DNA of 64,000 bases, from NCBI GenBank assembly GCA_963664705.1, contig OY761556.1, positions 960,001 to 1,024,000 of the forward strand, given 5' to 3'. Below, in pieces: positions 1 to 64,000 of this stretch (positions are counted from its first letter, which is position 1; every line of letters starts with the position of its first letter). This DNA is from Acidobacteriota bacterium (GTDB lineage Bacteria > Acidobacteriota > UBA6911). The notes under the pieces are model-generated. The model was not told where the DNA came from. It ran no database searches and saw only the letters and a list, made by a program, of their open reading frames with translations. The translations under genes and the position numbers were made by a program.

Positions 1-1209
1 GATGCCGGCCTTCTTCACGTTCTCAATGTGTTTGAGCAGGTTGGACAAGCCCTTTTCCACCAGCTCAACGTTTTCCTGTGAGTAAACAGGATCCAGCTTC
101 TTGCCCGGAGGAACTGGAGGGCCGCCGCCATGGCTCTTGAGAGCGCGAACAGTGGCAACCACAACAGCGCAATTCGGCTTCAGGCCGGAGAATCTGCACT
201 TGAGGTTCCAGAACTTTTCAAAGCCGATGTCGGCGCCGAATCCGCTTTCGGTGAGGTGGTAATCGGCAAGCTTGAGAGCCAGCTTGTCCGCCACGATGGA
301 GGATTGACCGATGGCGATATTGGCAAACGGTCCTGCATGGACGAAGATCGGCTGTCCTTCAATCGTCTGCAGAAGGTTCGGGTTGATGGTATTGACCATC
401 CAGGCACACATCGCGCCGTCTACTTCCAGATCGGCTGTGGTGACGGGATCGCCCTTCTTGTTGTACGCAACCACCATTTTGCCGATTCTTTCACGCATAT
501 CTTTGAGGCTGGTGGCGACGGCGAGGATCGCCATCAATTCGGAGCTGACGGCAATGGCGAAACCGGATTGCATCATGAAGCCATCCATTTTGCCGCCCAT
601 TCCGATGGTGATGTTGCGCAGAGCCTGGGCGCAGAAGTCGATGACCCACTTCATTTGAACATTGCGATGATCGACGTCCAGCCGCTTCAGGTTTTTGGAT
701 GCCAGGAAAGCATCGTCATTGATGTATTCGTGCTGCATTCTGGAGGTGAGAGCAATCATTCCCAGATTGTGCGCATTGATGATGTCGTTGATGTCGCCCG
801 TTAATCCGAGGGAGAACGGTGTGAGCGGAACGCACTGAGCCAGACCGCCGCCTGCAGCGCTCCCTTTAATGTTCATGGTTGGTCCGCCCGAGGGCTGCCT
901 GATCGCGCCGGTTACTCTCTTCCCGCGTTTCCCCAGACCCTGAACCAAACCCATGGTGGAGGTGCTTTTCCCTTCTCCCAGTGGAGTAGGGGTAATCGCC
1001 GTAACGTCAATGTACTTGCCGTCCGGGTTGTTCTTTACTCTATCCATTATGGCGCGATAGTCGACTTTGCCATAATAATGCCCATAAGGAATCAATTCTT
1101 CGTTTTTGATTCCGAGTCCATCCGCAAGCTGCTGGACCGTTCTCATGTCTTTTTCGGCTTCGAACGCTATCTGCCAGTCAGCCATTTTAGTTGGATCAAG
1201 CTTTCCCAT
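1..1209 (-). CDS. fhs: formate--tetrahydrofolate ligase (runs off the window edge; absent from the ORF track)
   Basis: Manual minus-strand translation from ATG at 1209 (GAGG upstream): [15 protein letters not shown]...[14 protein letters not shown]...RQPSGGP...KGSAAGGG...[13 protein letters not shown], the classic FTHFS motifs. Confidence 0.95.
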
Positions 1210-1711
1210 GTGCCATCCTCCGTTTGTTCTTTTACTCTTCTTTTTTACGGTTTTTATAATAAGACCGAATAAACTGCCATGGCCTTTCCCATCTGCACCA
1301 AGCCCCATGCCAGCCGGGACATTATAAAGGAAAATCGCGGAAAGTCCATTTATCGATTAATTTCTATAAACTATCCCGTCCCATCCATAAGGAACCCTTA
1401 GCGACGACTTTCGACGGACAAAAAAACAGCCTTTCCGGGCAAAATGAAAGAGCCGGCCATTCAGCCATTTATGAGTAGATCACGGGACCGATTGGGTATA
1501 GCATAAATGTAAGAATAAAGGAGCAGAGTATGGAGTGCTGCTTCTCAAATCATCGGCATCGCATCCCAAAAGCCGAACACCCCGGTTCCCGTACGACAGT
1601 GTTGGAATGTAACTGAAAGCCTGTTTTATCCAGGGTTTCGAGGGCGGGTGTGTCGGAGCAGCGTACGGGGCTAGCCGACGTCCCCGCCATCAAACCGGAA
1701 AGGAATGCAAT

Positions 1712-2188
1712 ATGTCAATTCCGGCCCATATCAGCAACTATCTGGATTCCCAACATATTCCCTATCAATCTTTTACTCATTCCAGAGCCTATACCGCCCA
1801 GGGGATTGCCCAGGCGCAGCATCTGAGTGGGAAAAGGCTCGCCAAGGTGGTGATGGTCGTGGTGGGGGAAAAGAAGGTCGTGATGGCGGTCGTTCCCGCC
1901 AGCCATCGTGTGGATTTGGATCATTTCGCGGACATCCTGAAAGCAAAATTGATCCGCCTTGCGACCGAGGAGGAATTCCAGGATATCTTCCCCGAATGTG
2001 AACTGGGTGCCATGCCACCCCTGGGCAACCTCTATCACCTGGATGTCTGGGTTGACGCGAAATTGCGGTTATACCCGACTATTTCGTTCAATGCGGGTAC
2101 GCACGCCGAAATCATACAGATGTTCTTTGCGGATTTCGAGCGGCTGGTGCACCCGAGGGTTGCGTCTTTTGGGGCGCTCCTGCACTGA
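1712..2188 (+). CDS. YbaK/EbsC/ProX-family aminoacyl-tRNA deacylase
   Basis: LAKVVMV, LATEEE and CELGAMPPLG motifs; 158 aa; AAGGA upstream. Confidence 0.9.
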   Translation: MSIPAHISNYLDSQHIPYQSFTHSRAYTAQGIAQAQHLSGKRLAKVVMVVVGEKKVVMAVVPASHRVDLDHFADILKAKLIRLATEEEFQDIFPECELGAMPPLGNLYHLDVWVDAKLRLYPTISFNAGTHAEIIQMFFADFERLVHPRVASFGALLH

Positions 2189-2288
2189 TCGGTCTCTCGG
2201 CCTGGCCCGGGATGGAAGGATGGTATTCGAAGATCTATGGAGGTTTTGAGGATCGCTGCAGGAGGTTTATTTTTCTGAGGGAGGTTCA

Positions 2289-2783
2289 ATGACCAAGATG
2301 CTACAGTCCCGTGAGGCGCCGCGCAGTGAGAAGCGTGGCGCAGTGGGTGGATCACATCAGTCTGAAAAATATGCATCCAACACCCGTTGTCCGAAGTGCA
2401 ATCTTCGATACCAGGATGGTATGTGGAAACGGGTCATTGCGGAGAACGGAGCGGATGTGCCATCAAAGCTGTGTCCCGCATGCATGCAGATACGGGATGG
2501 CCAAATAGGAGGTATTGTCGAGTTTACAGGCGCTTTTGCCGGGGTTCACCGCCAGGAATTATTGAATCGGATCAGGAATGTAGAGAAACTGACCCGGGAG
2601 GAACGGCCCCTGGAACGCATTGTTCAGGTGAAGGAGGAAAAGGGGGGAATCGTTGTCTCTGCTACAACAGAACACCTGGTTGCCAGAATAGGGAAATCGG
2701 TTCAACGAGACTTCGGCGGCGAACTGCATCTTCGGTATACCCCCGAGGATAAGTTTGCCTACGTGCATTGGCACAGAGATTAA
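2289..2783 (+). CDS. BCAM0308-like zinc-finger protein (CxxC...CPAC)
   Basis: CPKC...CPAC, RPLERI and TTEHLVARIG motifs; GGAGG RBS. Confidence 0.7.
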   Translation: MTKMLQSREAPRSEKRGAVGGSHQSEKYASNTRCPKCNLRYQDGMWKRVIAENGADVPSKLCPACMQIRDGQIGGIVEFTGAFAGVHRQELLNRIRNVEKLTREERPLERIVQVKEEKGGIVVSATTEHLVARIGKSVQRDFGGELHLRYTPEDKFAYVHWHRD

Positions 2784-2788
2784 CGGGC

Positions 2789-2824
2789 AGTGGGTAGTGG
2801 GCCGCGACAAGCCCATTACCCACT
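2789..2824. terminator. hairpin between convergent genes (probable bidirectional terminator)
   Basis: AGTGGGTAGTGGGC-N8-GCCCATTACCCACT: 14-bp stem with one G-U pair. Confidence 0.65.
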
Positions 2825-4217
2825 ACTTGATTCCCGGCTCAGTCATATTTCGCAGGTCGAATGCCCTTTCGATTTGTGCTTCGCTCAACAATCCCCTTTC
2901 CAGCACAATCTGTCGAATGGTTTTGCCGGAGGCTAGGTATTCCTTGGCCACCTCTGCAGCCGCACTGTATCCAATGTGAGGATTCAGCACCGTGACAATG
3001 CTCATGCTGGCTTCCGCATAGGCTTGACAGCGAGACTCGTCCGCCCGGATACCCGCCAGGCAGAATCGCGTAAAGACATCGACCGCATTGGAAAGAATTT
3101 CGATTGCATGGAGAAGATTGAACGCCACCACCGGCATCATTACATTAAGCTCCAGTTGCCCGGCCTGAGCCGCCATCAAGACAGTCGTATCGCAGCCGAT
3201 GACCTGGAAGCAGACCATGTTGAGCATTTCCGCCATTACCGGATTGATCTTTCCCGGCATGATCGAGGATCCCGGTTGCAGCCCGGGCAGAGAGATTTCA
3301 GCGAAGCCCGTTTTGGGGCCCGAGCTGAGCAGTCGCAGGTCGTTGGCAATCCTGATAAGGTCCTGGGCCAGCGCTCGCAAGGCTCCTGACAGATGCACAA
3401 AAGGCCTCAGCGATTGCATGGCCTCAAAGTAATCGTCCGCCATCCGGAAATCGAAGCCCAGTTCTCTGCCGAGTTCCTGCACCATTTTGAAGCGGTATTC
3501 GGGATGCGCGTTGAGCCCTGTGCCAACCGCTGTTCCTCCAATCCCCAGCTCCTTGTTCATATCCTCGGCTGTTTCGATTGCTTCCAGATGCTTCCGGATG
3601 CAGGTTGCATACGCGCCGAATTCCTGGCCCAGCCGTATGGGAACAGCATCCTGCAGGTGGGTCCGTCCGGATTTCACAACGGAATCGAATTCTTCGGCTT
3701 TTTCCGCCAGGATTTGCCGCATGCTTTCCATCGAGTGCCGAAGCACCTGCGTCCGCATTACGGCCGCAATCCGTATCGCTGTCGGACAGACATCGTTGGT
3801 GGATTGAGACATGTTGACGTGGTCGTTCGGATGGATGATGGAATAGTCCCCTTTTTGTCCGCCAAGGAGCTCGATGGCGCGATTGGCAATCACTTCATTC
3901 GCATTCATGTTGTGCGAAGTGCCGGCTCCCGCTTGATAGACATCCACAACGAACCACTCCCGCAGATTACCATTCAGGATTTCATCGCACGCCGCAATGA
4001 TCGCCTGGGCCTTCGTGGAATCCAGGAGCCCGAGCGAGGTGTTGACCGCGGCGGCAGCTTTCTTGATATAAACGGTGGCATCGATATAGGACGGCCTGGG
4101 CTTCAGGCCGCTGATGGGAAAATTTTCCACAGCCCTGTCCGTCTGGATGCCATAATAGGCATTACTGTCGATTTGGCGCGCGCCAAGGGAATCTTTTTCC
4201 GTGCGTGTTCGCATCAC
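2823..4217 (-). CDS. aspA: aspartate ammonia-lyase (fumarase class II superfamily)
   Basis: GAGTSHNMN, SQSTND, KSGRTHLQDAVP and SSIMPGKINP signature motifs. Confidence 0.85.
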   Translation of the reverse strand: MMRTRTEKDSLGARQIDSNAYYGIQTDRAVENFPISGLKPRPSYIDATVYIKKAAAAVNTSLGLLDSTKAQAIIAACDEILNGNLREWFVVDVYQAGAGTSHNMNANEVIANRAIELLGGQKGDYSIIHPNDHVNMSQSTNDVCPTAIRIAAVMRTQVLRHSMESMRQILAEKAEEFDSVVKSGRTHLQDAVPIRLGQEFGAYATCIRKHLEAIETAEDMNKELGIGGTAVGTGLNAHPEYRFKMVQELGRELGFDFRMADDYFEAMQSLRPFVHLSGALRALAQDLIRIANDLRLLSSGPKTGFAEISLPGLQPGSSIMPGKINPVMAEMLNMVCFQVIGCDTTVLMAAQAGQLELNVMMPVVAFNLLHAIEILSNAVDVFTRFCLAGIRADESRCQAYAEASMSIVTVLNPHIGYSAAAEVAKEYLASGKTIRQIVLERGLLSEAQIERAFDLRNMTEPGIK

Positions 4218-4293
4218 CGCCTCCTGAATTAAATTTGGATAGAGCCGCGCATCAATTCAAGAGGCATTCTCTGAGCGGGGGGAGGGAAGCGCT

Positions 4294-4551
4294 GTGACCG
4301 AGCCGGTGGAGCTGCCGATCGAGGATTCGATCGACCTGCATACGTTTCAGCCAAGAGAGATTCCGGATCTCATGGAAGAGTATCTGTTCCAGGCTGAACA
4401 AAAGGGTTTTAAGGAAGTCCGCATCATTCATGGCAGGGGCGTGGGAGTGCAGCGCAGCATCGTGCACTCCATTCTGAAGAAGCATCCGCGTGTCCTGGCT
4501 TTTCGAGATGCCCCGGACAAAGGCTCGACCACCGTCGTGTTGAGCCGCTGA
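4294..4551 (+). CDS. stand-alone Smr-domain protein
   Basis: IDLH...IIHGRGVG...GST Smr motifs. Confidence 0.85.
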   Translation: MTEPVELPIEDSIDLHTFQPREIPDLMEEYLFQAEQKGFKEVRIIHGRGVGVQRSIVHSILKKHPRVLAFRDAPDKGSTTVVLSR

Positions 4552-4581
4552 AAATAGGGAGCCGGCGGAATACGACGGGGC

Positions 4582-6654
4582 CTATTTCCCGTTCTCTGCA
4601 TTTTTCCCTGCGTTCTCCGCCGCGATGGCTTCAAAGAGCCTTCGGATTGAACCGGTGATAGCGGGGAGCATTTCAGCCTGAGGCTTGTCTGCGCGTGATA
4701 AAAGGTCTTTTGTTTCCTTGCGCCAGGCTTCGGACGGCTTTTGCCCATTTTGGATGAAATCCATGGCCTGCAGGCCTCTCTCACAGAGTTCGGCAATGGT
4801 ATCCGCCATGGGCCGGATTTCCTCAAGCAGGTATGACCGCCCGATCATGGTCTGAACCGCGGCATTGTTATCCTTCCAGTCCGCCAGCGAGGCTCGAACC
4901 CGGGCTGCGGCCGTTCCCGCTGGATCAGCGAGGAGATTCTGCACCTGCAGATCCAGTTGCCGGGCCGTTTCGCTTTCGGGGAAAACCAGGTCGACCATCC
5001 GGTTCATGGGGCTGAAGCTGGTGTATTTTCTTGTTCTCTGCCGCACGCCCAGACCGGTTGGAAGCAGCAGTTCCGTGAGTTTCCGGAGTGGCGCGATATC
5101 CTGATATCCTGCCAGGCGCTGCAGCATTTCGATCTGGTGGTCGGCGTGCCGGAGTCCCAGAAAACGGAGTTCCTGATTGAAGCGATCGAGTCGTCGATAC
5201 AGATCGGCGGCATCGGTGGGCACGGAAACGGACCATAGCCGCTCCGCAATCGCGCCCGCGCGCGGCCAGATGCGGGATTCTATATTGTCGGGATTGGCAA
5301 ACTCCGCCCACATGCAGGCTTCTCCGCCCAAAATCCGGCCGCGCTCCTCCGCGCTGAGTGAATCGGCGTCTTTGCCGAGCGGGTCCATTTCATAGTGGAA
5401 AGACGCGGGTCTCATGTGGTCCAGGTAATAGCTGTAGGAAAGAATGGCGGAGAATCCCCTGCGAACGGTGTCGCCGATAGTAGGCTGCTTGCGCCACACC
5501 TGCACCAGCACATTGGAGGGAAGATCGGGGTGCAGGATTTCATCCCAGCCCATCATTTTCTTGCCGTGCTTTGTCACTATCTTGAGCAGACGCTGGTTGA
5601 AATAAGCCTGCAGTTCGCGATTGTCTTTCAGCTGGTGCCGAGTCCTGAATGCACGGATCGTCGGGCTGGCGCTCCATTGTTTCTCGTTGACCTCGTCGCC
5701 GCCGATATGAAAGTACTCATCGGGGAAGAGCGCCGCCATTTCCCCGATAAGGGCATCGAGAAAGGAGTAGGTGCTTTCCAGTGCGGGGTTCAGGCACGGC
5801 TCAAAGACGCCCCAGGAGCGTTCGATCTGATAGGGGCCCGGCGCGCTTGCCAGTTCCGGATAGGCGACCAGCCACGATGTCGAGTGTCCGGGCATGTCGA
5901 ATTCCGGAATGACGCGAATGCCGCGGTCGCGCGCATAGGCCACGAGCCCTTTGACCTCTGCCTGTGTGTAGTAATGACCATCCGAGCCCATTTCATGGAG
6001 CTTGGGGAACTTAAGCGATTCCACGCGAAAGCCCTGATCATCGGACAGATGCCAATGCAGCACGTTCATCTTTGCCGCGGCCATGGCATCCAGGTTCCGA
6101 CGGATAACATCGAGCGGTTCCCAATGGCGTGAGGCATCGATGAGCAGGCCCCTCCAGCGCAGGCGTGGCCGGTCTTCAATGCTGGCCGCCGGGATAAAGA
6201 AAGACTGGCCATCCAGCTCAATGAGCTGGAGGAATGTTTCCATTCCTCGAAGGATCCCGATGGGTGAAGCTGCCGTGAGCCGGGCTGCCCGGTCGGTAAC
6301 TTCCAGTTGGTAGGATTCATCCGCCGTGAGGGACGGCAGCGCTTCGCCGGCTCCGCTGCACTGAATCTGAAGTGTTGCCGGATTGGAGTCCGTGTCCCCC
6401 TGTGGATGCAGCGGGATCCCGGTTCTATGCTGCAACCGATCGAGCAGACGGTCCGCGGCCCTTTTCAGAAGCGGATCGGAATATCCCGCAATTTTCACAT
6501 TGAAGCTGCCGTCGATAACCAGCCTGCCCGCGTTGAGAACCATATGTTCGGGCAGCGGGACCACATGAATATTGGTTTGTTGAGCCATAAGCAGTTGAGT
6601 TGAGAAGATCGCTGCAACCATGACAAGAACAACATAGGCTTTTTGTTGAATCAC
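4582..6654 (-). CDS. secreted beta-N-acetylhexosaminidase (GH20)
   Basis: Signal peptide; WRGLLIDASRH, HWHLSDDQ, PEFDMPGH, catalytic HIGGDEV and GGEACMWAE motifs. Confidence 0.93.
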   Translation of the reverse strand: MIQQKAYVVLVMVAAIFSTQLLMAQQTNIHVVPLPEHMVLNAGRLVIDGSFNVKIAGYSDPLLKRAADRLLDRLQHRTGIPLHPQGDTDSNPATLQIQCSGAGEALPSLTADESYQLEVTDRAARLTAASPIGILRGMETFLQLIELDGQSFFIPAASIEDRPRLRWRGLLIDASRHWEPLDVIRRNLDAMAAAKMNVLHWHLSDDQGFRVESLKFPKLHEMGSDGHYYTQAEVKGLVAYARDRGIRVIPEFDMPGHSTSWLVAYPELASAPGPYQIERSWGVFEPCLNPALESTYSFLDALIGEMAALFPDEYFHIGGDEVNEKQWSASPTIRAFRTRHQLKDNRELQAYFNQRLLKIVTKHGKKMMGWDEILHPDLPSNVLVQVWRKQPTIGDTVRRGFSAILSYSYYLDHMRPASFHYEMDPLGKDADSLSAEERGRILGGEACMWAEFANPDNIESRIWPRAGAIAERLWSVSVPTDAADLYRRLDRFNQELRFLGLRHADHQIEMLQRLAGYQDIAPLRKLTELLLPTGLGVRQRTRKYTSFSPMNRMVDLVFPESETARQLDLQVQNLLADPAGTAAARVRASLADWKDNNAAVQTMIGRSYLLEEIRPMADTIAELCERGLQAMDFIQNGQKPSEAWRKETKDLLSRADKPQAEMLPAITGSIRRLFEAIAAENAGKNAENGK

Positions 6655-6811
6655 GGGAATTCCTTTCCAAGGCTTGCCGGAGCCATGATAGCGAATTAGG
6701 GAAGGGAATCGTTATCGGAATTTCGCAAGCCCGGCACCCGCCCCAATTTGTTGACACGTGCTCCTCTTGTCGGGTACTTTGACTTGCATGGACGAACAAA
6801 AGGAGAAAGCT

Positions 6812-7402
6812 GTGGACAAAGACATTTCCATTGTTGGCGAACCGACGATTAACCCCGCAACCTGCAAATTCACCGTAGACCGATCGGTATATCCCGGTGG
6901 GTCTGCTTATTTTGGAAACCGCGATGCCGCGAAGTTCTCTCCGCTGGCACAGAAGGTATTCGAAATCCAGGAAGTCGAGAACATACTCATCGCGGATACG
7001 CAGGTTACCGTGACCAAGTCCGGCTTTGAGCCCTGGCCTGTCATCGGGAAACTCATCGGAGCCAAGATTCGCGAACACATCCGGTCGAATCAGCCGGCGG
7101 TAACGACGGAGTTCGAGTCCGCCATGCCATCCGAATCGGAGATTCGTACAAAGGTGCAGGGCCTGTTGGAACGGGAAATCAATCCCGCTCTCGGCATGCA
7201 CGGCGGCTGGGTGGAACTCATCGATGTGAAGAAAAATGCGGTGTATCTGCGGCTCGGAGGCGGATGCCAGGGCTGCGGATCCGCAAACGTAACGCTGAAG
7301 ATGGGAATTGAAAAGGCCATCCGCGAACAGATACCTGAAGTCGGGGAAGTGCTGGATACCACCGATCACGCAGCGGGACGGAATCCGTACTATCAACAGT
7401 AG
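6812..7402 (+). CDS. NifU/Nfu-family Fe-S carrier (N-terminal Nfu scaffold plus CxxC domain)
   Basis: EPTINP, INPALGMHGG and GGCQGC motifs. Start placed at GTG 6812 after AGGAG; ATG 6788 is an alternative. Confidence 0.88.
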   Translation: MDKDISIVGEPTINPATCKFTVDRSVYPGGSAYFGNRDAAKFSPLAQKVFEIQEVENILIADTQVTVTKSGFEPWPVIGKLIGAKIREHIRSNQPAVTTEFESAMPSESEIRTKVQGLLEREINPALGMHGGWVELIDVKKNAVYLRLGGGCQGCGSANVTLKMGIEKAIREQIPEVGEVLDTTDHAAGRNPYYQQ

Positions 7403-7632
7403 CGGCGCGTGTGTGCGGGCGCGAGTGGATTGGCGAAATTCGGATCCGTTGTCGGCCGCATGCGGCTTTTTGAGGCTGGATTCGGGGTTTTAGCTAAAAA
7501 AATCTGCGCGCATAGCGATAAATAGCGGGTTTTTTGAAAATAGTGATTGTTTTTTTTTAGAATATCCGCAAAATGTCCATAGCTTGTTTGCTTTGTTCCA
7601 GTAGGGTCAAATAAATTCATGGGAGGAGTTGA

Positions 7633-7932
7633 ATGGCTGGAAAAGTGATGACGAAGGCTCAATTGGTTACCTTGATTGCAGATAAGGCAGAAGTTACCAA
7701 AGCTGCGGCGAATGGGATTCTCGAGATTATTGCCAACACCGCAGTGACCGAGACAAAAAAGAACGGCCAGTTCATTATTCCGGGGATTGGCAAGCTCGTA
7801 AAATCACAGCGCAAGGCAAGAATGGGACGCAATCCCCAGACCGGCGCCGCGATCAAGATTCCTGCGAAGACCGTTGTAAAATTCAGAGTAGCCAAGGCCT
7901 GCAAAGACGCCGTGGTTCCTGGAAAGAAGTAG
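7633..7932 (+). CDS. hup: HU-family DNA-binding protein
   Basis: MTKAQL, GIGKL and RKARMGRNPQTG motifs; GGAGGAG RBS. Confidence 0.95.
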   Translation: MAGKVMTKAQLVTLIADKAEVTKAAANGILEIIANTAVTETKKNGQFIIPGIGKLVKSQRKARMGRNPQTGAAIKIPAKTVVKFRVAKACKDAVVPGKK

Positions 7933-7957
7933 TTTTCGCTTTATGGACGGTGATGGG

Positions 7958-8023
7958 ATCAGGCCCTCAGAGGCTGCGGATGGAGCGTCCGCTGCTTAAA
8001 CCACAGCCTCTCAGGGACCTGAT
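7958..8023. terminator. long imperfect inverted repeat between convergent hup and dppC
   Basis: ATCAGG-CCCTCAGAGGCTG...CAGCCTCTCAGGG-ACCTGAT. Confidence 0.6.
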
Positions 8024-8027
8024 TCTG

Positions 8028-9062
8028 TTATAGCCGGACGGTATCCTTCCCCTTCTGATTTCCCCTTGAAATCCGGCTGCCCAGCAGATTCAGGCAGAGC
8101 AGCGTTACAAACACCATACCCAGCGGCAGCAGGTTCCACCAGAAATCCGTCAGCACGCGTGCGTCCTTCAGATTCTTCAGCATGGATCCCCAGGATTCTC
8201 CCGCATCATGAAACCCGATGTTTAGGAAAGAGAGGACAACCTCACCCAACAGGAATATGGGAGCGGCCACGACAAGCTGCGAGAGGATAAAGGGGAGAAG
8301 ACCGGGAAACATGTGCCGGCGGAAAATGTGCCATGGAGAAGCGCCAAGCGAATGGGCCGCTTCCACGAAGACGGAATTTCTGAGCTGCAGGATGAGACCG
8401 CGAATGCCGCGCGCCATGGGTGGCCATGCCACGGCGGCAATTGTCCCGACTATCAGAAGCAGGTTTTGCATGAAGGGCATTTTGGCGGGCAGAAAGGCGC
8501 GCAGGGAAAGCACGATGTAGAGGGCCGGCAGCGCCAGCACAAATTCCGAGAAGCGCATCAGGAGTGAATCGATCCAACCGCCGAAAAGCCCGGCCAGTGC
8601 TCCGATGGAAATGCCCAGCGCGGAGTAGAGCAGCAGCCCGAGCAGCATGACGAGAAGCGAAGTCCTGGTTCCCGCCAATACCCGTGCCAGAACGTCGCGC
8701 CCGAAATCATCGGTGCCGGCCGGATAGTAATAGGGCGGCTGGCTTCTTCCCAGGAGATGGCAATTCATGGGAATCAAACCCAGGAGCCGGTAGGAGTATC
8801 CGGAGTAGAAGAACTGCAGAGGATAGGTCTGCTCCGTGTTTTCCTTGTAGCGCGTATCGAGCGGATCCTTCAATTCCATCCGATAGACAAACGGTACCGT
8901 CAGTGCGGTTTGATTGAAGAAGTGCATCCGGTTGGGAGGCTGGAAAAACTGTTCCAGGTTTTGCATCCCCGGCGGATTGGAGGAGAGGAAGTCGGAAAAG
9001 ATGGAAACCAGCACCAGCAGAAGCACGAATCCCGCGGAGAGCCTGAAAGTCAGCGATTTCAT
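8028..9062 (-). CDS. dppC: peptide ABC transporter permease, DppC/OppC type
   Basis: GTDDFGRDVLAR and FVEAAHSLGAS (EAA loop). Start MKSLTF at 9062 overlaps the upstream stop (ATGA). Confidence 0.85.
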   Translation of the reverse strand: MKSLTFRLSAGFVLLLVLVSIFSDFLSSNPPGMQNLEQFFQPPNRMHFFNQTALTVPFVYRMELKDPLDTRYKENTEQTYPLQFFYSGYSYRLLGLIPMNCHLLGRSQPPYYYPAGTDDFGRDVLARVLAGTRTSLLVMLLGLLLYSALGISIGALAGLFGGWIDSLLMRFSEFVLALPALYIVLSLRAFLPAKMPFMQNLLLIVGTIAAVAWPPMARGIRGLILQLRNSVFVEAAHSLGASPWHIFRRHMFPGLLPFILSQLVVAAPIFLLGEVVLSFLNIGFHDAGESWGSMLKNLKDARVLTDFWWNLLPLGMVFVTLLCLNLLGSRISRGNQKGKDTVRL

Positions 9063-10054
9063 CGTATGCCTTTCCGCATCGCGGGACGCGTTCTGGGATC
9101 CAGCGCCAGCATCGCCGTGTCCGCCAGCAGATTTCCCAGGACAAGGAGAAGACTGCTTCCCAGGACGCATCCGGCCAGCAGGAACAGATCGCGGTTGAAG
9201 AGCGCGTCATAGGTGATCTGTCCGAGTCCGGGCCACGAGAAGATGACTTCCAGGACGAGGCTTCCGCTGAGGATTCCCCCGAGCATCGGCCCTGTGATTG
9301 AGAGCACGGGGTTGAGCCCCGGGCGCAGCATGTAATTCAGAAAAATCCGCGAATTTCCCAGGCCTCTGGCTCGTGCGCAGCGCAGGTACAATAAATTGTC
9401 GTGGCTCTGCATGGCGGCGTATTGAATCCGTTCTATATAGGCGAGAACGGGAATGGTCAGGCAGAGCACCGGCAAACACAGGTGGTGGAGCCGATCGATT
9501 GTCCAGTGCAGGATGCCGATCGGCTGATCGGCCAGCGAGTTCATGCCCCCCAGCGGGAACCAGTGCGTGTGCGCGGCAAAGAGTAGCGCCGACAGTCCCA
9601 GTAGAAGGGAAGGGAGTGAAAGTGCGATCGTGGAAAACAGGCTCAGCAGTTTTCCCGGCGCGCGTCTCTCAAACAGGGCGTGAATGGTGCCGGCAAAAAG
9701 CCCGCCGCCGAAGCCGAGAATCAAAGCCGGAATCCCCATCCAGAGAGTGTTGGCCAGGGCGCCGGTGACTACGGAGAAAACGGGGCGCTGGTAGAAGAGG
9801 GATTGTCCCAGGTCCAGGCGCAGAAGCCTGCCGAACCAGCGCGCAAACTGAATGTAGAACGGCGCGTCCAGTCCATATTTATGCCGGAGCTGGCTTACCG
9901 CTTCCTTCTGGATCGATGCATCGACCAGGTGCGTGCTGAAGAAGTCCCCGGGAATAACTGCGGAGAGCCAGAAGGTAAGGAAGGCAACGGCAAAGGAAAG
10001 CAGCAGGAACTGAGCGATTCGTTTCAATAGGAAGGATGAAGTCCCGGTCCGCAT
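9059..10054 (-). CDS. dppB: peptide ABC transporter permease, DppB/OppB type
   Basis: YGLDAP, DLGQS, ARARGL, EVIFSWPGLG and LDPR motifs. Confidence 0.88.
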   Translation of the reverse strand: MRTGTSSFLLKRIAQFLLLSFAVAFLTFWLSAVIPGDFFSTHLVDASIQKEAVSQLRHKYGLDAPFYIQFARWFGRLLRLDLGQSLFYQRPVFSVVTGALANTLWMGIPALILGFGGGLFAGTIHALFERRAPGKLLSLFSTIALSLPSLLLGLSALLFAAHTHWFPLGGMNSLADQPIGILHWTIDRLHHLCLPVLCLTIPVLAYIERIQYAAMQSHDNLLYLRCARARGLGNSRIFLNYMLRPGLNPVLSITGPMLGGILSGSLVLEVIFSWPGLGQITYDALFNRDLFLLAGCVLGSSLLLVLGNLLADTAMLALDPRTRPAMRKGIR

Positions 10055-10323
10055 CTGTTTTTGCCAATGGCGGCATCTGTTCTGTCCGGGATGCCGGCAC
10101 GCTCCGATTTTTCGTAATTTGCCCGAATTGAAACTCCCATTGTACTAGAAAGCCGTGATTTTCTATAATGGGCTGCCCTTGAATCAACCCCTCGCTTGCA
10201 TCTGTAGTTCCCTCGGAGTGAGGGCGCCCTTTTGAATTTAGACGCGCGATAGCCGTTGGTCTGTGTAACTTCTAAAAATTAGTGTCTTTGCAGTGGCCTG
10301 CCACCATTTGTCAGGGAGCGTCT

Positions 10324-13300
10324 ATGAAGGCAATGACCAAGCACCTCAAGGATGGCTTCAAACTGAATGATCGCTACCAAATTGAAGAAATGCTGGGGAT
10401 TCAGGACATAGGACAGCTTTATCGCTGCAGCGATCGCGCCACGGGGCGGGGTCGGGCGAGATTGCGGATTCTTTTCGGCGAGTCGCTTGGAGTAGCGGAT
10501 ACAGCGGCTATGAGCGGAGCCTTATCGCTGCTTCGCAGATTGCAGCACCCGAATCTGGGGCGCGTCTTGGATTATGGAATCATTAAGGGGTCTCAAGATC
10601 TGTTTGTCGTTCAGGAATGGGTGGATGGCAAGGATATATGGGTTGGAACCGAGGATGTGGAATTTGAAGAGCTGTTGAGTATTTTGATCGATGTCGTTCA
10701 GTCTGTGCATTACTTGCATACACGCGGACTGGTTCACGGCTGTTTGAATTCCTCGAATATCATCCTGGCCAAGAATGGGAAGGGCACGAGGCCAAAGCTG
10801 TTGGATTTCGGCCTGGTGCGAAGCCTTCCGCAGCATGGAGGCAGCAGACTAGGGAATCCCGTGCACTTGGCTCCAGAGCTTTTGTTGGGTGGAGCCGTCA
10901 CCCAAAGCTCCGATCTGTATTCTCTGGGAATCCTGATTTATCAGTTGTTGACGCGCCGGCTTCCTTTCGAAGATGTTGACCCCGGTTTTCTGGTGGAAAA
11001 GCGCCTGCAGGTAAACATCGATCTGAGGCCGATAGGGCGTCTTAAGAATGGCGCCGTATTGAAGGAGATGTTGTGCAATCTGCTGGAAAGAGATGCGGAT
11101 AAACGATCCGGATCCAGTGAGGGCGTCTTACGGGGGTTGATAGAAGTACTTGGACGCGATACATCACGCCGGAATGCCAGGGATTTGCGAAACCTGTTCT
11201 CCTCATCGCGATTCGTCGGCAGGGACAACGAGCAGAGTCTTCTCAAGAAGTGCGCTAGCCAGGTGGAGGTGAACGGGCGAGGGTGGACCGTGTTTGTATC
11301 CGGAGAAGGAGGTTTGGGGAAGAGCAGGCTTTTGGAGGAATTTTCAAGCTGGGCCCGTTTGGAAGGCTGGCGGGTAATTGAAGGAGCCTGCGATACGCGC
11401 CACCAGGAGCCTTACGGGCCCTACCGGCAGATTCTGGCTCAGACGGAATCCATGAGTGGAGAATCCATATTCCGTTTTGAGAATACGTCACGGTCACAGG
11501 AAATGAGATCCTTTGAACCATCTCCTGAGTTTGCTGCCGGCCAGTTCCGGGATCTTCTGACCCGGGAGCTTGTCCGACGGTTGAGCGTGTGCCCAACCTT
11601 GCTTTTACTGCATGACTTTCATTTATCTGATGAGGCTACCAGTACTGTTCTGGACTATCTGAGTTCGGACATTCAGACGCACCCGATATTGATGTGCGTG
11701 AGTCTGAGATCCTGCGAGGACGCAGGTGGAGGAATTAACCGCGCCATAGAGCAGGCTCTGAGGCAGCAGCGGGGCGAGGTTTTGAACCTTGAGCCTCTGG
11801 TTGAAGGTAGTGTAGGTGAGCTTGTGGCCGGGATTACAGGCGATGCCAGGCTTAAAGGTACCCTGGGATCGTGGATGTATAACAATATAGGAGGAAACCC
11901 ATTCTTTATTGAGGAGATGTTGAAGCATCTGGTGGAGCAGGGATTGCTGCGTTGTGAATTGGATCGATTCCGGTTCAGGAATAGGGATTTGCAGAGATTG
12001 GAAGTGCCTGAAACGATTGGAGCGGTACTGCAGCGTCGACTTGTGCACCTGTCTTCAGCAGCGGGAAATCTGGCAAACTGGCTCGCCTTATTTCACCGGC
12101 CGATTACCAAAAGCCTCCTGACATCGATTTTGGAGTGGGAGGATGCGGAGGTAGCCAAAGCTTTGCAGGAGCTGAGGGAACGGCAGTTGGTGCGGATTGA
12201 AATGGGCGATGCGTTTGAAGTTATTGAGTTAGGCCACGTTCTCTTTGCAGAAGTCATTCGAGGGAATTTGCCGAAGGCTAAGCGCTTGAGGATGCATAGA
12301 AAGATAGCCGAGGTTCTGGAGCGGGAATATGGATGCGAAGGGAATCTCCAGGAATTGGCAATGCATGCAATGGAAGGGCGGACGGGGGTCAAGTCTGTCC
12401 GATATGCGCTGACATTGGCGACTCAGTCCCATGCTGAATTTGCCCACGAAAAAGCACTGCAATGCTATGAATATGTGTTTCGTCATCGAGGCGACCTGAC
12501 GGAGGCCGACCTTTGCCAAGCCGCCATCGAAGCCAGCGATACAATGTTTGCACTGGGAATTCCGACCCAAGCTATCAGGCTTTTGAAAAGAGAGATGAAT
12601 TGGTGCGGCAATATCGATCAGGAATTAAGGGCGGGATTGTTGATGCAATTCGCGGTTGCATATAAGCACTTAGGAGATTTGATTCGAAAGGATACATTTT
12701 GTAAAAAGGGGCTTCATTACCTTCGCCATTCACGTTTTGATAAGAATCCAACAAAAGCATTGCTATGGGCCGAACTGGCTTTCAACGCTATGCTACGATC
12801 TAATCCAAAACTTGGACTAAGGTTGTTAAAAAAAGCCCAATCTGCCTGTCCTGAATCCAATTCAGGGATTCTGGCTGGCAGGATACAAAACCTCGCGGCA
12901 TCTCTTCATCGAGTGGCATGCAACTTCCAAAAGGCTCTCATTGCAGGCGAGAAAGCGGTTAGTATTTTTACCAAGTGTGATAGTTCCTTTCTAGTTTGCT
13001 CCGCCTATTCAACTTTGGGCTTGGTTTTAATGGGCCTAGGAAGATTTTCACTTGCCCTAAGAATGCATCAAGATGCTGTCACGGAAAGCGAAAAGAATCG
13101 CTCGGTCGCGCTAAGGGCTCAAGCATCTGCCAATCTACTAGAGTGTTTGTGCAAAATGGGGCGAATGACAGAAGCTGCGGAGTTGGCCGAAAATGCCAGC
13201 GAATATATTTATGGGCTACAGAATCCATCCATAAGAGATGCTTTTATTGTCATCATGGCCGAAATTAAGCTAAACCTTTGCGATTACAGTGGAGCGCTTG

Positions 13301-15693
13301 ATCTGATCAGGCAGTTGGATGAAAAGAGAATTGGGCGTTCAGCCGTGTATATTTCGGGCCATGCTCATTATGTCGCTGCCAGTGCTTTTTTCTATTTGGG
13401 AGATTTTGATTCAGCGATTCATCACATTGAAACAATTTTTTCTGTTCAACGGGCAGAAGCTCCTTTTTATGAGAGAGAGTTGGCCGCTGCGCTGCAGGCC
13501 CGCATTATGTCCGAACGAGGCCTCGCTGATCGTGCAATCAAGCAATTGCGCTCACTTGACAAAACGGTTACCCGAAAAAAGTGGCCTTATCAGATGTGCA
13601 TCATAAAGCTTCACCTAGCTGAAATAATGCTTCGAAAACAGCTCTATGATACTGCCAAAAAATTAGCAAAGAATGCGTTGCGATTGGCAAAGGGTATGCA
13701 TTCCGAATCCCTAATTGGGCAAAGTTACCTTTTGCTTGGGAGTGCATACTCCAGACTTTTTCACTCTAATGATAAGGACAGATTGTATCTTGGTTATGCG
13801 ATAGAGAACCTGCAATTTGTATGCAACTCAAGCGCCTCCGTTTCCAATGAAACTGTTTGGCGAGCCTGTGCAGAATTGAGTTTGATATATGAAGAGTTGG
13901 CAAATTCGAGAAAAAGCGTCGATTATGCGGAAAAAGCGCATAATTGTTTATCTAAAATCGAAAGACGATTGTCGCAGAGGATGCAGGATTCTTATATAAA
14001 CGCATTCGGACGAAATTACCTGAAATCCGAAGTGCTTCGACTTGCTGATCGGCGTGGAAGCTGTCAAACACAAGATAATTCGGGGCCTGGGCTAATTGCG
14101 AGTATCGAGGGTAGAATACTGTTGCGAGTCAGCGCGGCAGTAAACTCAATTCCGGACATAAACCGACTTTTGGAACGAATATTGGATCAGTTGATCCAGG
14201 CTGCAGGACTGGAGCGGGCTTTTGCTTTTCTTGCTGACAGCTCAAACCGAGATCTTTGTTTGGCCAAAGGCAGAAATCACCTAAGAGAGACTATTCAGAA
14301 CGCGGGAGCAACAATCGACACCATTGTTGAGGAGGTGTTTGAACGAGGTCTGCCTATGGTTAGCTCTAATGCACAAATCGATCCGAGATTTAAGGACAAG
14401 GTAAACATGTTGGGGCATCAAGGCGTACTCCTTTGTGCTCCACTAAGAGTAGCCGACAGGATCCTTGGTGTTCTTTATGCAGATCATTCATTGCCAGAGG
14501 AAAACCTTAGCGAGTCAGTGTTTAACCTTTTTGCCGCCTTTTGCAATCTTGCTGGGATAGCTATTGATAACACAATTGTGCATCAGCAATTGGCTCGGGA
14601 AAAGTCGGAGTTGGAAGAGTATTTTCATCTCGCTCGTGGTGAATACCCCGAAATTGTTGGAAAAAGTGCCGTGGTGGAGTCATTGCGTGATCGAATAGGT
14701 ATGGCAGCCCAATCGCCGCTTGATATTTTGGTTATTGGAGAAAGTGGTACGGGGAAGGAACTTGTTGCCAAAGCCATTCATAGCTCAGGAAATAGAAAAA
14801 ATGGGAAATTTATAGCAGTCGATTGTGGCTCGCTTTCTGACACGCTAGCAGAGGCAGAGTTATTTGGCTATCGCAAAGGGGCGTTTACAGGGGCGTTCGA
14901 AAATCGGCCAGGGCTACTTGAGGCAGCTAACGGCGGGATCTTATTTCTGGATGAAATATCGAACATGCCGTTGAAAACACAACCAAAATTATTGCGCGTT
15001 CTTCAGGAAAGGGAAGTTAGGAGAATTGGTGAAACCATAACAAGAAAAGTGGATTTTCAGGTAGTGTCGGCAACCAACAGAGATATTCTACTGGATGTAC
15101 GAGAGGGGAAATTTCGAGAGGATCTATATCATCGTCTGAGAGGAATGGAAATACGCGTGCCCCCATTAAGGGATCGTTTGGGCGACATCCAACTGTTGGT
15201 TGACTGGCATTTGTCGGATATTAACCGAGCAACTAGCAAGAAAAGGAAGTTTTCACAAGAGGCGAGGGAGATCTTATCTAGATATCACTATCCCGGAAAT
15301 ATACGCGAACTCAAGAACGTTGTTGCTGATGCCTATTATTCAGCAAAGGGCGGGCAGATAAGCGTTGGCGATTTGCCAGTCGAGGTCAGGGGAATGCTTT
15401 CGGAAGAGTTCAGTGCCGACAATGGCATTGCTTCGCGGTTATATATTCAAATTGCTGAAGGACGCGGAACCTTTGAAGAATTGGTAAAGAAGCCGTTCAT
15501 TGATCGCCAGTTAAGCCCACCAATACTTCGAAGCATTATTGAGAGGGCGTTGAGGGAGTCAGCGGGGAGCTACAGAAAGGCATTTTCGATTTTAAAAATC
15601 CCCGGGCGGCAGTATTCGCTGACTATCAGATTTTTAAAGCATTATAAGTGCTATTTAAACTACCAGCAGTTCAGACAGCGCGAATATGATTAG
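10324..15693 (+). CDS. giant sigma54 enhancer-binding protein: Ser/Thr pseudokinase - P-loop ATPase - TPR-like helical region - GAF - sigma54 AAA+ - C-terminal helical/HTH region
   Basis: Kinase fold (HPNL, DFG, APE, SDLYSLG); FVGR/GEGGLGKS/GGNPFF ATPase; long helical repeats; GAF (LCAPL...GVLYAD); GESGTGKE, GAFTGA, FLDEI and YPGNIREL. Start at ATG 10324 after GGAG. Confidence 0.9.
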   Translation: MKAMTKHLKDGFKLNDRYQIEEMLGIQDIGQLYRCSDRATGRGRARLRILFGESLGVADTAAMSGALSLLRRLQHPNLGRVLDYGIIKGSQDLFVVQEWVDGKDIWVGTEDVEFEELLSILIDVVQSVHYLHTRGLVHGCLNSSNIILAKNGKGTRPKLLDFGLVRSLPQHGGSRLGNPVHLAPELLLGGAVTQSSDLYSLGILIYQLLTRRLPFEDVDPGFLVEKRLQVNIDLRPIGRLKNGAVLKEMLCNLLERDADKRSGSSEGVLRGLIEVLGRDTSRRNARDLRNLFSSSRFVGRDNEQSLLKKCASQVEVNGRGWTVFVSGEGGLGKSRLLEEFSSWARLEGWRVIEGACDTRHQEPYGPYRQILAQTESMSGESIFRFENTSRSQEMRSFEPSPEFAAGQFRDLLTRELVRRLSVCPTLLLLHDFHLSDEATSTVLDYLSSDIQTHPILMCVSLRSCEDAGGGINRAIEQALRQQRGEVLNLEPLVEGSVGELVAGITGDARLKGTLGSWMYNNIGGNPFFIEEMLKHLVEQGLLRCELDRFRFRNRDLQRLEVPETIGAVLQRRLVHLSSAAGNLANWLALFHRPITKSLLTSILEWEDAEVAKALQELRERQLVRIEMGDAFEVIELGHVLFAEVIRGNLPKAKRLRMHRKIAEVLEREYGCEGNLQELAMHAMEGRTGVKSVRYALTLATQSHAEFAHEKALQCYEYVFRHRGDLTEADLCQAAIEASDTMFALGIPTQAIRLLKREMNWCGNIDQELRAGLLMQFAVAYKHLGDLIRKDTFCKKGLHYLRHSRFDKNPTKALLWAELAFNAMLRSNPKLGLRLLKKAQSACPESNSGILAGRIQNLAASLHRVACNFQKALIAGEKAVSIFTKCDSSFLVCSAYSTLGLVLMGLGRFSLALRMHQDAVTESEKNRSVALRAQASANLLECLCKMGRMTEAAELAENASEYIYGLQNPSIRDAFIVIMAEIKLNLCDYSGALDLIRQLDEKRIGRSAVYISGHAHYVAASAFFYLGDFDSAIHHIETIFSVQRAEAPFYERELAAALQARIMSERGLADRAIKQLRSLDKTVTRKKWPYQMCIIKLHLAEIMLRKQLYDTAKKLAKNALRLAKGMHSESLIGQSYLLLGSAYSRLFHSNDKDRLYLGYAIENLQFVCNSSASVSNETVWRACAELSLIYEELANSRKSVDYAEKAHNCLSKIERRLSQRMQDSYINAFGRNYLKSEVLRLADRRGSCQTQDNSGPGLIASIEGRILLRVSAAVNSIPDINRLLERILDQLIQAAGLERAFAFLADSSNRDLCLAKGRNHLRETIQNAGATIDTIVEEVFERGLPMVSSNAQIDPRFKDKVNMLGHQGVLLCAPLRVADRILGVLYADHSLPEENLSESVFNLFAAFCNLAGIAIDNTIVHQQLAREKSELEEYFHLARGEYPEIVGKSAVVESLRDRIGMAAQSPLDILVIGESGTGKELVAKAIHSSGNRKNGKFIAVDCGSLSDTLAEAELFGYRKGAFTGAFENRPGLLEAANGGILFLDEISNMPLKTQPKLLRVLQEREVRRIGETITRKVDFQVVSATNRDILLDVREGKFREDLYHRLRGMEIRVPPLRDRLGDIQLLVDWHLSDINRATSKKRKFSQEAREILSRYHYPGNIRELKNVVADAYYSAKGGQISVGDLPVEVRGMLSEEFSADNGIASRLYIQIAEGRGTFEELVKKPFIDRQLSPPILRSIIERALRESAGSYRKAFSILKIPGRQYSLTIRFLKHYKCYLNYQQFRQREYD

Positions 15694-15704
15694 TCTTTCG
15701 ATGC

Positions 15705-18095
15705 CTATGCGCGATAAAAATCGATAACGTTTGTATCCAATGTGAATTTTTGAAGAATGCCCGATCGAAGGTTTTCCTGTGCAGAATGCAAAAGTGATAA
15801 AATTGTAGCTCCATCTTTGGGGTAGAATGAAATTCCTATTTGGCAGTCAATAGAAAAACCCTGTCCAATCGTCGGGCGGTTGCCTCTTATCTGCTGTTTC
15901 AATCGTTGAGCGCAACGTAATGCCTGGTCATCCCTGACGCCTGGGAGAAAGACAACAAATCCCTGAGCCCCATAGCAAACAAGAATGTCACTTTCTCGCA
16001 GTTCAGGCTTAATGCTATCCGCAATTTTTTTGAAAACTGAATCAGCCAAATTAGAACCAAAATTCCGTACAATCTGGGGAAGATTTCTGATCTCAATATA
16101 TATTAGCGAAATTGGTGTTCTGTTTTCAGCGGCTGCAGATATCAGTTGCGGGCCGACTGCGGCTAAATATGAGATTCTGCAAAGGCCGGTGACTGGATCA
16201 ATAGTATCACTAGAGGTTTTACTATCCTCGTTGGCTGCATCTGCGAAAAGAGGCGCAATAACATTTGCCACGGTTTGCAGGACTGCAAGGTGGTTCTCAG
16301 TGTAGGAGATTGGATCTTGTCCGTAGAGTGAGAGCGTTCCAAGGCATTCGTCTTCTTTGGTTATGGGCACGACAAGTGTATCGCTAAATGAGAACTGTGA
16401 TTCCCCTGGCGTTCCCTGGAAATCGAGCGCCGGCCCCGTGTTGATCATTGGGCGCTTATGTGCCGCCACCCACCCGCTGATTCCCTTTCCAACCTCCATT
16501 TCTCTGTTTTGAAGTGATTCTGAGAACATTCCGCTAACATATGTAGCCGAAATTTTGTTTTCGGAATTGCATATGAAGAAGGCGCAGGTGGAATATGGGA
16601 CCAAAGCTTTCAGTCGCTGCGCCAGGATGGAAAGAACATCGTTTAGGCGCAAGTGCCCGGAGATTGTACTGCAAAGCTCCGTTAATTGAATTAGCTCGGC
16701 TGGTATGTCCAAACTTGACTTGGCGGTTTTGGTGGCGATATCTGGCTCACTTGTTTCCGAATACTTTCGGAATGACAACTGCGGTGCATTCTCGGATTCC
16801 TTTAGTGCCGCTTGTTCCAGTTCATCAATGTGTTTTGTGAAAATGTCGACAAGGTGTGGATCATAGACCGTCCCCGCCTGATTGCGCAAAATCTCAGCCG
16901 CTTCATCTTTGCCAATAGGCAGTTTATAGGGACGAGAGAACCGGATTGCATCAAAAGCGTCAGAAATTGCAAGAATCCTTGCCCCCAAGGGAATATCCTC
17001 ACCCTTTAGGCCATCCGGATATCCTAGTCCATCCCAGCGCTCATGATGTGAACGAACATATTTTGCCACAGGATATGGGAATCTTACTTGTTGAAGAATC
17101 TCATCTCCCGCAATGGAATGAACCTTGATCTTTTCAAATTCTTTTTTTGAAAGCCGTCCAGGTTTGTTTAGGATATAGTCGTCAATAGCAATCTTTCCTA
17201 TGTCATGAAGCAGCGATCCGGTTTCAATTGCTCGTAACTCATCTGGCTCCCTAATTCCACAAAGTTTAGCCAACCCCATCGCATAAATCTTTACTCGACG
17301 AATATGGCCATAGGTTGTTTGATCTTTTGCATCAACGGCAAGTGCTAATGATTCAACCGTGCGCAGGTACAATTGCTCTTGTTCTTTTAGATGGTCCTGC
17401 GCCTCTGCAACCCTGCTTTTATTGATCTGGTTCCATCCCCAAACAATGCCTATGATTGGTATCGCGGCGAATGCAGCCCAAGAGCCTAGCCATTGGTATA
17501 AAACAGCCATCACTGCAGCACACATTCCTGAAAGAGAGTAATCCATAGAGAGTGGGACACAAGTTTTGGCCCAAAATCTAAAGACACTTTCATCTGATGA
17601 CCATGCGATGGCAGTTGATGTGGAAATCGAGTTAAACAGGAAGAAGCTAAGAGTTAGAAGTGCGGCGGGAACAACAATATCAATTGGTTTGGCGCTGAAT
17701 TGGTGAATGCTTTGATAGATTGAACTGTAGATCCAAGCCCCACACGTGGTGCTTGCAACGTTAAATGCAACCCTATGGGCGTAGACTTTGGGCTTCTGTG
17801 AGACAATCGAGATAATGAGAATGTATACAAAAGTGCCAATAACACATGGTGCGGTTCCATATATCATGGCTATTGCCATGATATATGAATCACCTACTGT
17901 AATTGCAGCTTTGAAATGAGGCAGGTGCAGAAAACAAAAGATGGTAACAAGGGCAACCGCAAGGAGAATCAGCCATCGACTATCATATCCTCCTTTTGAG
18001 AGCTTAATGCCGGCCCAGAGCAATATAGGTATGGCTGAACAAACCAATAGACCTATATATAGCCTTAACTTTGATGGAAGATCTGCCCATGCCAT
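15705..18095 (-). CDS. multi-TM membrane sensor - HD-GYP phosphodiesterase - GAF - degenerate GGDEF
   Basis: About 220-aa hydrophobic N-terminus; intact DAKD, HDIGK and HHERWDGLGYPDGL; GAF (GKGISGWVA); GGDEF replaced by GAQGF. Confidence 0.9.
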   Translation of the reverse strand: MAWADLPSKLRLYIGLLVCSAIPILLWAGIKLSKGGYDSRWLILLAVALVTIFCFLHLPHFKAAITVGDSYIMAIAMIYGTAPCVIGTFVYILIISIVSQKPKVYAHRVAFNVASTTCGAWIYSSIYQSIHQFSAKPIDIVVPAALLTLSFFLFNSISTSTAIAWSSDESVFRFWAKTCVPLSMDYSLSGMCAAVMAVLYQWLGSWAAFAAIPIIGIVWGWNQINKSRVAEAQDHLKEQEQLYLRTVESLALAVDAKDQTTYGHIRRVKIYAMGLAKLCGIREPDELRAIETGSLLHDIGKIAIDDYILNKPGRLSKKEFEKIKVHSIAGDEILQQVRFPYPVAKYVRSHHERWDGLGYPDGLKGEDIPLGARILAISDAFDAIRFSRPYKLPIGKDEAAEILRNQAGTVYDPHLVDIFTKHIDELEQAALKESENAPQLSFRKYSETSEPDIATKTAKSSLDIPAELIQLTELCSTISGHLRLNDVLSILAQRLKALVPYSTCAFFICNSENKISATYVSGMFSESLQNREMEVGKGISGWVAAHKRPMINTGPALDFQGTPGESQFSFSDTLVVPITKEDECLGTLSLYGQDPISYTENHLAVLQTVANVIAPLFADAANEDSKTSSDTIDPVTGLCRISYLAAVGPQLISAAAENRTPISLIYIEIRNLPQIVRNFGSNLADSVFKKIADSIKPELRESDILVCYGAQGFVVFLPGVRDDQALRCAQRLKQQIRGNRPTIGQGFSIDCQIGISFYPKDGATILSLLHSAQENLRSGILQKFTLDTNVIDFYRA

Positions 18096-18161
18096 GATTA
18101 TCTTCTACTTAAATCAGTAGCCTACCAAATCATGTATCGGCAAAAAACCACCTAATCTTAA

Positions 18162-18192
18162 CCTGCAATTAGGGTTAAAACCTAATTGCAGG
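18162..18192 (-). terminator. perfect 12-bp hairpin between the peptide ORF and the HD-GYP gene
   Basis: CCTGCAATTAGG-GTTAAAA-CCTAATTGCAGG; a T6 run follows shortly downstream on the minus strand. Confidence 0.7.
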
Positions 18193-18235
18193 CCATTTAA
18201 TCAAATTCATCTAGTTTGCTGCTAGAATGAGAATA

Positions 18236-18298
18236 CTAGCCAACCCAAATAATCATAGGGGTTTCACGGGATTCGAGAATTTCGATATCGGTCTGCAT
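18236..18298 (-). CDS. putative 20-aa precursor peptide MQTDIEILESRETPMIIWVG
   Basis: GGAG RBS 5 nt before ATG; ends at TAG; acidic leader ending in LExxExP, then a hydrophobic Trp-containing hexapeptide; followed by hairpins; lies between an RRE-M50-HlyD gene and a membrane sensor. Below the ORF-track size cutoff. Confidence 0.75.
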   Translation of the reverse strand: MQTDIEILESRETPMIIWVG

Positions 18299-18341
18299 TT
18301 TATCTCCAAATATCTGAATGGGTTGTGTTTAAAAAAACAAC

Positions 18342-18356
18342 ACAATACTCTTGCCG
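18342..18356 (-). promoter_or_regulatory. possible sigma54 (-24/-12) promoter for the peptide ORF
   Basis: CGGCAAGAGTATTGT: correct GG-N10 spacing, but TTGT instead of TTGC; about 43 nt upstream of the ATG. Confidence 0.35.
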
Positions 18357-18359
18357 CTG

Positions 18360-18407
18360 TCACAGCCAGAGAATTGCACTCGCCATAGCAGTCTCCTCTT
18401 TAATCAT
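18360..18407 (-). CDS. possible second micro-peptide MIKEETAMASAILWL (or MASAILWL from 18386)
   Basis: AAGAGGAG lies 6 nt before ATG 18386, and there is an in-frame ATG at 18407. The C-terminal AILWL resembles MIIWV of the neighbouring peptide. Confidence 0.4.
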   Translation of the reverse strand: MIKEETAMASAILWL

Positions 18408-18742
18408 TGAATGAACATCCCTCTCTCGATATAGCTCGACCGATCCCAAAGACACCCCAAAAAACCAGGCGCCATTCGGGCCACTTCCAAAGCAATGCCA
18501 CTCACACCGGTTATGAAACCGATATGCAATACGTAAAACAAGCGCGGCTTACTTCTTCAGCTTCGCTCTTACTCAAATTGGGAAAAGCATTCAACCCACA
18601 CCCAAAAGGGCACGGCCTGAACACTCGTCAAGGTGAGAGAGCTATTCGAGAAATTGCTGATCACTCACCGCAACCAAGAACCAGGAGCTAGGTTTCCTGA
18701 TCCCCGGCATTTTACTGTACAACAGACTCTTTGATAAACCAG

Positions 18743-18772
18743 ACCGTAGCAGGGCTTACAGTCTAGTGTCAA
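18743..18772 (-). promoter_or_regulatory. sigma70-like promoter pointing toward the peptide ORFs
   Basis: TTGACA-N18-TACGGT with an extended -10 TG. Confidence 0.4.
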
Positions 18773-18869
18773 CAAAATTCTAATTTCTTTTAAAGTTTTC
18801 AGGCTTGTTGCCGACCGTTCCAGGACTAGGTTCGACGCCGTCTCCAAATCGCCCGTCATCCGCCAAATC

Positions 18870-21242
18870 CTAGGGCAGATATTCCCAGAACTCTGTCCGG
18901 AGCCATCGGATCGCCCGCCGGGAGGCGATCTCGTAAATGCTTCTCTTGCCGCAGCGTATCTTTCCGACTCCTGTCATCCCCGCGCGCAAACTGCCGTCCG
19001 GGTTTGGCAACTCCCCCTGAACCGTCACGGTCTTCTGGTTGCCGCCCGAGGTCGCAACCGGGGCAATGCTTCGCACATGCGCTTCATACCAGCGGCGGGG
19101 ATACCCGCGCACTTTTATCGTAATGGGATAGCCCAAATGGATGTCCCCAATTTCCTTCTCCGGAACCGGCATCTCGACAATCATGGTCGAATTGCTGACG
19201 ATTTCGCAGAAGACATTCCCCTTGTCGAGGAAATCGCCGATCCTGTTGTGCAGATACGAAGTCGCCACCGTCCCGTCAATGGGACTCCGGATCTTCATCA
19301 ATTCTACCTGGCGGTCCAGGATCCGGAGCTTCTCTTCAAGCTTGTCCACCTGCGATTCCACCGCCCGGATCGATTCCTTCCGTGCGCCCGCCAGCAGTAT
19401 CTTCAGTTCGCTATGCGCCTGCGCCAGTTCTTTCTTTTTGACGTCCCTGTTCCGCTCGATCTGCTCTTCGAGAACGCTTAATTGCCCTTTGGCCGCCGAA
19501 ACTTCCTTTTGCTGCACTTCATAGGCGGTCCGGTCTCTGTCTACTTCATTCCGCGGGATCAGCTGCGCCTTCAGCAGGTTCTGCGCCCGCTCATAATTCA
19601 ACCTGGCATTGGCAAGCTCCGCTTCTTTTTTGGCCATGGTGTCCCGAAGCACCGCCCGTTCCTGGTCAACCTTGCCGATGCTGGCCAGTTCCGCATTTTT
19701 GGTTTCGATCAGACTTCTGGCTTTCTCGATTTCCTCGGGCCGCGTTCCTGCATTCAACAAATCCAGCGAGGCCTTTTGCGCCTGCAGCTCGCCTTTGACA
19801 TCCTCATAGCTGTTCGACAGCTCGAGGTTTTCGATTTCCGCGAGTACATCACCCGCGCGCACCTGGCTCCCCTGTTCGACATAGATCTTCTTGAGATTGC
19901 CCAGAACTTCCGGCGTTACCGACACTCTCCTGGAGGCGAGCATCGTAAAATCGCCGGATACCTTCATTTCCCAGGGCAGAAAGCCGGCCAGCAGGACCAG
20001 GAGGAGCAGAACCAGGATCAGAGGATTTTTTCGAAAACGTACAATCACCGCTTTGGTCACCTTCCCGGAAGCAGCTACATTATCCCTGCTCGCGACTGGA
20101 ACCGTCATAAAAAAAAGCGCCGAGATCAAAACCACGCCCCACGACTGATATTCTTCCACAAACCAGGCGCCCAGCCTCTGAAACATCACCCAGATGATCA
20201 GCAGCGTAAACAGAGAAGACGCGCTTCCGTAAATAAAAAACAACCGCTTCTCTCTGCGGCTCAGCATCTGTTCAGCGGAAGAACGACTCCCGGTCAGCAG
20301 CGAAAGGAGCCGGTTTTTCACATAGGCAAGGGCCTTCGGTCGCAGGTTCGGCACTTCGATGAGATCGCTCAGGAAATAGTAGCCGTCCAAACGGATCAAT
20401 GGATTGAAGTTGAGAATGGTCTGAATCGCGTTGAATGCTATCGCGATCAGGCATATCCGGCTTGCAAGCGTTTCCGTCGCCAGGAGTCTCCAGCCAATCG
20501 TTGCGATGGCCCAGAGAATGACCTGCGCATAGGCGCCGGCAAGTGTGATCCGGATCCGTTCTCTCTTTTTCAGCAGCCAGGCATCACTGACATTGCAGTA
20601 GAAAGCCGGAATAAAATAGAGGATCAGGAACCCCATCTCGGTTACCTTGCCTCCAAAATGCTTGAGGGCAAGGCCGTGGGCAAACTCATGAATGGTCATG
20701 ATCGCAAAGATGACAACCAATGCCGTCGGGATGGAGGAAATGGTAAAAATGGCTCCCATCGAGAGAAACAGGGACTCGCTGTTTAGTATCGAAATGATGG
20801 CGGATACGAGCGCTGCGATCCACACCAGCGCTGAAAAGGCGGGGGCAAAGCAGAAGCGCAGCCTGCGCTCCAACCGGGTGAGAAGCTGGTCCGGGTTAAA
20901 GGCGTGGATTTTGATCGACAGCAGACTTCGGATGATCGTTCGTTTTCTTGCGGCCGCGCCGCTCAGCTTATTCCAGCAGTATGGGTGATCCAGGAGCAGC
21001 AGCGCCTGCAGTTTTCCCAGGAATTCCCGCAACTGCTCTTCCGTGACAGGCGTCTGGTGCTTCTCGGTGACCTGGGCCGCGATGGCAGGCAGATCATTCT
21101 GCCCGTTCAAAAGATCAAGAACGGAAGCCTGCACCGGCGTGAATCGATAAAAGCGCAGAGTAACCGGATCTTTTACAACGACACCGGCATTCTGTTCCGA
21201 ACGAATGTCCAGATCCGATCGCAGCTTCGCATGATTCGCCAT
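18870..21242 (-). CDS. PqqD/RRE-like domain - M50 (site-2) intramembrane metalloprotease - HlyD-type membrane fusion protein
   Basis: N-terminal winged-helix-like segment (VVKDPVTLRFYRF...LLNG...EFLGKLQALLLL); HEFAH zinc motif; NFNPLIRLDGYY; then lipoyl-like VEQGSQVRAGDVL, a coiled coil, IRSPIDG and LRAGMTG. Confidence 0.9.
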   Translation of the reverse strand: MANHAKLRSDLDIRSEQNAGVVVKDPVTLRFYRFTPVQASVLDLLNGQNDLPAIAAQVTEKHQTPVTEEQLREFLGKLQALLLLDHPYCWNKLSGAAARKRTIIRSLLSIKIHAFNPDQLLTRLERRLRFCFAPAFSALVWIAALVSAIISILNSESLFLSMGAIFTISSIPTALVVIFAIMTIHEFAHGLALKHFGGKVTEMGFLILYFIPAFYCNVSDAWLLKKRERIRITLAGAYAQVILWAIATIGWRLLATETLASRICLIAIAFNAIQTILNFNPLIRLDGYYFLSDLIEVPNLRPKALAYVKNRLLSLLTGSRSSAEQMLSRREKRLFFIYGSASSLFTLLIIWVMFQRLGAWFVEEYQSWGVVLISALFFMTVPVASRDNVAASGKVTKAVIVRFRKNPLILVLLLLVLLAGFLPWEMKVSGDFTMLASRRVSVTPEVLGNLKKIYVEQGSQVRAGDVLAEIENLELSNSYEDVKGELQAQKASLDLLNAGTRPEEIEKARSLIETKNAELASIGKVDQERAVLRDTMAKKEAELANARLNYERAQNLLKAQLIPRNEVDRDRTAYEVQQKEVSAAKGQLSVLEEQIERNRDVKKKELAQAHSELKILLAGARKESIRAVESQVDKLEEKLRILDRQVELMKIRSPIDGTVATSYLHNRIGDFLDKGNVFCEIVSNSTMIVEMPVPEKEIGDIHLGYPITIKVRGYPRRWYEAHVRSIAPVATSGGNQKTVTVQGELPNPDGSLRAGMTGVGKIRCGKRSIYEIASRRAIRWLRTEFWEYLP

Positions 21243-21292
21243 CTCGAGCCTCTGTACAGAGATACGGGGGCTAGATTTCAGTATGGATGCGC

Positions 21293-21321
21293 ATCATAGT
21301 GTTAGATGCGGGCAATTGCAA
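21293..21321 (-). promoter_or_regulatory. sigma70-like promoter of the RRE-M50-HlyD gene
   Basis: TTGCAA-N17-TATGAT on the minus strand. Confidence 0.55.
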
Positions 21322-21368
21322 TGGGAATGAATTCCTATTTCGGTCCCGCCGCGGGACGCAGCTTCAAA

Positions 21369-21397
21369 TTGACTGACCGGGTCGAGTGCTGTATAAA
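21369..21397 (+). promoter_or_regulatory. sigma70-like promoter of the FGE-domain lipoprotein gene
   Basis: TTGACT-N17-TATAAA. Confidence 0.6.
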
Positions 21398-21439
21398 GAT
21401 TGGTTCGAACTAATCTAGGAAAGCCGCAAAAGGAGAATT

Positions 21440-22282
21440 ATGCTATTCAAAAAAGGTATCTTGGTTTTCATGGTGCTGGCCGTGGCTGTTGCGTTGTGCG
21501 GTTGTGGAAAAAAGTCTGAAGAGTCGCAGGGAGAAACCGCCGCGCCCGCAAAAGCTGTGGTAAACCCGGGGGAAATGGTTTTGATTCCTGCCGGCGAATT
21601 CATAATGGGCAGCAATATCAAGGGTAGCGACGGCAAAGAAACCCTTGCCTTTCCGGAACACAAAATGAATTTGCCCGCCTACTGGATTGATAAATATGAA
21701 GTAACAAACTTCCAGATGCTCGATTTCGCCATTAAAGAAAAATATACCGGCGAAGGCGCCAAAGAGGGAAAAGACTGGAGACTCTTTGCTACTCCGGACA
21801 AAGCGCTGGTCCCCGTTCAATATGTCACCTTCAACGATGCCCAAGCGTACTGCAAGTCCGTAGGGAAGAGACTTCCTACGGAAGCCGAGTGGGAAAAAGC
21901 CGCGCGCGGTGCGGATGGGAAAGCCTATCCCTGGGGGAATGAATGGGTAGACGGCCGCAGCAATACCGCCGAAACCGGACTTCTGAAGCCCGCTAATGTG
22001 GGCGAGTACGACGACGTGAGCCAGTATGGTGCCCACGATATGCTGGGCAATGTGCGGGAATGGACTTCGACCCCGTTTGAACTCTATGCCGGAAATACCG
22101 CCAAAAACCCGGGCAAAGGACGCTTTGTTGTCCGCGGCCTGTCCCCGAACCACAAGGGCAAAATGGCTCACCTGTGGGATCGCGACGGATATCCCGCCGC
22201 ATTTCTTGGCGATGTAGGCTTCCGTTGCGCCAAGGATGCAACTCCGGAAGATGCCGCCAAGGCTGCCGCACCGGCCAAGTAA
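21440..22282 (+). CDS. FGE-sulfatase (SUMF1)-domain lipoprotein
   Basis: Lipobox LCGC; IPAGEFIMG, YEVTN, RLPTEAEWEKAARG, DMLGNVREW and GFRCA motifs. Confidence 0.88.
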   Translation: MLFKKGILVFMVLAVAVALCGCGKKSEESQGETAAPAKAVVNPGEMVLIPAGEFIMGSNIKGSDGKETLAFPEHKMNLPAYWIDKYEVTNFQMLDFAIKEKYTGEGAKEGKDWRLFATPDKALVPVQYVTFNDAQAYCKSVGKRLPTEAEWEKAARGADGKAYPWGNEWVDGRSNTAETGLLKPANVGEYDDVSQYGAHDMLGNVREWTSTPFELYAGNTAKNPGKGRFVVRGLSPNHKGKMAHLWDRDGYPAAFLGDVGFRCAKDATPEDAAKAAAPAK

Positions 22283-22308
22283 AAATCGCTTTTCCTGTCT
22301 AAAACCAA

Positions 22309-22337
22309 AAAGGCTCAAGGAATCTCCTTGAGCCTTT
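22309..22337. terminator. bidirectional intrinsic terminator
   Basis: AAAGGCTCAAGGA-ATC-TCCTTGAGCCTTT, flanked by A and T tracts. Confidence 0.85.
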
Positions 22338-22361
22338 CGATTTTTATGGACAGCAAAAGAG

Positions 22362-23552
22362 CTAGAGCGCCCGCAAAAAGAAACACTTCAAATAGTGTGT
22401 TTCCGGCATCCCCGCCAGAATGGGATGATCACTGGCCTGGCTTCTGCGTTCGATGACCTGCACCTGCCGGCGCGCATCCTGCGCGGCCTCGCAGATCACG
22501 CCGAAAAAATCGTCCTCCAGCATGTGGTAGGAACAGCTCGAAGTGATGAGTATCCCCTCTGGTCGCAGCAGCTTCAGTGCCCGCAGATTTATTTCCTTAT
22601 AGCCGCTGCGGGCCCCCGCGAGTGCCTTGCGATTTTTGGCGAACGCGGGCGGATCCAGGCAAATCAGATCAAACAGCCGGCCGGCACTTTCCAGATCGCG
22701 CAGATAATCAAACACATTGGCTTCCACATACTCGATATTCCGGATTCCATTGAGCTCGCCGTTCCGGCGCGCCTGCACCAGCGAATCCTGCGAGATGTCC
22801 ACCGCCAACACCGATTCGCAGTTGGGCGCAAATTGAAGTGCAAACGCTCCCGTGTTGGTGAAGCAATCCAGAACCTGGCCGGAGGCGTACCTTCCTGCCT
22901 CCACCCTGTTCTGGCTTTGATCCAGGAAGAAACCGGTCTTTTGACCGTGGAGAAGATTTACGGACAGGCGTATGGCGCCTTCTTGGATAATGACTTCTTC
23001 CGGAATGCTGCCCCACACGACGCCGCTGGTCTCTTCGAGGCCTTCCAGTCTGCGTGCTTTCACATCGTTTCTTTCCATGATGCCTGACGGACTCACAATT
23101 TCCTTCAGCAGGTCAATCAGCAGGGGCTTTAGCGCATCAGCCCCGCTTGAAAGAGTTTGAAGTGCAAGGTAGTCGCCGTACCGGTCAATAATGATTCCCG
23201 GCAGCAGATCTCCTTCGCCAAAAACGAGGCGGCCTGCGGACGATGAGCCAAACTGGATTTGCCGGCGGGCAATGGAATGGAGGATTCGGTCTCGAAAGAA
23301 CTCTCGGCTGAGCGGTTCCGCATCCCGCGATAGCATGCGCAGGCGTATTTGCGATTCCCGGCTGTAAAAGGCATAGCCAAGAATATTCCCGGCCGCATCC
23401 ACGATTTGAACGATCGGAGGATTGCCTTCCACCTTTTCTTTCGCAACATCCCCGGCATAAATCCAGAGGTGTCCACGTCGAATGCGGCGGATGCCCGCCG
23501 GCGTTATCTGAACCTTATTGCTGACCGTGAATGGATTCAATGAGGACTCCAT
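22362..23552 (-). CDS. rlmI: RlmI-like SAM-dependent rRNA m5C methyltransferase
   Basis: PUA-like GHLWIY; GQKTGFFLDQ, LDPPAF, SSCS and PETHYLK motifs. Confidence 0.85.
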   Translation of the reverse strand: MESSLNPFTVSNKVQITPAGIRRIRRGHLWIYAGDVAKEKVEGNPPIVQIVDAAGNILGYAFYSRESQIRLRMLSRDAEPLSREFFRDRILHSIARRQIQFGSSSAGRLVFGEGDLLPGIIIDRYGDYLALQTLSSGADALKPLLIDLLKEIVSPSGIMERNDVKARRLEGLEETSGVVWGSIPEEVIIQEGAIRLSVNLLHGQKTGFFLDQSQNRVEAGRYASGQVLDCFTNTGAFALQFAPNCESVLAVDISQDSLVQARRNGELNGIRNIEYVEANVFDYLRDLESAGRLFDLICLDPPAFAKNRKALAGARSGYKEINLRALKLLRPEGILITSSCSYHMLEDDFFGVICEAAQDARRQVQVIERRSQASDHPILAGMPETHYLKCFFLRAL

Positions 23553-23564
23553 GTTCTTTGTAAG

Positions 23565-24875
23565 TTAATCCGCTTCAGAGTTCGGTGGAAACGCAGCCCG
23601 GACGTGCGCCATCGCCTCTTCACGACTGCGAATCGTCCCTTCAATCTGCAGGTCTTCAATTGCGCGGAGAATCGTTTTGAACAGCGGGCCGGGCGTGTAC
23701 CCCATGCCGATAAGATCCTCCCCGCTCAGCAAAGGCGCCGGGATCGGATGTTTCTCATATTGCGCCAGCTTTTCGATACAGAATCTGTAAGTGTCGATGC
23801 TTCGGCCGCCGCTCAGCCTGTCTACTCGATGGAGCTCGAGGTGAGATTCGATATCGGGCCGGTGCAGCAGCCTGTACAGCTCACTTTCCCGCAGCTCGCG
23901 CACTCTTCTGAACCGGCTGTGCATTGCCACCAGATCCACAATTTGGATCGTTTCCTCATTGGACAATCGCAGGCGGCGACAGATCGACTCCGCGATTCTG
24001 CTGCCCAATTCCGCATGTCTTTTGAGCAAATCCGGACTTCCCGAAGCGATAGCCTGTGGCTTGCCGACGTCGTGGAGCAAGGCTCCAAAGGCCAGGACCA
24101 GCGAAGGTTTTCGCAATAATTCGAGGAGGCGCCGGGTGTGCGCCAGAACGTCCTCCTGCGATTTCGACTGAAACGAGGTTGGGACTTCCCGCAGGGCATC
24201 GATTTCGGGCAAGACATATTTCAATATGCCGCTGGATTGGAGCAGGTCCAGACCCTGACTCGGCGCAGATCCAGTGAGGATCCGCGTCAGTTCATCCCGT
24301 ATGCGCTCCCAACTGACCTGTAGAATCTGCGGGGCCGACTCCTGGATCGCGATCCAGGTTTCCGGCACGATTGCAAACCCTAGCGTACACGAAAACCGCA
24401 GTGCGCGAAGCATGCGCAGCTTATCTTCGGAGAAGCGCAGCCCGGGATCTCCGATGGTCCGGATCAAACCGGACTCCAGATCCCTCCTGCCCTGAACATA
24501 GTCGATAATGCGGTCGTCGATGGGATCAAAAAAGAGACCATTGATGGTGAAGTCCCGTCGCAGGGCATCCTGTTCCGGTCCGTCGAAGGTGACCGCGGTC
24601 GGATGTCTTCCATCCAGATACTCGTGATCACTGCGAAAAGTTGCGACTTCGTAGAAGTGGCCGTACATCGGCACCTGGACGACGCCAAATTGCGCGCCGA
24701 TCAGGCGTGATCTCGGGAACAGCCGGTGCACTGCTTCCGGAAGGGCGCTGGTGGCAATGTCAATATCCTTGGGTTTTCGGTTCAGGAGATAATCCCGTAC
24801 CCAGCCTCCGGCAAAGAACGCCGCATGTCCATGAAGACGAAGTTTTTCCACAATGCGGCGGGCGGCTGTTCTCAT
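23565..24875 (-). CDS. cca: CCA-adding tRNA nucleotidyltransferase / poly(A) polymerase family
   Basis: GGWVRD, DIDIAT, RRDFTIN, EDKLRMLR, ERIRDE and LLHDVGK motifs. Confidence 0.85.
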   Translation of the reverse strand: MRTAARRIVEKLRLHGHAAFFAGGWVRDYLLNRKPKDIDIATSALPEAVHRLFPRSRLIGAQFGVVQVPMYGHFYEVATFRSDHEYLDGRHPTAVTFDGPEQDALRRDFTINGLFFDPIDDRIIDYVQGRRDLESGLIRTIGDPGLRFSEDKLRMLRALRFSCTLGFAIVPETWIAIQESAPQILQVSWERIRDELTRILTGSAPSQGLDLLQSSGILKYVLPEIDALREVPTSFQSKSQEDVLAHTRRLLELLRKPSLVLAFGALLHDVGKPQAIASGSPDLLKRHAELGSRIAESICRRLRLSNEETIQIVDLVAMHSRFRRVRELRESELYRLLHRPDIESHLELHRVDRLSGGRSIDTYRFCIEKLAQYEKHPIPAPLLSGEDLIGMGYTPGPLFKTILRAIEDLQIEGTIRSREEAMAHVRAAFPPNSEAD

Positions 24876-24920
24876 TCGATTCCGGAATCGTATGGATAAC
24901 GTCGGCGACGGCCGGCTTCG

Positions 24921-26039
24921 TCATCCCAGTTTTTCAAGATATTTGTTCCAGTTGTCTTCCCGAAACAGCTTCCGGAAAAGCGTGCGGTAGCGGGCAAAGG
25001 CTTTCTTGTCACCCAGCTTGTGATAGCTCAGAGCCATGCGGACATAGAACAGATCGTCATTCGGGAATCGCTTGGACAACTGCAGCGTTTTTTCACCCTC
25101 CTCCGCCGCTTCCTTGTAGCGGCCGAGTTCGTAGTAGTTGTCGGTCAGATAGCTTCGGGCCTCTGCCTTTTCCAGCTTGCTGCCCGATCCGCGGCGCAGC
25201 AATTCCAGCGTGATGATGAGCGACTTTTCGAAGGCTTCGAGCCGGAATTGGCATTCCGCCATTTTGAGGTAAACCCAGACGAGATCTTTCCGCTTCTCGG
25301 TGATTTCTTTCAGTTGGATCATCTTCTCGTAGGTTTCCAGGGCCATCTTATAATTCGAGAGTTGCCGATAGCAATCCGCCATCTTCAACTGCATTTCATC
25401 GCGCCGCTCGAATTGCGGATCCAGTTCCAGGACCTTTGAGAAGTGCTTGATGGCTTCCAGGTATTGCTTCAGGCCCATGTAATTATTGGCCATGGTTTCG
25501 TACAGATAGCTGAGTCCCGGATCATTGTCGCTGAGTACCTGGATGGCCTTCTGCGAATACCGGATGGCTTCTTCGTGTTTCCCGAGCGCTTCATAATTGC
25601 GGCTGATCCCCGCGAACAGCATCCAGCGTGTGTCCTTTTCCTGGCTGTCCACGTATGCTTCGCAGATCTTCCGGGCTTCCAGCGATTTGGCGGTTTTGCC
25701 GTGATACTCGTAAAGTGAACCCAGGTGAAAATGCACGAAACCGCACATGTCACGCATGAACTCCGGCTTGTCCGGCTCAAATAGCGCCGCGGATTTTGTC
25801 AGGCAGTCAAAGGCCTTTTTGTCATCGCCCGTGTTGTAATGGCAGATGCCGATGCGGCCCGTAAAATAAGCCTGGATGTTGTGTTCCTTTGCCAGCTTCA
25901 ATGCCTCGGCATATATTTTGACGGCTTCGGAGTAATTCTCTTTTTCAAACAATTCTTCCGCGTATGCGTCGTAGAGGGAAATTCGCTGTTCATTCGTATC
26001 TGCTTTTTTTAGCTGTGCGTTAAATTGTTGTCGATTCAC
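24921..26039 (-). CDS. tetratricopeptide-repeat protein
   Basis: Repeated A/G-x-x-Y-x-x-L-G...A...Y-x-K-A-L helices; GTG start after GGAGG. Confidence 0.85.
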   Translation of the reverse strand: MNRQQFNAQLKKADTNEQRISLYDAYAEELFEKENYSEAVKIYAEALKLAKEHNIQAYFTGRIGICHYNTGDDKKAFDCLTKSAALFEPDKPEFMRDMCGFVHFHLGSLYEYHGKTAKSLEARKICEAYVDSQEKDTRWMLFAGISRNYEALGKHEEAIRYSQKAIQVLSDNDPGLSYLYETMANNYMGLKQYLEAIKHFSKVLELDPQFERRDEMQLKMADCYRQLSNYKMALETYEKMIQLKEITEKRKDLVWVYLKMAECQFRLEAFEKSLIITLELLRRGSGSKLEKAEARSYLTDNYYELGRYKEAAEEGEKTLQLSKRFPNDDLFYVRMALSYHKLGDKKAFARYRTLFRKLFREDNWNKYLEKLG

Positions 26040-26153
26040 CGGTTGCCACCTCCGGAGCATTAGGGTAAAACCTACTATACAACACTTTCAGCAACATCTT
26101 CCTTTTTCATTAGTGCTTTGCGCGAAAAGTCCGCGTTTTCGCTTTGGAGCCGG

Positions 26154-26840
26154 TTATTGATGCACCAGGATGAATCCCGCGTGTACGTCCACCTTCTCGA
26201 TGTTGTCGAAAAGGCTGGATGGCTGCAAAGGGTCAAAAGGAGGATTCTGTTTTCGTCCTACCGCCGAAATGATCTCCTCCACGAGGGCTTTGGGAAGAGT
26301 GGTTGTGTCAAACCGGGCCTGCTCCAATCGGAAATACGCCTTTCCATTCCCGCTGACAAGCTGTCCCCGCGCTGTTAGCGTGTGTACGCCGGACAGCATG
26401 AAGCTGAGCAGTTTGGGCAAAACCTTGGTCGAGGTCGCTCCCAGGCGGTCAAAGTCGATGGCTGCGACTGCCTGCAGTTTGTCCTCCTCAAATTTGAAAA
26501 CCAGGTCTTTCAGGCTTGGATGATATCTCGATTTCAGATCCAGGGAGAGATAGGAATTTACCTCGGCTTCAGTGAATTGCGTTGCCTGCCTCTGCCCGGA
26601 CTTATGATGCGCGGCAAAATACTCAATGCTTTTCAGCTTGGAAGCGCACTGATTGGCTGCCGCTCTGGATATTCCCGGTCGAACGGATTCCGTTGCCGCT
26701 GCCCAACTGAGGAATAATCCCATGGCAAGGAATGCCAGCGGATATAGTGAGGCAAAGACGGGTTTCCCGACCGCGCAGCTATCGGATGATCCGGAGCGTG
26801 CGGTTCCACCGGGTTTTGGTGAAGAAATTGAGGAAGACAT
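26154..26840 (-). CDS. hypothetical exported/membrane-anchored protein (true start probably downstream of 26840)
   Basis: Co-oriented ORF filling the gap after lepB; hydrophobic segment followed by FTEAEVNSYL. Confidence 0.65.
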   Translation of the reverse strand: MSSSISSPKPGGTARSGSSDSCAVGKPVFASLYPLAFLAMGLFLSWAAATESVRPGISRAAANQCASKLKSIEYFAAHHKSGQRQATQFTEAEVNSYLSLDLKSRYHPSLKDLVFKFEEDKLQAVAAIDFDRLGATSTKVLPKLLSFMLSGVHTLTARGQLVSGNGKAYFRLEQARFDTTTLPKALVEEIISAVGRKQNPPFDPLQPSSLFDNIEKVDVHAGFILVHQ

Positions 26841-27438
26841 CGGCGAATTGTTTCAGTCGATCCGGTACGGTTGTTTGGAGGTACTCGTCCCTGGGCGTCT
26901 CGAAGGACCAGTAGATCACCAGTGCCTTGCCAAGAATATAGTCCCGCGGCACAAAGCCCCAGTAACGGCTGTCCTGGCTGTTATCCCTGTTGTCGCCCAT
27001 GGCGAAATACTTGTCCGGCGGCACATCGATGGGGCCAAAGTGATCATTGATGCTGCCGGGATCAATATACTGCGTATAGGTTTCCTTCAGCGGCTGGCCG
27101 TTGATGAGGATGGTGTGTCCCACCATTTCCAGTTTATCCCCGGGCATGCCGATCAGCCTTTTTACGTAAGCGACTTCCGGGCTGTTCGGGTATTTGAAGA
27201 CGATAACATCTCCCCGTTTGGGCGCTTTGTATGGAAAAAACCTGGACCAGAATCCGGAATGCAAACCATAAACGAATTTGTTGACCAGCAGATGGTCGCC
27301 GATGAGGAGATTGGATTCCATCGAGCCGGTCGGAATTTTAAACGCCTGCACGACGAAGGTTGTCGCAAATAAAGCGATAATGGCGGTGATCACGATGGAC
27401 TCGAAATATTCCCGAACCGTCGATTTTTGGAATTCCAT
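26779..27438 (-). CDS. lepB: signal peptidase I
   Basis: IPTGSME, YVKRLIG and MGDNRDNSQDSRYWG motifs; ATG 27438 after GGAGG. Confidence 0.95.
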   Translation of the reverse strand: MEFQKSTVREYFESIVITAIIALFATTFVVQAFKIPTGSMESNLLIGDHLLVNKFVYGLHSGFWSRFFPYKAPKRGDVIVFKYPNSPEVAYVKRLIGMPGDKLEMVGHTILINGQPLKETYTQYIDPGSINDHFGPIDVPPDKYFAMGDNRDNSQDSRYWGFVPRDYILGKALVIYWSFETPRDEYLQTTVPDRLKQFADVFLNFFTKTRWNRTLRIIR

Positions 27439-27564
27439 CGTTTTTCCCTCCGGCTTCATGGGTTTCCCAAAGGCAAATAATTTAGCATAGGGGGAGGATC
27501 GACACAACGGATTGAAAGCATGGGTATATAATCCCCTCATCCACATCGACTCTGGAGGCAGGCA

Positions 27565-28287
27565 ATGAACAAGGTGGCTCTGGTTACGGGTTCAACGAAT
27601 AATATCGGGAAAGCCATTGCGGAAACCCTGGCACGGCGCGGATTTCACGTTGTGATCACTTCGCGGAACGAGGAAGAGGCCCGGATGGTAGCGGAAGGCT
27701 TGTCGATTCCCGGATCGTATTTCCGGACGGATTTCTCGGAGGTGGCATCGATTGAGTCCCTGTTCGGTTTCATCGAAAGAAAACTGAACAGGCTGGATGT
27801 TCTGGTGAATAATGTCGCCTCTACAAAGAACGAATCGATATCCGACTGCGATCTGGCCACGTGGGAATACACCATCAATACGAATCTGCGCAGCTATTAT
27901 CTCTGCACTCGGCTTGCTTCCGAGATGATGAAAAAGCAGGGCGGCGGCTGCATCGTCAACGTGACGGTCTCCAGTTCAAGGGGATTAAAAAACAAGTTTT
28001 CCTATGTTGTGTCGAAAGGCGGGGTAAACAGCCTCACCCAATGTGCCGCTTTGGATCTGGCCCGATTCAATATACGGGTGAATGCCGTTGGTTCGGGGCT
28101 GGTTGGAACACCGGTTGGCTATCGGGAGTATGTGAACCGGCCCTTTGAGAATCCATCGATTCCACTGGGGCATATTGGAGAGCCTTCAGATGTTGCGGAG
28201 GCCACGGCTTTCCTGGTATCGGAGGAAGCCCGGTACATAACGGGAGCTCTATTGCCGGTGGACGGCGGGGTGAATGCAACGCTTTGA
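27565..28287 (+). CDS. short-chain dehydrogenase/reductase
   Basis: VALVTGSTNNIG, LVNN, YxxSK and YITG...VDGG motifs. Confidence 0.9.
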   Translation: MNKVALVTGSTNNIGKAIAETLARRGFHVVITSRNEEEARMVAEGLSIPGSYFRTDFSEVASIESLFGFIERKLNRLDVLVNNVASTKNESISDCDLATWEYTINTNLRSYYLCTRLASEMMKKQGGGCIVNVTVSSSRGLKNKFSYVVSKGGVNSLTQCAALDLARFNIRVNAVGSGLVGTPVGYREYVNRPFENPSIPLGHIGEPSDVAEATAFLVSEEARYITGALLPVDGGVNATL

Positions 28288-28318
28288 TGTCCGGTCTTCG
28301 ATGTGGGGAGGGGATGCC

Positions 28319-29374
28319 ATGAGGGACAGGTTATTTTTTCATGCTCTATTGCTTCTGGTTGTCTGCGGAAGCCTGGGGCCTGCTGTTTCGGCGGAAGACA
28401 ATTGCGCGCCGTCGGGCGATCTTAGCTTTGTTTGCGGGCCGACGAGCGTCGAGGATCTCGTTATTGTGCCGGGGACTCATTGGTTGATCGGAAGCGGCAT
28501 GATGGAGGGGCGCACCCCCGGCAAACTCCATTTGATAAATGCCGTCAACAAAACCTGGGAGGTACTTTATCCCGGCCCTGCTGCGCACAATGTTCCCGAC
28601 AGGATCAATTTTCCATCCTGCCCCGGTTCGCCGGATCCATCTGCCTTTGGAGCCCATGGCATTGCCATTTCCGGCGACGGCGGTAAAAAAAGCGTGATCC
28701 TGGCCGTGAACCACGGGCGGGAAGCGATTGAGGTTTTCCATTTGGACGCTTCCGGAGCCAAGCCGGTTATCTCCTGGGTGGGCTGTGTTTCAATGGGGGA
28801 AACCAACTTTGGGAATTCGGTTGCCTTCCTGCCCGATGGCGGGTTTGTGGCAACCAAGTTCTATGACACAAAGGCCCCCGGAGGTGTTGCCTCTATTTTT
28901 GCCGGGGGGACGACCGGAGGTGTCACGGAATGGCATCCAAAAACTGGGTTGAAGACGCTGCCCGGCACAGACGTTGCCGGCGCCAATGGAATTGAGGTTT
29001 CCGGGAATGGCAAATTCATCTATGTTGCGGCATGGGGATCGCAGGAGCTCGTTCGCTATTCCCGTGGAACTGGCCCGCTCCGGAAGGATGTCGTGAAGCT
29101 CGGATTCTGTCCCGATAATCTGCGCTGGACTGCGGATCGCAAGCTGATCATCGCCGGACAGAACACGGTGCCGGGCGTTTCCGATCGCGGCTTTCCCAAA
29201 TTCAAAGGTTGGACGGTGGTAAAGCTGGATCCGGATACGCTGAAGTTTACCCAGGTTGCAAAGGATGACGGATCATCGCCGTTCCAGAATGTCAGCGCGG
29301 CGGTAGAACTTGATTCCACGTTATGGCTTGGCGTGTATGCCGGGAACCGTGTCGCCTATCGGCGCTCCAGGTAG
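28319..29374 (+). CDS. secreted beta-propeller lactonase/paraoxonase-like protein (SMP-30/PON family)
   Basis: Signal peptide; EDL, HGI, VNHG, GANGIEVS and PDNLRW motifs. Confidence 0.7.
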   Translation: MRDRLFFHALLLLVVCGSLGPAVSAEDNCAPSGDLSFVCGPTSVEDLVIVPGTHWLIGSGMMEGRTPGKLHLINAVNKTWEVLYPGPAAHNVPDRINFPSCPGSPDPSAFGAHGIAISGDGGKKSVILAVNHGREAIEVFHLDASGAKPVISWVGCVSMGETNFGNSVAFLPDGGFVATKFYDTKAPGGVASIFAGGTTGGVTEWHPKTGLKTLPGTDVAGANGIEVSGNGKFIYVAAWGSQELVRYSRGTGPLRKDVVKLGFCPDNLRWTADRKLIIAGQNTVPGVSDRGFPKFKGWTVVKLDPDTLKFTQVAKDDGSSPFQNVSAAVELDSTLWLGVYAGNRVAYRRSR

Positions 29375-29388
29375 GATGTTGGGAGGAG

Positions 29389-29427
29389 GCGCGCCAACCG
29401 GAATGGCGTTGCACCCGGTCGGCGCGC
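29389..29427. terminator. GC-rich hairpin between convergent genes
   Basis: GCGCGCCAACCGG-N13-CCGGTCGGCGCGC. Confidence 0.55.
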
Positions 29428-29436
29428 TGAAAAAAT

Positions 29437-30390
29437 CTAGCGTACCAGTTTTCGTACCGCTTCAATCAGTTTGGATTTGTCCGGCAGGACAAATTTTTCC
29501 ATTGGCGGGCTGAAGGGTATGGGAACATCCAGTCCGCAGACGCGGGCCGGCGCGCTTTTCAGTTTTCCGAAAGTTTCCTTGTCGGCCGAAACAAAAGCCA
29601 GAATTTCCGCGGCGGCTCCGCAGGTTTGGCATGCTTCATCGATAACAATCAGTCGTCCCGTCTTGCGAACCGATTGAATCACCGTTTCCTTGTCGAAGGG
29701 GACCAGTGTTCGCGGGTCGATGACTTCCAGCGAAATGCCTTCCTTGGCGAGATCCTCCGCGGCTCCCAGGGCTTCATACACCATCCGTGCGAACGCTACC
29801 ACCGTAACATCCGTTCCTTCTCTTCTCACGGAGGCTTTGCCGAATGGGAGGAAATACTCTTCTTCGGGGACTTGTCCCGTCATTCCGCCCAGCAGAAACG
29901 GCTCAAACGAAATAACCGGGTTGTTTTCCGTCAGCGCGGTTTTCAACAAGCCCTTTACGTCATAGGGAGTGGTGGGCAGTAGAATCTTAAGTCCGGGGAC
30001 ATTCATGAACATGGAGTAGGGGCTGATGGAATGTTCGGCTGCTCCTGAATATCCGGCTCCTACGGTCATGCGGATCAAAATCGGGAATTTCGCCTGTCCG
30101 CCGAACATGTAAGTGATTTTGGCGGCATGGTTCATCATCTGGTCCAGGGCAACAAAGCCGAATGTAGCCATACGCAGGTTGACGACGGTCCGGAAACCGG
30201 AACCTGCCAGTCCAATGGAGGCGCCCACAAAGCTGTTTTCGGCGATAGGCGTCACCCGGATTCGGTCTGATCCAAATTCCTCTTGCAGGTCGGCTGCCAG
30301 GTCCGTCGACATGTGAACAGTTTTGGGATTCTTTCGGAATGCTTCCTGAATGGCTTCATTGGCCGCCTGTCCGTATGTAATCTCTCGCAT
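29437..30390 (-). CDS. 2-oxoacid/acetoin dehydrogenase E1 beta subunit
   Basis: TPIAE, VPGLK, REGTDVT and EVIDPRTLVP motifs. Confidence 0.9.
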   Translation of the reverse strand: MREITYGQAANEAIQEAFRKNPKTVHMSTDLAADLQEEFGSDRIRVTPIAENSFVGASIGLAGSGFRTVVNLRMATFGFVALDQMMNHAAKITYMFGGQAKFPILIRMTVGAGYSGAAEHSISPYSMFMNVPGLKILLPTTPYDVKGLLKTALTENNPVISFEPFLLGGMTGQVPEEEYFLPFGKASVRREGTDVTVVAFARMVYEALGAAEDLAKEGISLEVIDPRTLVPFDKETVIQSVRKTGRLIVIDEACQTCGAAAEILAFVSADKETFGKLKSAPARVCGLDVPIPFSPPMEKFVLPDKSKLIEAVRKLVR

Positions 30391-30408
30391 CGATTGCCTC
30401 ATTAGTTA

Positions 30409-31419
30409 TCAAATTGAATAAACATCTTCCAGGGCGTCCTGTGGCTGAGGGAATGGGCTTTCCAGCGCATAGGTATGCGCGTCTTCAACCTGAGCCAGAA
30501 CGGTCTTCTCGATAGCCTCGAGTTCAGAAGTCGTCAGGATTTTTCGATCGCGCAGGGTATTCGCATAAGCGGCAACGGGGCATTTTTTCTTCCAGGATTC
30601 CAGTTCCTCGGAAGGACGTAAATCTTCCAGACCCTTGGACAGGAAATGCTTGTGCCATCGATATGTTTTGCATTCCAGGAAAAAGGGGCCATTTCCTTTT
30701 CTGAGTTCGGCAATGGCTTCGCCGGCCACCTGGTACACGAGTTCCACGTCGTTCCCATAAATGGTCCGGTTGGCGACGTGATACGCCTCGGGTATCCGGG
30801 TAATATCCTTGGCGCCCATGGCATAGCGGGCGGCCGTATTAACTCCATACCCGTTGTTTTCGCAAACAAACAGCAGCGGCAATTTCCAGATGGATGCGAG
30901 ATTCAGCGATTCGTGAAATTCTCCCTCGTTGCATGCGCCATCACCAAAGAAGACGGCGGCCACATTACCCTTTTTCTCGAGTTGTGCCGCAAATGCCGCT
31001 CCGGTTGAGATCGGCAGTCCCGCCCCGACAATGCCATCGGCACCCAGCATCCCGATGCTGAAGTCGGCGATGTGCATCGAACCTCCCTTGCCTTTGCAAT
31101 AGCCGGTTTTCTTGCCATAAATCTCCGCCATCATTCTGCGCATGTCGGCGCCTTTGGCAATACAGTGGCCGTGGCCCCGATGATGGCTGACGATCCGATC
31201 CTCGCGCCGAAACTGTTTGCACACGCCGGTTGCGATGGCCTCTTCGCCGATATAAGAGTGGACAAATCCGGGAACGTTCCCCTCATACACCTCTTTGGCA
31301 ACACGCTCTTCGAAACGCCGGATCATCAACATGGTCGTGTACAAGTCAACAAGAGAGTCTTTGTCGAGATCCAACGGGGCTTGCAAGCTTGTTTCCATTT
31401 CCGCTTGTTCCAAATGCAT
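30409..31419 (-). CDS. 2-oxoacid/acetoin dehydrogenase E1 alpha subunit (TPP-dependent)
   Basis: HRGHGH, GKGGSMH and the GDGA...ENN TPP-binding motif. Confidence 0.92.
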   Translation of the reverse strand: MHLEQAEMETSLQAPLDLDKDSLVDLYTTMLMIRRFEERVAKEVYEGNVPGFVHSYIGEEAIATGVCKQFRREDRIVSHHRGHGHCIAKGADMRRMMAEIYGKKTGYCKGKGGSMHIADFSIGMLGADGIVGAGLPISTGAAFAAQLEKKGNVAAVFFGDGACNEGEFHESLNLASIWKLPLLFVCENNGYGVNTAARYAMGAKDITRIPEAYHVANRTIYGNDVELVYQVAGEAIAELRKGNGPFFLECKTYRWHKHFLSKGLEDLRPSEELESWKKKCPVAAYANTLRDRKILTTSELEAIEKTVLAQVEDAHTYALESPFPQPQDALEDVYSI

Positions 31420-31627
31420 CTGCGCCTCCGTTTTTTTATTTGCGCGATTAGTACGCTTGATTTTGCAGGGCGAACCATCCTAACGAATGCCCTCTGCCGA
31501 GTCAATCCTGATGGCATCCTCCCGGACCCGGCCAGGTTGGCAGTGAGCAGTTGCATGCGGACTGCGTGCCTGCCAGAATGGATTCAACCTTAGAGGACTA
31601 CCGGTTACTGATTCGGAGAGACAGACA

Positions 31628-32377
31628 ATGGCAAACTCTCAAGCGATGCTTCAGATTGCTCAAAAGCTTTATCCCTCCGCGCGCGTCACCGTACTCACCG
31701 GGGCAGGCGTTTCCGCGGCCAGCGGCGTTCCCACTTTTCGAGGGTCGGAGGGTTTGTGGAAATCGTACTCTCCCCAGGAATTGGCAACTCCCGAGGCGTT
31801 CAGAAGAGATCCGCAACTTGTTTGGGAATGGTACAACTGGAGGCGGGAACTGATTTCCAAATGCCAGCCAAACCCGGCGCATGAGATCCTTGCCGCCTGG
31901 AGCCGGCGATATCCTTCATTCACACTGATTACACAAAATGTCGATGGACTGCACGAAAAAGCCGGGGCCCAAAATGTTGTGCGATTCCATGGATCTATTT
32001 GGGAGGTTCAGTGTTGGAACCGCTGCCCTGCTTCTCCGGCACGATGGATGGATTCCCGGGTGCCGATTCCGATTCTCCCAACGTGTCCCCACTGTGGAGG
32101 GCCGATTCGTCCAGGCGTGGTGTGGTTTGGCGAGGGCATCGATCCGGAGGTTCTCGAGAAATCTTCCGTAGCCCTTTTCTGCGACGTCTTCATGACGATC
32201 GGTACCTCGGCGCAGGTATATCCTGCTGCCGCGCTTGCCGGCAGGGCGCGATCGAATGGGGCCTTTACCGTTGAAATAAACCTGGAGGCAACTTCCGCTT
32301 CCGATAGTGTATCGGTAGCAGTCCAGGGTCCCGCGGAAATCATTCTGCAGGAAATAGAAGGTTTGATTCATGCGTGA
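31628..32377 (+). CDS. cobB: NAD-dependent protein deacylase (class III sirtuin)
   Basis: TGAGVSAASGVPTFRG, WYNWRR, TQNVDGLH, HGS and zinc-binding cysteines. Confidence 0.92.
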   Translation: MANSQAMLQIAQKLYPSARVTVLTGAGVSAASGVPTFRGSEGLWKSYSPQELATPEAFRRDPQLVWEWYNWRRELISKCQPNPAHEILAAWSRRYPSFTLITQNVDGLHEKAGAQNVVRFHGSIWEVQCWNRCPASPARWMDSRVPIPILPTCPHCGGPIRPGVVWFGEGIDPEVLEKSSVALFCDVFMTIGTSAQVYPAAALAGRARSNGAFTVEINLEATSASDSVSVAVQGPAEIILQEIEGLIHA

Positions 32378-32572
32378 GGACTGACTTTCAAATCACCCAG
32401 TCAATAAACACACCAGCGCTCCCGAAAGCTTTGCGGGCTGGCCGAATCAGGACCTCTTGCCGGCAAGAGCGTTTGCCAAGCCTCCATGCCGGACTCCGGA
32501 TGCTCCTTCCTGAACATAGCTATTGCTGTCTGCCGCCGGAAACCCAATGGACTGGGTAGTTTAATCTAATCA

Positions 32573-32600
32573 TAAAGTCCCAGGCTCTGGCTATCGATAA
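32573..32600 (+). promoter_or_regulatory. sigma28-like promoter of the PhnD/kinase/TolC operon
   Basis: TAAAGTCC-N12-ATCGATAA versus consensus TAAAGTTT-N11-GCCGATAA. Confidence 0.45.
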
Positions 32601-32675
32601 GTCTCTTGCCTATGTGTCCGTGGCTCGCGCAGCGGCATAACCAGCCACATGGACAATACAGCAAGAGGCCCTATT

Positions 32676-33587
32676 ATGAACAAGAGCATCGCCGGTTTAT
32701 CGCTTGTAATTCTTGTCTTCGTTCTGCTTGGCTCCAGCGGGACCAGGACAGTCCAAAGCGCCGATGCGAATCTGCCTTCGTTGCGCATTGGTTTGTCTAC
32801 TCTGGTAATGGAACCCGATGTAAACACCGATGACGCTCTTGCGGCTGCCAGGGTATGGGCGGCAAGAATGGGCGGAGCATCCTGGAAGGCGGCGGACAGC
32901 GTGGTGCTGCCCGATATTGAACGAGCCGAAGAACTGGTTAGCCGCGGTCAAGTCGATCTTGTCGCTTTGGGAACAAACGAATACATTCCAAACCCAGCCA
33001 AGATATCCGCTAAGCCTTCCATGGCCTACATGATCAACGGGGATGTAAACGTCGAATACGTTCTCCTCGTTCGCAGAGACAGCAAGATTGAAACCGCCAG
33101 GGATCTCGATGGGAAACGCGTTGCTTACAGCAACAGAGGGCGCCACTGCCTGGTGCCGACCTGGCTGGACACCTTTCTGATGAAAAACCGCTCTGCGGGT
33201 AAGGAAATATCGCTGCGCGAACGGAAAGTGGTCAACAAGACAACGCATGCGATCCTTCCTGTCTTTTTCAATCAGATGGATGCTGCGATTGTCGTCCGAT
33301 CTGCTTTTGACACCGCGGCCGTTATGAATCCCCAAATCGGGAAACAGCTGAAAGTTCTCGCTTCCTCTCCTCCTCTGGTTCCAGTGATTGTGCTGATGCG
33401 AGATTCGATGCCTTCCCTCCAGAAAACGACGGTCTTCGAGAGAGCGCTGAAGCTCCATGAATTGCCCGAAGGATTGCAGACCTTCACCATGTTCAAGATC
33501 GACAGGATCGTTGCCTGGCAAAAAGGCTATGAAAGCAATATTCGACAGCTGCTGGATGAATACGAAAAACTAAAAAGGGTCATGTAG
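32676..33587 (+). CDS. PhnD/SsuA-like periplasmic binding protein, paralogue 1
   Basis: Signal peptide; YVLLVRRDS...DLDGK, ILPVFF..MDA and MNPQIG motifs. Confidence 0.8.
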   Translation: MNKSIAGLSLVILVFVLLGSSGTRTVQSADANLPSLRIGLSTLVMEPDVNTDDALAAARVWAARMGGASWKAADSVVLPDIERAEELVSRGQVDLVALGTNEYIPNPAKISAKPSMAYMINGDVNVEYVLLVRRDSKIETARDLDGKRVAYSNRGRHCLVPTWLDTFLMKNRSAGKEISLRERKVVNKTTHAILPVFFNQMDAAIVVRSAFDTAAVMNPQIGKQLKVLASSPPLVPVIVLMRDSMPSLQKTTVFERALKLHELPEGLQTFTMFKIDRIVAWQKGYESNIRQLLDEYEKLKRVM

Positions 33588-33618
33588 TGGAACCAGGCAA
33601 GATACCAGGAGTTGCGCA

Positions 33619-36120
<2,502 letters not shown>

Positions 36121-36130
36121 GAGCAACCTA

Positions 36131-37633
36131 ATGGCCAGATGGATATTCTTGTTGGTTTTTGCTTTGGTATCATCCGCAGGCGCTCAGGATGGAAAGCCGG
36201 CAGCAGCGTCTCCGCAATCCAATGTTGTAAAGCTTGATCTGCCGAAAGCGGTCGAGCTGGCGCTTCAAAATAATTACCGGAGCAAGGTCTCCAAATATGA
36301 TGTCGAGGCCGCCCTGGCCTTGCATGGGCAGGCTCTTTCAGCCTGGTGGCCGCGCGTTTCGGCCGGCATTACCGGATCCCGCATCGATGATGATCTCAAT
36401 TTTATCTTTCCGGCGAACAATTTTTCGATGCCTGCCACCACGTTCACGGTTCCTTCCTCAACCTTCGTTTTGCCGGCCAATTCGTTCGGGCCGGGGTTTC
36501 CTCCTGTGAATGTGCCGATCCAGACGCCCCCGACTACCGTAGACGTTCCGGCGCAGACCTACCAGATACCGCAGCAGGACGTGAAAATAATGAATCGGGA
36601 TAGCCTGATAGCATCCGTGGATGCAACGCTTCCTCTTTATACCGGTGGCCTGCGCGAAGCGCGTATCCGGCAAGCCAAAGCCGGTGTCGAGGCGGCGCGT
36701 CAGGAAAGCAGACGAACCGATCTCGAAGTCCGGTATGACGTCAAAAGACTATATTACGCAGGAGTGTTGTCGAAGCGTCTTGCCCAGATCAGCCGGGATA
36801 CGCTTGCCCGGATGGAGGCAACGCTTGAACTTACCGAGAAGCTCTATACAACCGGCTCCGGGACGGTAAAAAAGACCGATTACCTGCGGAATAAATCTGT
36901 GGTGGAAACGCTTCGATCGATGACCTCCGAACTTGAGAGCAACGAGAAAACCGTTAAAGCAGCCCTGGTTACCGTGATTGGCCTGGATTGGAATACCCAG
37001 GTTGAACTTGCGGATGAAGAAATCCCATTCACCGCCACATCGCGCGACCTGGCTGTCTATGTGGAGCGGGCATTTCATTCGAGCCCGGAACTGGCTCGTG
37101 TGGAAGCCGGCCTGAAGGCTGCACGGGAGAACGTGAAAGCCGCCCAGAGCGGTCATTATCCAAAGGCTGGCTTGTTCGGGAAATTCCAGCGCATTGAGAA
37201 TTCCTATGACGCGGGACTTATGACCGACAGCAACAAAACGGCGTGGGCGGTCGGGATTGGCGTTCAAATCCCAATTTTTGAAGGATTCCGCGTCTCCAAA
37301 GAGGTCGCGGAAGCCAAGGCTCAACTGCACAAACTCGAAAATCAGCAAAAGCTGCTGCATGACGCCATTGCACTCGAGATCAAGAGGCTCTGCTGGAATC
37401 TGGAAAAAACCCAGGACCAGCAGAAGTCAAGCTTTGCAGCCTCAAAATCCGCCGCCGAAAATCGTGAGCTGAATGTTCGCGCCTACCAGGAGGAATTGGT
37501 GGAGACCAAGGAAGTTATTGAAGCGCAAATCCTGGAAGCACTCCTTTCGGCGCAGTATCAAAAAGTACTCTATGACCACGTCGAAGGGCTCGCCAAACTC
37601 AATTTTGTCTCCGGCGCCGAGCAGCCGGAATAG
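36131..37633 (+). CDS. TolC-family outer-membrane protein with a proline-rich insertion
   Basis: Signal peptide after AGGAG; LDLPKAVELALQNN, WWP, LPLYTGG, HYP and IPIFEG (two OEP repeats). Confidence 0.85.
   Translation: MARWIFLLVFALVSSAGAQDGKPAAASPQSNVVKLDLPKAVELALQNNYRSKVSKYDVEAALALHGQALSAWWPRVSAGITGSRIDDDLNFIFPANNFSMPATTFTVPSSTFVLPANSFGPGFPPVNVPIQTPPTTVDVPAQTYQIPQQDVKIMNRDSLIASVDATLPLYTGGLREARIRQAKAGVEAARQESRRTDLEVRYDVKRLYYAGVLSKRLAQISRDTLARMEATLELTEKLYTTGSGTVKKTDYLRNKSVVETLRSMTSELESNEKTVKAALVTVIGLDWNTQVELADEEIPFTATSRDLAVYVERAFHSSPELARVEAGLKAARENVKAAQSGHYPKAGLFGKFQRIENSYDAGLMTDSNKTAWAVGIGVQIPIFEGFRVSKEVAEAKAQLHKLENQQKLLHDAIALEIKRLCWNLEKTQDQQKSSFAASKSAAENRELNVRAYQEELVETKEVIEAQILEALLSAQYQKVLYDHVEGLAKLNFVSGAEQPE
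36407..36586 (+). repeat. degenerate 21-nt / 7-aa repeat (hydrophobic-P-x-x-x-hydrophobic-x) inside TolC
   Basis: FPANNFS MPATTFT VPSSTFV LPANSFG ... TPPTTVD VPAQTYQ IPQQDVK. Confidence 0.75.
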
Positions 37634-37670
37634 CGGGCATTTTCCTTACTGTCATCGTGCGAGGTCACGC

Positions 37671-38615
37671 GTGAAAAGATTGCGCGATATATCACTCCGG
37701 TTCAGGACGGTGGTCATCGCTGGATTTGCGTTGCTGATTGCCGCTGAATTCCGCGCGCAGGAAAGCAAAGGCCCATCGATCAGTTGCAACATAGGTTTCA
37801 GTTCAACTCATTTTTCCGATTTGAATGTTACCGATGCGTTGGCGGCTACAAAGGTATGGGCGGATGTCATCCGGAAGAAAAGAGGGTATGCCGGATCCTC
37901 GGATGCCAAGGCATTCGAGGATCTGGAGAGTCTGGTTGGGGCCGCCAGGAGAAAAGAACTGGACCTCGCAATCCTGCTGCCATATGAATTTTTGAAAATC
38001 CAGGATACCGCTCCGCTGACTCCATGTTTTATCGCGTCCAATAACGAAAAGGTTGACGACGAGAGTTTGCTTCTCGTTCATCGACGGTCTTCAGCTGCCA
38101 GACTGGAGGACCTGAAGGGGAAGGACATCGTAATTTCGGGAAACAGCATGATGAACCTGGGAAGGGTCTGGCTGGAGACGCAGATTATGGAAAGCGGCTT
38201 CCCCTCCATGGAAGCCTTTTTCGGGAAAGCGGTCGGTGTGGCCAAAGCCTCTCAGGCCGTATTGCCGGTTTTTTTCGGCAAAAACGATGCGTGCCTGGTC
38301 AATCGTCAGGGGTTCAATACCGTCACTGAATTGAATCCGCAATTGGCAAAGGATTTGAAAATCCTGGCGCAGTCACCCGGGTATCCGATATGCGTTATCT
38401 GCATCAGGAAGGATTACGATCCGGCCTATCGGGATGTGTTGCTGGATGCACTGGCCCAATTGCACCTCGAGCCCAGAGGGCAGCAGATCCTGACTCTTTT
38501 CAAGGTAACCAAACTGATTCCATTTGAAAAATCCTACATGCAGTCATCCCAGCAGACCGTTCGGAATTTTCAAAAGGTGCAGGGAAGGACGCGCGGCAGC
38601 GCGGGAGGCATGTAA
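37671..38615 (+). CDS. PhnD-like periplasmic binding protein, paralogue 2
   Basis: GTG after GAGG; DALAATKVW, LLLVH...DLKGK, VLPVFF and ELNPQL motifs. Confidence 0.8.
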   Translation: MKRLRDISLRFRTVVIAGFALLIAAEFRAQESKGPSISCNIGFSSTHFSDLNVTDALAATKVWADVIRKKRGYAGSSDAKAFEDLESLVGAARRKELDLAILLPYEFLKIQDTAPLTPCFIASNNEKVDDESLLLVHRRSSAARLEDLKGKDIVISGNSMMNLGRVWLETQIMESGFPSMEAFFGKAVGVAKASQAVLPVFFGKNDACLVNRQGFNTVTELNPQLAKDLKILAQSPGYPICVICIRKDYDPAYRDVLLDALAQLHLEPRGQQILTLFKVTKLIPFEKSYMQSSQQTVRNFQKVQGRTRGSAGGM

Positions 38616-39593
38616 ATGGCGTCCTTCAATTTTGCATATCGATATCTTCCAGGCCTGCTGATTTGTCTGAGCCTAACGGCTCTTGGCGCATGGGGCAATC
38701 CGGCTAGCGGTGATAATAGAACCTATGATCCATCGGTGGTCCGTTTTGCCATGAGCTCCTCGGTTCTGGAATCTGATGTAAATCCGGACGATGCGCTTGC
38801 CGCAGCCAAAGTCTGGTCTGCGAAGCTGGGCTCAAATGTCGGGGCATGGTCTCAATCGGACGCCAAGATATATTACGACCTCCCAAGTCTTGTCCAAGCC
38901 GTCAAAGCCGGGCAAACCGATGTCATTTCATTGTCGACTCAGGAATATCTTGATTTTGAAGGAGAGCTGAATGTTGAACCCGCGCTGACATATGTTCAGT
39001 CGGGGCAGGCTGAGGTCGAATATGTCGTCATTGTTCGGAAAGACAGCAATACCAAAACTCTGGCCGATCTCCGCGATAAGAGAATCACTCTGATCAAGGG
39101 TGGACGCAACTCCCTGGTTCCACTGTGGCTGGATACCGTCCTTTCCGATAATGGACTGCAGCCCAAGGAGACCTTTTTCAAAGAAATCAAAGAAGTCAGC
39201 AAAACCTCGAAAGCGGTTCTCCCGGTTTTCTTCCGGCAGATCGATGCCGGCATCATAACAAAATCTGCCCTGGAAACAGCCGTTATCCTGAATCCGCAGG
39301 TGGGGCAGCAGATCATAAGCATTGCGGTTTCACCGCGGCTGGCCACGACGGTCACCTGCTTTCGTTCAAACCTCCCGCAAGAACGAAAGAGCCTGTATGT
39401 CAGCCAGGCTCTGAAACTGCACGAGTCAGCGGGCGGATTGCAGACATTCAATGTCTTCAAACTGGATCGGCTGATTCGCTGGGATCCGCACTTTGAGGAT
39501 GCCGTGCGCGATCTGATAAGGAAGCAAAGACTGGCCAAATCTGCACGGCGCGGGCTTCAGCGCTCGCCTTCGACTTTAAAAGAAGAAAGGTAA
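38616..39593 (+). CDS. PhnD-like periplasmic binding protein, paralogue 3
   Basis: DALAAAKVW, YVVIVRKDS, VLPVFF and LNPQVG motifs; most similar to paralogue 1. Confidence 0.8.
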   Translation: MASFNFAYRYLPGLLICLSLTALGAWGNPASGDNRTYDPSVVRFAMSSSVLESDVNPDDALAAAKVWSAKLGSNVGAWSQSDAKIYYDLPSLVQAVKAGQTDVISLSTQEYLDFEGELNVEPALTYVQSGQAEVEYVVIVRKDSNTKTLADLRDKRITLIKGGRNSLVPLWLDTVLSDNGLQPKETFFKEIKEVSKTSKAVLPVFFRQIDAGIITKSALETAVILNPQVGQQIISIAVSPRLATTVTCFRSNLPQERKSLYVSQALKLHESAGGLQTFNVFKLDRLIRWDPHFEDAVRDLIRKQRLAKSARRGLQRSPSTLKEER

Positions 39594-39599
39594 CGTGAC

Positions 39600-42500
39600 G
39601 TGAAAGGACAGGCGGAATATCCAGATCATGCATCAGTAAAGACGCGGCGCATTGGCATTCTGATGCGGGCGATTCTGGCCTCCTCGCTGATCACTGTTCT
39701 TACGATTCTCATATTTGCCCTGTTTATTATCCCGCAGCAAAGAGAATCGCTCCTCAAGAGTCTGAAATCAAAGGCTGAAATCGTATCCACGTCTATCGCG
39801 GATGTTGCGGCGGGCGCGATTGTTGTTGAAGATTTCAGTACGGTGGTTGATCACTGCAGCAAGATCGTTGGAAATGGAGAATCCGTTCCCTATGTTATCG
39901 TAACGCGCAAGGATGGGTTCTCTCTTGTGCATCAGACAAGCGGGTGGACGACCAAAGAGCTGAATGGAGACTGGCGACCAACAGGCCTGCACTCTGCAGC
40001 GGGCAAGATTGTCAAAACGGACTTCTTCCCGGAAGAAGTGTACCAGTATTCCACTCCGTTTGTTTATTCAGGCATAGAATGGGGATGGATCCATGTGGGT
40101 CTTTCTCTCAACCAGTATAGGGCCGACTTGGGGGCTGGAAGACGCAGAATCTACGTATTGAGTTTTGCCTGCATGTTTATTGGTTTTTTGCTTGCCATTC
40201 TGTTCGGACGCCGGATGGCCGATCCCATCCGGCAATTGACCGGCATCACGGAACGAATCGCTAACGGAGATCTGTCCGTGAAGGCGAATATCCGATCGGG
40301 CGATGAAATCGAGAATCTGGGAAATTCATTTAACCGCATGACCGAAAGCCTCGGGCTTGCTCATTCTGAGCTGAAAGCTGCCAGGGATTATACGAGGAAT
40401 GTCATTCAGTCCATGAACGATATGCTCCTGGTTTGTTCGATGGGCAGGGAAATCATAACGGTTAACCGGACCGCCTGCGAGCTTCTCGGATATGCGGATT
40501 CGGAACTCGCGGGCAAATCCATAAGCGAAATTCTGCCTGACTTTGCCTCCGTGCATTTTGAATCCCAGCGAAATGTGGAGACTGTAATCCAGCCCAAAAA
40601 TGGTCAGCCTTTTCCGATCCTGTTGTCCAGCGCATTGATGACCAGCGAGCGCGGGAATGTGGAGGGCATCGTTTACGTAGCGCTCGATATCAGCGAGCGA
40701 AAGAAGACTGAAGAGATAAGGGCCATGCGAGAGGGGCAACTGCGCAGACAGAAAGAAGCCCTGGCACAGCTCGCAAGCATGAAATCCATCCATGACGGGG
40801 AATTTGAGGCGGCCGTAAAAAGCATTACTGAGGTATCCACCCACACATTGTCGGCCAGCCGGGCCAAGCTTTGGCTGATCACCGACGGCACGATCGTGGA
40901 TTGCTTTGATCACTATGAGCGGGATACCAATCGTCACATATCGGGCGGGACTCGTGACCTGTCCATATTCCCAAGTTTCATTGCAGCGCTTCATACGGAG
41001 CGCACCATTTCGATTAGCGATATCACGGAAGATCCAAGAACCAGGGAGATGGCTAAGCTTCACCTGAGCTCACAGGGTATCCAGTCGCTTCTTGATGCGC
41101 CGGTGAGGCTTTCCGGCAAGGTGGTTGGAGCCATCAGTATTGGAAGCCGCGAAAAGAGAGTCTGGACGCTGGAGGAACAGAGTTTTGTCGGGTCGCTGGC
41201 GGATCTGGCCTCTTTGGCTCTCGAATCCAGTAATCGACAAAAGGCTCAGGAGGAACTGAAGGCTGCGAAAGAAATGGCTGAGGCCGCCAATAAAGCGAAA
41301 TCGCTCTTCCTCGCAAATATGAGCCATGAGATTCGCACTCCGCTCAATGCCGTGATCGGGTATAGCGAGTTGCTGCAGGATGATGCCGAGGATCAGGGAC
41401 TGACGCAGTTTATTCCTGATCTGAAGAAAATTCATGGCGCCGGAAAACACCTGTTGTCGCTCATAAACGATATTCTGGATTTGTCCAAGATTGAAGCCGG
41501 CAAAATGCAGCTGGCGCCCGAACGGTTCAGCCTTTGTGACCTGCTCGCCGAGGTGGAATCCACCGCGAGACCGGTGGTTGAAAAGAATAGCAATGCCTTT
41601 GAGATCGAAGCGCGGAACGATCTGGGTACCGCGACAACAGACAGAACCAAGATCAGGCAGATTGTCCTGAACCTGCTAAGCAATGCGGGCAAGTTTACTG
41701 ATCATGGCACGATCAAACTCAGTGTTGTGCGCGAATCGGTCAAAGGGCGTGACTGGCTTCGATTCCGCGTCTCTGATACGGGTATTGGTATGGCTGCTGA
41801 AGATCAGAAGAAACTGTTTCAGGATTTCATGCAAGTTGATCCTTCCACCACCAGGAAGTATGGGGGGACCGGGCTTGGACTCGCGATCAGCAGAAAGTTC
41901 TGCGAGATGATGGGCGGTAGCATCGCCGTGGAAAGCGAATCAGGGCATGGATCGATATTTACAGTTTCCATCCCTTCGGAATTTTCGCAGGCGGATCCCG
42001 CGGTGCCCGAGAGCGTTGTCGAAATTCAGGGCAGCGACAAGAATGGAAGCCCGGCCAAGCGCAAAGTGCTGTTGATAGACGATGACAGCGAAGTCCGGGA
42101 ACTCCTGACCCGCTTCCTTACACGCGATGGATTTTCCGTCATCTCCTGTGCTACCGGGCTGGAAGGAATCCAAATTGCCAAAGAGCGGCGGCCGGATGCA
42201 ATTCTATTGGATGTATTGCTGAAGGATCTGGAAGGATGGGAGGTGCTGAAAAGGCTGAAGTCTGATCCTGAACTCCTTTCGATTCCGGTCGTCATGGTCA
42301 CGATCGTTGATGACACCAAGCGCGGGTATTCCCTTGGGGCATCCGGGTATCTCGTCAAGCCAGTGGATGCGATGCAATTGTCTGCACTTCTGTCTCAGTT
42401 GGGAAATCTTGGTATGCCTGGCCACGTTCTGGTTGTGGATGACGATGCGGATAGCCGGGAGTATATTGACCGGCTGCTGCGTGGCTGGGGCTGGCGGGTG

Positions 42501-42818
42501 ACAACCGCGGAAAATGGCTGCCAAGCATTTGATTCTGTTTTGACCGAGACTCCGGACCTGATTATTCTGGATCTCCTGATGCCTGAGATGGATGGGTTCG
42601 AGTTCCTCAACCGGCTGCGGTCTGAAGAGAAATGGAGAATGATACCGGTTGTAGTGGAGAGCGCCATGGAACTGACTCCGCAGCAGCTCGAGTTCCTGAA
42701 GGAAAATGTTTCCAATGTTGTTTTTAAAGCGGCCGATTCGCAGGGCGAATGGGTTTCCAGCCTGGCAAACTCCATTCGATCGTGCGCGCTTAGAAGTGAG
42801 AATGTTTCCATTCACTAA
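39600..42818 (+). CDS. hybrid sensor histidine kinase (sensor-HAMP-PAS-GAF-HisKA-HATPase-REC-REC)
   Basis: Paralogue of the kinase at 33619, plus two receivers (VLLIDDD..LLDV; VLVVDDD..ILDLLMP). Confidence 0.93.
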   Translation: MKGQAEYPDHASVKTRRIGILMRAILASSLITVLTILIFALFIIPQQRESLLKSLKSKAEIVSTSIADVAAGAIVVEDFSTVVDHCSKIVGNGESVPYVIVTRKDGFSLVHQTSGWTTKELNGDWRPTGLHSAAGKIVKTDFFPEEVYQYSTPFVYSGIEWGWIHVGLSLNQYRADLGAGRRRIYVLSFACMFIGFLLAILFGRRMADPIRQLTGITERIANGDLSVKANIRSGDEIENLGNSFNRMTESLGLAHSELKAARDYTRNVIQSMNDMLLVCSMGREIITVNRTACELLGYADSELAGKSISEILPDFASVHFESQRNVETVIQPKNGQPFPILLSSALMTSERGNVEGIVYVALDISERKKTEEIRAMREGQLRRQKEALAQLASMKSIHDGEFEAAVKSITEVSTHTLSASRAKLWLITDGTIVDCFDHYERDTNRHISGGTRDLSIFPSFIAALHTERTISISDITEDPRTREMAKLHLSSQGIQSLLDAPVRLSGKVVGAISIGSREKRVWTLEEQSFVGSLADLASLALESSNRQKAQEELKAAKEMAEAANKAKSLFLANMSHEIRTPLNAVIGYSELLQDDAEDQGLTQFIPDLKKIHGAGKHLLSLINDILDLSKIEAGKMQLAPERFSLCDLLAEVESTARPVVEKNSNAFEIEARNDLGTATTDRTKIRQIVLNLLSNAGKFTDHGTIKLSVVRESVKGRDWLRFRVSDTGIGMAAEDQKKLFQDFMQVDPSTTRKYGGTGLGLAISRKFCEMMGGSIAVESESGHGSIFTVSIPSEFSQADPAVPESVVEIQGSDKNGSPAKRKVLLIDDDSEVRELLTRFLTRDGFSVISCATGLEGIQIAKERRPDAILLDVLLKDLEGWEVLKRLKSDPELLSIPVVMVTIVDDTKRGYSLGASGYLVKPVDAMQLSALLSQLGNLGMPGHVLVVDDDADSREYIDRLLRGWGWRVTTAENGCQAFDSVLTETPDLIILDLLMPEMDGFEFLNRLRSEEKWRMIPVVVESAMELTPQQLEFLKENVSNVVFKAADSQGEWVSSLANSIRSCALRSENVSIH

Positions 42819-42883
42819 CTACTGAATATGGGAGATGCGAGGGAATCGTATCCAGCCCAAACCGGAAAGGTGTCTGAAGTCTG

Positions 42884-43810
42884 ATGCTTATTGAAAGGAG
42901 GATGTTCATCAAGGGAGCGCTGGGCATGGGATCGCTGTTCCTGTCCGCTGCCCATGCACAGCAAAAGAGCATCGTGGCGAGTTTCAACATTGCATTCAGT
43001 TCCGGTTTATTTGCGGATGTGAACCCAACGGATGCGATGGCGGCCGCAAAAGCCTGGTCGAATGCCCTGGGGCGAAAGAGGGGATTTATAATTTCTGAAC
43101 CGATCGTGTTCAGCGATACGGCCGCTGCTATTGAAGCACTCCGAAACCAGCGTGTCGATATCGCGACCCTGCTGACGCGAGAATACCTGGAAATAAGAGA
43201 GAAGGTTGCCTTGACTCCTCAGTTTATCCCCAAAAGGAGAGGGCACACCCAGCAGGATTCTCTTATCCTGGTGAACAATCAGAGCGGTTTTAGCCGGATT
43301 GAGGATCTTGCTCAAAAAGACATTCTTCTGCTTGCCGGGATGGAAGGAAGCCTGGGAAGGACATGGCTCGAAAATACACTGATTGAAAAAGGGCACTCTT
43401 CGATTGAGAGGTTCTTTCGCAAATCGATGTCGGTTCAGAAGGCCAGCCGGGCAGTATTGCCGGTATATTTTCGACAGGCGGATGCCTGCCTGGTGACGCG
43501 GGATGGCTTTGAAACGATGGTGGAACTGAATCCGCAACTCCGAAGCCAACTGAGGGTTCTTGATGCTTCTCCTGCCTTTATGCCTGCCCTTATTTGTACC
43601 AGGGGAGATTACGAATCACCCTACAAGCAGTCCGCGCTCGAAGCCGTCAGGGAATTGCCTGCCGAGCCCGGGGGGCAGCAACTTCTGATGCTTTTCAAAA
43701 TCGACGAACTTGTCCCGTTTGACCATTCATGCCTGGATAGTGCGCGGCAATTACTTACGCTCAATGCAAAGCTCAAAGAGCAAATGCGCCGAAAAGGGGC
43801 CGCCGGATAA
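42884..43810 (+). CDS. PhnD-like periplasmic binding protein, paralogue 4 (Tat-type signal)
   Basis: ERRMFIK N-terminus; DAMAAAKAW, VLPVYF and ELNPQL motifs. Confidence 0.8.
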   Translation: MLIERRMFIKGALGMGSLFLSAAHAQQKSIVASFNIAFSSGLFADVNPTDAMAAAKAWSNALGRKRGFIISEPIVFSDTAAAIEALRNQRVDIATLLTREYLEIREKVALTPQFIPKRRGHTQQDSLILVNNQSGFSRIEDLAQKDILLLAGMEGSLGRTWLENTLIEKGHSSIERFFRKSMSVQKASRAVLPVYFRQADACLVTRDGFETMVELNPQLRSQLRVLDASPAFMPALICTRGDYESPYKQSALEAVRELPAEPGGQQLLMLFKIDELVPFDHSCLDSARQLLTLNAKLKEQMRRKGAAG

Positions 43811-44739
43811 TGTGGGATCGCGAAAATCGAAGAGCATTCCTTCGTTGCGCTTTGGGGATGCTGCCCTTATCGGTAATGACCGGACTGGCACAGCAGAAAG
43901 GCGGGATTGCGCCCATCCATGTTGCATTCAGCGGAGGTTTGTTTGTCGATGTCAATACAACAGATGCGCTTGCCGCGACAAGGGTCTGGGCAAGGGCTAT
44001 TGCCCAGAAAAAGGGATTTGAGATAGAGGATCCGTATATACTCGAGGACACCTCAACTGCCAGTGAAGCTTTCCGTGATCAACGCATTGATATCGCCGCC
44101 ATCTTGACCAGGGAATATCTGGAAATCCGGGATAAGGTTACGCTCACTCCCTATTTTGCGGCCAAACGAAATGGTCGGGTGCAGCAGGACTGTCTGCTGG
44201 TCGTCCACGCGCAGAGCGGAATCAATCGAATTGAAGACCTGGCGGGGAAAGACATCCTGATATTTGCCAGCATGGAGGGGAGCCTTGGCAGGGTGTGGCT
44301 TGAAAACATCCTTTTGGAAAAAGGGTTTGCTTCCTGCGAAAAATATTTCAGGCATGTTACGCTATTGCAGAAGGTGAGCCGTACGGTATTGCCGGTGTAT
44401 TTTCGCCAGGCCGACGCGTGCCTTGTGACACGATACGGGTATGAAACAATGGCAGAGCTGAACCCGCAGCTGAAAAGCCAATTGAAAGTTGTCGCCGTCT
44501 CTCCGGCCTTTATGTCTGCCGTGATATGCGCGCGAGCCAATTTCGAATCGCCGTATAAACAGATGGTTCTCGATGCTTTGCGCACCCTGCATTTGGACCC
44601 AAAGGGCCAGCAGTTGCTGATGCTGTTCAAGATCGATGAAAGCTATCCCTACGATCCCTCCTATCTGGAAAGTGCCCGGCAGATCATGGCGCAGAATGCA
44701 AAGCTGAAGGAGCAGATGCGCCACAAATCGGGCGTGTGA
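43810..44739 (+). CDS. PhnD-like periplasmic binding protein, paralogue 5 (Tat-type signal)
   Basis: NRRAFLR N-terminus; closely similar to paralogue 4. Confidence 0.8.
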   Translation: MWDRENRRAFLRCALGMLPLSVMTGLAQQKGGIAPIHVAFSGGLFVDVNTTDALAATRVWARAIAQKKGFEIEDPYILEDTSTASEAFRDQRIDIAAILTREYLEIRDKVTLTPYFAAKRNGRVQQDCLLVVHAQSGINRIEDLAGKDILIFASMEGSLGRVWLENILLEKGFASCEKYFRHVTLLQKVSRTVLPVYFRQADACLVTRYGYETMAELNPQLKSQLKVVAVSPAFMSAVICARANFESPYKQMVLDALRTLHLDPKGQQLLMLFKIDESYPYDPSYLESARQIMAQNAKLKEQMRHKSGV

Positions 44740-44859
44740 ATTTCCGATTACTGGAAGAGCACTGGGCGCGCCATCGTCTCACAGGCAAGGGATGTGGCAG
44801 CGTGAATAACGCTGATGCCGCCGGAACGGCGACGGTACCGGTGGACGCTTACGGCAATC

Positions 44860-47295
44860 CTAAGTCCGCCCTGAGGATGGCTTCTGCAATACCTTCAATC
44901 GCGCCCGATGGTGCTGTGCCATGAGCAATTCCGTAGCCTGTTGTGCATTGACCGGCTTGGAGAAGTAATAGCCTTGCGCGAATTCACATCCCAGTTCCCG
45001 CAAAAGCACAGCCTGTTCCGCCGTTTCGACGCCCTCGGCAATCACCTTCATCCCAAGGTTCCTGCCCAGGGTAATAATCGCTCGCACAATCTCGTCATCT
45101 TCCATCATTCGGGAAACGAAAGATCGATCTATCTTCAGGCTGTCCAGGGGGAAACGATGGAGATAGCTCAGCGATGAATAGCCCGTGCCGAAATCATCCA
45201 TGGCAAGCTTGATGCCGAGAGACTTCAGTTGAGCCATGACGTCAATGGCTGCTTCCGGATTCGGCATCATAGCGCTTTCAGTGACCTCGAGATTCAGGCT
45301 GCCGGGTGAAAGCTCCGTTTGTTTCAGGATGAGGCGGCAATGATCGATCAGTTCAGGCTGCAGAAAATGGCGTGCCGACAGATTGACGCTGATCAGGAGA
45401 GGATGATCCCCAGGGAATCGGTATTGCCAGGTCCGCATCTGCCGGGCGGCAGTTTCGAGAACCCACTTGCCAATGGGAACGATAAGTCCGGTCTCTTCGG
45501 CAACGGGAATGAATTCATTGGGTGAAACAAATCCCCGGGTCGGATGCCGCCAGCGCACAAGGGCTTCAAACCCCCATATTCTTGCTGTTTCCAGGGATAC
45601 TACCATTTGATAGTGGACATCGAACTCATCTCGTTCCAAGGCGCGGCGAAGCTCGGTTTCGAGTTGCAGGCGCGCGATGGTACTGGCCCGCATGTTGGAG
45701 TCGAATATCTCAAAGCGGCCTTTACCGAGAGCTTTTGCGCGGTACATGGCTGTGTCCGCATCTCGAAGCATCTCTTCCGGGGATTGATACGAGTCATTAT
45801 ACAGAGCGATTCCCATGCTGACAGTCGGGAATAGTTCCTGGCCCCCGATAACGAAAGGCTGGGAAAGCTCTGTGAGGATGCGTTCAGCCACGCGTGTGGC
45901 TTCCAGGGCTCCGGGGATTTCCTCCAACAGGATGGTGAATTCATCCCCACCGAGCCGGGCAATCGTATTGTTGCGGCTGAAGCGGGAAACACTGTCTCCC
46001 GATCGAACGGTGGCTTCCAGCCTGCCCGCGATGGCGACGAGAACCTGGTCGCCCATCAAATGTCCCAGGCTGTCGTTAATGAGTTTGAAGCTGTCCAAGT
46101 CCAGGAAAATCAGGGCGAGAGTTTTGTCCTTGTGGCGGCGCACACGCGCAAACGACCGTTCCAGCCTGTCCATGAAGAGGACGCGGTTGGGCAGACCGGT
46201 GAGGACATCTACGACCTTGCCCTGTGTGATGTCGGTTTGAGAGCCGGCCATACGATAGGTCTTTCCAGAATTATCCCGAATTGCCAGGGCGCGGCCAAGC
46301 ATCCAAAGGTAATTTCCATCGCGATGCAATATGCGATATTCCCCTTCGTAGTGCGCCGTTACTTCCTCCATGTGGGCATTGACTTCGGTACGGACCCGAT
46401 CGATATCATCGGGATGAATGCGACTGAAAAACTCCTCAGGACTGTCGCTGATTTCGTGTTCTTTCCATCCAAGCATGGATTTCCAGCGCGGCGAGAAATG
46501 GATTCGGTTGGAGGTCAGATCCCAGTCCCAGAGGCCGTCGTTGGCTGCCTTGGCGGCGAGGACATACCGCTCTTCGCTTTCGCGCAATTCCTTGTCGCGC
46601 AGTTGAATCTGCTGCAGCATGTCGTTAAAGCCGTCAATCATCACTCCGATCTCTCCGCCCGTGTCTTTCGCAGCGCGCAAGGCGTAATCTCTTTCGGAGG
46701 ATATGCGCTTGGTAATGGACGCCAGGTTCAGGATTGGCGCGGATATGACCTGCTGCAGCCTGGAAGCGAGAATCCATGCCCCGACCAGAGATAAAACCAT
46801 TACAAGTCCGATGGTGCCCAAAAAGCGGAGTAATCTGGAGTAGATTTCCCGAGTGTCTGAATCGATATAGAGCGTTCCAACAGGCTCATCATTGAGGCGG
46901 ATCGTTTTGTATATTCGAACCTGATCCTTTTCCCAATAACTACCCTCGGCGGAGGGACTGTCCGGGAAAGTGACGGCGAGCAGCGGATCCCGCACATAGG
47001 TGGCAAAGAGCTTCCCGCTCTGATCATACAGACAGGCGCTGACTACGTGCGATTCGGCGCTCAAAGCCTGCAGATTGCCTGCCGCTGCCTTCTGATCGTT
47101 AAAAAGCAAAGCCGCGCCGCTGTTGGACTCTATAGCCCGGGCGAGAACGGTCAACCGCTGAATGATCGTCCCTTTGGTGATGAACCGGTCGTAGCTGACA
47201 AGTGCGGAGGCAGTAAGGAAGAGCGCAACCGTGGTCGTCGACATGATGATGACGATGAGTTTTTTCTTGATGGACCACTCCCCGAAGGGATTCAT
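44860..47295 (-). CDS. membrane diguanylate cyclase/phosphodiesterase (YfiN-like periplasmic sensor-HAMP-PAS-GGDEF-EAL)
   Basis: Two TM segments around a periplasmic domain; intact GGDEF, EAL and DDFGTGYSS motifs. Confidence 0.92.
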   Translation of the reverse strand: MNPFGEWSIKKKLIVIIMSTTTVALFLTASALVSYDRFITKGTIIQRLTVLARAIESNSGAALLFNDQKAAAGNLQALSAESHVVSACLYDQSGKLFATYVRDPLLAVTFPDSPSAEGSYWEKDQVRIYKTIRLNDEPVGTLYIDSDTREIYSRLLRFLGTIGLVMVLSLVGAWILASRLQQVISAPILNLASITKRISSERDYALRAAKDTGGEIGVMIDGFNDMLQQIQLRDKELRESEERYVLAAKAANDGLWDWDLTSNRIHFSPRWKSMLGWKEHEISDSPEEFFSRIHPDDIDRVRTEVNAHMEEVTAHYEGEYRILHRDGNYLWMLGRALAIRDNSGKTYRMAGSQTDITQGKVVDVLTGLPNRVLFMDRLERSFARVRRHKDKTLALIFLDLDSFKLINDSLGHLMGDQVLVAIAGRLEATVRSGDSVSRFSRNNTIARLGGDEFTILLEEIPGALEATRVAERILTELSQPFVIGGQELFPTVSMGIALYNDSYQSPEEMLRDADTAMYRAKALGKGRFEIFDSNMRASTIARLQLETELRRALERDEFDVHYQMVVSLETARIWGFEALVRWRHPTRGFVSPNEFIPVAEETGLIVPIGKWVLETAARQMRTWQYRFPGDHPLLISVNLSARHFLQPELIDHCRLILKQTELSPGSLNLEVTESAMMPNPEAAIDVMAQLKSLGIKLAMDDFGTGYSSLSYLHRFPLDSLKIDRSFVSRMMEDDEIVRAIITLGRNLGMKVIAEGVETAEQAVLLRELGCEFAQGYYFSKPVNAQQATELLMAQHHRARLKVLQKPSSGRT

Positions 47296-47608
47296 ACTGC
47301 AACCTCTATTTCACTCGAACCGGCGATGACCGATAGTTCTCCGGAGACCGTAGTTCTCGAGTTGTATGAATTGAAAATCAATCGGCGGCCCCCCCCCAAT
47401 ACGACTGTTCGCCGATTCGCCAACTTGACGCTCAAAACCAGCGTCCCGAAGCGGAAAATAAGGCAGCTAAATACGCGCAGACCCTGTGCCTCGCCTGCCG
47501 GTCGCGATAGGCATATCGGCAGCGAACCCCAGGGCGAATAGCCCCGTGATGGGTTCATTTATATGTACTTGTTCAGATTTCTGGAATCTGGTTTCACCCG
47601 CTTAAGCA

Positions 47609-49774
47609 TCAAGCCATTTGCGTGATCTCAGCGGCACAAGTCGTGGGGGCTGCTGTCTCCATCCATTTGGGAATAGCCTGTGTCCCCGGTAACAGCGCAG
47701 TCGCATGCTGGGCGGCCAGAAGATCTGTGGCCTGCTCTGCATTGATTGGCGTGGAGAAGAAATATCCCTGGGCATATTCGCAGCCCAAATCTCTCAATCG
47801 GATCGCCTGTTCAATGGTCTCAACCCCTTCTGCGATCACCCTCAATCCCAGATTGCGTCCCAGCACAATGATGGTCCGGACAATTTCGTCGTCTTCCATC
47901 ATTCTGGATACAAAGGACATGTCGATTTTAAGACTGTCGAGAGGGAAACGGTGCAGGTAGCTCAACGAGGAATAGCCGGTGCCGAAATCATCCAGCGCAA
48001 TCTTGATTCCGAGAGCCTTCAGTTGCGTCATAACGTCGATGGCGGATTCCGGATCCGGCATCATGGCACTTTCCGTAACCTCCAGGGTAAGGCTCTTGTT
48101 GGACAATCGGGTTTTTTCCAGGATTCTACGGCATTGGTCAATTAACTCGGGCTGCAGGAAGTGCCGGGCGGACAGGTTCACGCTCATGCGAAGCGGGGGA
48201 TTTTCCAAAAAGCGCGCCTGCCACAGCTGCAGTTGCTGCGCTGCATTTTCAAGCACCCACTGGCCCATGGGAACAATTAGGCCGGTCTCTTCCGCGATCG
48301 GGATGAAATCCTTCGGCGAAACAAGACCTCTGGTCGGGTGATTCCAGCGAATCAGAGATTCGAATCCGAATATTTTTCCGGTCTGAAGCGAAATGATACT
48401 CTGGTAGTGGTTCTCAAATTCCAGGCGCTCCAGACCTTTCCTTAACTCCGTTTCCAGTTGCAGCCGCGCAATTGTATTGGCGCGCATATTGGAATCAAAG
48501 ATTTCGAAGCGGCCTTTGCCCAGGGCTTTTGCGCTATACATGGCCGTATCGGCATCACGCAGCAATTCTTCGGGGATCTGATAGGACGGGTTATAGAGCG
48601 CGATTCCCATGCTTGCGGTAGGGAACATCTCCTGTCCACCGATTACAAATGGCTGAGAGAGCTCCGTTGAAAGGCGTTCTGCCACCCGCAGTGCATCCGC
48701 TGGCCCTGAAATTTCTTCCAGCAGGATGGTGAACTCGTCCCCTCCAAGCCTGGCGATGGTGTTGTTGCGCCCAAAACGTGCCACGCTATCGCCGGAACGC
48801 ACTGTGGATTCCAGCCGTCCCGCGATGGCAACCAGCAATTGATCCCCCACCAGATGGCCTAGACTGTCATTGATCAGCTTGAAATCATCCAGATCGAGGA
48901 AAATCAATGCCAGGGTCCTGTCCTTGCGTATCCTTGCCCGATCAAAGGAACGGGCAAGTCTATCCATGAAGAGAACCCGATTCGGCAGACCGGTAAGGAC
49001 ATCGACTACCTTTCCTCTCGTGATGTCGGTCTGAGATCCTGCCATCCGGTATGCTTTGCCGCTGTCATCTCTGACCGCAAAAGCACGGCCGAGCATCCAT
49101 AGGTAGTTGCCGTCCCGATGAAGAATGCGGTATTCGTCTTCGTAGTGAGTGGTCAATTCTTCCAGGTAGGCACTGATATCAGAGCGAACGCGATCGACAT
49201 CATCCGGGTGAATCCGGCTGAACCATTCATCGGGGCTGTCGCCGATCTCGTGTTCCTCCCATCCCAGCATCGATTTCCAGCGAGGCGAGAAGTAGACTTT
49301 GCCGGTGGTCAGATCCCAATCCCAGAGGCCGTCATTGGCGGCTCTGGCGGCAAGCGAATACCGCTCCTCGCTTTCATGCAGCGCTTTTTCCGTATGCTTG
49401 CGCGATAACTGTGTTTGAATTCGCGCGAGGGCAACGGGGAAATCGATTGGTTTGGTTACATAGTCATTCGCACCGGCCTCCAGTGCGGTCACCACATCTT
49501 CGCTGCTGGATTTGCCTGTAACCATGATCACAGGGAGTTGCGCCGGCGTGTGCGATTTGCGAATGACCTGCAGCACCTCCAGGCCATTCATCTCGGGCAT
49601 CTCAACATCCAGCAATACGAGATCGACGGTGTTGGATTCCAGCCAGTCGATGGCTTCTCTACCATTAGCCGCCAGGAATATGTTGAAGCCACGCTTGGAC
49701 AGCCGTCTGGACATCAAATCACGATTTAGCGGTTCATCATCGACAACCAACAATGAATCCGGTCCTGAACTCAT
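47609..49774 (-). CDS. response-regulator diguanylate cyclase/phosphodiesterase (REC-PAS-GGDEF-EAL)
   Basis: LVVDD..LLDVEMP..KP receiver; GGDEF; ESL variant of EAL; DDFGTGYSS. Confidence 0.93.
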   Translation of the reverse strand: MSSGPDSLLVVDDEPLNRDLMSRRLSKRGFNIFLAANGREAIDWLESNTVDLVLLDVEMPEMNGLEVLQVIRKSHTPAQLPVIMVTGKSSSEDVVTALEAGANDYVTKPIDFPVALARIQTQLSRKHTEKALHESEERYSLAARAANDGLWDWDLTTGKVYFSPRWKSMLGWEEHEIGDSPDEWFSRIHPDDVDRVRSDISAYLEELTTHYEDEYRILHRDGNYLWMLGRAFAVRDDSGKAYRMAGSQTDITRGKVVDVLTGLPNRVLFMDRLARSFDRARIRKDRTLALIFLDLDDFKLINDSLGHLVGDQLLVAIAGRLESTVRSGDSVARFGRNNTIARLGGDEFTILLEEISGPADALRVAERLSTELSQPFVIGGQEMFPTASMGIALYNPSYQIPEELLRDADTAMYSAKALGKGRFEIFDSNMRANTIARLQLETELRKGLERLEFENHYQSIISLQTGKIFGFESLIRWNHPTRGLVSPKDFIPIAEETGLIVPMGQWVLENAAQQLQLWQARFLENPPLRMSVNLSARHFLQPELIDQCRRILEKTRLSNKSLTLEVTESAMMPDPESAIDVMTQLKALGIKIALDDFGTGYSSLSYLHRFPLDSLKIDMSFVSRMMEDDEIVRTIIVLGRNLGLRVIAEGVETIEQAIRLRDLGCEYAQGYFFSTPINAEQATDLLAAQHATALLPGTQAIPKWMETAAPTTCAAEITQMA

Positions 49775-50148
49775 GAAGTCGCCTCAATCTGCAGGAGAGT
49801 TTCCATCTTTTTCAACAAACGTGGCATTTCTACCGGCTTGATATCATATTCGTCAAATCCGGCCTCCAGAGCCCGGTTCCGGTCCGAAACCAGCGCATGT
49901 GCTGTGAGTGCCACAACGGGAATTTCTTTCATTTTGGGATCCTGCTTGAGGTACTTCAATACTTCCCAGCCATCCATTTCCGGCAGGCTGAGATCCAGCA
50001 GAATCAGGTCCGGTGATTGCTCGCTGGCCATGCGCAGGCCCTCTTTCCCATCCACCGCCATACTAACGTCATATCCGCGGCGAATAAGTCGGCGCGACAG
50101 CATGTCCCGGTTCAGTTCATTGTCTTCGACAAGCAAGATGCGCTTCAC
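49771..50148 (-). CDS. single-domain response regulator (DivK/CheY-like)
   Basis: ILLVEDN, LLDLSLP, ALTAHA and KP motifs. Confidence 0.93.
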   Translation of the reverse strand: MKRILLVEDNELNRDMLSRRLIRRGYDVSMAVDGKEGLRMASEQSPDLILLDLSLPEMDGWEVLKYLKQDPKMKEIPVVALTAHALVSDRNRALEAGFDEYDIKPVEMPRLLKKMETLLQIEATS

Positions 50149-50181
50149 AACAGCCCTCCCGATTTTGCCATCCGGCTTCCA

Positions 50182-52215
50182 TTAGGCATTGGAGACCAGA
50201 CTGGCATTTCCACTCGATGAAGCAGAGAGATGGTTTGTTCCTTGTTTATCCACTATTTTTGCTAATTCAGATATCAACGCGGTCCAGCTCGTCGATGCTT
50301 TATAAGCAATTTTCGTCACGTGTTCGCTTAGCTGCTTCTTCTCTTCCGGCGTTAAGGTCATTGCCGTCAACACCACAATCGGAATAGAACGGTACCTTTC
50401 GTTGGCGCGGAGCCGGCTGACAAATTCAAAGCCATCCATTTCAGGCATCATCAGATCCAGCAGAATGAGTGACGGGATCGCCTCCGCAACTTTTTCCAGG
50501 CCGATCAGTGCGTTGGGCGCTTCATCCGCCTCCCAGCCATCCCGTTCCAACAGACGTCTCAACAGTTCCCGGCTGGGTTCATCATCCTCAATAATCAAAA
50601 CGGAGCCGGGGCATCCGTCGGGGCGGAATTTCCTCAAAATGGCCATCAGCCGATCCGGGTGGACCGGCTTAGTCAGGTAATCCGAAGCCCCCAGAGTGAA
50701 TCCGCGGTTCTTGTCGTCAATGATCGAAACCATTACAACAGGTATATCGGCAACCTCAGGATCGGCCTTCAATTCTGAAAGCACATCCCACCCGCATGTA
50801 TTTTCCATGAGAACATCCAGCGTGATGGCAATAGGGCGGTATTGCTTTGCCAGAGCAATGACCTCGCTCCCCTGACCGGACGAAACCACCGTAAACCCTT
50901 CTCGCGTAAGGAATCGCGTTATCAGGTCGCGAGCTACCGGATCGTCGTCCACTATCAGGACGGTCCTCTGATCCGCCTTCTCCGGCCGGACCACTGAACC
51001 TTGTGCCGCTGGAATCTGTGGTTGCGTGGATGGAGTCTGGTTCGCAGGGAAGCGGCAGGTAAAAGCGGTTCCTTCGCCGGGTCTGCTCTCTACCGTAATA
51101 TCTCCGCCCATGATCCGACAGAATCGCTGGCTGATCGCGAGCCCCAGCCCGGTCCCCCCATACTTGCGTGTAGTGGATGCATCCGCCTGCTGAAATGGCT
51201 GGAATAGACTGCCGATCTGCTCCGATGTCATCCCGATGCCTGTATCCCGGACCCAAAATACAATTTCGTCTCCCGCCTCTCCTTGTCGACGTGTTGCCTC
51301 GATCCAGATGCTGCCATTTTCCGTAAACTTGCAGGCATTGCTCAAGAGGTTCAACAGGATTTGTCTTATCTTGACAAGGTCCCCATCCATCCATCCCAGG
51401 TCGGAGGAACAGTCGACGGTGATGGTGTTGCTCTTGCTGAAGGCGGTGGGTTGTATGGTGTGCAGCACCTCCTCAACCATATGGCGAATTTCAAAGTTCT
51501 CGACATAGAGCTGCGTTTTTCCTGCCTCAATCTTCGAAAGATCCAGGATGTCGTTGATCAGTCCAAGGAGATGTTTTCCCGCAGAGTTGATCTTCTTGAG
51601 GTCCGGCACGACCTCTCCCTGCTCGTCGGCTTCTTCCTGGAGGAGTTCGCTGTAACCTATAATCGCATTGAGGGGCGTTCGCAGTTCATGGCTCATGTTG
51701 GCCAGGAATTCGCTTTTGGCGCGGCTAGCCAGTTCTGCATGGTTTTTTGCTGCAATCAGCTCTTCATTGATGCGAGTCAATTCTCTGGTTCTGCCGGATA
51801 CCTCTTCTTCCTGCCGGTTCCGCTGATCCTGCAGTTGCTTATCCTTCAACTCAATCTCACGCAGCATTCTGTTGAAGTCATCCGTAATCGCGCCGATTTC
51901 TCCGCCGGAACTCCTGGCAATGCGAAGCGAATAATCCTCTTGATAGGATAGGCGCCGGGTTGTCGATGCCAGTTTGACAATAGGCGCCGATATCCAGTGC
52001 TGGAGCGCCAGGGAGAGAGCCCCTGCCACGAGCAGGGATATGCCCAGGATTACGGACAGTGCCGCAACAGCGCTCGCCAGGCTCAAGACCATCGGGCCGT
52101 TGATGAGTACATAAAGGCAGGCCAGCACGCCGACGATCAGCAGGGCTGAAGCGGTTGTGATCATCAGGACCACGGTCAGCTTTTTTTTGATCGGCCAAGC
52201 CTCAAGTGCATTCAT
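50182..52215 (-). CDS. hybrid histidine kinase (TM hairpin-HAMP-HisKA-HATPase-REC-REC)
   Basis: [12 protein letters not shown] and GGTGLGL motifs; two receivers; no periplasmic loop. Confidence 0.92.
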
Positions 52216-52216
52216 G

Positions 52217-52816
52217 CTACATCCTTCCGGCGTGGGAGTCTTCTCGGATGATCTTTGCCAGACTCAGCAGTTGCGAGCTGATTTTCAGTCGCGCCTTTTC
52301 AGCTGCGTCAATGTTGATTTCAAAACGAACTTTGTTTTCTTCAATATAAAAGTTGATAATGCCGCCCTGCCTTCCAAATCGATCCGTTTCTCCAATAGTC
52401 AGGACCGGGATCCCTTTGATGCCCGCAAGAACGGCTGATGCCGACTTTGCCTCCGAGGCACAGAGCAGAAGTATGTGCACGCCTCGGATCTCCCCCGGCC
52501 ATGCAAGTTGGCGCAAAACCAGATCTCGGCCATTTATGCTTTTGTTTTGAAACGATTGTGCCAGCTCTCTTCCGACCGGATCGTCTCCAATAATGCCGAT
52601 AACAAGGGGAGAATTCCTGTCTGCAAATGCACTGGCCGGCCACTCCACAAACTTAATGAAATTGAATAAAAACGCCGCTTTAACCTGTTGCTCTGACAGG
52701 GTACTTGGCTTATCTCCGCCTGCAGCCTTTGCGGCAACCAGAGGATAAACCGCCAATAGAAGCAGTAAAGCAACCAATACCCTCTTTGGGGCGCAGCCTG
52801 GGAATGCAAAAATCAT
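52217..52816 (-). CDS. yfiR: YfiR-family (DUF4154) periplasmic protein
   Basis: [19 protein letters not shown] and VRFEIN...[11 protein letters not shown] motifs. Confidence 0.88.
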
Positions 52817-54828
52817 CTGCGACCTTCGGAAAATGGAATATGGTAAAGCGCCCTGAGCCGGAAAGTCCGTCCGTCCTGATCAATGCCGTTTTGCCGGTGT
52901 TCCTCTGAGCCGGGATCGGCGTATCTTTTTCCAAAAATATTGTAAAGCCCGCCGCTCAGCTCGAAATTCCTGAACAGTTTCTGCGAGAAAAGCGTCAGGT
53001 TGGCGATTGTATAGCCCCCCACGGCATTGTCTGCTATCGTTCGACGCGAACTCATATAGAATGCTTCCAACCCCGCGAAAAGCTTCCCCCGAATACATGG
53101 AATAGAGAGTCCTGCCTTTGCCATATGTTTGGGCGAACCCGATAGCATGCTGTTCGTGCCGGTATCTTTAGCCTGCTGCAGTGTATAGCTGAATTGCGTC
53201 TGCAATCCGCTCGAGGCGCGCCCGCTTATTTGGAGCTCCATCCCCTTTGCATTTACCTTGCTGGCATTCTGATAGACCATCAGCAGAGTGATGGGCGCTA
53301 ATTCCTGGCTTATAAGATTTTTGATTCCATAGTCATAGAAGGAAGCGCCTATTCGCAAATTTTCCCCAAATCTGCGTTCGACCACGACTTCATAGGTCCG
53401 GATGCTTTCGGGTTTCAGCGAAGGGTTATCAAATGACGTTCCTCCCCGGTAATACTGCTCATACGTGCTTGGGGCACGAAAGGCCTGGCCGTACAGGAAC
53501 TTCAAATTGGTCCTTTTTGAATAGCCATATATTAGCCCGATTCTGGGATTGGTTGTTCCGCCGAAGGAGTCGTAGTAATCATGCCGCAAACCCGCGTTCA
53601 GGATCAGATCTTTGGTGATCTTATATTCGTCCTGTGCATAGAATGCCCATAACGCAGATCCGCGTGTGTCCGCTAGGTGGCTGAAGTAGGGGGCCTCATC
53701 ATGATTGAATTGATCCTGATTGAAATTGTTCCGATACTCCAACCCGGCTGTAAACCGATGCCTGGCCAGGAACCTTTTAGTTAGCTGAACCTCGGTTCCC
53801 CACGAATCTCCCCTGGCATAATCCCGATTAAGGAACGAATAGGGCGTGTCCGTATCGGAGTTGCTGTAAAGATAATCCCCGTTGTATCGATACCGGTCGA
53901 ATGTAAAACGAACCGTTAGCCCCAAACTTGCCGCGATTTGCTTGTCGTACTGGAGATCCGCAAATGTCCGTTCGTCGATCGTAAAGGTGCGGTCTGTGTT
54001 GAAGACAGTTTCAAAGGCACCCGTAGGTATTATTTTCTTCCTGGACCCATAGCCGGCGTGGATAGAGAGGTCTTTAAAGCGAAGGCTGGCGTAGAGAGTC
54101 CTGTTCCTCTCCGCATCTGCTTTTTGCGCAATTCCGAAGTTGGTTCCCGGACTGTCATATTCAGGGAAATAGAGCGTGTCGTGGCCTCGGCTGTCCAGCA
54201 CGGATCCGGAGAAGAGATATTCCAATCCGCTCTCAAACTTCTGCCCCACCGTCGATCGGCCCTTATACCGGCCATTGCTCATAATTTCGGCTGATGCCTG
54301 GCCACCCCGTATGTCCCGGCCGGTTTTGGTCACTATGTTGATGATTCCAAAAAAGGCGCTGTTGCCGTACAAAGAGGAACTTGGGCCCCGGATGACTTCG
54401 ATACGGCTGATGATGTCGATATCGATCGGTGATTCATCCCCGGCAAGAACGCTGTCAAAGACATTGTCATTCAGTCGATGACCATCCACGAGTATCAGCA
54501 GACGGATATTGTAATCGCCGGGGCGTGAGAAGCCTCGCTCCCCGATGTAGGAGTAATTCCGGTCGTTTGTGACGTAAAAGCCCGGTAATGCTCGCAGCAC
54601 ATCATTGATATTGCGATATCCGTATCGTTGGATTTCCTCGGCCGTAATAATGGTAATGGAAGATGGCGCTTCCGAGGCTTTCTGCAGGAATTTGGAGGCG
54701 CTGAATATTTCAACGTTCATCAGATCCTGCAAGCTCAGATCCGTCAGGTCCCCCTTTTCGGCGGCATAGGAAGCGGCACCGGCCAACATTGCTATTGATA
54801 TGATTAGGCTTAGACGTGCTCTGGGCAC
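52813..54828 (-). CDS. TonB-dependent outer-membrane receptor
   Basis: LSLQDLMNVEI.SAS, plug motif RIEVIRGPSSSLYG, NPSLKPE and C-terminal GRTF; GGGGAGG RBS. Confidence 0.93.
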   Translation of the reverse strand: MPRARLSLIISIAMLAGAASYAAEKGDLTDLSLQDLMNVEIFSASKFLQKASEAPSSITIITAEEIQRYGYRNINDVLRALPGFYVTNDRNYSYIGERGFSRPGDYNIRLLILVDGHRLNDNVFDSVLAGDESPIDIDIISRIEVIRGPSSSLYGNSAFFGIINIVTKTGRDIRGGQASAEIMSNGRYKGRSTVGQKFESGLEYLFSGSVLDSRGHDTLYFPEYDSPGTNFGIAQKADAERNRTLYASLRFKDLSIHAGYGSRKKIIPTGAFETVFNTDRTFTIDERTFADLQYDKQIAASLGLTVRFTFDRYRYNGDYLYSNSDTDTPYSFLNRDYARGDSWGTEVQLTKRFLARHRFTAGLEYRNNFNQDQFNHDEAPYFSHLADTRGSALWAFYAQDEYKITKDLILNAGLRHDYYDSFGGTTNPRIGLIYGYSKRTNLKFLYGQAFRAPSTYEQYYRGGTSFDNPSLKPESIRTYEVVVERRFGENLRIGASFYDYGIKNLISQELAPITLLMVYQNASKVNAKGMELQISGRASSGLQTQFSYTLQQAKDTGTNSMLSGSPKHMAKAGLSIPCIRGKLFAGLEAFYMSSRRTIADNAVGGYTIANLTLFSQKLFRNFELSGGLYNIFGKRYADPGSEEHRQNGIDQDGRTFRLRALYHIPFSEGRR

Positions 54829-54864
54829 GGATTTATTCCTCCCCTTCTATGGCTTGCCATGTCC

Positions 54865-54891
54865 TTATCGGCCGAAAGCGAGGAAAACTTA
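54865..54891 (-). promoter_or_regulatory. sigma28 (FliA-type) promoter of the TBDR-yfiR operon
   Basis: TAAGTTTT-N11-GCCGATAA on the minus strand, 36 nt upstream of the start codon. Confidence 0.7.
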
Positions 54892-55077
54892 GTCAGTCCA
54901 AACTCTATTTTTCTTTGCACTTATCGGTATCGAAACGGACTCGATCCTGTGGCCGACAGCCGCTGAAGTTTCACTGTTTCCGATTCAATGGGGGCGGGGA
55001 TTTACGCGGGGGCGCAAACACGAACACCTGCGGAATTTGCGGCTGCGCGCGGCAACGGGCTCCATTTGCCGCGGTAA

Positions 55078-56997
55078 TTATTTTCTCCCGGATACAGGGT
55101 TGGAGTAGTGAAACGGGACTTCGATGATTTTCGGGAAGGGAGTGGAAACAATACCCTTTGCATTGGCGTCGATATCCGCCCAGCCTCTTTTGTAATCGGC
55201 CGTCCAGGTATAATCCAGGTCCATGCCGCTGAGCTTCCACACTCCACCCTCAACGGCAGTGCTGCATTCATAAATGCCGGAGATCCATGAGCCGCTGCCT
55301 CCCGAAGCGCCTGCAAGCTGAAATAGTCTTACCCTCATCTTGGTGCTCTGACCATCCGACGCGACGTGAATAACGGGCTGAATCAGCTGGTGGGCTATCA
55401 GAAACTCATACGACTTTTTGCCCGGATATCGGCGCTTCAGGGATTCCCGAATGTTTTCGCGCCCGGTATCCACGCCGATGCCGGACAGATCCCTTTTGGC
55501 ATCCAATGTAAAAAGATCGGCGGTTTCGTCCCACATGAAATCATCCAGATAATAGCCGTAGGCGGAGGCAAGGTTTTCGGACGCATCGTAGGCGACTGCA
55601 GCCCCGAGCATTCGTTCCGTTTCGGAGATCGCATCCGGAAGGCTCGCCGCAGCGGGCAGTCGCGGTTCATTCCGGGGCGTTCTATCCGGTCGATCGTGGT
55701 GGTTTGAGCGGGTGGCGCCTGGGTATTGTGGCGCAAGGCCCGTAACGGGGTTGCTAAAATGGAAAGGCGGTATGAAAAACTTTGGGAAAATCGGGTAATG
55801 ATTCGCAGGAGGACGGTCGGGAGGGAATTCCTTGCTGGGACCGGGGGCGGGCTGTGCATCGCGGGCCCATCCTTTTGAATAATCAGTGATCAGCCTCGGG
55901 AAAAAGCGCAGCGACTTGATTTGCCAGGTTCCGTTTCTCTTGACGAACTCATTTTCAAATGTGCCTTCTCTCCATTCGGCGCTTTTGCCGTTGATTCCCC
56001 ACATCGTCAACTCGGTGCTTCGGGCCTTTGCCATGCGACCGCCAGGCTCAACAGTGACAATGGTCTGGAGCTGAAGGTGGTCATTCAACTCTCCTTCGCG
56101 CAGCCCTCCGGCTCCATACTGATCCAGAGCTCGCCGGATACTTGCTTTTCCGACATACACCCCCTGCAATCCCAGCTCCATCGAAGCGTCCGGGGCGAAC
56201 AGGTCTGCCACGTGATCCCACATTTTCCGGTCAACGTAATAGCCATAGATGCGCTGGAGATTTTCGACCTCCTGGGCATCGACCAGTTGCCTGACACGAT
56301 GCTGGAGCATCGCCGCATGTTTGCGAAGATCCTGCGGGCTTGCCGTAGGCTGATCCGGCATGAGGACGCTGGCGGATTCGGGAATGGGGACTCCGACCAT
56401 GGCTGGCGTGTAGTGCACCGGTGTTGCTTCTTTATCGGTTGTCCAGCCCGGCTGTTCGTATAGACCCGTGTACCTGGAGTAGTAATGCAGATCTTTTATT
56501 TTCCAGACACCCTTTTCGAGTACATATTCATTTTCGTAGATGCCTCCGGCCCAGACGGCATTGCTTCCGAAATTTCCCAGCATTGCCAGAACGCGCCATC
56601 GCCCTTTTGCGGCTTTTCCGCCAGGCGCTAAAGTCACAACGGGTTCCAGCATGAAATGCGGGTAGAACATTCCGTCGACCAGTCCAAGTTTTCCTTTGCC
56701 AATGTCCGTGAGAAAAAGCTTCCGAATCGCATCCTTTCCCAGAGTGCCGGATGGATAATGCCCGACACCGTTTTCGGCAAACAGGTCCGCAAGATCATTC
56801 CACAATCCGAATTCGGCATAATGTCCATAGGCATACTGGAGACGCTTGATGTTGCGGATAGCTTCGGCGCTTTCCACGCGGGATTCGAGGCGATGAAGAC
56901 GCTGCTGGAGGGGGATGGATTCCGCTGGCTTATCGGCTCCGAGGGTGAAAGCACCGCACAGAAATGTCAGACAGAGTACCGCAGGGAATTTTTTCAT
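55078..56997 (-). CDS. secreted protein with three tandem NTF2/SnoaL-like domains
   Basis: Signal peptide; three repeats of L..xYG.Y...W...ADLF ... G.YE......G.W.I. Confidence 0.8.
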   Translation of the reverse strand: MKKFPAVLCLTFLCGAFTLGADKPAESIPLQQRLHRLESRVESAEAIRNIKRLQYAYGHYAEFGLWNDLADLFAENGVGHYPSGTLGKDAIRKLFLTDIGKGKLGLVDGMFYPHFMLEPVVTLAPGGKAAKGRWRVLAMLGNFGSNAVWAGGIYENEYVLEKGVWKIKDLHYYSRYTGLYEQPGWTTDKEATPVHYTPAMVGVPIPESASVLMPDQPTASPQDLRKHAAMLQHRVRQLVDAQEVENLQRIYGYYVDRKMWDHVADLFAPDASMELGLQGVYVGKASIRRALDQYGAGGLREGELNDHLQLQTIVTVEPGGRMAKARSTELTMWGINGKSAEWREGTFENEFVKRNGTWQIKSLRFFPRLITDYSKGWARDAQPAPGPSKEFPPDRPPANHYPIFPKFFIPPFHFSNPVTGLAPQYPGATRSNHHDRPDRTPRNEPRLPAAASLPDAISETERMLGAAVAYDASENLASAYGYYLDDFMWDETADLFTLDAKRDLSGIGVDTGRENIRESLKRRYPGKKSYEFLIAHQLIQPVIHVASDGQSTKMRVRLFQLAGASGGSGSWISGIYECSTAVEGGVWKLSGMDLDYTWTADYKRGWADIDANAKGIVSTPFPKIIEVPFHYSNPVSGRK

Positions 56998-57012
56998 ATC
57001 GCAGGAACCCGT

Positions 57013-57036
57013 GCTGGGAGCGCCGGCGCTCCCAGC
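57013..57036. repeat. perfect 24-bp palindrome (REP-like)
   Basis: GCTGGGAGCGCC|GGCGCTCCCAGC. Confidence 0.7.
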
Positions 57037-57046
57037 GGCGCTAGCG

Positions 57047-58420
57047 TTATTCGGTAATTCCGTAGCGCTTGATTTTGGAAATGAGCGATACGCGCGAGAT
57101 GCCCAGGATCTCGGCGGCGGCAGTTCGATTGCCTTCCGTCAATTTAAGCGTACTTTGAATATGTGCTGCCTCGACTTCATTGAGTGTCTTGCGTTCCGAC
57201 GGAGGTACGGATACAGACCGGGTAGTATTGACCGCATTCAAAACATAGCGGGGCAATGAGCGCCGCGTCAGCGTCCTTCCGGTTTCGACCACCACGGCCT
57301 CGGCAATGATATTGTCCAGTTCGCGCACATTTCCCGGGAAGTCGTACAGATCAAGCAGGTCAATAACGTCCTGTTCGATCAGGGAGATGGACTTGTTGTT
57401 TGTCCGGTTATGCTTTTCGAGAAAGCAGTTTGCCAGCAGTTCTACATCCCCCTCGCGCTCGCGCAGCGGCGGGAGGAAAACCGAGCAAATGTTCAGTCGG
57501 TAATAGAGATCCCGACGGAAGCGTCCTTTGTCGATTTCATCTGCGAGATCTTTATTTGTGCATGCGATGATCCGAACATCCGATCCGCGTTTTTCCGTGG
57601 AGCCGACGCGAAAGTACTCCCCCTCCTGCAGCACGCGCAGCAGTTTGGATTGCACAGGCAGTTCCAGTTCGCCGATTTCATCCAGCACAAGGGTGCCGCC
57701 ATCGGCTTTCTCGAAAAAGCCGGCCTTGCTTTGGATGGCGCCGGTGAAAGCACCTCGCTCGTGCCCAAAAAATTCCGAAGAAAACAGTTCCGAAGCGAAT
57801 GTCCCCGCATTTACCGCGAGGAAGGGCCTGTCTTTTCGGCGGCTGATCTGGTGAATGGCGCGTGCTACCAATTCTTTGCCGGTTCCGCTTTCTCCCCAGA
57901 TCAATACATAGTTTTCGCTTTCGGCGATCTGGTCTACGCGCTGAAGCACCCTGAGGAATGCTTTGTTCTGCGTAATGACCGACTGAAAGGCTTCCTTGTG
58001 ACGCAATCCCTCCAGGTTTACCTGGTCACGCAATTTTGATATTTCGCCCCGCATCTGAGATCGTTCCAGGGCCCGTTCCAAAACAATGAGGAGGCGGCCG
58101 TTATCTACTGGCTTGCATAGATAATCATAGGCGCCGATTTTCATCGATTCGACCGCAAGCTGCACATCTTCAACACCGGTAATGACAATGACCTCGATGC
58201 CGGGGTGTTTTTCCTTCACATAAGCAAGCACTTCACGGCCGTGGACAACAGGCATATCCATGTCCAGCAGAATGGCGTCGAAATTTCCCGAGTCAATGAC
58301 GTCGAATGCCTTGGTGCTGTCGCTCAAGACCTGGACTTCGTAATGCTGAGTCTGGGCAAGAAGAATCATGAAGTAATTGAGAACGGCAACATCGTCGTCG
58401 ATCACCAGAACGCGGTTCAT
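57047..58420 (-). CDS. NtrC-family sigma54-dependent response regulator
   Basis: REC domain; GESGTGKE, GAFTGA and FPGNVREL motifs; Fis-type HTH. Confidence 0.95.
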   Translation of the reverse strand: MNRVLVIDDDVAVLNYFMILLAQTQHYEVQVLSDSTKAFDVIDSGNFDAILLDMDMPVVHGREVLAYVKEKHPGIEVIVITGVEDVQLAVESMKIGAYDYLCKPVDNGRLLIVLERALERSQMRGEISKLRDQVNLEGLRHKEAFQSVITQNKAFLRVLQRVDQIAESENYVLIWGESGTGKELVARAIHQISRRKDRPFLAVNAGTFASELFSSEFFGHERGAFTGAIQSKAGFFEKADGGTLVLDEIGELELPVQSKLLRVLQEGEYFRVGSTEKRGSDVRIIACTNKDLADEIDKGRFRRDLYYRLNICSVFLPPLREREGDVELLANCFLEKHNRTNNKSISLIEQDVIDLLDLYDFPGNVRELDNIIAEAVVVETGRTLTRRSLPRYVLNAVNTTRSVSVPPSERKTLNEVEAAHIQSTLKLTEGNRTAAAEILGISRVSLISKIKRYGITE

Positions 58421-58422
58421 TC

Positions 58423-59880
58423 CTAACTCCTTGAGGATGCTGCGGGAAGATGGTATCGAAGCGTCGTGCCCTCTCCAAGCTTCGTATCGACATCAACCGA
58501 TCCCTGATGATCCTTGATGATACCGTAGGCCACCGAGAGGCCTAATCCCATGCCGCCAGTTTGTTGTTTTGTTGTGAAAAATGGGTCAAACAGCCTGCTT
58601 TTGACCTCTTCCGTCATGCCCGGGCCATTATCCGAAATGCAGATGCTTACACGCATCCGCTGCGGGTCGTGGACGGTTTTTACCTCGATGGCGCCGCCCG
58701 GTCTTTCTCCAAGTGCTTCGGAGGCGTTGATGAGATTGGCTACGATTACCTGTTCGATTTTGTTGGCGCTTCCTTTGACCTTGGGCAGGTCCGGATCCAG
58801 CTCGCTGGTTACCTTGTAGCGCTTGATCTTATTGTGGACGAGCCTGAGGCTGGAGCGGATCGATTCATTGATGTCGACCGTTTCATCCAGCGCCGCGCCA
58901 TCCGCGCGAGCGAACTTCTTCAGATCCCTCACAATGTCGGCAATCCGAACGGTGCCGTTGGACATGTCCTTCAGAAGCGTCGAAATGTGTTGCCGGAACA
59001 GCGGATAGTCAAGCCGGGCCACCTTGAACCCCGGATTCAGTTCGAAATGACGGTCGATAATCGGGAGCATGCAATCCATCGCTTCGCTGAGGATGCGCAT
59101 GTTACCCTGGATGAACTGAATAGGATTATTGATCTCATGGGCCATGCCCGCAGAAAGCCTGCCCAGAGATACCAGCTTTTCCGACTGGACCAGTTGCTGC
59201 TGTTGTTCCCGGAGCACGTTGTTTGCCTCTTCAAGGTCGACCGATTTCTTTTCCAACATGCTCCTGGCCTGCATGAGTCCATATTCGCGGTCCCGCAGGT
59301 TTTGCACGATGGTGGAACTCATCGAGATCGTGCTGAGGATCAGGATAAGAAGGGCCACGCTGACGGCGAGGATATACCACGGGTTCTGGTATCCCGTGGT
59401 GCCGATCTCCCGGATGGTGTAATGCGGGATGATGCCAGTGTATTCCAGGAAAACGACGAGGAGGAAGAGGAGGTACGCAAAAAGTCCTTGCGACCATATC
59501 TGCGGACGCCGGAGCATCAGGCTGCCAATAATGACGTGGAGAAGATAAAGAAATATAAATGGAGTTTCGATTCCCCCCGCGAAGTGAATGACCATGGTCA
59601 AGGACAGGTAGTCGGCGTAAACCTGTCGATTGGCCGCTCTCTGCGCGCGCTTGGGATAGTGAATCCCAAGCCGCTCAATGTAGACATGACGCAGCGAGAA
59701 TCCGAGGTTATACGCAAAAATGAATCCGCCGACCAGAAGCAGCTTGAGATAGGGAAGATGGATCCCTGCAGACCAGCAGATGCCGAGCGTCAGAAACAGA
59801 CCGGCAATAAAAGCCCAGCGGATCCGGATGAACCATCCGATCCGGGAGAACAGTTCTTCTTCAATAAAAAGCCGGTCCAT
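58423..59880 (-). CDS. multi-TM NtrB-like sensor histidine kinase
   Basis: QSEKLVSLG, AHEINNP, DNGPG and FDPFFTTK motifs. Confidence 0.93.
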   Translation of the reverse strand: MDRLFIEEELFSRIGWFIRIRWAFIAGLFLTLGICWSAGIHLPYLKLLLVGGFIFAYNLGFSLRHVYIERLGIHYPKRAQRAANRQVYADYLSLTMVIHFAGGIETPFIFLYLLHVIIGSLMLRRPQIWSQGLFAYLLFLLVVFLEYTGIIPHYTIREIGTTGYQNPWYILAVSVALLILILSTISMSSTIVQNLRDREYGLMQARSMLEKKSVDLEEANNVLREQQQQLVQSEKLVSLGRLSAGMAHEINNPIQFIQGNMRILSEAMDCMLPIIDRHFELNPGFKVARLDYPLFRQHISTLLKDMSNGTVRIADIVRDLKKFARADGAALDETVDINESIRSSLRLVHNKIKRYKVTSELDPDLPKVKGSANKIEQVIVANLINASEALGERPGGAIEVKTVHDPQRMRVSICISDNGPGMTEEVKSRLFDPFFTTKQQTGGMGLGLSVAYGIIKDHQGSVDVDTKLGEGTTLRYHLPAASSRS

Positions 59881-60138
59881 AGAAAGGGTAATGTCTCCGA
59901 AGGAACACTACATGATATGGGAAAGTTCATTTTGAAGCCACTTCATAATAATCTGCCTGCATAAATCACCGGGGAGATAGCAGATTCTCCTGACTCGACA
60001 GAATTAGACACATGTTTATCAGCATTCCTGGAATTAGCAAATGAAGCTGGGATCTGTGGAGGGCGAAGCCTTCGGAGTGCTTTGGCTTGCCACGGCCTTC
60101 GGCTTTTATTGGTTTTCAAGGGCGGCCGCAAGCTGCCT

Positions 60139-60171
60139 CCGGGCCGTCGGTACTGAATGCCGACGGCCCGG
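60139..60171 (-). terminator. 12-bp hairpin downstream of the oxidoreductase
   Basis: CCGGGCCGTCGG-N9-CCGACGGCCCGG. Confidence 0.65.
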
Positions 60172-60199
60172 CAAACGGCAAGAGTAGTTGGATTGAAGA

Positions 60200-63100
60200 T
60201 TATTGGCGCATCTCCGCCAGCTTTTTCTCCAATATCCCATCAAGGGTGGCATAGGGGAAGAAGTTTGCGGTTGAGGCGGTGGTATCGATTCGGAGCGGAA
60301 CCAGTGCTCCGGAATACATATCCTCTCTTGGGACCGCGGCCGGTTTTCCCTTTCTCTCATCCCGTTCGGACGGGTTGCTTCCCATTGCGGACACCAATCC
60401 AGCCCGGATGGCGACCGGGTTGACGCTTATGGGCGGGTGGCCGGTGGCTGTGGCAAGTTTGGCCAGCAGTTCTCCATTGGTCAAGCCTCCAACCGGGCGG
60501 CTGCCCGGATGGACGTCGATGATCTGCCGGTCAAAGCTCACGATGGTTCCTTCTGATTCGGCCAGCGTAGCGCCTGGGAGCACAACTTCGGCCGCACGCG
60601 CTGTTTCGGTCAGGAAGTGATCGATGACAACAAGCGACTCAATAGCCGCGAAATCCTTGGCCGCGCGATAGTCCCCCAGCGGGTTTTCGAACATGACAAG
60701 GGCTGCCCGCAGCTTTTCCATATTCAACGTATTGTCGATGCCGGCGAACTTAGCGCCTACGCTGTTGCAATCCGATCTCAGAAGCAGCAGCCCTTTCCCG
60801 AGGCCCCGGATGTTGCCGGTCAGCATCAGGATCTGAGCCAGCCCGCGCAGGTCATCGGTCGAGCGTTCAAGGGTGTCGTCCAGATCGTAGACGGCAAGCA
60901 CCTTGCGCGCTTTGGTGATCTTTTCCACGCAAGCGCGGATCCTGGACATTTCCACGCCGGATACCATTGCAACGCCGTCCAGAGTCAGGGATTCAAGCGA
61001 GTCTCGGAGGGCACGCAGATCCGCTTTCTCAGAGACGCTGGCCGGATCGTTGGCCAGGATCAGATCAAGGATAGCGGCAAATGTGATTCCGGTTGTGCCA
61101 CGCTTCGTATCCAGCCACAAGTCCTCCGGGCGAAGCAGGTCGATCTGGCCGGAATTGAGCACAATCATTTCTGCGCCACGCTTCAGTGCCCGCCGGATCG
61201 CCATGCCAAGCACAGGGTGGGTGACGCTTGGATCTGCGCCGGCAACGATAATCAGATCCGCGTGATTGATATCGTCCATGGTGCACGTGGAAGCGGTATC
61301 GCCGAGGATCTTGTCCAGATCGTGGCGAGGTCCGCCCCTACGGTTTTGCCCGAAGCTTCCGACCTCCGTGGTCCCCAGGCCGTTTGCCAGGTGGTGGACA
61401 AGCAGGGCTTCTTCCACGGTCATTCGCGGGCATGCCATGATACCGATGGATTCCGGGCCATGAGCTTTGGCCGCTTTTTGCAGCACCGCTGCGGCGGCTG
61501 TGAGCGCTTCATCCCAGCTCGCTTCCGTCAGTTTTCCATTCTTTCTGACCAGCGGCTTATGCAGACGTCCCGGCCCTTGAATCAGCCCTGTGCCGAACCG
61601 TCCTTTGAGGCACAATTCGCCCCTGGCCAGGCTGGAGGATTCCGGCGCCGTTGCCCAGAGGAGACCGTCCGCGACGACATTCAAATCCAGATCGCAGCCG
61701 ATCGAACAGAAATTGCAGACCGATGGGACCTTTTTGGTTTTCCACGGGCCCTGGCGGCCATAATCGAGCTTGGCTTCCAGCGCTCCGGTCGGGCAGCTTT
61801 CAACGCAGGCGCCGCAGGCGATGCAGGCGCTTTCCACCATGGATTTCCCCATGGCCGGTCGCACGGTTGTTGCAAAACCGCGACCGACAAAGCCGAGCAC
61901 GGAAAGCCCGACAACATCGGCGCAGGTTCTTACGCAACGTCCGCATAAAATGCATTTGTTCGGGTCGAGGGAAATCAGCGGATGGCTGCGGTCCACTTTA
62001 TGGCGGCGCACTTCGCCGGCCACTCTGGAGATGTCGACGTGATATTCCGCGGCGTAGCGCTTCAAATCGCAACCGAATACCGTCTTGCATCCGCATTCCA
62101 TACAGCGGATGGCCTCACCCTTCATCTGGTGTTCGTTCAGCCCCGTTTCAACCTGGTAGAAGTCATGAATGCGCACCAGCGGCTCACGTTCCGGCATAGG
62201 CGAGCGCTTGTTTTGATCCACATCGCTAAAAGTTGTATTTGGAATGGTTCCAAAAAAGTCTCTTCGGCTTTGGAAATCCGGTCCGGGCTGCAGTACCTTG
62301 CCGGTCTTCAGATATCCATCGATCGCAAGTGCGGCAAAGCGTCCATGCGCAATCGCGTCAATTACCGCGGATGGGCCAATGACGACGTCGCCCCCTGCAA
62401 AGACCCCCTTGATGTTGGTTGCCATCGTTTTCGGGTCCGCCTGGAGTGTTGACCATTTGCTGGCGGCGGGGTGGAGATTCTCCGGTTCCTTGCTCAGTGC
62501 CGTGAGATCGGTATCCTGTCCTATGGCCGCAAAGATATACTCGCAGTGGAAGTCGGTGACCGCTCCCTTGATGGGGACCGGTTTGCGTCTGCCGCTCGCA
62601 TCGGGCTCGCCCAGTTCCATGCGCTGGCACCGGATTGCCTTGAGCTTGCCGTTTTCAGCAATCAGTTCCAGCGGAGATACCAGGAGTTCCAGCTTCACGC
62701 CTTCTCTCTCGGCCGCGTCCACCTCTTCATGGTGAGCGGGCATTTCAGTTCTGCTCCGGCGATACAGAATGGTTACTTCGCTGGCACCGCAGCGCAGAGC
62801 TGTCCGCGCTGCGTCGATAGCGGAGTTGCCTCCGCCCATGACGGCAACTTTTCCTTTCAGCCGCGGGTATCCATTGAGCTCGCAATCCCGCAGAAAATCG
62901 AGGGCGGATTTCACGCCTTCGATTTCATCTTCTCCCTGAAGGCCCATCTTCTTGCCCAGCGGGGCACCCAGAGCGATGAAAACTGAATCGAAGCGATCGT
63001 TTTCCATCAGGCTCTGAACCGTGAAGTCTTTTCCGAGTTGCACCTCGGTCTGAACGTTGATTCCGAGATCGAGAATGCCCTGGATCTCATCATCCAATTC

Positions 63101-63856
63101 TTTTCGGGGAAGTCTGTATTCGGGGATTCCATACCGGAGCATTCCGCCTAATTTGGGCAGAGACTCAAAGATCGTGACTTCATGGCCGAGTCTGGCCAGG
63201 TAATTGGCGCAGCTCAATCCTGCGGGACCCCCGCCGATGATTGCGACCTGCTTGCTGGATTTCTTGAGATTCTTTGGCAGCGTAGGGACCGTTCCCGCAT
63301 GCTCCGAAACGTAGCGCTTGACGAAGTTGATGCCGACGGCTTCGTCGACGTTGTTGCGGAGACAGCTCACTTCGCACTTTCGTACACAGACGCGTCCACA
63401 TACAACGGGAAGCGGATTCCGATCCCGAATCAATTCCAGAGATTCCTTATAGTAGCCGAGTGCAGCCAGGCTCATGTAACCCTGGATGTCGACGCCCGCC
63501 GGGCAGGAACGCTGGCCGGGGCAGACGCAATCCGCGTAGTGATCGGAGAGCAGAAGCTCCAGGGCGCTTTTCCTCGCTGTAACAATGCGCGGGCTTCGCG
63601 TCGTGACTTCCATTCCGTCCCGTATCCGGGTTACGCACGCCGGAACCAGGCGCGGCGCCCCCTTCACTTCCACCACACACAGGAAACAAGAGCCGTACGG
63701 TTCAAGCCTGGGATCGTGGCACAGGGTGGGGATTTCGTCGAAATTGTGCTTGCGTACAACATCGAGAATCGTCTGACCCGGAGCCTCGGAGACCTTCTTC
63801 CCGTTAATCATCAGCTCGACTGCTATGGATGCTCGATCTTTTATTTCTGTAGCCAT
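60200..63856 (-). CDS. large Fe-S flavoprotein: 2Fe-2S + GltD/NfnB-like FAD/NADPH module + ferredoxin + FDH-like scaffold (StnC-like transhydrogenase subunit)
   Basis: IPTLCH..GSCFLCVV; CGRVC...CE; GGGPAG; GGGNSAID.AR; CILCGRCVRTC; CIACGACVESCP; CNFCSIGC...LCLKG. Confidence 0.8.
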   Translation of the reverse strand: MATEIKDRASIAVELMINGKKVSEAPGQTILDVVRKHNFDEIPTLCHDPRLEPYGSCFLCVVEVKGAPRLVPACVTRIRDGMEVTTRSPRIVTARKSALELLLSDHYADCVCPGQRSCPAGVDIQGYMSLAALGYYKESLELIRDRNPLPVVCGRVCVRKCEVSCLRNNVDEAVGINFVKRYVSEHAGTVPTLPKNLKKSSKQVAIIGGGPAGLSCANYLARLGHEVTIFESLPKLGGMLRYGIPEYRLPRKELDDEIQGILDLGINVQTEVQLGKDFTVQSLMENDRFDSVFIALGAPLGKKMGLQGEDEIEGVKSALDFLRDCELNGYPRLKGKVAVMGGGNSAIDAARTALRCGASEVTILYRRSRTEMPAHHEEVDAAEREGVKLELLVSPLELIAENGKLKAIRCQRMELGEPDASGRRKPVPIKGAVTDFHCEYIFAAIGQDTDLTALSKEPENLHPAASKWSTLQADPKTMATNIKGVFAGGDVVIGPSAVIDAIAHGRFAALAIDGYLKTGKVLQPGPDFQSRRDFFGTIPNTTFSDVDQNKRSPMPEREPLVRIHDFYQVETGLNEHQMKGEAIRCMECGCKTVFGCDLKRYAAEYHVDISRVAGEVRRHKVDRSHPLISLDPNKCILCGRCVRTCADVVGLSVLGFVGRGFATTVRPAMGKSMVESACIACGACVESCPTGALEAKLDYGRQGPWKTKKVPSVCNFCSIGCDLDLNVVADGLLWATAPESSSLARGELCLKGRFGTGLIQGPGRLHKPLVRKNGKLTEASWDEALTAAAAVLQKAAKAHGPESIGIMACPRMTVEEALLVHHLANGLGTTEVGSFGQNRRGGPRHDLDKILGDTASTCTMDDINHADLIIVAGADPSVTHPVLGMAIRRALKRGAEMIVLNSGQIDLLRPEDLWLDTKRGTTGITFAAILDLILANDPASVSEKADLRALRDSLESLTLDGVAMVSGVEMSRIRACVEKITKARKVLAVYDLDDTLERSTDDLRGLAQILMLTGNIRGLGKGLLLLRSDCNSVGAKFAGIDNTLNMEKLRAALVMFENPLGDYRAAKDFAAIESLVVIDHFLTETARAAEVVLPGATLAESEGTIVSFDRQIIDVHPGSRPVGGLTNGELLAKLATATGHPPISVNPVAIRAGLVSAMGSNPSERDERKGKPAAVPREDMYSGALVPLRIDTTASTANFFPYATLDGILEKKLAEMRQ

Positions 63857-63937
63857 TTTTGTGAATCTCTTTTGAGTTGGTTCCCTAAGGGCGAATCAGG
63901 AACAAAACATTCATAATTCGTCATTCGTCATCCGCAA

Positions 63938-64000
63938 TTACAATTTCTCAATGGCGCCAAAATTGCACATCGTGAGGCACTTGGCGCACTTGATGCATTT
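63938..64000 (-). CDS. C-terminal 4Fe-4S domain of the upstream subunit (probably NuoF/HydB/StnB-like; truncated by the window)
   Basis: Manual translation KCIKCAKCLTMCNFGAIEKL* contains CxxCxxCxxxC. Confidence 0.7.
   Translation of the reverse strand, partial: KCIKCAKCLTMCNFGAIEKL

Follow-up and report, generated by a model that had tools for sequence, protein, structure and literature searches.

A candidate peptide-controlled c-di-GMP switch with a MASE9-HD-GYP sensor in an Acidobacteriota bacterium

The 64,000-nucleotide stretch of an Acidobacteriota genome analyzed here, referred to as the window (GCA_963664705.1 OY761556.1:960001-1024000), carries a gene for an RRE-M50 protease-HlyD fusion, two short peptide genes in the spacer that follows it, a MASE9-HD-GYP gene, and a convergent gene for a TPR-rich sigma54 activator (Table 1). 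All four elements named in a first-pass annotation (the fusion, a 20-aa ORF, a multi-TM HD-GYP phosphodiesterase encoded after it, and the activator) are present, and a comparison of homologues showed that an Acidobacteriota family keeps each of them. Fusion orthologues were found in 23/24 same-genus genomes, the receptor gene follows the spacer in 11/11 genus stretches long enough to show it, and the activator adjoins the HD-GYP gene in 9 of the 11 genus stretches that extend beyond the spacer, with the remaining two lying on contigs that end too early to show it. The first-pass annotation had staked its proposal on the conservation of synteny and of the small ORF in homologous loci, and both hold. 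The fusion in genome G234 has neither peptides nor receptor within 6.5 kb downstream.

Table 1. Features of the locus (positions counted from the first letter of the window)
Feature	Position	Strand	Basis or remark
OppB/OppC-type peptide ABC permeases adjoining the activator	8028..10054	-	Domain search; candidate re-import route
Pseudokinase-STAND(AAA_16)-TPR-GAF-sigma54 activator, 1789 aa	10324..15693	+	Domain search
MASE9-HD-GYP-GAF-degenerate GGDEF protein, 796 aa	15705..18095	-	Profiles, fold, topology, motifs; likely peptide receptor and predicted c-di-GMP phosphodiesterase
Perfect 12-bp hairpin between precursor and receptor genes	18162..18192	-	Sequence
20-aa precursor, MQTDIEILESRETP-MIIWVG (conserved leader, variable Trp core)	18236..18298	-	ORF and conservation
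Leaderless 8-aa micro-ORF, MASAILWL	18360..18386	-	Strong RBS AGAGGAG at 18393-18399
Covarying RNA hairpin with invariant 5' flank, leader of the peptide genes	18559..18657	-	Conserved
Sigma70-type promoter candidate, peptide genes	18743..18772	-	TTGACA, 18 nt, extended -10
RRE-M50 protease-HlyD fusion, 790 aa	18870..21242	-	Domain matches, motifs, model; likely leader peptidase and export adaptor
Sigma70-type promoter candidate, fusion gene	21293..21321	-	TTGCAA, 17 nt, TATGAT
FGE-sulfatase-fold lipoprotein, divergent	21440..22282	+	Possibly only chromosomal context

The fusion combines an RRE with an intact M50 protease (HEFAH and NFNPLIRLDG motifs) and HlyD, as annotated; HlyD/MFP was also matched in the profile search. 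The NCBIfam profile of the daptide intramembrane metalloprotease (NF041824) matched residues 16 to 377 with 220.8 bits, under its cut-off of 300. In a model of residues 1 to 385 (pLDDT 93), the N-terminus shows three strands and three helices like the TbiB1 and PqqD RREs (target TM 0.69 to 0.77), and the M50 part resembles the site-2 protease 3b4r and SpoIVFB, with every Foldseek E-value for this model being >0.001. The HExxH and DG of M50 are kept in 48/48 homologues listed, HlyD is still intact and fused in orthologues that are 60 to 77% identical, and a second HlyD gene adjoins distant homologues. No ABC ATPase or outer-membrane factor is encoded within the cassette; the host has an outer membrane, with 40 OEP matches in the genome. 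Small ORFs with an LExRxxP leader lie beside wider fusion homologues in 26/80 loci. Because MASE9 scored near just 3/80 wider RRE-M50 loci, the fusion usually appears to be a general peptide machine. The claim that the locus lacks a RiPP tailoring enzyme stands insofar as no classic one was found among the neighbors scanned; the divergent FGE-fold lipoprotein, in contrast, is a constant neighbor in the genus, adjoining the fusion orthologue in 22/23 stretches holding that orthologue. The other neighbors scanned were a PUA-SAM methyltransferase, a CCA-type enzyme, and a TPR protein.

The 20-aa ORF (MQTDIEILESRETPMIIWVG, with GGAG upstream) is real and conserved, and its acidic, 14-aa leader is of the RRE-recognized LExRxxP type, as had been supposed. 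A scan of homologous intergenic DNA, suggested at first pass, detected leadered small ORFs in 17/24 spacers by a strict pattern. Instead of the single peptide initially described, two classes exist, and the leaderless micro-ORF, which had been missed, is the more widely conserved (21/24 spacers, 10-aa form included). Both peptides share a hydrophobic-hydrophobic-Trp motif and are under codon-level selection, with changes piling up at codon position 3 (476 versus 111/136 and 942 versus 179/136). Random genome windows used as a control contained leader-like ORFs in 0/3000 and micro-like ORFs in 7/3000 cases. Held-out genera have up to five tandem precursors and up to two micro-ORFs. The precursor cores have no conserved Cys or Ser; Trp is absent from the leadered cores of loci L206 (SAVATGILE) and L192 (AVVVTA), and the complete, precursor-containing spacer of L050 has no micro-ORF and no RNA motif. 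The terminator placed after the 20-aa ORF is a perfect hairpin that was not called by an intrinsic terminator scan.

The 796-aa protein matches PF20972 (MASE9) with 28.4 bits versus a cut-off of 24.3, its HD-GYP motifs are whole (HD and HHExxDGxGYP), and its GGDEF domain is degenerate. In agreement with the earlier view of the HD-GYP protein as the reader of the peptide, the receptor is most likely this protein's membrane domain. The MASE9 model (pLDDT 93) shows the ECF S-component fold, a six-helix core with an L1/L3/L5 lid. All 22 top rows of a structure search were ECF S-components (Z 10.5 to 15.5, rmsd 3.2 to 4.4, 153 to 188 residues aligned), including NikM (Z 15.5, rmsd 3.2, 187 aligned) and RibU (Z 13.9, rmsd 3.4, 161 aligned), and the best unrelated row had Z 8.6. 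A profile match to the S-component 4hzu_S (E 0.028) places lid loop L1, and PF07155 was matched by 9/76 MASE9 members. In ECF S-components, the pocket is gated by L1/L3/L5 on the outward side of the membrane, according to the accessible part of one report (PMC4820897). In MASE9, these loops form the K/R-rich (positive-inside) side in 76/76 sequences and are predicted to face the cytoplasm, a topology based on charge bias and the model for a fold whose members can topple. An extra hydrophobic helix (residues 206 to 221) follows the S-component core.

The activator retains an intact GAFTGA motif, and its kinase domain lacks the catalytic Asp, the catalytic loop reading HGC. Its supposed role in closing a transcriptional loop is not borne out, as sigma54-like sites stand before 0/15 RRE-M50 genes and in 1/22 spacers of the Acidobacteriota family. 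Sigma70-type elements are conserved in both places: TTGACA is followed by a TGn-TAnnnT-like element in 21/21 spacers (-10 read by eye), and elements like the fusion-gene promoter precede most of 15 upstream regions (also by eye). These counts bear on the agr-like scheme proposed at first pass, in which the exported core would bind on the periplasmic face of the sensor, with the activator driving the peptide genes. The export adaptor fused to the protease fits that scheme, as do the pockets of S-components, which normally open outward (PMC4820897, accessible part), and an enrichment of sigma54-like sites before S8-W genes of other lineages (13/28 versus 58/500 background windows). However, sensing from outside is unlikely because the MASE9 lid loops are predicted to be cytoplasmic in 76/76 sequences; moreover, the S-component core is followed by an additional helix, genes for an oligopeptide importer accompany the cassette, and the leaderless 8-aa peptide is without a route out of the cell. 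We consider the agr-like scheme improbable.

The conserved hairpin in the peptide-gene leader, not noted at first pass, gave no Rfam match, and positions 9500 to 22000 of the window yielded no match to the Rfam c-di-GMP-I or -II riboswitches even with E values as high as 0.5 allowed. Since c-di-GMP-I riboswitches were matched in relatives (L099 and L206) and a conserved hairpin stands here, feedback at this locus looks, as judged from sequence, RNA-based rather than dependent on the activator.

The linkage to an importer was not noted at first pass either. In this genome, the orthologous Opp binding protein is encoded away from the cassette, and two W-repeat S8 genes and a MASE9-like kinase gene come immediately after it. 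In 13/14 family genomes with both on one contig, no more than 20 kb separates the family-5 binding protein orthologue from the receptor. Opp genes occur in 6/6 micro-ORF loci, 2/53 other MASE9 stretches, and 1/76 other RRE-M50 loci, an association whose Fisher p overstates it because the six loci are kin. Because the binding protein (with this query) was not found in 17/38 receptor-bearing family genomes, several of them 97 to 100% complete, Opp re-import is not universal. This absence would also be expected of a cell-autonomous circuit in which M50 frees the core into the inner leaflet, core and MASAILWL bind MASE9, and HlyD serves other substrates or disposal. The inward-facing pocket predicted for MASE9, the leaderless ORF as the most widely conserved element, the lack of a pump in the locus, and the lack of co-variation between MASE9 similarity and core type once kinship is accounted for (partial Mantel r -0.12, p 0.79, n=10) are consistent with such a circuit. 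It is nevertheless unlikely in our view, given that HlyD remains intact and fused, that an importer is linked in several lineages, that precursors are amplified up to 5-fold, and that the S8 proteases which replace the fusion in other lineages have signal-peptide-like N-termini.

The Trp motif extends beyond the family. Among 59 stretches from 38 genomes, chosen by MASE9 match only, 25 contain an S8 protease with at least three xx[ILV][ILV]W repeats (18/38 genomes, 13 families), six have an 8- to 10-aa ...II/VVW micro-ORF directly before MASE9-HD-GYP, and four have the giant activator and S8 where the fusion would stand. S8 is absent from 30/59 and M50 occurs in 0/59; the giant activator, which has TPRs, is found in 5/59, and MASE9 rather than this activator is what the Trp motif follows. 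The Solibacteraceae locus L206 is an independent cassette: besides fusion, receptor, and activator, it has two c-di-GMP-I riboswitches, two VIWI micro-ORFs, and one leadered ORF. As a control, such ORFs or repeats accompany 0/9 other HD-GYP genes of this genome. Alternatively, the peptides could be secreted without modification, as a surfactant, an antimicrobial, or a relic of a daptide-like pathway, and share no more than their regulation with a c-di-GMP enzyme whose MASE9 domain would sense a small molecule. The closest characterized homologue of the fusion is indeed a daptide leader peptidase, S-components bind vitamins and metals, and many MASE9 genes are without a Trp-peptide source within about 10 kb. 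Against this, the Trp motif comes near MASE9 by way of leadered ORFs, leaderless ORFs, and S8 tails, three kinds of gene with no relation to one another, and cores at RRE-M50 loci without MASE9 are mostly long, polar, and devoid of the motif. A merely co-regulated product of this kind seems distinctly unlikely.

We consider it somewhat probable that peptides control a c-di-GMP switch at this locus: short hydrophobic peptides with Trp would bind a MASE9 pocket predicted to face the cytoplasm and would tune the fused HD-GYP phosphodiesterase. Counting against this reading are the Trp-less leadered cores, the spacer of L050, the fusion of G234, the MASE9 stretches without S8, the patchy occurrence of the Opp binding protein, and the absence of co-variation between sensor and core. 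The two peptide genes lie directly upstream of the receptor gene, behind the candidate sigma70-type promoter and the RNA hairpin. The RRE would bind the xILExRExP leader and M50 would cut at or near the Pro, giving a core such as MIIWVG, which the fused HlyD may hand to a TolC-type channel encoded elsewhere. The linked Opp transporter would return the core to the cytoplasm of neighboring cells in a Phr/Rap-like manner, and simple membrane partition may do so in lineages without Opp. The leaderless MASAILWL would stay in the cell and work on that pocket in cis, where it could compete or serve as a set-point ligand. The RNA leader and the RxxD site in the inactive GGDEF domain may each carry feedback by c-di-GMP, with the sigma54 activator as a putative linked partner. 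Export and re-import with a cis-acting leaderless peptide fits better than agr-like sensing. A more specific version is tentative: MASE9 as an upside-down ECF S-component peptide receptor with three interchangeable Trp-peptide sources, Opp re-import providing cell-to-cell c-di-GMP control, and the hairpin a new c-di-GMP-responsive element. The sources in this version are the RRE-M50-HlyD processor, S8-protease tails, and leaderless 8-aa genes in cis; the Rfam-negative hairpin stands where relatives have class I riboswitches.

In Phr/Rap and other RRNPP systems, including the Eep-processed cCF10 and iCF10, short linear hydrophobic peptides are processed within the membrane, re-imported by Opp, and read out in the cytoplasm; two peptides can share one soluble TPR receptor, and the precursor bears a Sec-type signal. 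The locus resembles them in its short linear hydrophobic peptides and, as predicted, in processing within the membrane, read-out in the cytoplasm, and two peptides for one receptor, whereas its likely receptor has the S-component fold in the membrane and is joined to a c-di-GMP enzyme, an RRE leader replaces the Sec signal, one peptide is leaderless, and the host has an outer membrane. In agr, AgrB makes a cyclic thiolactone peptide that binds a histidine kinase receptor from outside; here, the cores lack conserved Cys/Ser, the cassette has no kinase or AgrB match, and the lid loops are predicted to lie inside. MASE9 shares the six-helix core and lid with the S-components NikM, CbiM, RibU, and FolT, and its extra N-terminal helix aligns with NikM/CbiM, but it has an added C-terminal membrane helix, a predicted inverted orientation, and fused signaling domains; no EcfT or EcfAA' genes are in the cassette.

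As far as the accessible part of the daptide report goes (bioRxiv 10.1101/2023.03.08.531785), MpaA/MpaP likewise has an N-terminal RRE on a site-2 protease, the precursors are short, often multicopy, and have a hydrophobic core, and the leader ELExMEAP resembles xILExRExP. Unlike in daptides, HlyD is fused, a receptor gene follows, and the invariant C-terminal Thr is missing: MIIWVG ends in Gly, and 5/19 distinct precursors end in Thr. The daptide-type cluster of DUF-RRE, dehydrogenase, aminotransferase, and methyltransferase was not found among the neighbors scanned. A module of Peptidase_M50 and HlyD without an ABC transporter, beside a secondary SecA_DEAD, has been proposed to act in secretion (Kamneva et al. 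2015, PMC4452313; accessible part); here, the likely substrates are 19- to 23-aa peptides, and neither the window nor the genus stretches have SecA_DEAD, GAF-HlyD, or OEP genes flanking the fusion. MASE9-HD-GYP-GAF-GGDEF proteins of the same domain and architecture have been described, with eight predicted membrane segments and ligand binding predicted within the membrane (bioRxiv 10.1101/2021.11.05.467447); the accessible part of that report names no ligand, and the word "peptide" is absent from its main text. The present analysis adds the S-component fold, the predicted inverted topology, and the link to Trp peptides. By description only, the peptide genes also resemble those for small membrane-associated proteins behind c-di-GMP riboswitches in Clostridioides difficile, which act on sporulation and for which the accessible part of the report describes no processing protease or adjacent receptor (PMC13724677).

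The components are each known separately; neither their combination nor the proposed ligand-receptor pair was found described in the openly accessible literature searched. Signaling by peptides that act on an inward pocket would, for bacteria, be of a type not described so far. The analysis provides a candidate ligand (synthetic 6- to 8-mers) for the orphan MASE9 sensor family, for which 11,746 cluster representatives were matched, and a minimal candidate substrate for a pump-less, putative M50-HlyD secretion module. It also adds genes of eight codons that are under selection, and a leader RNA without Rfam match. If true, the proposed switch would mean peptide signaling with c-di-GMP output in a two-membrane, largely uncultured phylum, and a transporter binding fold reused, inverted, as a receptor.

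All four elements that the first-pass annotation had assigned to the locus, an RRE-M50-HlyD fusion, a 20-aa ORF, an HD-GYP protein and a sigma54 activator, were confirmed in the window. The RRE of the 790-aa fusion is modelled as three strands and three helices, with TbiB1 and PqqD as best matches; its M50 domain carries HEFAH and NFNPLIRLDG, the HlyD part is also present. The nearest named relatives are from Acidobacteriota. The 796-aa receptor has the domain order MASE9-HD-GYP-GAF-GGDEF with intact HD-GYP motifs. YGAQGF stands at its GGDEF site, which has degenerated in 11/11 aligned family sequences, all of which keep an RxxD site 5 residues upstream, which we take to be a c-di-GMP site; GGDEF is retained in three relatives from loci with an S8 protease. 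In the activator, Walker A and GAFTGA are both intact, and no FleQ-like motif was seen by eye ahead of its AAA domain. Its kinase loop is HG[CADR] instead of the usual HRD in the 6 RRE-M50-type sequences parsed (7 of 14 activator sequences were unparsed, and one other relative has HND).

Of 24 genomes from the same genus, all but one have a fusion ortholog (23 of 24; identity 53 to 74%). The receptor gene comes next in all 11 stretches long enough to show it, followed by the activator in nine, the remaining two contigs stopping short of it; synteny of the locus holds. The receptor is present in 38 of 51 family genomes. A counter-example is one genome (G234) that has the fusion while peptides and receptor are absent within 6.5 kb downstream. 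In another stretch, a reverse-transcriptase-like ORF, recognized by eye, adjoins the receptor gene at the usual place of the activator. In 22 of 23 stretches from the genus, the gene divergent to the fusion encodes an FGE-fold lipoprotein. The C-terminal part of this protein is without the Cys pair that true formylglycine enzymes have, and the protein could be mere context or a periplasmic peptide-binding or peptide-modifying partner.

Features of the cassette and of related or neighboring loci (C1, contig of the window's genome; L, stretches compared)
Feature	Location	Strand	Remark
Activator, kinase-AAA_16-TPR-GAF-sigma54	window 10324-15693	+	
Receptor	window 15705-18095	-	
20-aa leadered ORF	window 18236-18298	-	core MIIWVG
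8-aa micro-ORF	window 18360-18386	-	MASAILWL
RNA hairpin (model R1)	window 18559-18657	-	
Fusion	window 18870-21242	-	
FGE-fold lipoprotein	window 21440-22282		
S8-S8-MASE9-kinase locus	L058:1-5450 and C1 6890987-6894879		spans contig origin
Third S8 protease	C1 4642708-4644666		VLWGD repeats
Identical repeat, four copies	C1 694227, 4155683, 4261598, 4397041		
tRNA-SeC calls	C1 1625651, 3078215		
Reverse-transcriptase-like ORF	L036:1-894		
S8-W gene and stand-alone MASE9	L098:15243-18692		
Trp-free locus	L192:11544-14717		

The 775-nt spacer between the fusion and receptor genes contains, in order, a sigma70-type promoter candidate, the RNA hairpin, an 8-aa ORF, the 20-aa ORF and a 12-bp hairpin; where a terminator had been claimed behind the 20-aa ORF, the terminator scan made no call. 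The 8-aa ORF, overlooked by the earlier reading, is preceded by the RBS AGAGGAG. Longer in-frame starts (15 and 31 aa in the window) were rejected because they are not conserved and the RBS precedes the short start. Of 24 family spacers, 20 hold the 8-aa pattern (21 occurrences) and one more holds a 10-aa form; among the three that lack both, two are cut off by contig ends and one, L050, is complete. The leadered pattern occurs 21 times in 17 of the 24, with six misses in truncated spacers and one divergent copy (L180). Its leader is fixed (MQT[DE]IE[IV]LExRE[TN]P), while the core is variable but retains two hydrophobic residues and a Trp. Nucleotide differences fall mainly at codon position 3 (111/136/476 for the micro-ORF and 179/136/942 for the leader, positions 1/2/3), and the small leadered ORF is conserved across family spacers. 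Random 780-nt genome windows yielded micro-like ORFs in 7/3000 and leader-like ORFs in 0/3000 cases. Held-out genomes from outside the genus carry as many as five tandem precursors and two micro-ORFs. No NCBIfam model for the 20-aa peptide was found, and its exact sequence is absent from the protein collection searched.

In the RNA hairpin, 92% of cells are paired and 10 of 21 pairs show compensatory changes, the structure having been drawn from the tested sequences and the covariation lying in the outer helices, with a nearly invariant base; this paired fraction was reached in 0/500 shuffles, and slid controls gave 27 to 47%. Of 51 family genomes, 32 from five genera each hold a single match to the model, and nine matches checked outside the training set lie beside the fusion gene or beside those for peptide and receptor. 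The model has no match in 81 of 83 stretches, S8-type loci included. Rfam gave no match in the window region around the cassette, and c-di-GMP-I at gathering level in 2 of 15 related stretches; the hairpin occupies the position where L099 and L206 carry c-di-GMP-I riboswitches. The invariant flank may serve as a DNA operator. The RNA-motif search also met a repeat with four identical copies in the window's contig, probably an insertion sequence, and the genome has two tRNA-SeC calls. Sigma54-like sites were found 5' of 0/15 fusion genes and in 1/22 spacers, and 5' of 13/28 S8 genes versus 58/500 background windows. Therefore, a transcriptional loop closed by the activator, as initially proposed, is unsupported in the fusion family and possible in other lineages.

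The predicted MASE9 structure (76 sequences, pLDDT 93) resembles ECF S-components, including NikM (Z 15.5, rmsd 3.2, 187 aligned) and RibU (Z 13.9, rmsd 3.4, 161 aligned). In a re-ranking limited to Foldseek's own matches, the top 22 rows are all S-components, and the first unrelated row follows at Z 8.6. A profile match to 4hzu_S (E 0.028) equates loop 55-67 with lid L1; in ECF S-components, the outward-facing loops are L1, L3 and L5, of which L1/L3 shut the pocket (PMC4820897). MASE9 has an extra hydrophobic helix (206-221) between its core and the cytoplasmic HD-GYP, and K/R content is higher in L1+L3+L5 than in the opposite loops in 76/76 sequences (means 7.2 versus 1.7), from which a pocket facing the cytoplasm is predicted. 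Such an orientation would explain how a peptide without leader could be a ligand, and an importer is predicted for exported peptides. Dependence of sensor sequence on core type beyond kinship was not supported (partial r -0.12, p 0.79) in a test on 10 loci that used the first peptide copy only and a crude core score.

OppBC-type permeases adjoin the activator in the window. Fourteen family genomes have the orthologous family-5 binding protein and the receptor on a single contig, and in 13 of these the two are no more than 20 kb apart. The exception is the window's genome, where the binding protein is immediately 5' of the S8-S8-MASE9-kinase locus; the two genes are on separate contigs in seven further family genomes. 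With this query, the binding protein was not found in 17 of 38 receptor-bearing genomes, and the importer distribution is patchy. Opp genes accompany 6/6 micro-ORF loci, which are kin, 2/53 other MASE9 stretches and 1/76 other RRE-M50 loci.

The hydrophobic/Trp motif follows the MASE9 sensor rather than the protease. Sixty of 92 MASE9 matches from 301 genomes of the phylum were taken, all Acidobacteriota, and dropping one same-genus stretch left 59. An S8 gene is present in 29, with at least three Trp repeats in 25 (18 of 38 genomes, 13 families), and an M50 gene in none of the 59; the peptide source is not visible in about half. Six have a micro-ORF, e.g., MKLIIWGE or MTPIVVWG, immediately 5' of MASE9-HD-GYP, while none of nine other HD-GYP genes in the window's genome adjoins comparable ORFs or repeats. 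Four combine the giant activator, S8 and MASE9-HD-GYP-GGDEF, and are the same cassette with a different peptide source. The window's genome encodes three S8 proteases with [AV][IL]LWGD tails. Two of them (ILWGD/VLWGD), behind a family-5 peptide-binding protein, are immediately 5' of a histidine kinase whose N-terminus is MASE9-like; this locus makes a second such system in the genome. The third is ~8 kb from a nifA-nifHDK-like cluster, and no MASE9 gene was seen near it. Proteins of ~450 to 500 aa with two MASE9 domains, apparently without an output domain (L090, L092 and L094; protein matches P0001-P0028), adjoin paired W-repeat S8 genes. Stand-alone MASE9 proteins of ~210 to 320 aa, immediately 3' of S8-W genes (L098, L122, L124, L133 and L134), are possible decoy or immunity-like binders. 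MASE9-HD-GYP-GGDEF genes immediately behind a 450- to 490-aa sigma54 regulator (L106, L110, L119, L121, L137, L140 and L141), with no Trp-peptide source within ~10 kb, may be orphan receptors.

In a set of 80 RRE-M50 loci spanning many phyla, MASE9 was scored in only three, and small ORFs with an LExRxxP leader occur in 26, their cores mostly long and polar; the fusion is therefore usually a general machine for peptides, which this locus has recruited. L206 of Solibacteraceae (37% identity), which is among the three, is an independent repeat of the whole cassette, with receptor, activator, a leadered ORF, two VIWI micro-ORFs and two c-di-GMP-I riboswitches. Trp is absent from the leadered cores of L206 and L192. 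In L192, a MASE9-HD-GYP gene is followed by a 33-aa ORF (ELEIEEVEEVVAP leader, core AVVVTA) and an M50-HlyD gene; it is a Trp-free version in another family. A second cassette recurs in L184, L186-L190 and L194-L197, in which an HlyD gene and RRE-M50-HlyD are convergent with a sigma54 regulator, usually with a histidine kinase; some gaps hold long repetitive ORFs.

Phr/Rap signaling is the comparison model for how the cassette would work, but the locus lacks the signal peptide that marks RRNPP systems. The agr-like sensing from outside that had been suggested is unlikely, as the MASE9 pocket is predicted to face the cytoplasm, and the locus is not a member of agr. Nor does the locus belong to the daptides, as far as the available text describes them (bioRxiv 10.1101/2023.03.08.531785), having neither the invariant Thr nor tailoring genes, or to the SecA_DEAD module in the accessible part of PMC4452313. 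Export by the fusion is a conjecture because the cassette encodes no pump; M50-HlyD export is likewise conjectural in the portion of Kamneva et al. available (PMC4452313). The open-literature search found no published description of the system, and the accessible text of the relevant MASE9 paper names no ligand (bioRxiv 10.1101/2021.11.05.467447). With slightly better than even confidence, we consider the locus to be a real, conserved and probably peptide-to-c-di-GMP system with an inward-facing receptor.

Follow-up and report, generated by a model that had tools for sequence, protein, structure and literature searches.

A candidate peptide-signaling cassette in Acidobacteriota joins an RRE-M50-HlyD fusion, short W-motif peptides, and a MASE9-HD-GYP protein

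Introduction

Peptide pheromones are a hallmark of the one-membrane Bacillota. In RRNPP systems, precursors with a Sec signal give rise to short, hydrophobic, strain-variable peptides that are taken up through an oligopeptide importer and sensed inside the cell. The RRNPP-type quorum-sensing systems of Bacillota include Rap/Phr, NprR, PlcR/PapR, and Rgg/SHP (PMC4147580). Other described systems bear on single parts of the locus reported here. The daptide leader carries the motif ELExMEAP, with its Pro numbered -1 (accessible text of 10.1101/2023.03.08.531785). The M50 protease EpeP/YydH is believed to cleave an antimicrobial peptide and to carry out its export (accessible text of PMC10885120), and for M50-HlyD loci that lack an ABC transporter a role as secretion systems has been proposed (accessible text of PMC4452313). 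For the MASE9 membrane domain, the accessible text of the MASE9 paper (10.1101/2021.11.05.467447) predicts that ligands bind within the membrane, without naming any.

In this study, a 64,000-nucleotide stretch of Acidobacteriota DNA (the window) was analyzed, in which a small precursor gene lies between genes for an RRE-M50-HlyD fusion and a MASE9-HD-GYP protein. A description of this cassette was not found in the freely accessible literature searched.

Results

The precursor open reading frame (ORF) lies on the minus strand at 18236 to 18298, with its ATG at 18298, 20 codons (MQTDIEILESRETPMIIWVG), and a TAG at 18238 to 18236. A GGAG ribosome-binding site (18304 to 18307, minus strand) precedes the ATG by 5 nt. 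Just past the stop codon, on the same strand, is a small bulged hairpin (approximately 18207 to 18230), followed by a perfect 12-bp hairpin with a 7-nt loop and without a U-tract (18162 to 18192). All of these elements had been named in a preliminary description of the locus, and all were found, on the minus strand. A strong hairpin occupies the position of the 12-bp hairpin in 9/32 loci, with unrelated, nonconserved sequence; the hairpin is likely an RNA-stabilizing or attenuating element.

The gap that holds the precursor measures 774 nt and separates two genes of the same strand, encoding proteins of 790 aa (21242 to 18870) and 796 aa (18095 to 15705); a gene encoding 1803 aa converges on the latter from the other side. 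GC content was 45% in the sensor gene (796 aa), 44% in the gap, and 48% in the activator gene (1803 aa), compared with 55% in the protease gene (790 aa) and 53% in the window. A gene for a lipoprotein of the FGE-sulfatase fold (21440 to 22282, plus strand) diverges from the protease gene and is syntenic in 29/32 family loci; its product may be a mere neighbor or a periplasmic partner. A 53-aa plus-strand ORF over the precursor (18227 to 18388) was rejected as an antisense shadow lacking support of its own. Upstream of the peptide genes, no conserved sigma-54 promoter linking them to the activator was found (0/31 loci at a threshold of at least 10 of 12 consensus positions), and the search for a sigma-70-like promoter gave a single weak site, at chance level. 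Contigs of two DNA runs had no letters differing from the window stretch.

The precursor is almost certainly a real coding gene. The 6.9-Mb genome contains 1398 GGAG-led ORFs of 15 to 30 codons, and since the precursor is the only one to carry L[ED]x[RM]ExP, it is not a chance ORF. By the RRE-M50-HlyD gene alone, 32 family loci were fetched out of 35 genomes, three being omitted where that gene is cut by a contig end. The precursor was present in 28/32 of these loci; three of the others end 228 to 723 nt past the RRE-M50-HlyD gene, and the fourth (G031) carries the precursor on a separate contig, upstream of its MASE9 gene. Each locus has one to four copies, in tandem, with up to four identical, and five contigs are broken inside the precursor, the expected effect of tandem repeats. 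Both the frame and the leader motif, whose absence from relatives the preliminary description had held to be decisive against the gene, proved to be conserved across the family.

Changes among the copies are mostly synonymous. Over 35 precursor copies, the major-allele frequency at codon positions 1 to 3 was 0.94, 0.94, and 0.68. Comparison of 33 loci showed that 73% of the codon differences involving a single base were synonymous in the precursor frame, with 0 stops, versus 6 to 20% in four of the other frames and 65% in the mirror antisense frame, a test that is partly circular because these loci were picked by the precursor motif. GGAG lies 5 to 10 nt before the ATG in 31/33. A degenerate leader pattern, searched over one genome per species, returned 103 stretches, 32 of which were short precursors, 31 in Acidobacteria records and one (L197) in a deltaproteobacterium record. 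The other 71 matches were not short ORFs; among the 21 inspected, one (L200) was a genuine precursor truncated where its contig ends. Another locus, L128, matched the precursor regular expression, was found to be a long frame, and was dropped, leaving a merged set of 38 loci with 56 complete precursors and 31 different cores. NCBIfam models gave only low-complexity matches to 11 precursor peptides, and none fits.

Decayed or frameshifted copies lie beside intact ones, including a 39-aa read-through (L023:5227-5346), a Trp-less copy (L179), and a start-less copy (L007), which fits a turnover within the precursor array, with copies being gained and lost. In G031 (L079:560-4117), a mobile-element-like 3.6-kb insertion with three minus-strand genes separates the precursor from the MASE9 gene. 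At L007 (G024), the HD-GYP gene is directly followed by what we take to be a reverse-transcriptase-like ORF, again resembling a mobile-element insertion.

The precursor divides into a 14-residue leader (MQTDIEILESRETP, 18298 to 18257, minus strand) and a predicted C-terminal core, MIIWVG (18256 to 18239, minus strand). This split into an acidic leader and a hydrophobic core had been proposed from the window alone and is borne out by the relatives, in which the leader is near-invariant and the cores vary. The cores follow the pattern x-[IV]-hydrophobic-W-x, extended by 0 to 4 residues; they are mostly 5 to 7 and overall 5 to 9 residues long, within precursors of 19 to 23 residues. Pro occurs four residues before the Trp in 53/55 precursors, and the Trp is followed by Tyr (18), Thr (17), Ala (7), Gly (5), or another residue (8 of 55); the window peptide ends in Gly.

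A likeness to daptide leaders, also suggested in the preliminary description, held on alignment: L(-7), E(-6), E(-3), and P(-1) of the window leader are in register with ELExMEAP, while across the precursor leaders Met(-4) is replaced by an invariant Arg and Ala(-2) by Thr/Asn. Related leaders (LEERIAP, LEQRIAP, EEVVAP) were found in small genes at 7/24 more distant RRE-M50 loci, where the cores are unrelated and either Gly/Ser/Asn-rich or Trp-free. Thus, the leader goes with the protease and the W-core goes with the MASE9 cassette. The distant small genes (L035:2033-2263, L036:8545-8667, L080:4948-5199, L081:5533-6170, L091:10171-10275, L092:6626-6907, and L095:302-403) are unannotated, lie beside RRE-M50-HlyD genes, carry Gly/Ser/Asn/His-rich or short hydrophobic cores, and fit no NCBIfam model; they probably represent additional classes of substrate for this machine.

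Alignment of the upstream DNA of relatives exposed a second peptide gene, overlooked in the preliminary description: a leaderless micro-ORF of 8 codons, MASAILWL (18360 to 18386, minus strand), with its own GAGGAG 6 nt upstream. This peptide, or a 10-codon form ending in [AG]ILW[LF], was present in 35/38 loci, and two of the misses were at contig edges. The micro-ORF varies at third codon positions and uses stop codons of all three kinds (13/12/10 across relatives), and its peptide is far less variable than the precursor cores. A conserved motif, TGGC...ATTCT.TGG.T, had first been taken for a promoter and turned out to be the 8-codon ORF itself. A further candidate, MKVSATAILWL at G000:C1:246855 in the window genome (G000), was rejected as a chance match, being off-frame within a 458-aa gene that is presumably a member of a cell-wall operon.

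The gene adjoining the gap at 18870 to 21242 (minus strand) encodes the 790-aa RRE-M50-HlyD fusion, with a PqqD-like RRE at residues 1 to 80 and an M50 protease with H185-E186-x-x-H189 and N278/P281/D286. The partner that the preliminary description had called for, an RRE with a membrane protease, therefore adjoins the precursor in the form of an RRE joined to a membrane M50 protease. The fusion was matched in 35/36 genomes of the same family versus 1/24 others in the class, and HlyD is joined to the protease throughout the family. HExxH and N278/P281/D286 (N-x-x-P...D) were invariant in 21 fusion sequences. The NCBIfam daptide protease model (NF041824, daptide_HExxH) scored 220.8 bits, below its cut-off of 300, and the PqqD model matched the N-terminus at an E-value of 5e-4, also below cut-off. 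Residues 12 to 80 were modeled as three strands and three helices, which aligned with TbiB1/PqqD at TM scores of 0.63 to 0.79 over the target, all Foldseek E-values being above 0.001. The best structural match of the membrane part was the site-2 protease 3b4r (Foldseek E-value above 0.001), and a search for a solved-structure sequence relative of the RRE-M50 region gave none (best E-value, 0.34). The cassette contains no TolC or ABC ATPase gene; many TolC-family genes lie elsewhere in the genome. The fusion is predicted to be both the leader peptidase and the exporter, and the precursor is very probably its substrate.

Outside the family, 10/19 RRE-M50-HlyD genes face a convergent sigma-54 activator (L082, L083, L085-L089, L094, L096, L097), several of them with a GAF-type gene upstream. 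Short Lys/Arg-rich repeat peptides are present in the gap at L085, L086, L087, L089, L094, and L097.

On the other side of the gap, the candidate receptor is a MASE9-HD-GYP-GAF-degenerate GGDEF protein of 796 aa (15705 to 18095, minus strand), a predicted c-di-GMP phosphodiesterase with the domain order MASE9-HD-GYP-GAF-GGDEF and eight membrane segments, two of them short. The MASE9 assignment (PF20972) was marginal, at 27.5 bits in the genome search and 23.9 bits in a whole-protein hmmscan against a cut-off of 24.3. The HD-GYP motifs are intact (HDIGK and HHERWDGLGYP), and by these residues the domain is predicted to break down c-di-GMP. An intact motif was matched in 26/38 loci, most of the others ending before the gene. 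The GGDEF site is degenerate, reading YGAQGF in the window, and is likewise degenerate in all 18 loci where it was located.

A predicted model of the MASE9 domain (pLDDT 87) was compared with the pdb and pdb_via libraries. The top 21 structural alignments were all to ECF S-components (Z 10 to 15; next fold, 8.6), including 4m5b (Z 15.3, rmsd 3.3, 184 aligned) and RibU 5kbw (Z 12.8, rmsd 3.6, 157 aligned), values to be read with the caution that Z below about 13 can arise among helical bundles and that the Foldseek matches of the model all had E-values above 0.001. A six-helix core of the model superimposes on S-components of the RibU/ThiT/FolT/NikM-CbiM type. As modeled, the MASE9 sensor thus adopts the fold of an ECF S-component. 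The RibU alignment spans model residues 33 to 206 and equates MASE9 helices 2 to 7 with the six-helix core; helix 8 leads to the cytoplasmic HD-GYP. Basic residues occur at the N-terminus, in loop 99-106 (mean 3.4 K+R), and in loop 167-175, and from these positions and the helix mapping the loops of the S-component pocket would face the cytoplasm. A cytoplasm-facing MASE9 pocket is therefore predicted by the model, with the caveat that toppling within the membrane is a known behavior of S-components.

The preliminary description had placed S8 proteases with C-terminal x-I/V-W-G repeats next to similar HD-GYP genes in Acidobacteria, and S8 proteases with [IV][ILV]W[GS] repeats were indeed seen to adjoin MASE9 sensors, both in the window genome and across the phylum. 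Three S8 proteases of the window genome carry GD[AG][IV]LW repeats at their ends, and an oppA gene (G000:C1:6890987-6892735) lies upstream of a pair of them and of a MASE9-like histidine kinase. This arrangement runs across the contig origin (G000:C1:6890987-end and 1-5450; L038, L037), with oppA before an Hpt gene, the S8 pair, and the histidine kinase; the tails of the pair are GDGVLW/GDAILW, and oppBC remain in the window. The separation of oppA from oppBC is a rearrangement (or an assembly join) that brings both putative ligand routes together within a single genome. Among the S8 tails, one contains SAILW, five residues also present in MASAILWL. The third S8 protease with GDGVLW repeats is at G000:C1:4642708-4644666 (L039:2709-4667, minus strand), and a MASE9 gene was not found beside it.

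A MASE9 profile search gave matches in 84/301 phylum genomes. Out of 39 out-of-family regions around the best matches, 24 contained an S8 gene, 23 of these with W-repeat tails, and none contained an RRE-M50 gene; the 46 family cassette regions contained no S8 gene. W micro-ORFs precede 15/20 S8-linked MASE9-HD-GYP genes versus 0/10 others, and their motif mirrors the local S8 tail (IIWG[ED] with WG tails, [HY]WTD with WTD tails). Thus, across these regions, RRE-M50-HlyD with its precursor occupies the slot held by S8 elsewhere. That the same motif forms a separate pentapeptide behind a leader argues for its functioning as a free peptide, at least in this cassette. G261 (L063, L066, L067) contains several near-identical S8-S8-MASE9 blocks; parts of MASE9 are duplicated there in tandem, and the tails read SDSILW/SDGVFW.

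Core similarity follows MASE9 similarity beyond the kinship controls. The partial correlation (r) of core similarity with MASE9 identity was 0.37 controlling for HD (n = 23), 0.47 for GAF-GGDEF (n = 19), and 0.33 for RRE-M50 (n = 20), versus 0.03 to 0.06 for the reverse partials of core with HD, GAF-GGDEF, and RRE-M50; the P values were given no weight, being overstated for related genomes with few independent events. Single cases illustrate the pattern. L004 and L005 are sisters in the protease tree, with different cores and with MASE9 domains in different clades, and the MASE9 of L004 (SVLWM) groups with those of L023 and L156 (SVLWM, SVLWL) with a support of 99. L139 and L143, also sisters by protease, have different cores and sensors on opposite sides of the deepest MASE9 split.

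The convergent gene (10282 to 15693, plus strand) encodes a Ser/Thr-kinase-like/AAA/TPR/GAF/sigma-54 activator of 1803 aa, a conserved neighbor and a rival receptor. Its second TPR stretch and MASE9 follow the core equally closely (r = 0.41 each, n = 10, inseparable), whereas the activator's TPR1, AAA, and GAF-AAA regions show no such tracking when MASE9 is controlled for. Divergent from the activator gene is a gene for an OppB-like peptide ABC permease (9059 to 10054, minus strand), next to one for an OppC-like permease (8028 to 9170, minus strand); the matching gene for the OppA-type binding protein is the split-off oppA described above. The full oppABC is adjacent to and divergent from the activator gene in 6/14 relatives' loci. 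OppA was found in 12/14 genomes with 5- to 6-residue cores versus 1/11 with longer cores, a difference reflecting about three independent events. Within the family it was found in 16/36 genomes and not found in 20/36, most of which retain the cassette; re-import by this Opp importer therefore cannot be essential. OppA of the same family also flanks 10/39 out-of-family MASE9 loci.

Discussion

The data support a signaling role for the W-core in this cassette as the likely one. In the proposed mechanism, the acidic leader of the precursor would be bound by the RRE of the neighboring RRE-M50-HlyD protein, and the M50 domain would cut after Pro14, a site placed by the daptide register. The core would leave the cell through the HlyD portion and a TolC whose gene lies outside the cassette, might return through the linked Opp-type importer, and would bind MASE9 from inside, altering c-di-GMP breakdown by HD-GYP. 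The 8-mer, made in the cytoplasm, could reach the same MASE9 pocket without export, where this nearly invariant, self-made peptide would serve as an agonist or competitor and so set the threshold for the strain-specific, variable signal. In other lineages, S8 proteases with W-repeat tails would make the same ligand class by the other route. MASE9 is slightly favored as the main receptor, and the whole chain, from leader-guided cleavage after Pro through export, re-import, and MASE9 binding to a change in c-di-GMP, is considered narrowly probable. Against this mechanism count the equal tracking of the core by the activator's second TPR stretch, the many family genomes in which OppA was not found, the lack of a TolC or ABC ATPase gene in the cassette, and the failure to find a conserved sigma-54 promoter (0/31 loci) that would link the activator to the peptides. 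A broader reading is offered only tentatively: MASE9 may use an inverted ECF S-component as a peptide receptor, read from the cytoplasm, giving Acidobacteriota a peptide quorum sensing wired to c-di-GMP, with three interchangeable routes to a hydrophobic-hydrophobic-Trp ligand, namely, one-protein cut-and-export by RRE-M50-HlyD, tail shedding by S8, and leaderless 8- to 10-codon genes inside the producer.

Alternatively, the same peptide could be exported and re-imported and bind the TPR region of the activator as in RRNPP, with MASE9-HD-GYP as an output or second input. The activator is a near-constant neighbor with TPRs and is divergent from oppABC where the operon is complete, and its TPR2 region tracks the core, but its other regions do not once MASE9 is controlled. 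Moreover, the G031 precursor stays on the MASE9 contig, with the activator not found within 19 kb, and W-repeat S8 genes adjoin MASE9 sensors of other outputs, including the histidine kinase in the window genome. On balance, this alternative is unlikely, though it retains some weight.

The peptide could also act in cis, with the M50 domain freeing the core into the inner membrane or cytoplasm, to a MASE9 protein of the same cell that would report the state of the protease or the envelope. Such a short path would suit a pocket predicted to face inward, an 8-mer without an export signal, and the many family genomes in which OppA was not found, yet it leaves HlyD fused to the protease throughout the family, cores that differ between strains like pherotypes, an importer accompanying short cores, and S8 counterparts with signal-peptide-like N-termini, and is thus rather improbable.

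Less probable again is an antimicrobial or surfactant RiPP of the daptide or epipeptide kind, bearing little or no modification, with which the MASE9 protein would co-evolve as a self-sensor. Cores of mostly 5 to 7 residues, the modifying enzymes and immunity transporter not found near the locus, and the recurrence of the motif in leaderless 8-mers and S8 tails beside the same sensor argue against this explanation, despite the daptide-type leader and protease, the tandem precursor copies, and the dual role attributed to EpeP in the accessible text of PMC10885120. Finally, it is highly improbable that the small ORFs are functionless peptides serving translational control of the HD-GYP gene, as upstream ORFs or tryptophan-sensing attenuator leaders, because, although both have a Trp codon directly upstream of that gene and a hairpin follows in 9/32 loci, each has one Trp codon only, up to four identical copies lie in tandem, the leader accompanies the RRE protease at loci with Trp-free cores too, most loci lack the hairpin, and a 3.6-kb insertion parts precursor from sensor in G031.

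If the favored mechanism holds, a strain-variable peptide circuit coupled to c-di-GMP in a two-membrane soil and sediment phylum would widen the picture of bacterial pheromones. The orphan MASE9 sensor family would gain its first candidate ligand, a 6- or 8-mer obtainable synthetically, and natural cognate and noncognate core-sensor pairs provide controls for peptide tests on the purified enzyme. The data also suggest that RRE-M50-HlyD fusions work as cut-and-export machines guided by leaders of a general LE-x-R-x-x-P form, so that substrates are predicted for many homologues that lack annotation. In addition, they show that 8-codon genes under purifying selection escape annotation.

Among described systems, the sensor is comparable to MASE9-HD-GYP(-GAF-GGDEF) phosphodiesterases (PF20972), which in the accessible text of 10.1101/2021.11.05.467447 have the same architecture and eight helical membrane segments, two of them short; the window gene differs in being tied to W-motif peptide genes, a candidate ligand source, and the modeled S-component fold is added here. 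The producer shares with the type-I-secretion-like M50/HlyD/GAF/SecA_DEAD loci (accessible text of PMC4452313) an M50 with HlyD and a proposed secretion without an ABC transporter, but lacks SecA_DEAD and a separate GAF-HlyD gene and has a 19- to 23-residue precursor and a sensor link. With EpeP/YydH (accessible text of PMC10885120), it shares a putative dual role of the M50 protease in peptide cleavage and peptide export.

The cassette also resembles daptides, in which MpaA precursors are paired with the RRE-fused site-2 protease MpaP (accessible text of 10.1101/2023.03.08.531785 and PMC12670281). Both combine several short precursor genes with an intramembrane site-2 protease that carries an N-terminal RRE, and their peptides have a hydrophobic core and a Pro(-1) leader with L(-7), E(-6), and E(-3). 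However, daptides as described there have an invariant C-terminal Thr and the DapB/C/D/M enzymes, whereas the cores here are 5 to 9 residues long with an invariant Trp, the leader has Arg for Met(-4), none of those enzymes is present, and the protease has a C-terminal HlyD adaptor, a subthreshold daptide_HExxH score (220.8 versus 300), a link to a c-di-GMP sensor, and a diderm host. Among 23 neighboring ORFs (2823 to 36120), no aminotransferase, Fe-ADH, or second RRE was found; the methyltransferase near the cassette is RlmI-like, an SDR lies 6 kb beyond housekeeping genes, and relatives have only small ORFs between the protease and HD-GYP genes. Lacking both the invariant Thr and the modifying enzymes, the cassette is not a daptide pathway.

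With RRNPP systems, the cassette shares a small precursor gene beside the gene of a presumed receptor, a short, hydrophobic, strain-variable peptide, a linked oligopeptide importer, and sensing from inside the cell, which here is predicted. It differs in its RRE-guided leader, HlyD-type export, extra leaderless 8-mer, and two-membrane host, and its candidate receptors are a membrane domain of S-component fold with c-di-GMP output or a sigma-54 activator of about 1800 aa; no RRNPP-family model appeared in the best 25 of 41 NCBIfam matches or among the 17 Pfam matches listed for the neighbors. The cassette thus resembles RRNPP signaling combined with daptide-type processing, yet belongs to neither.
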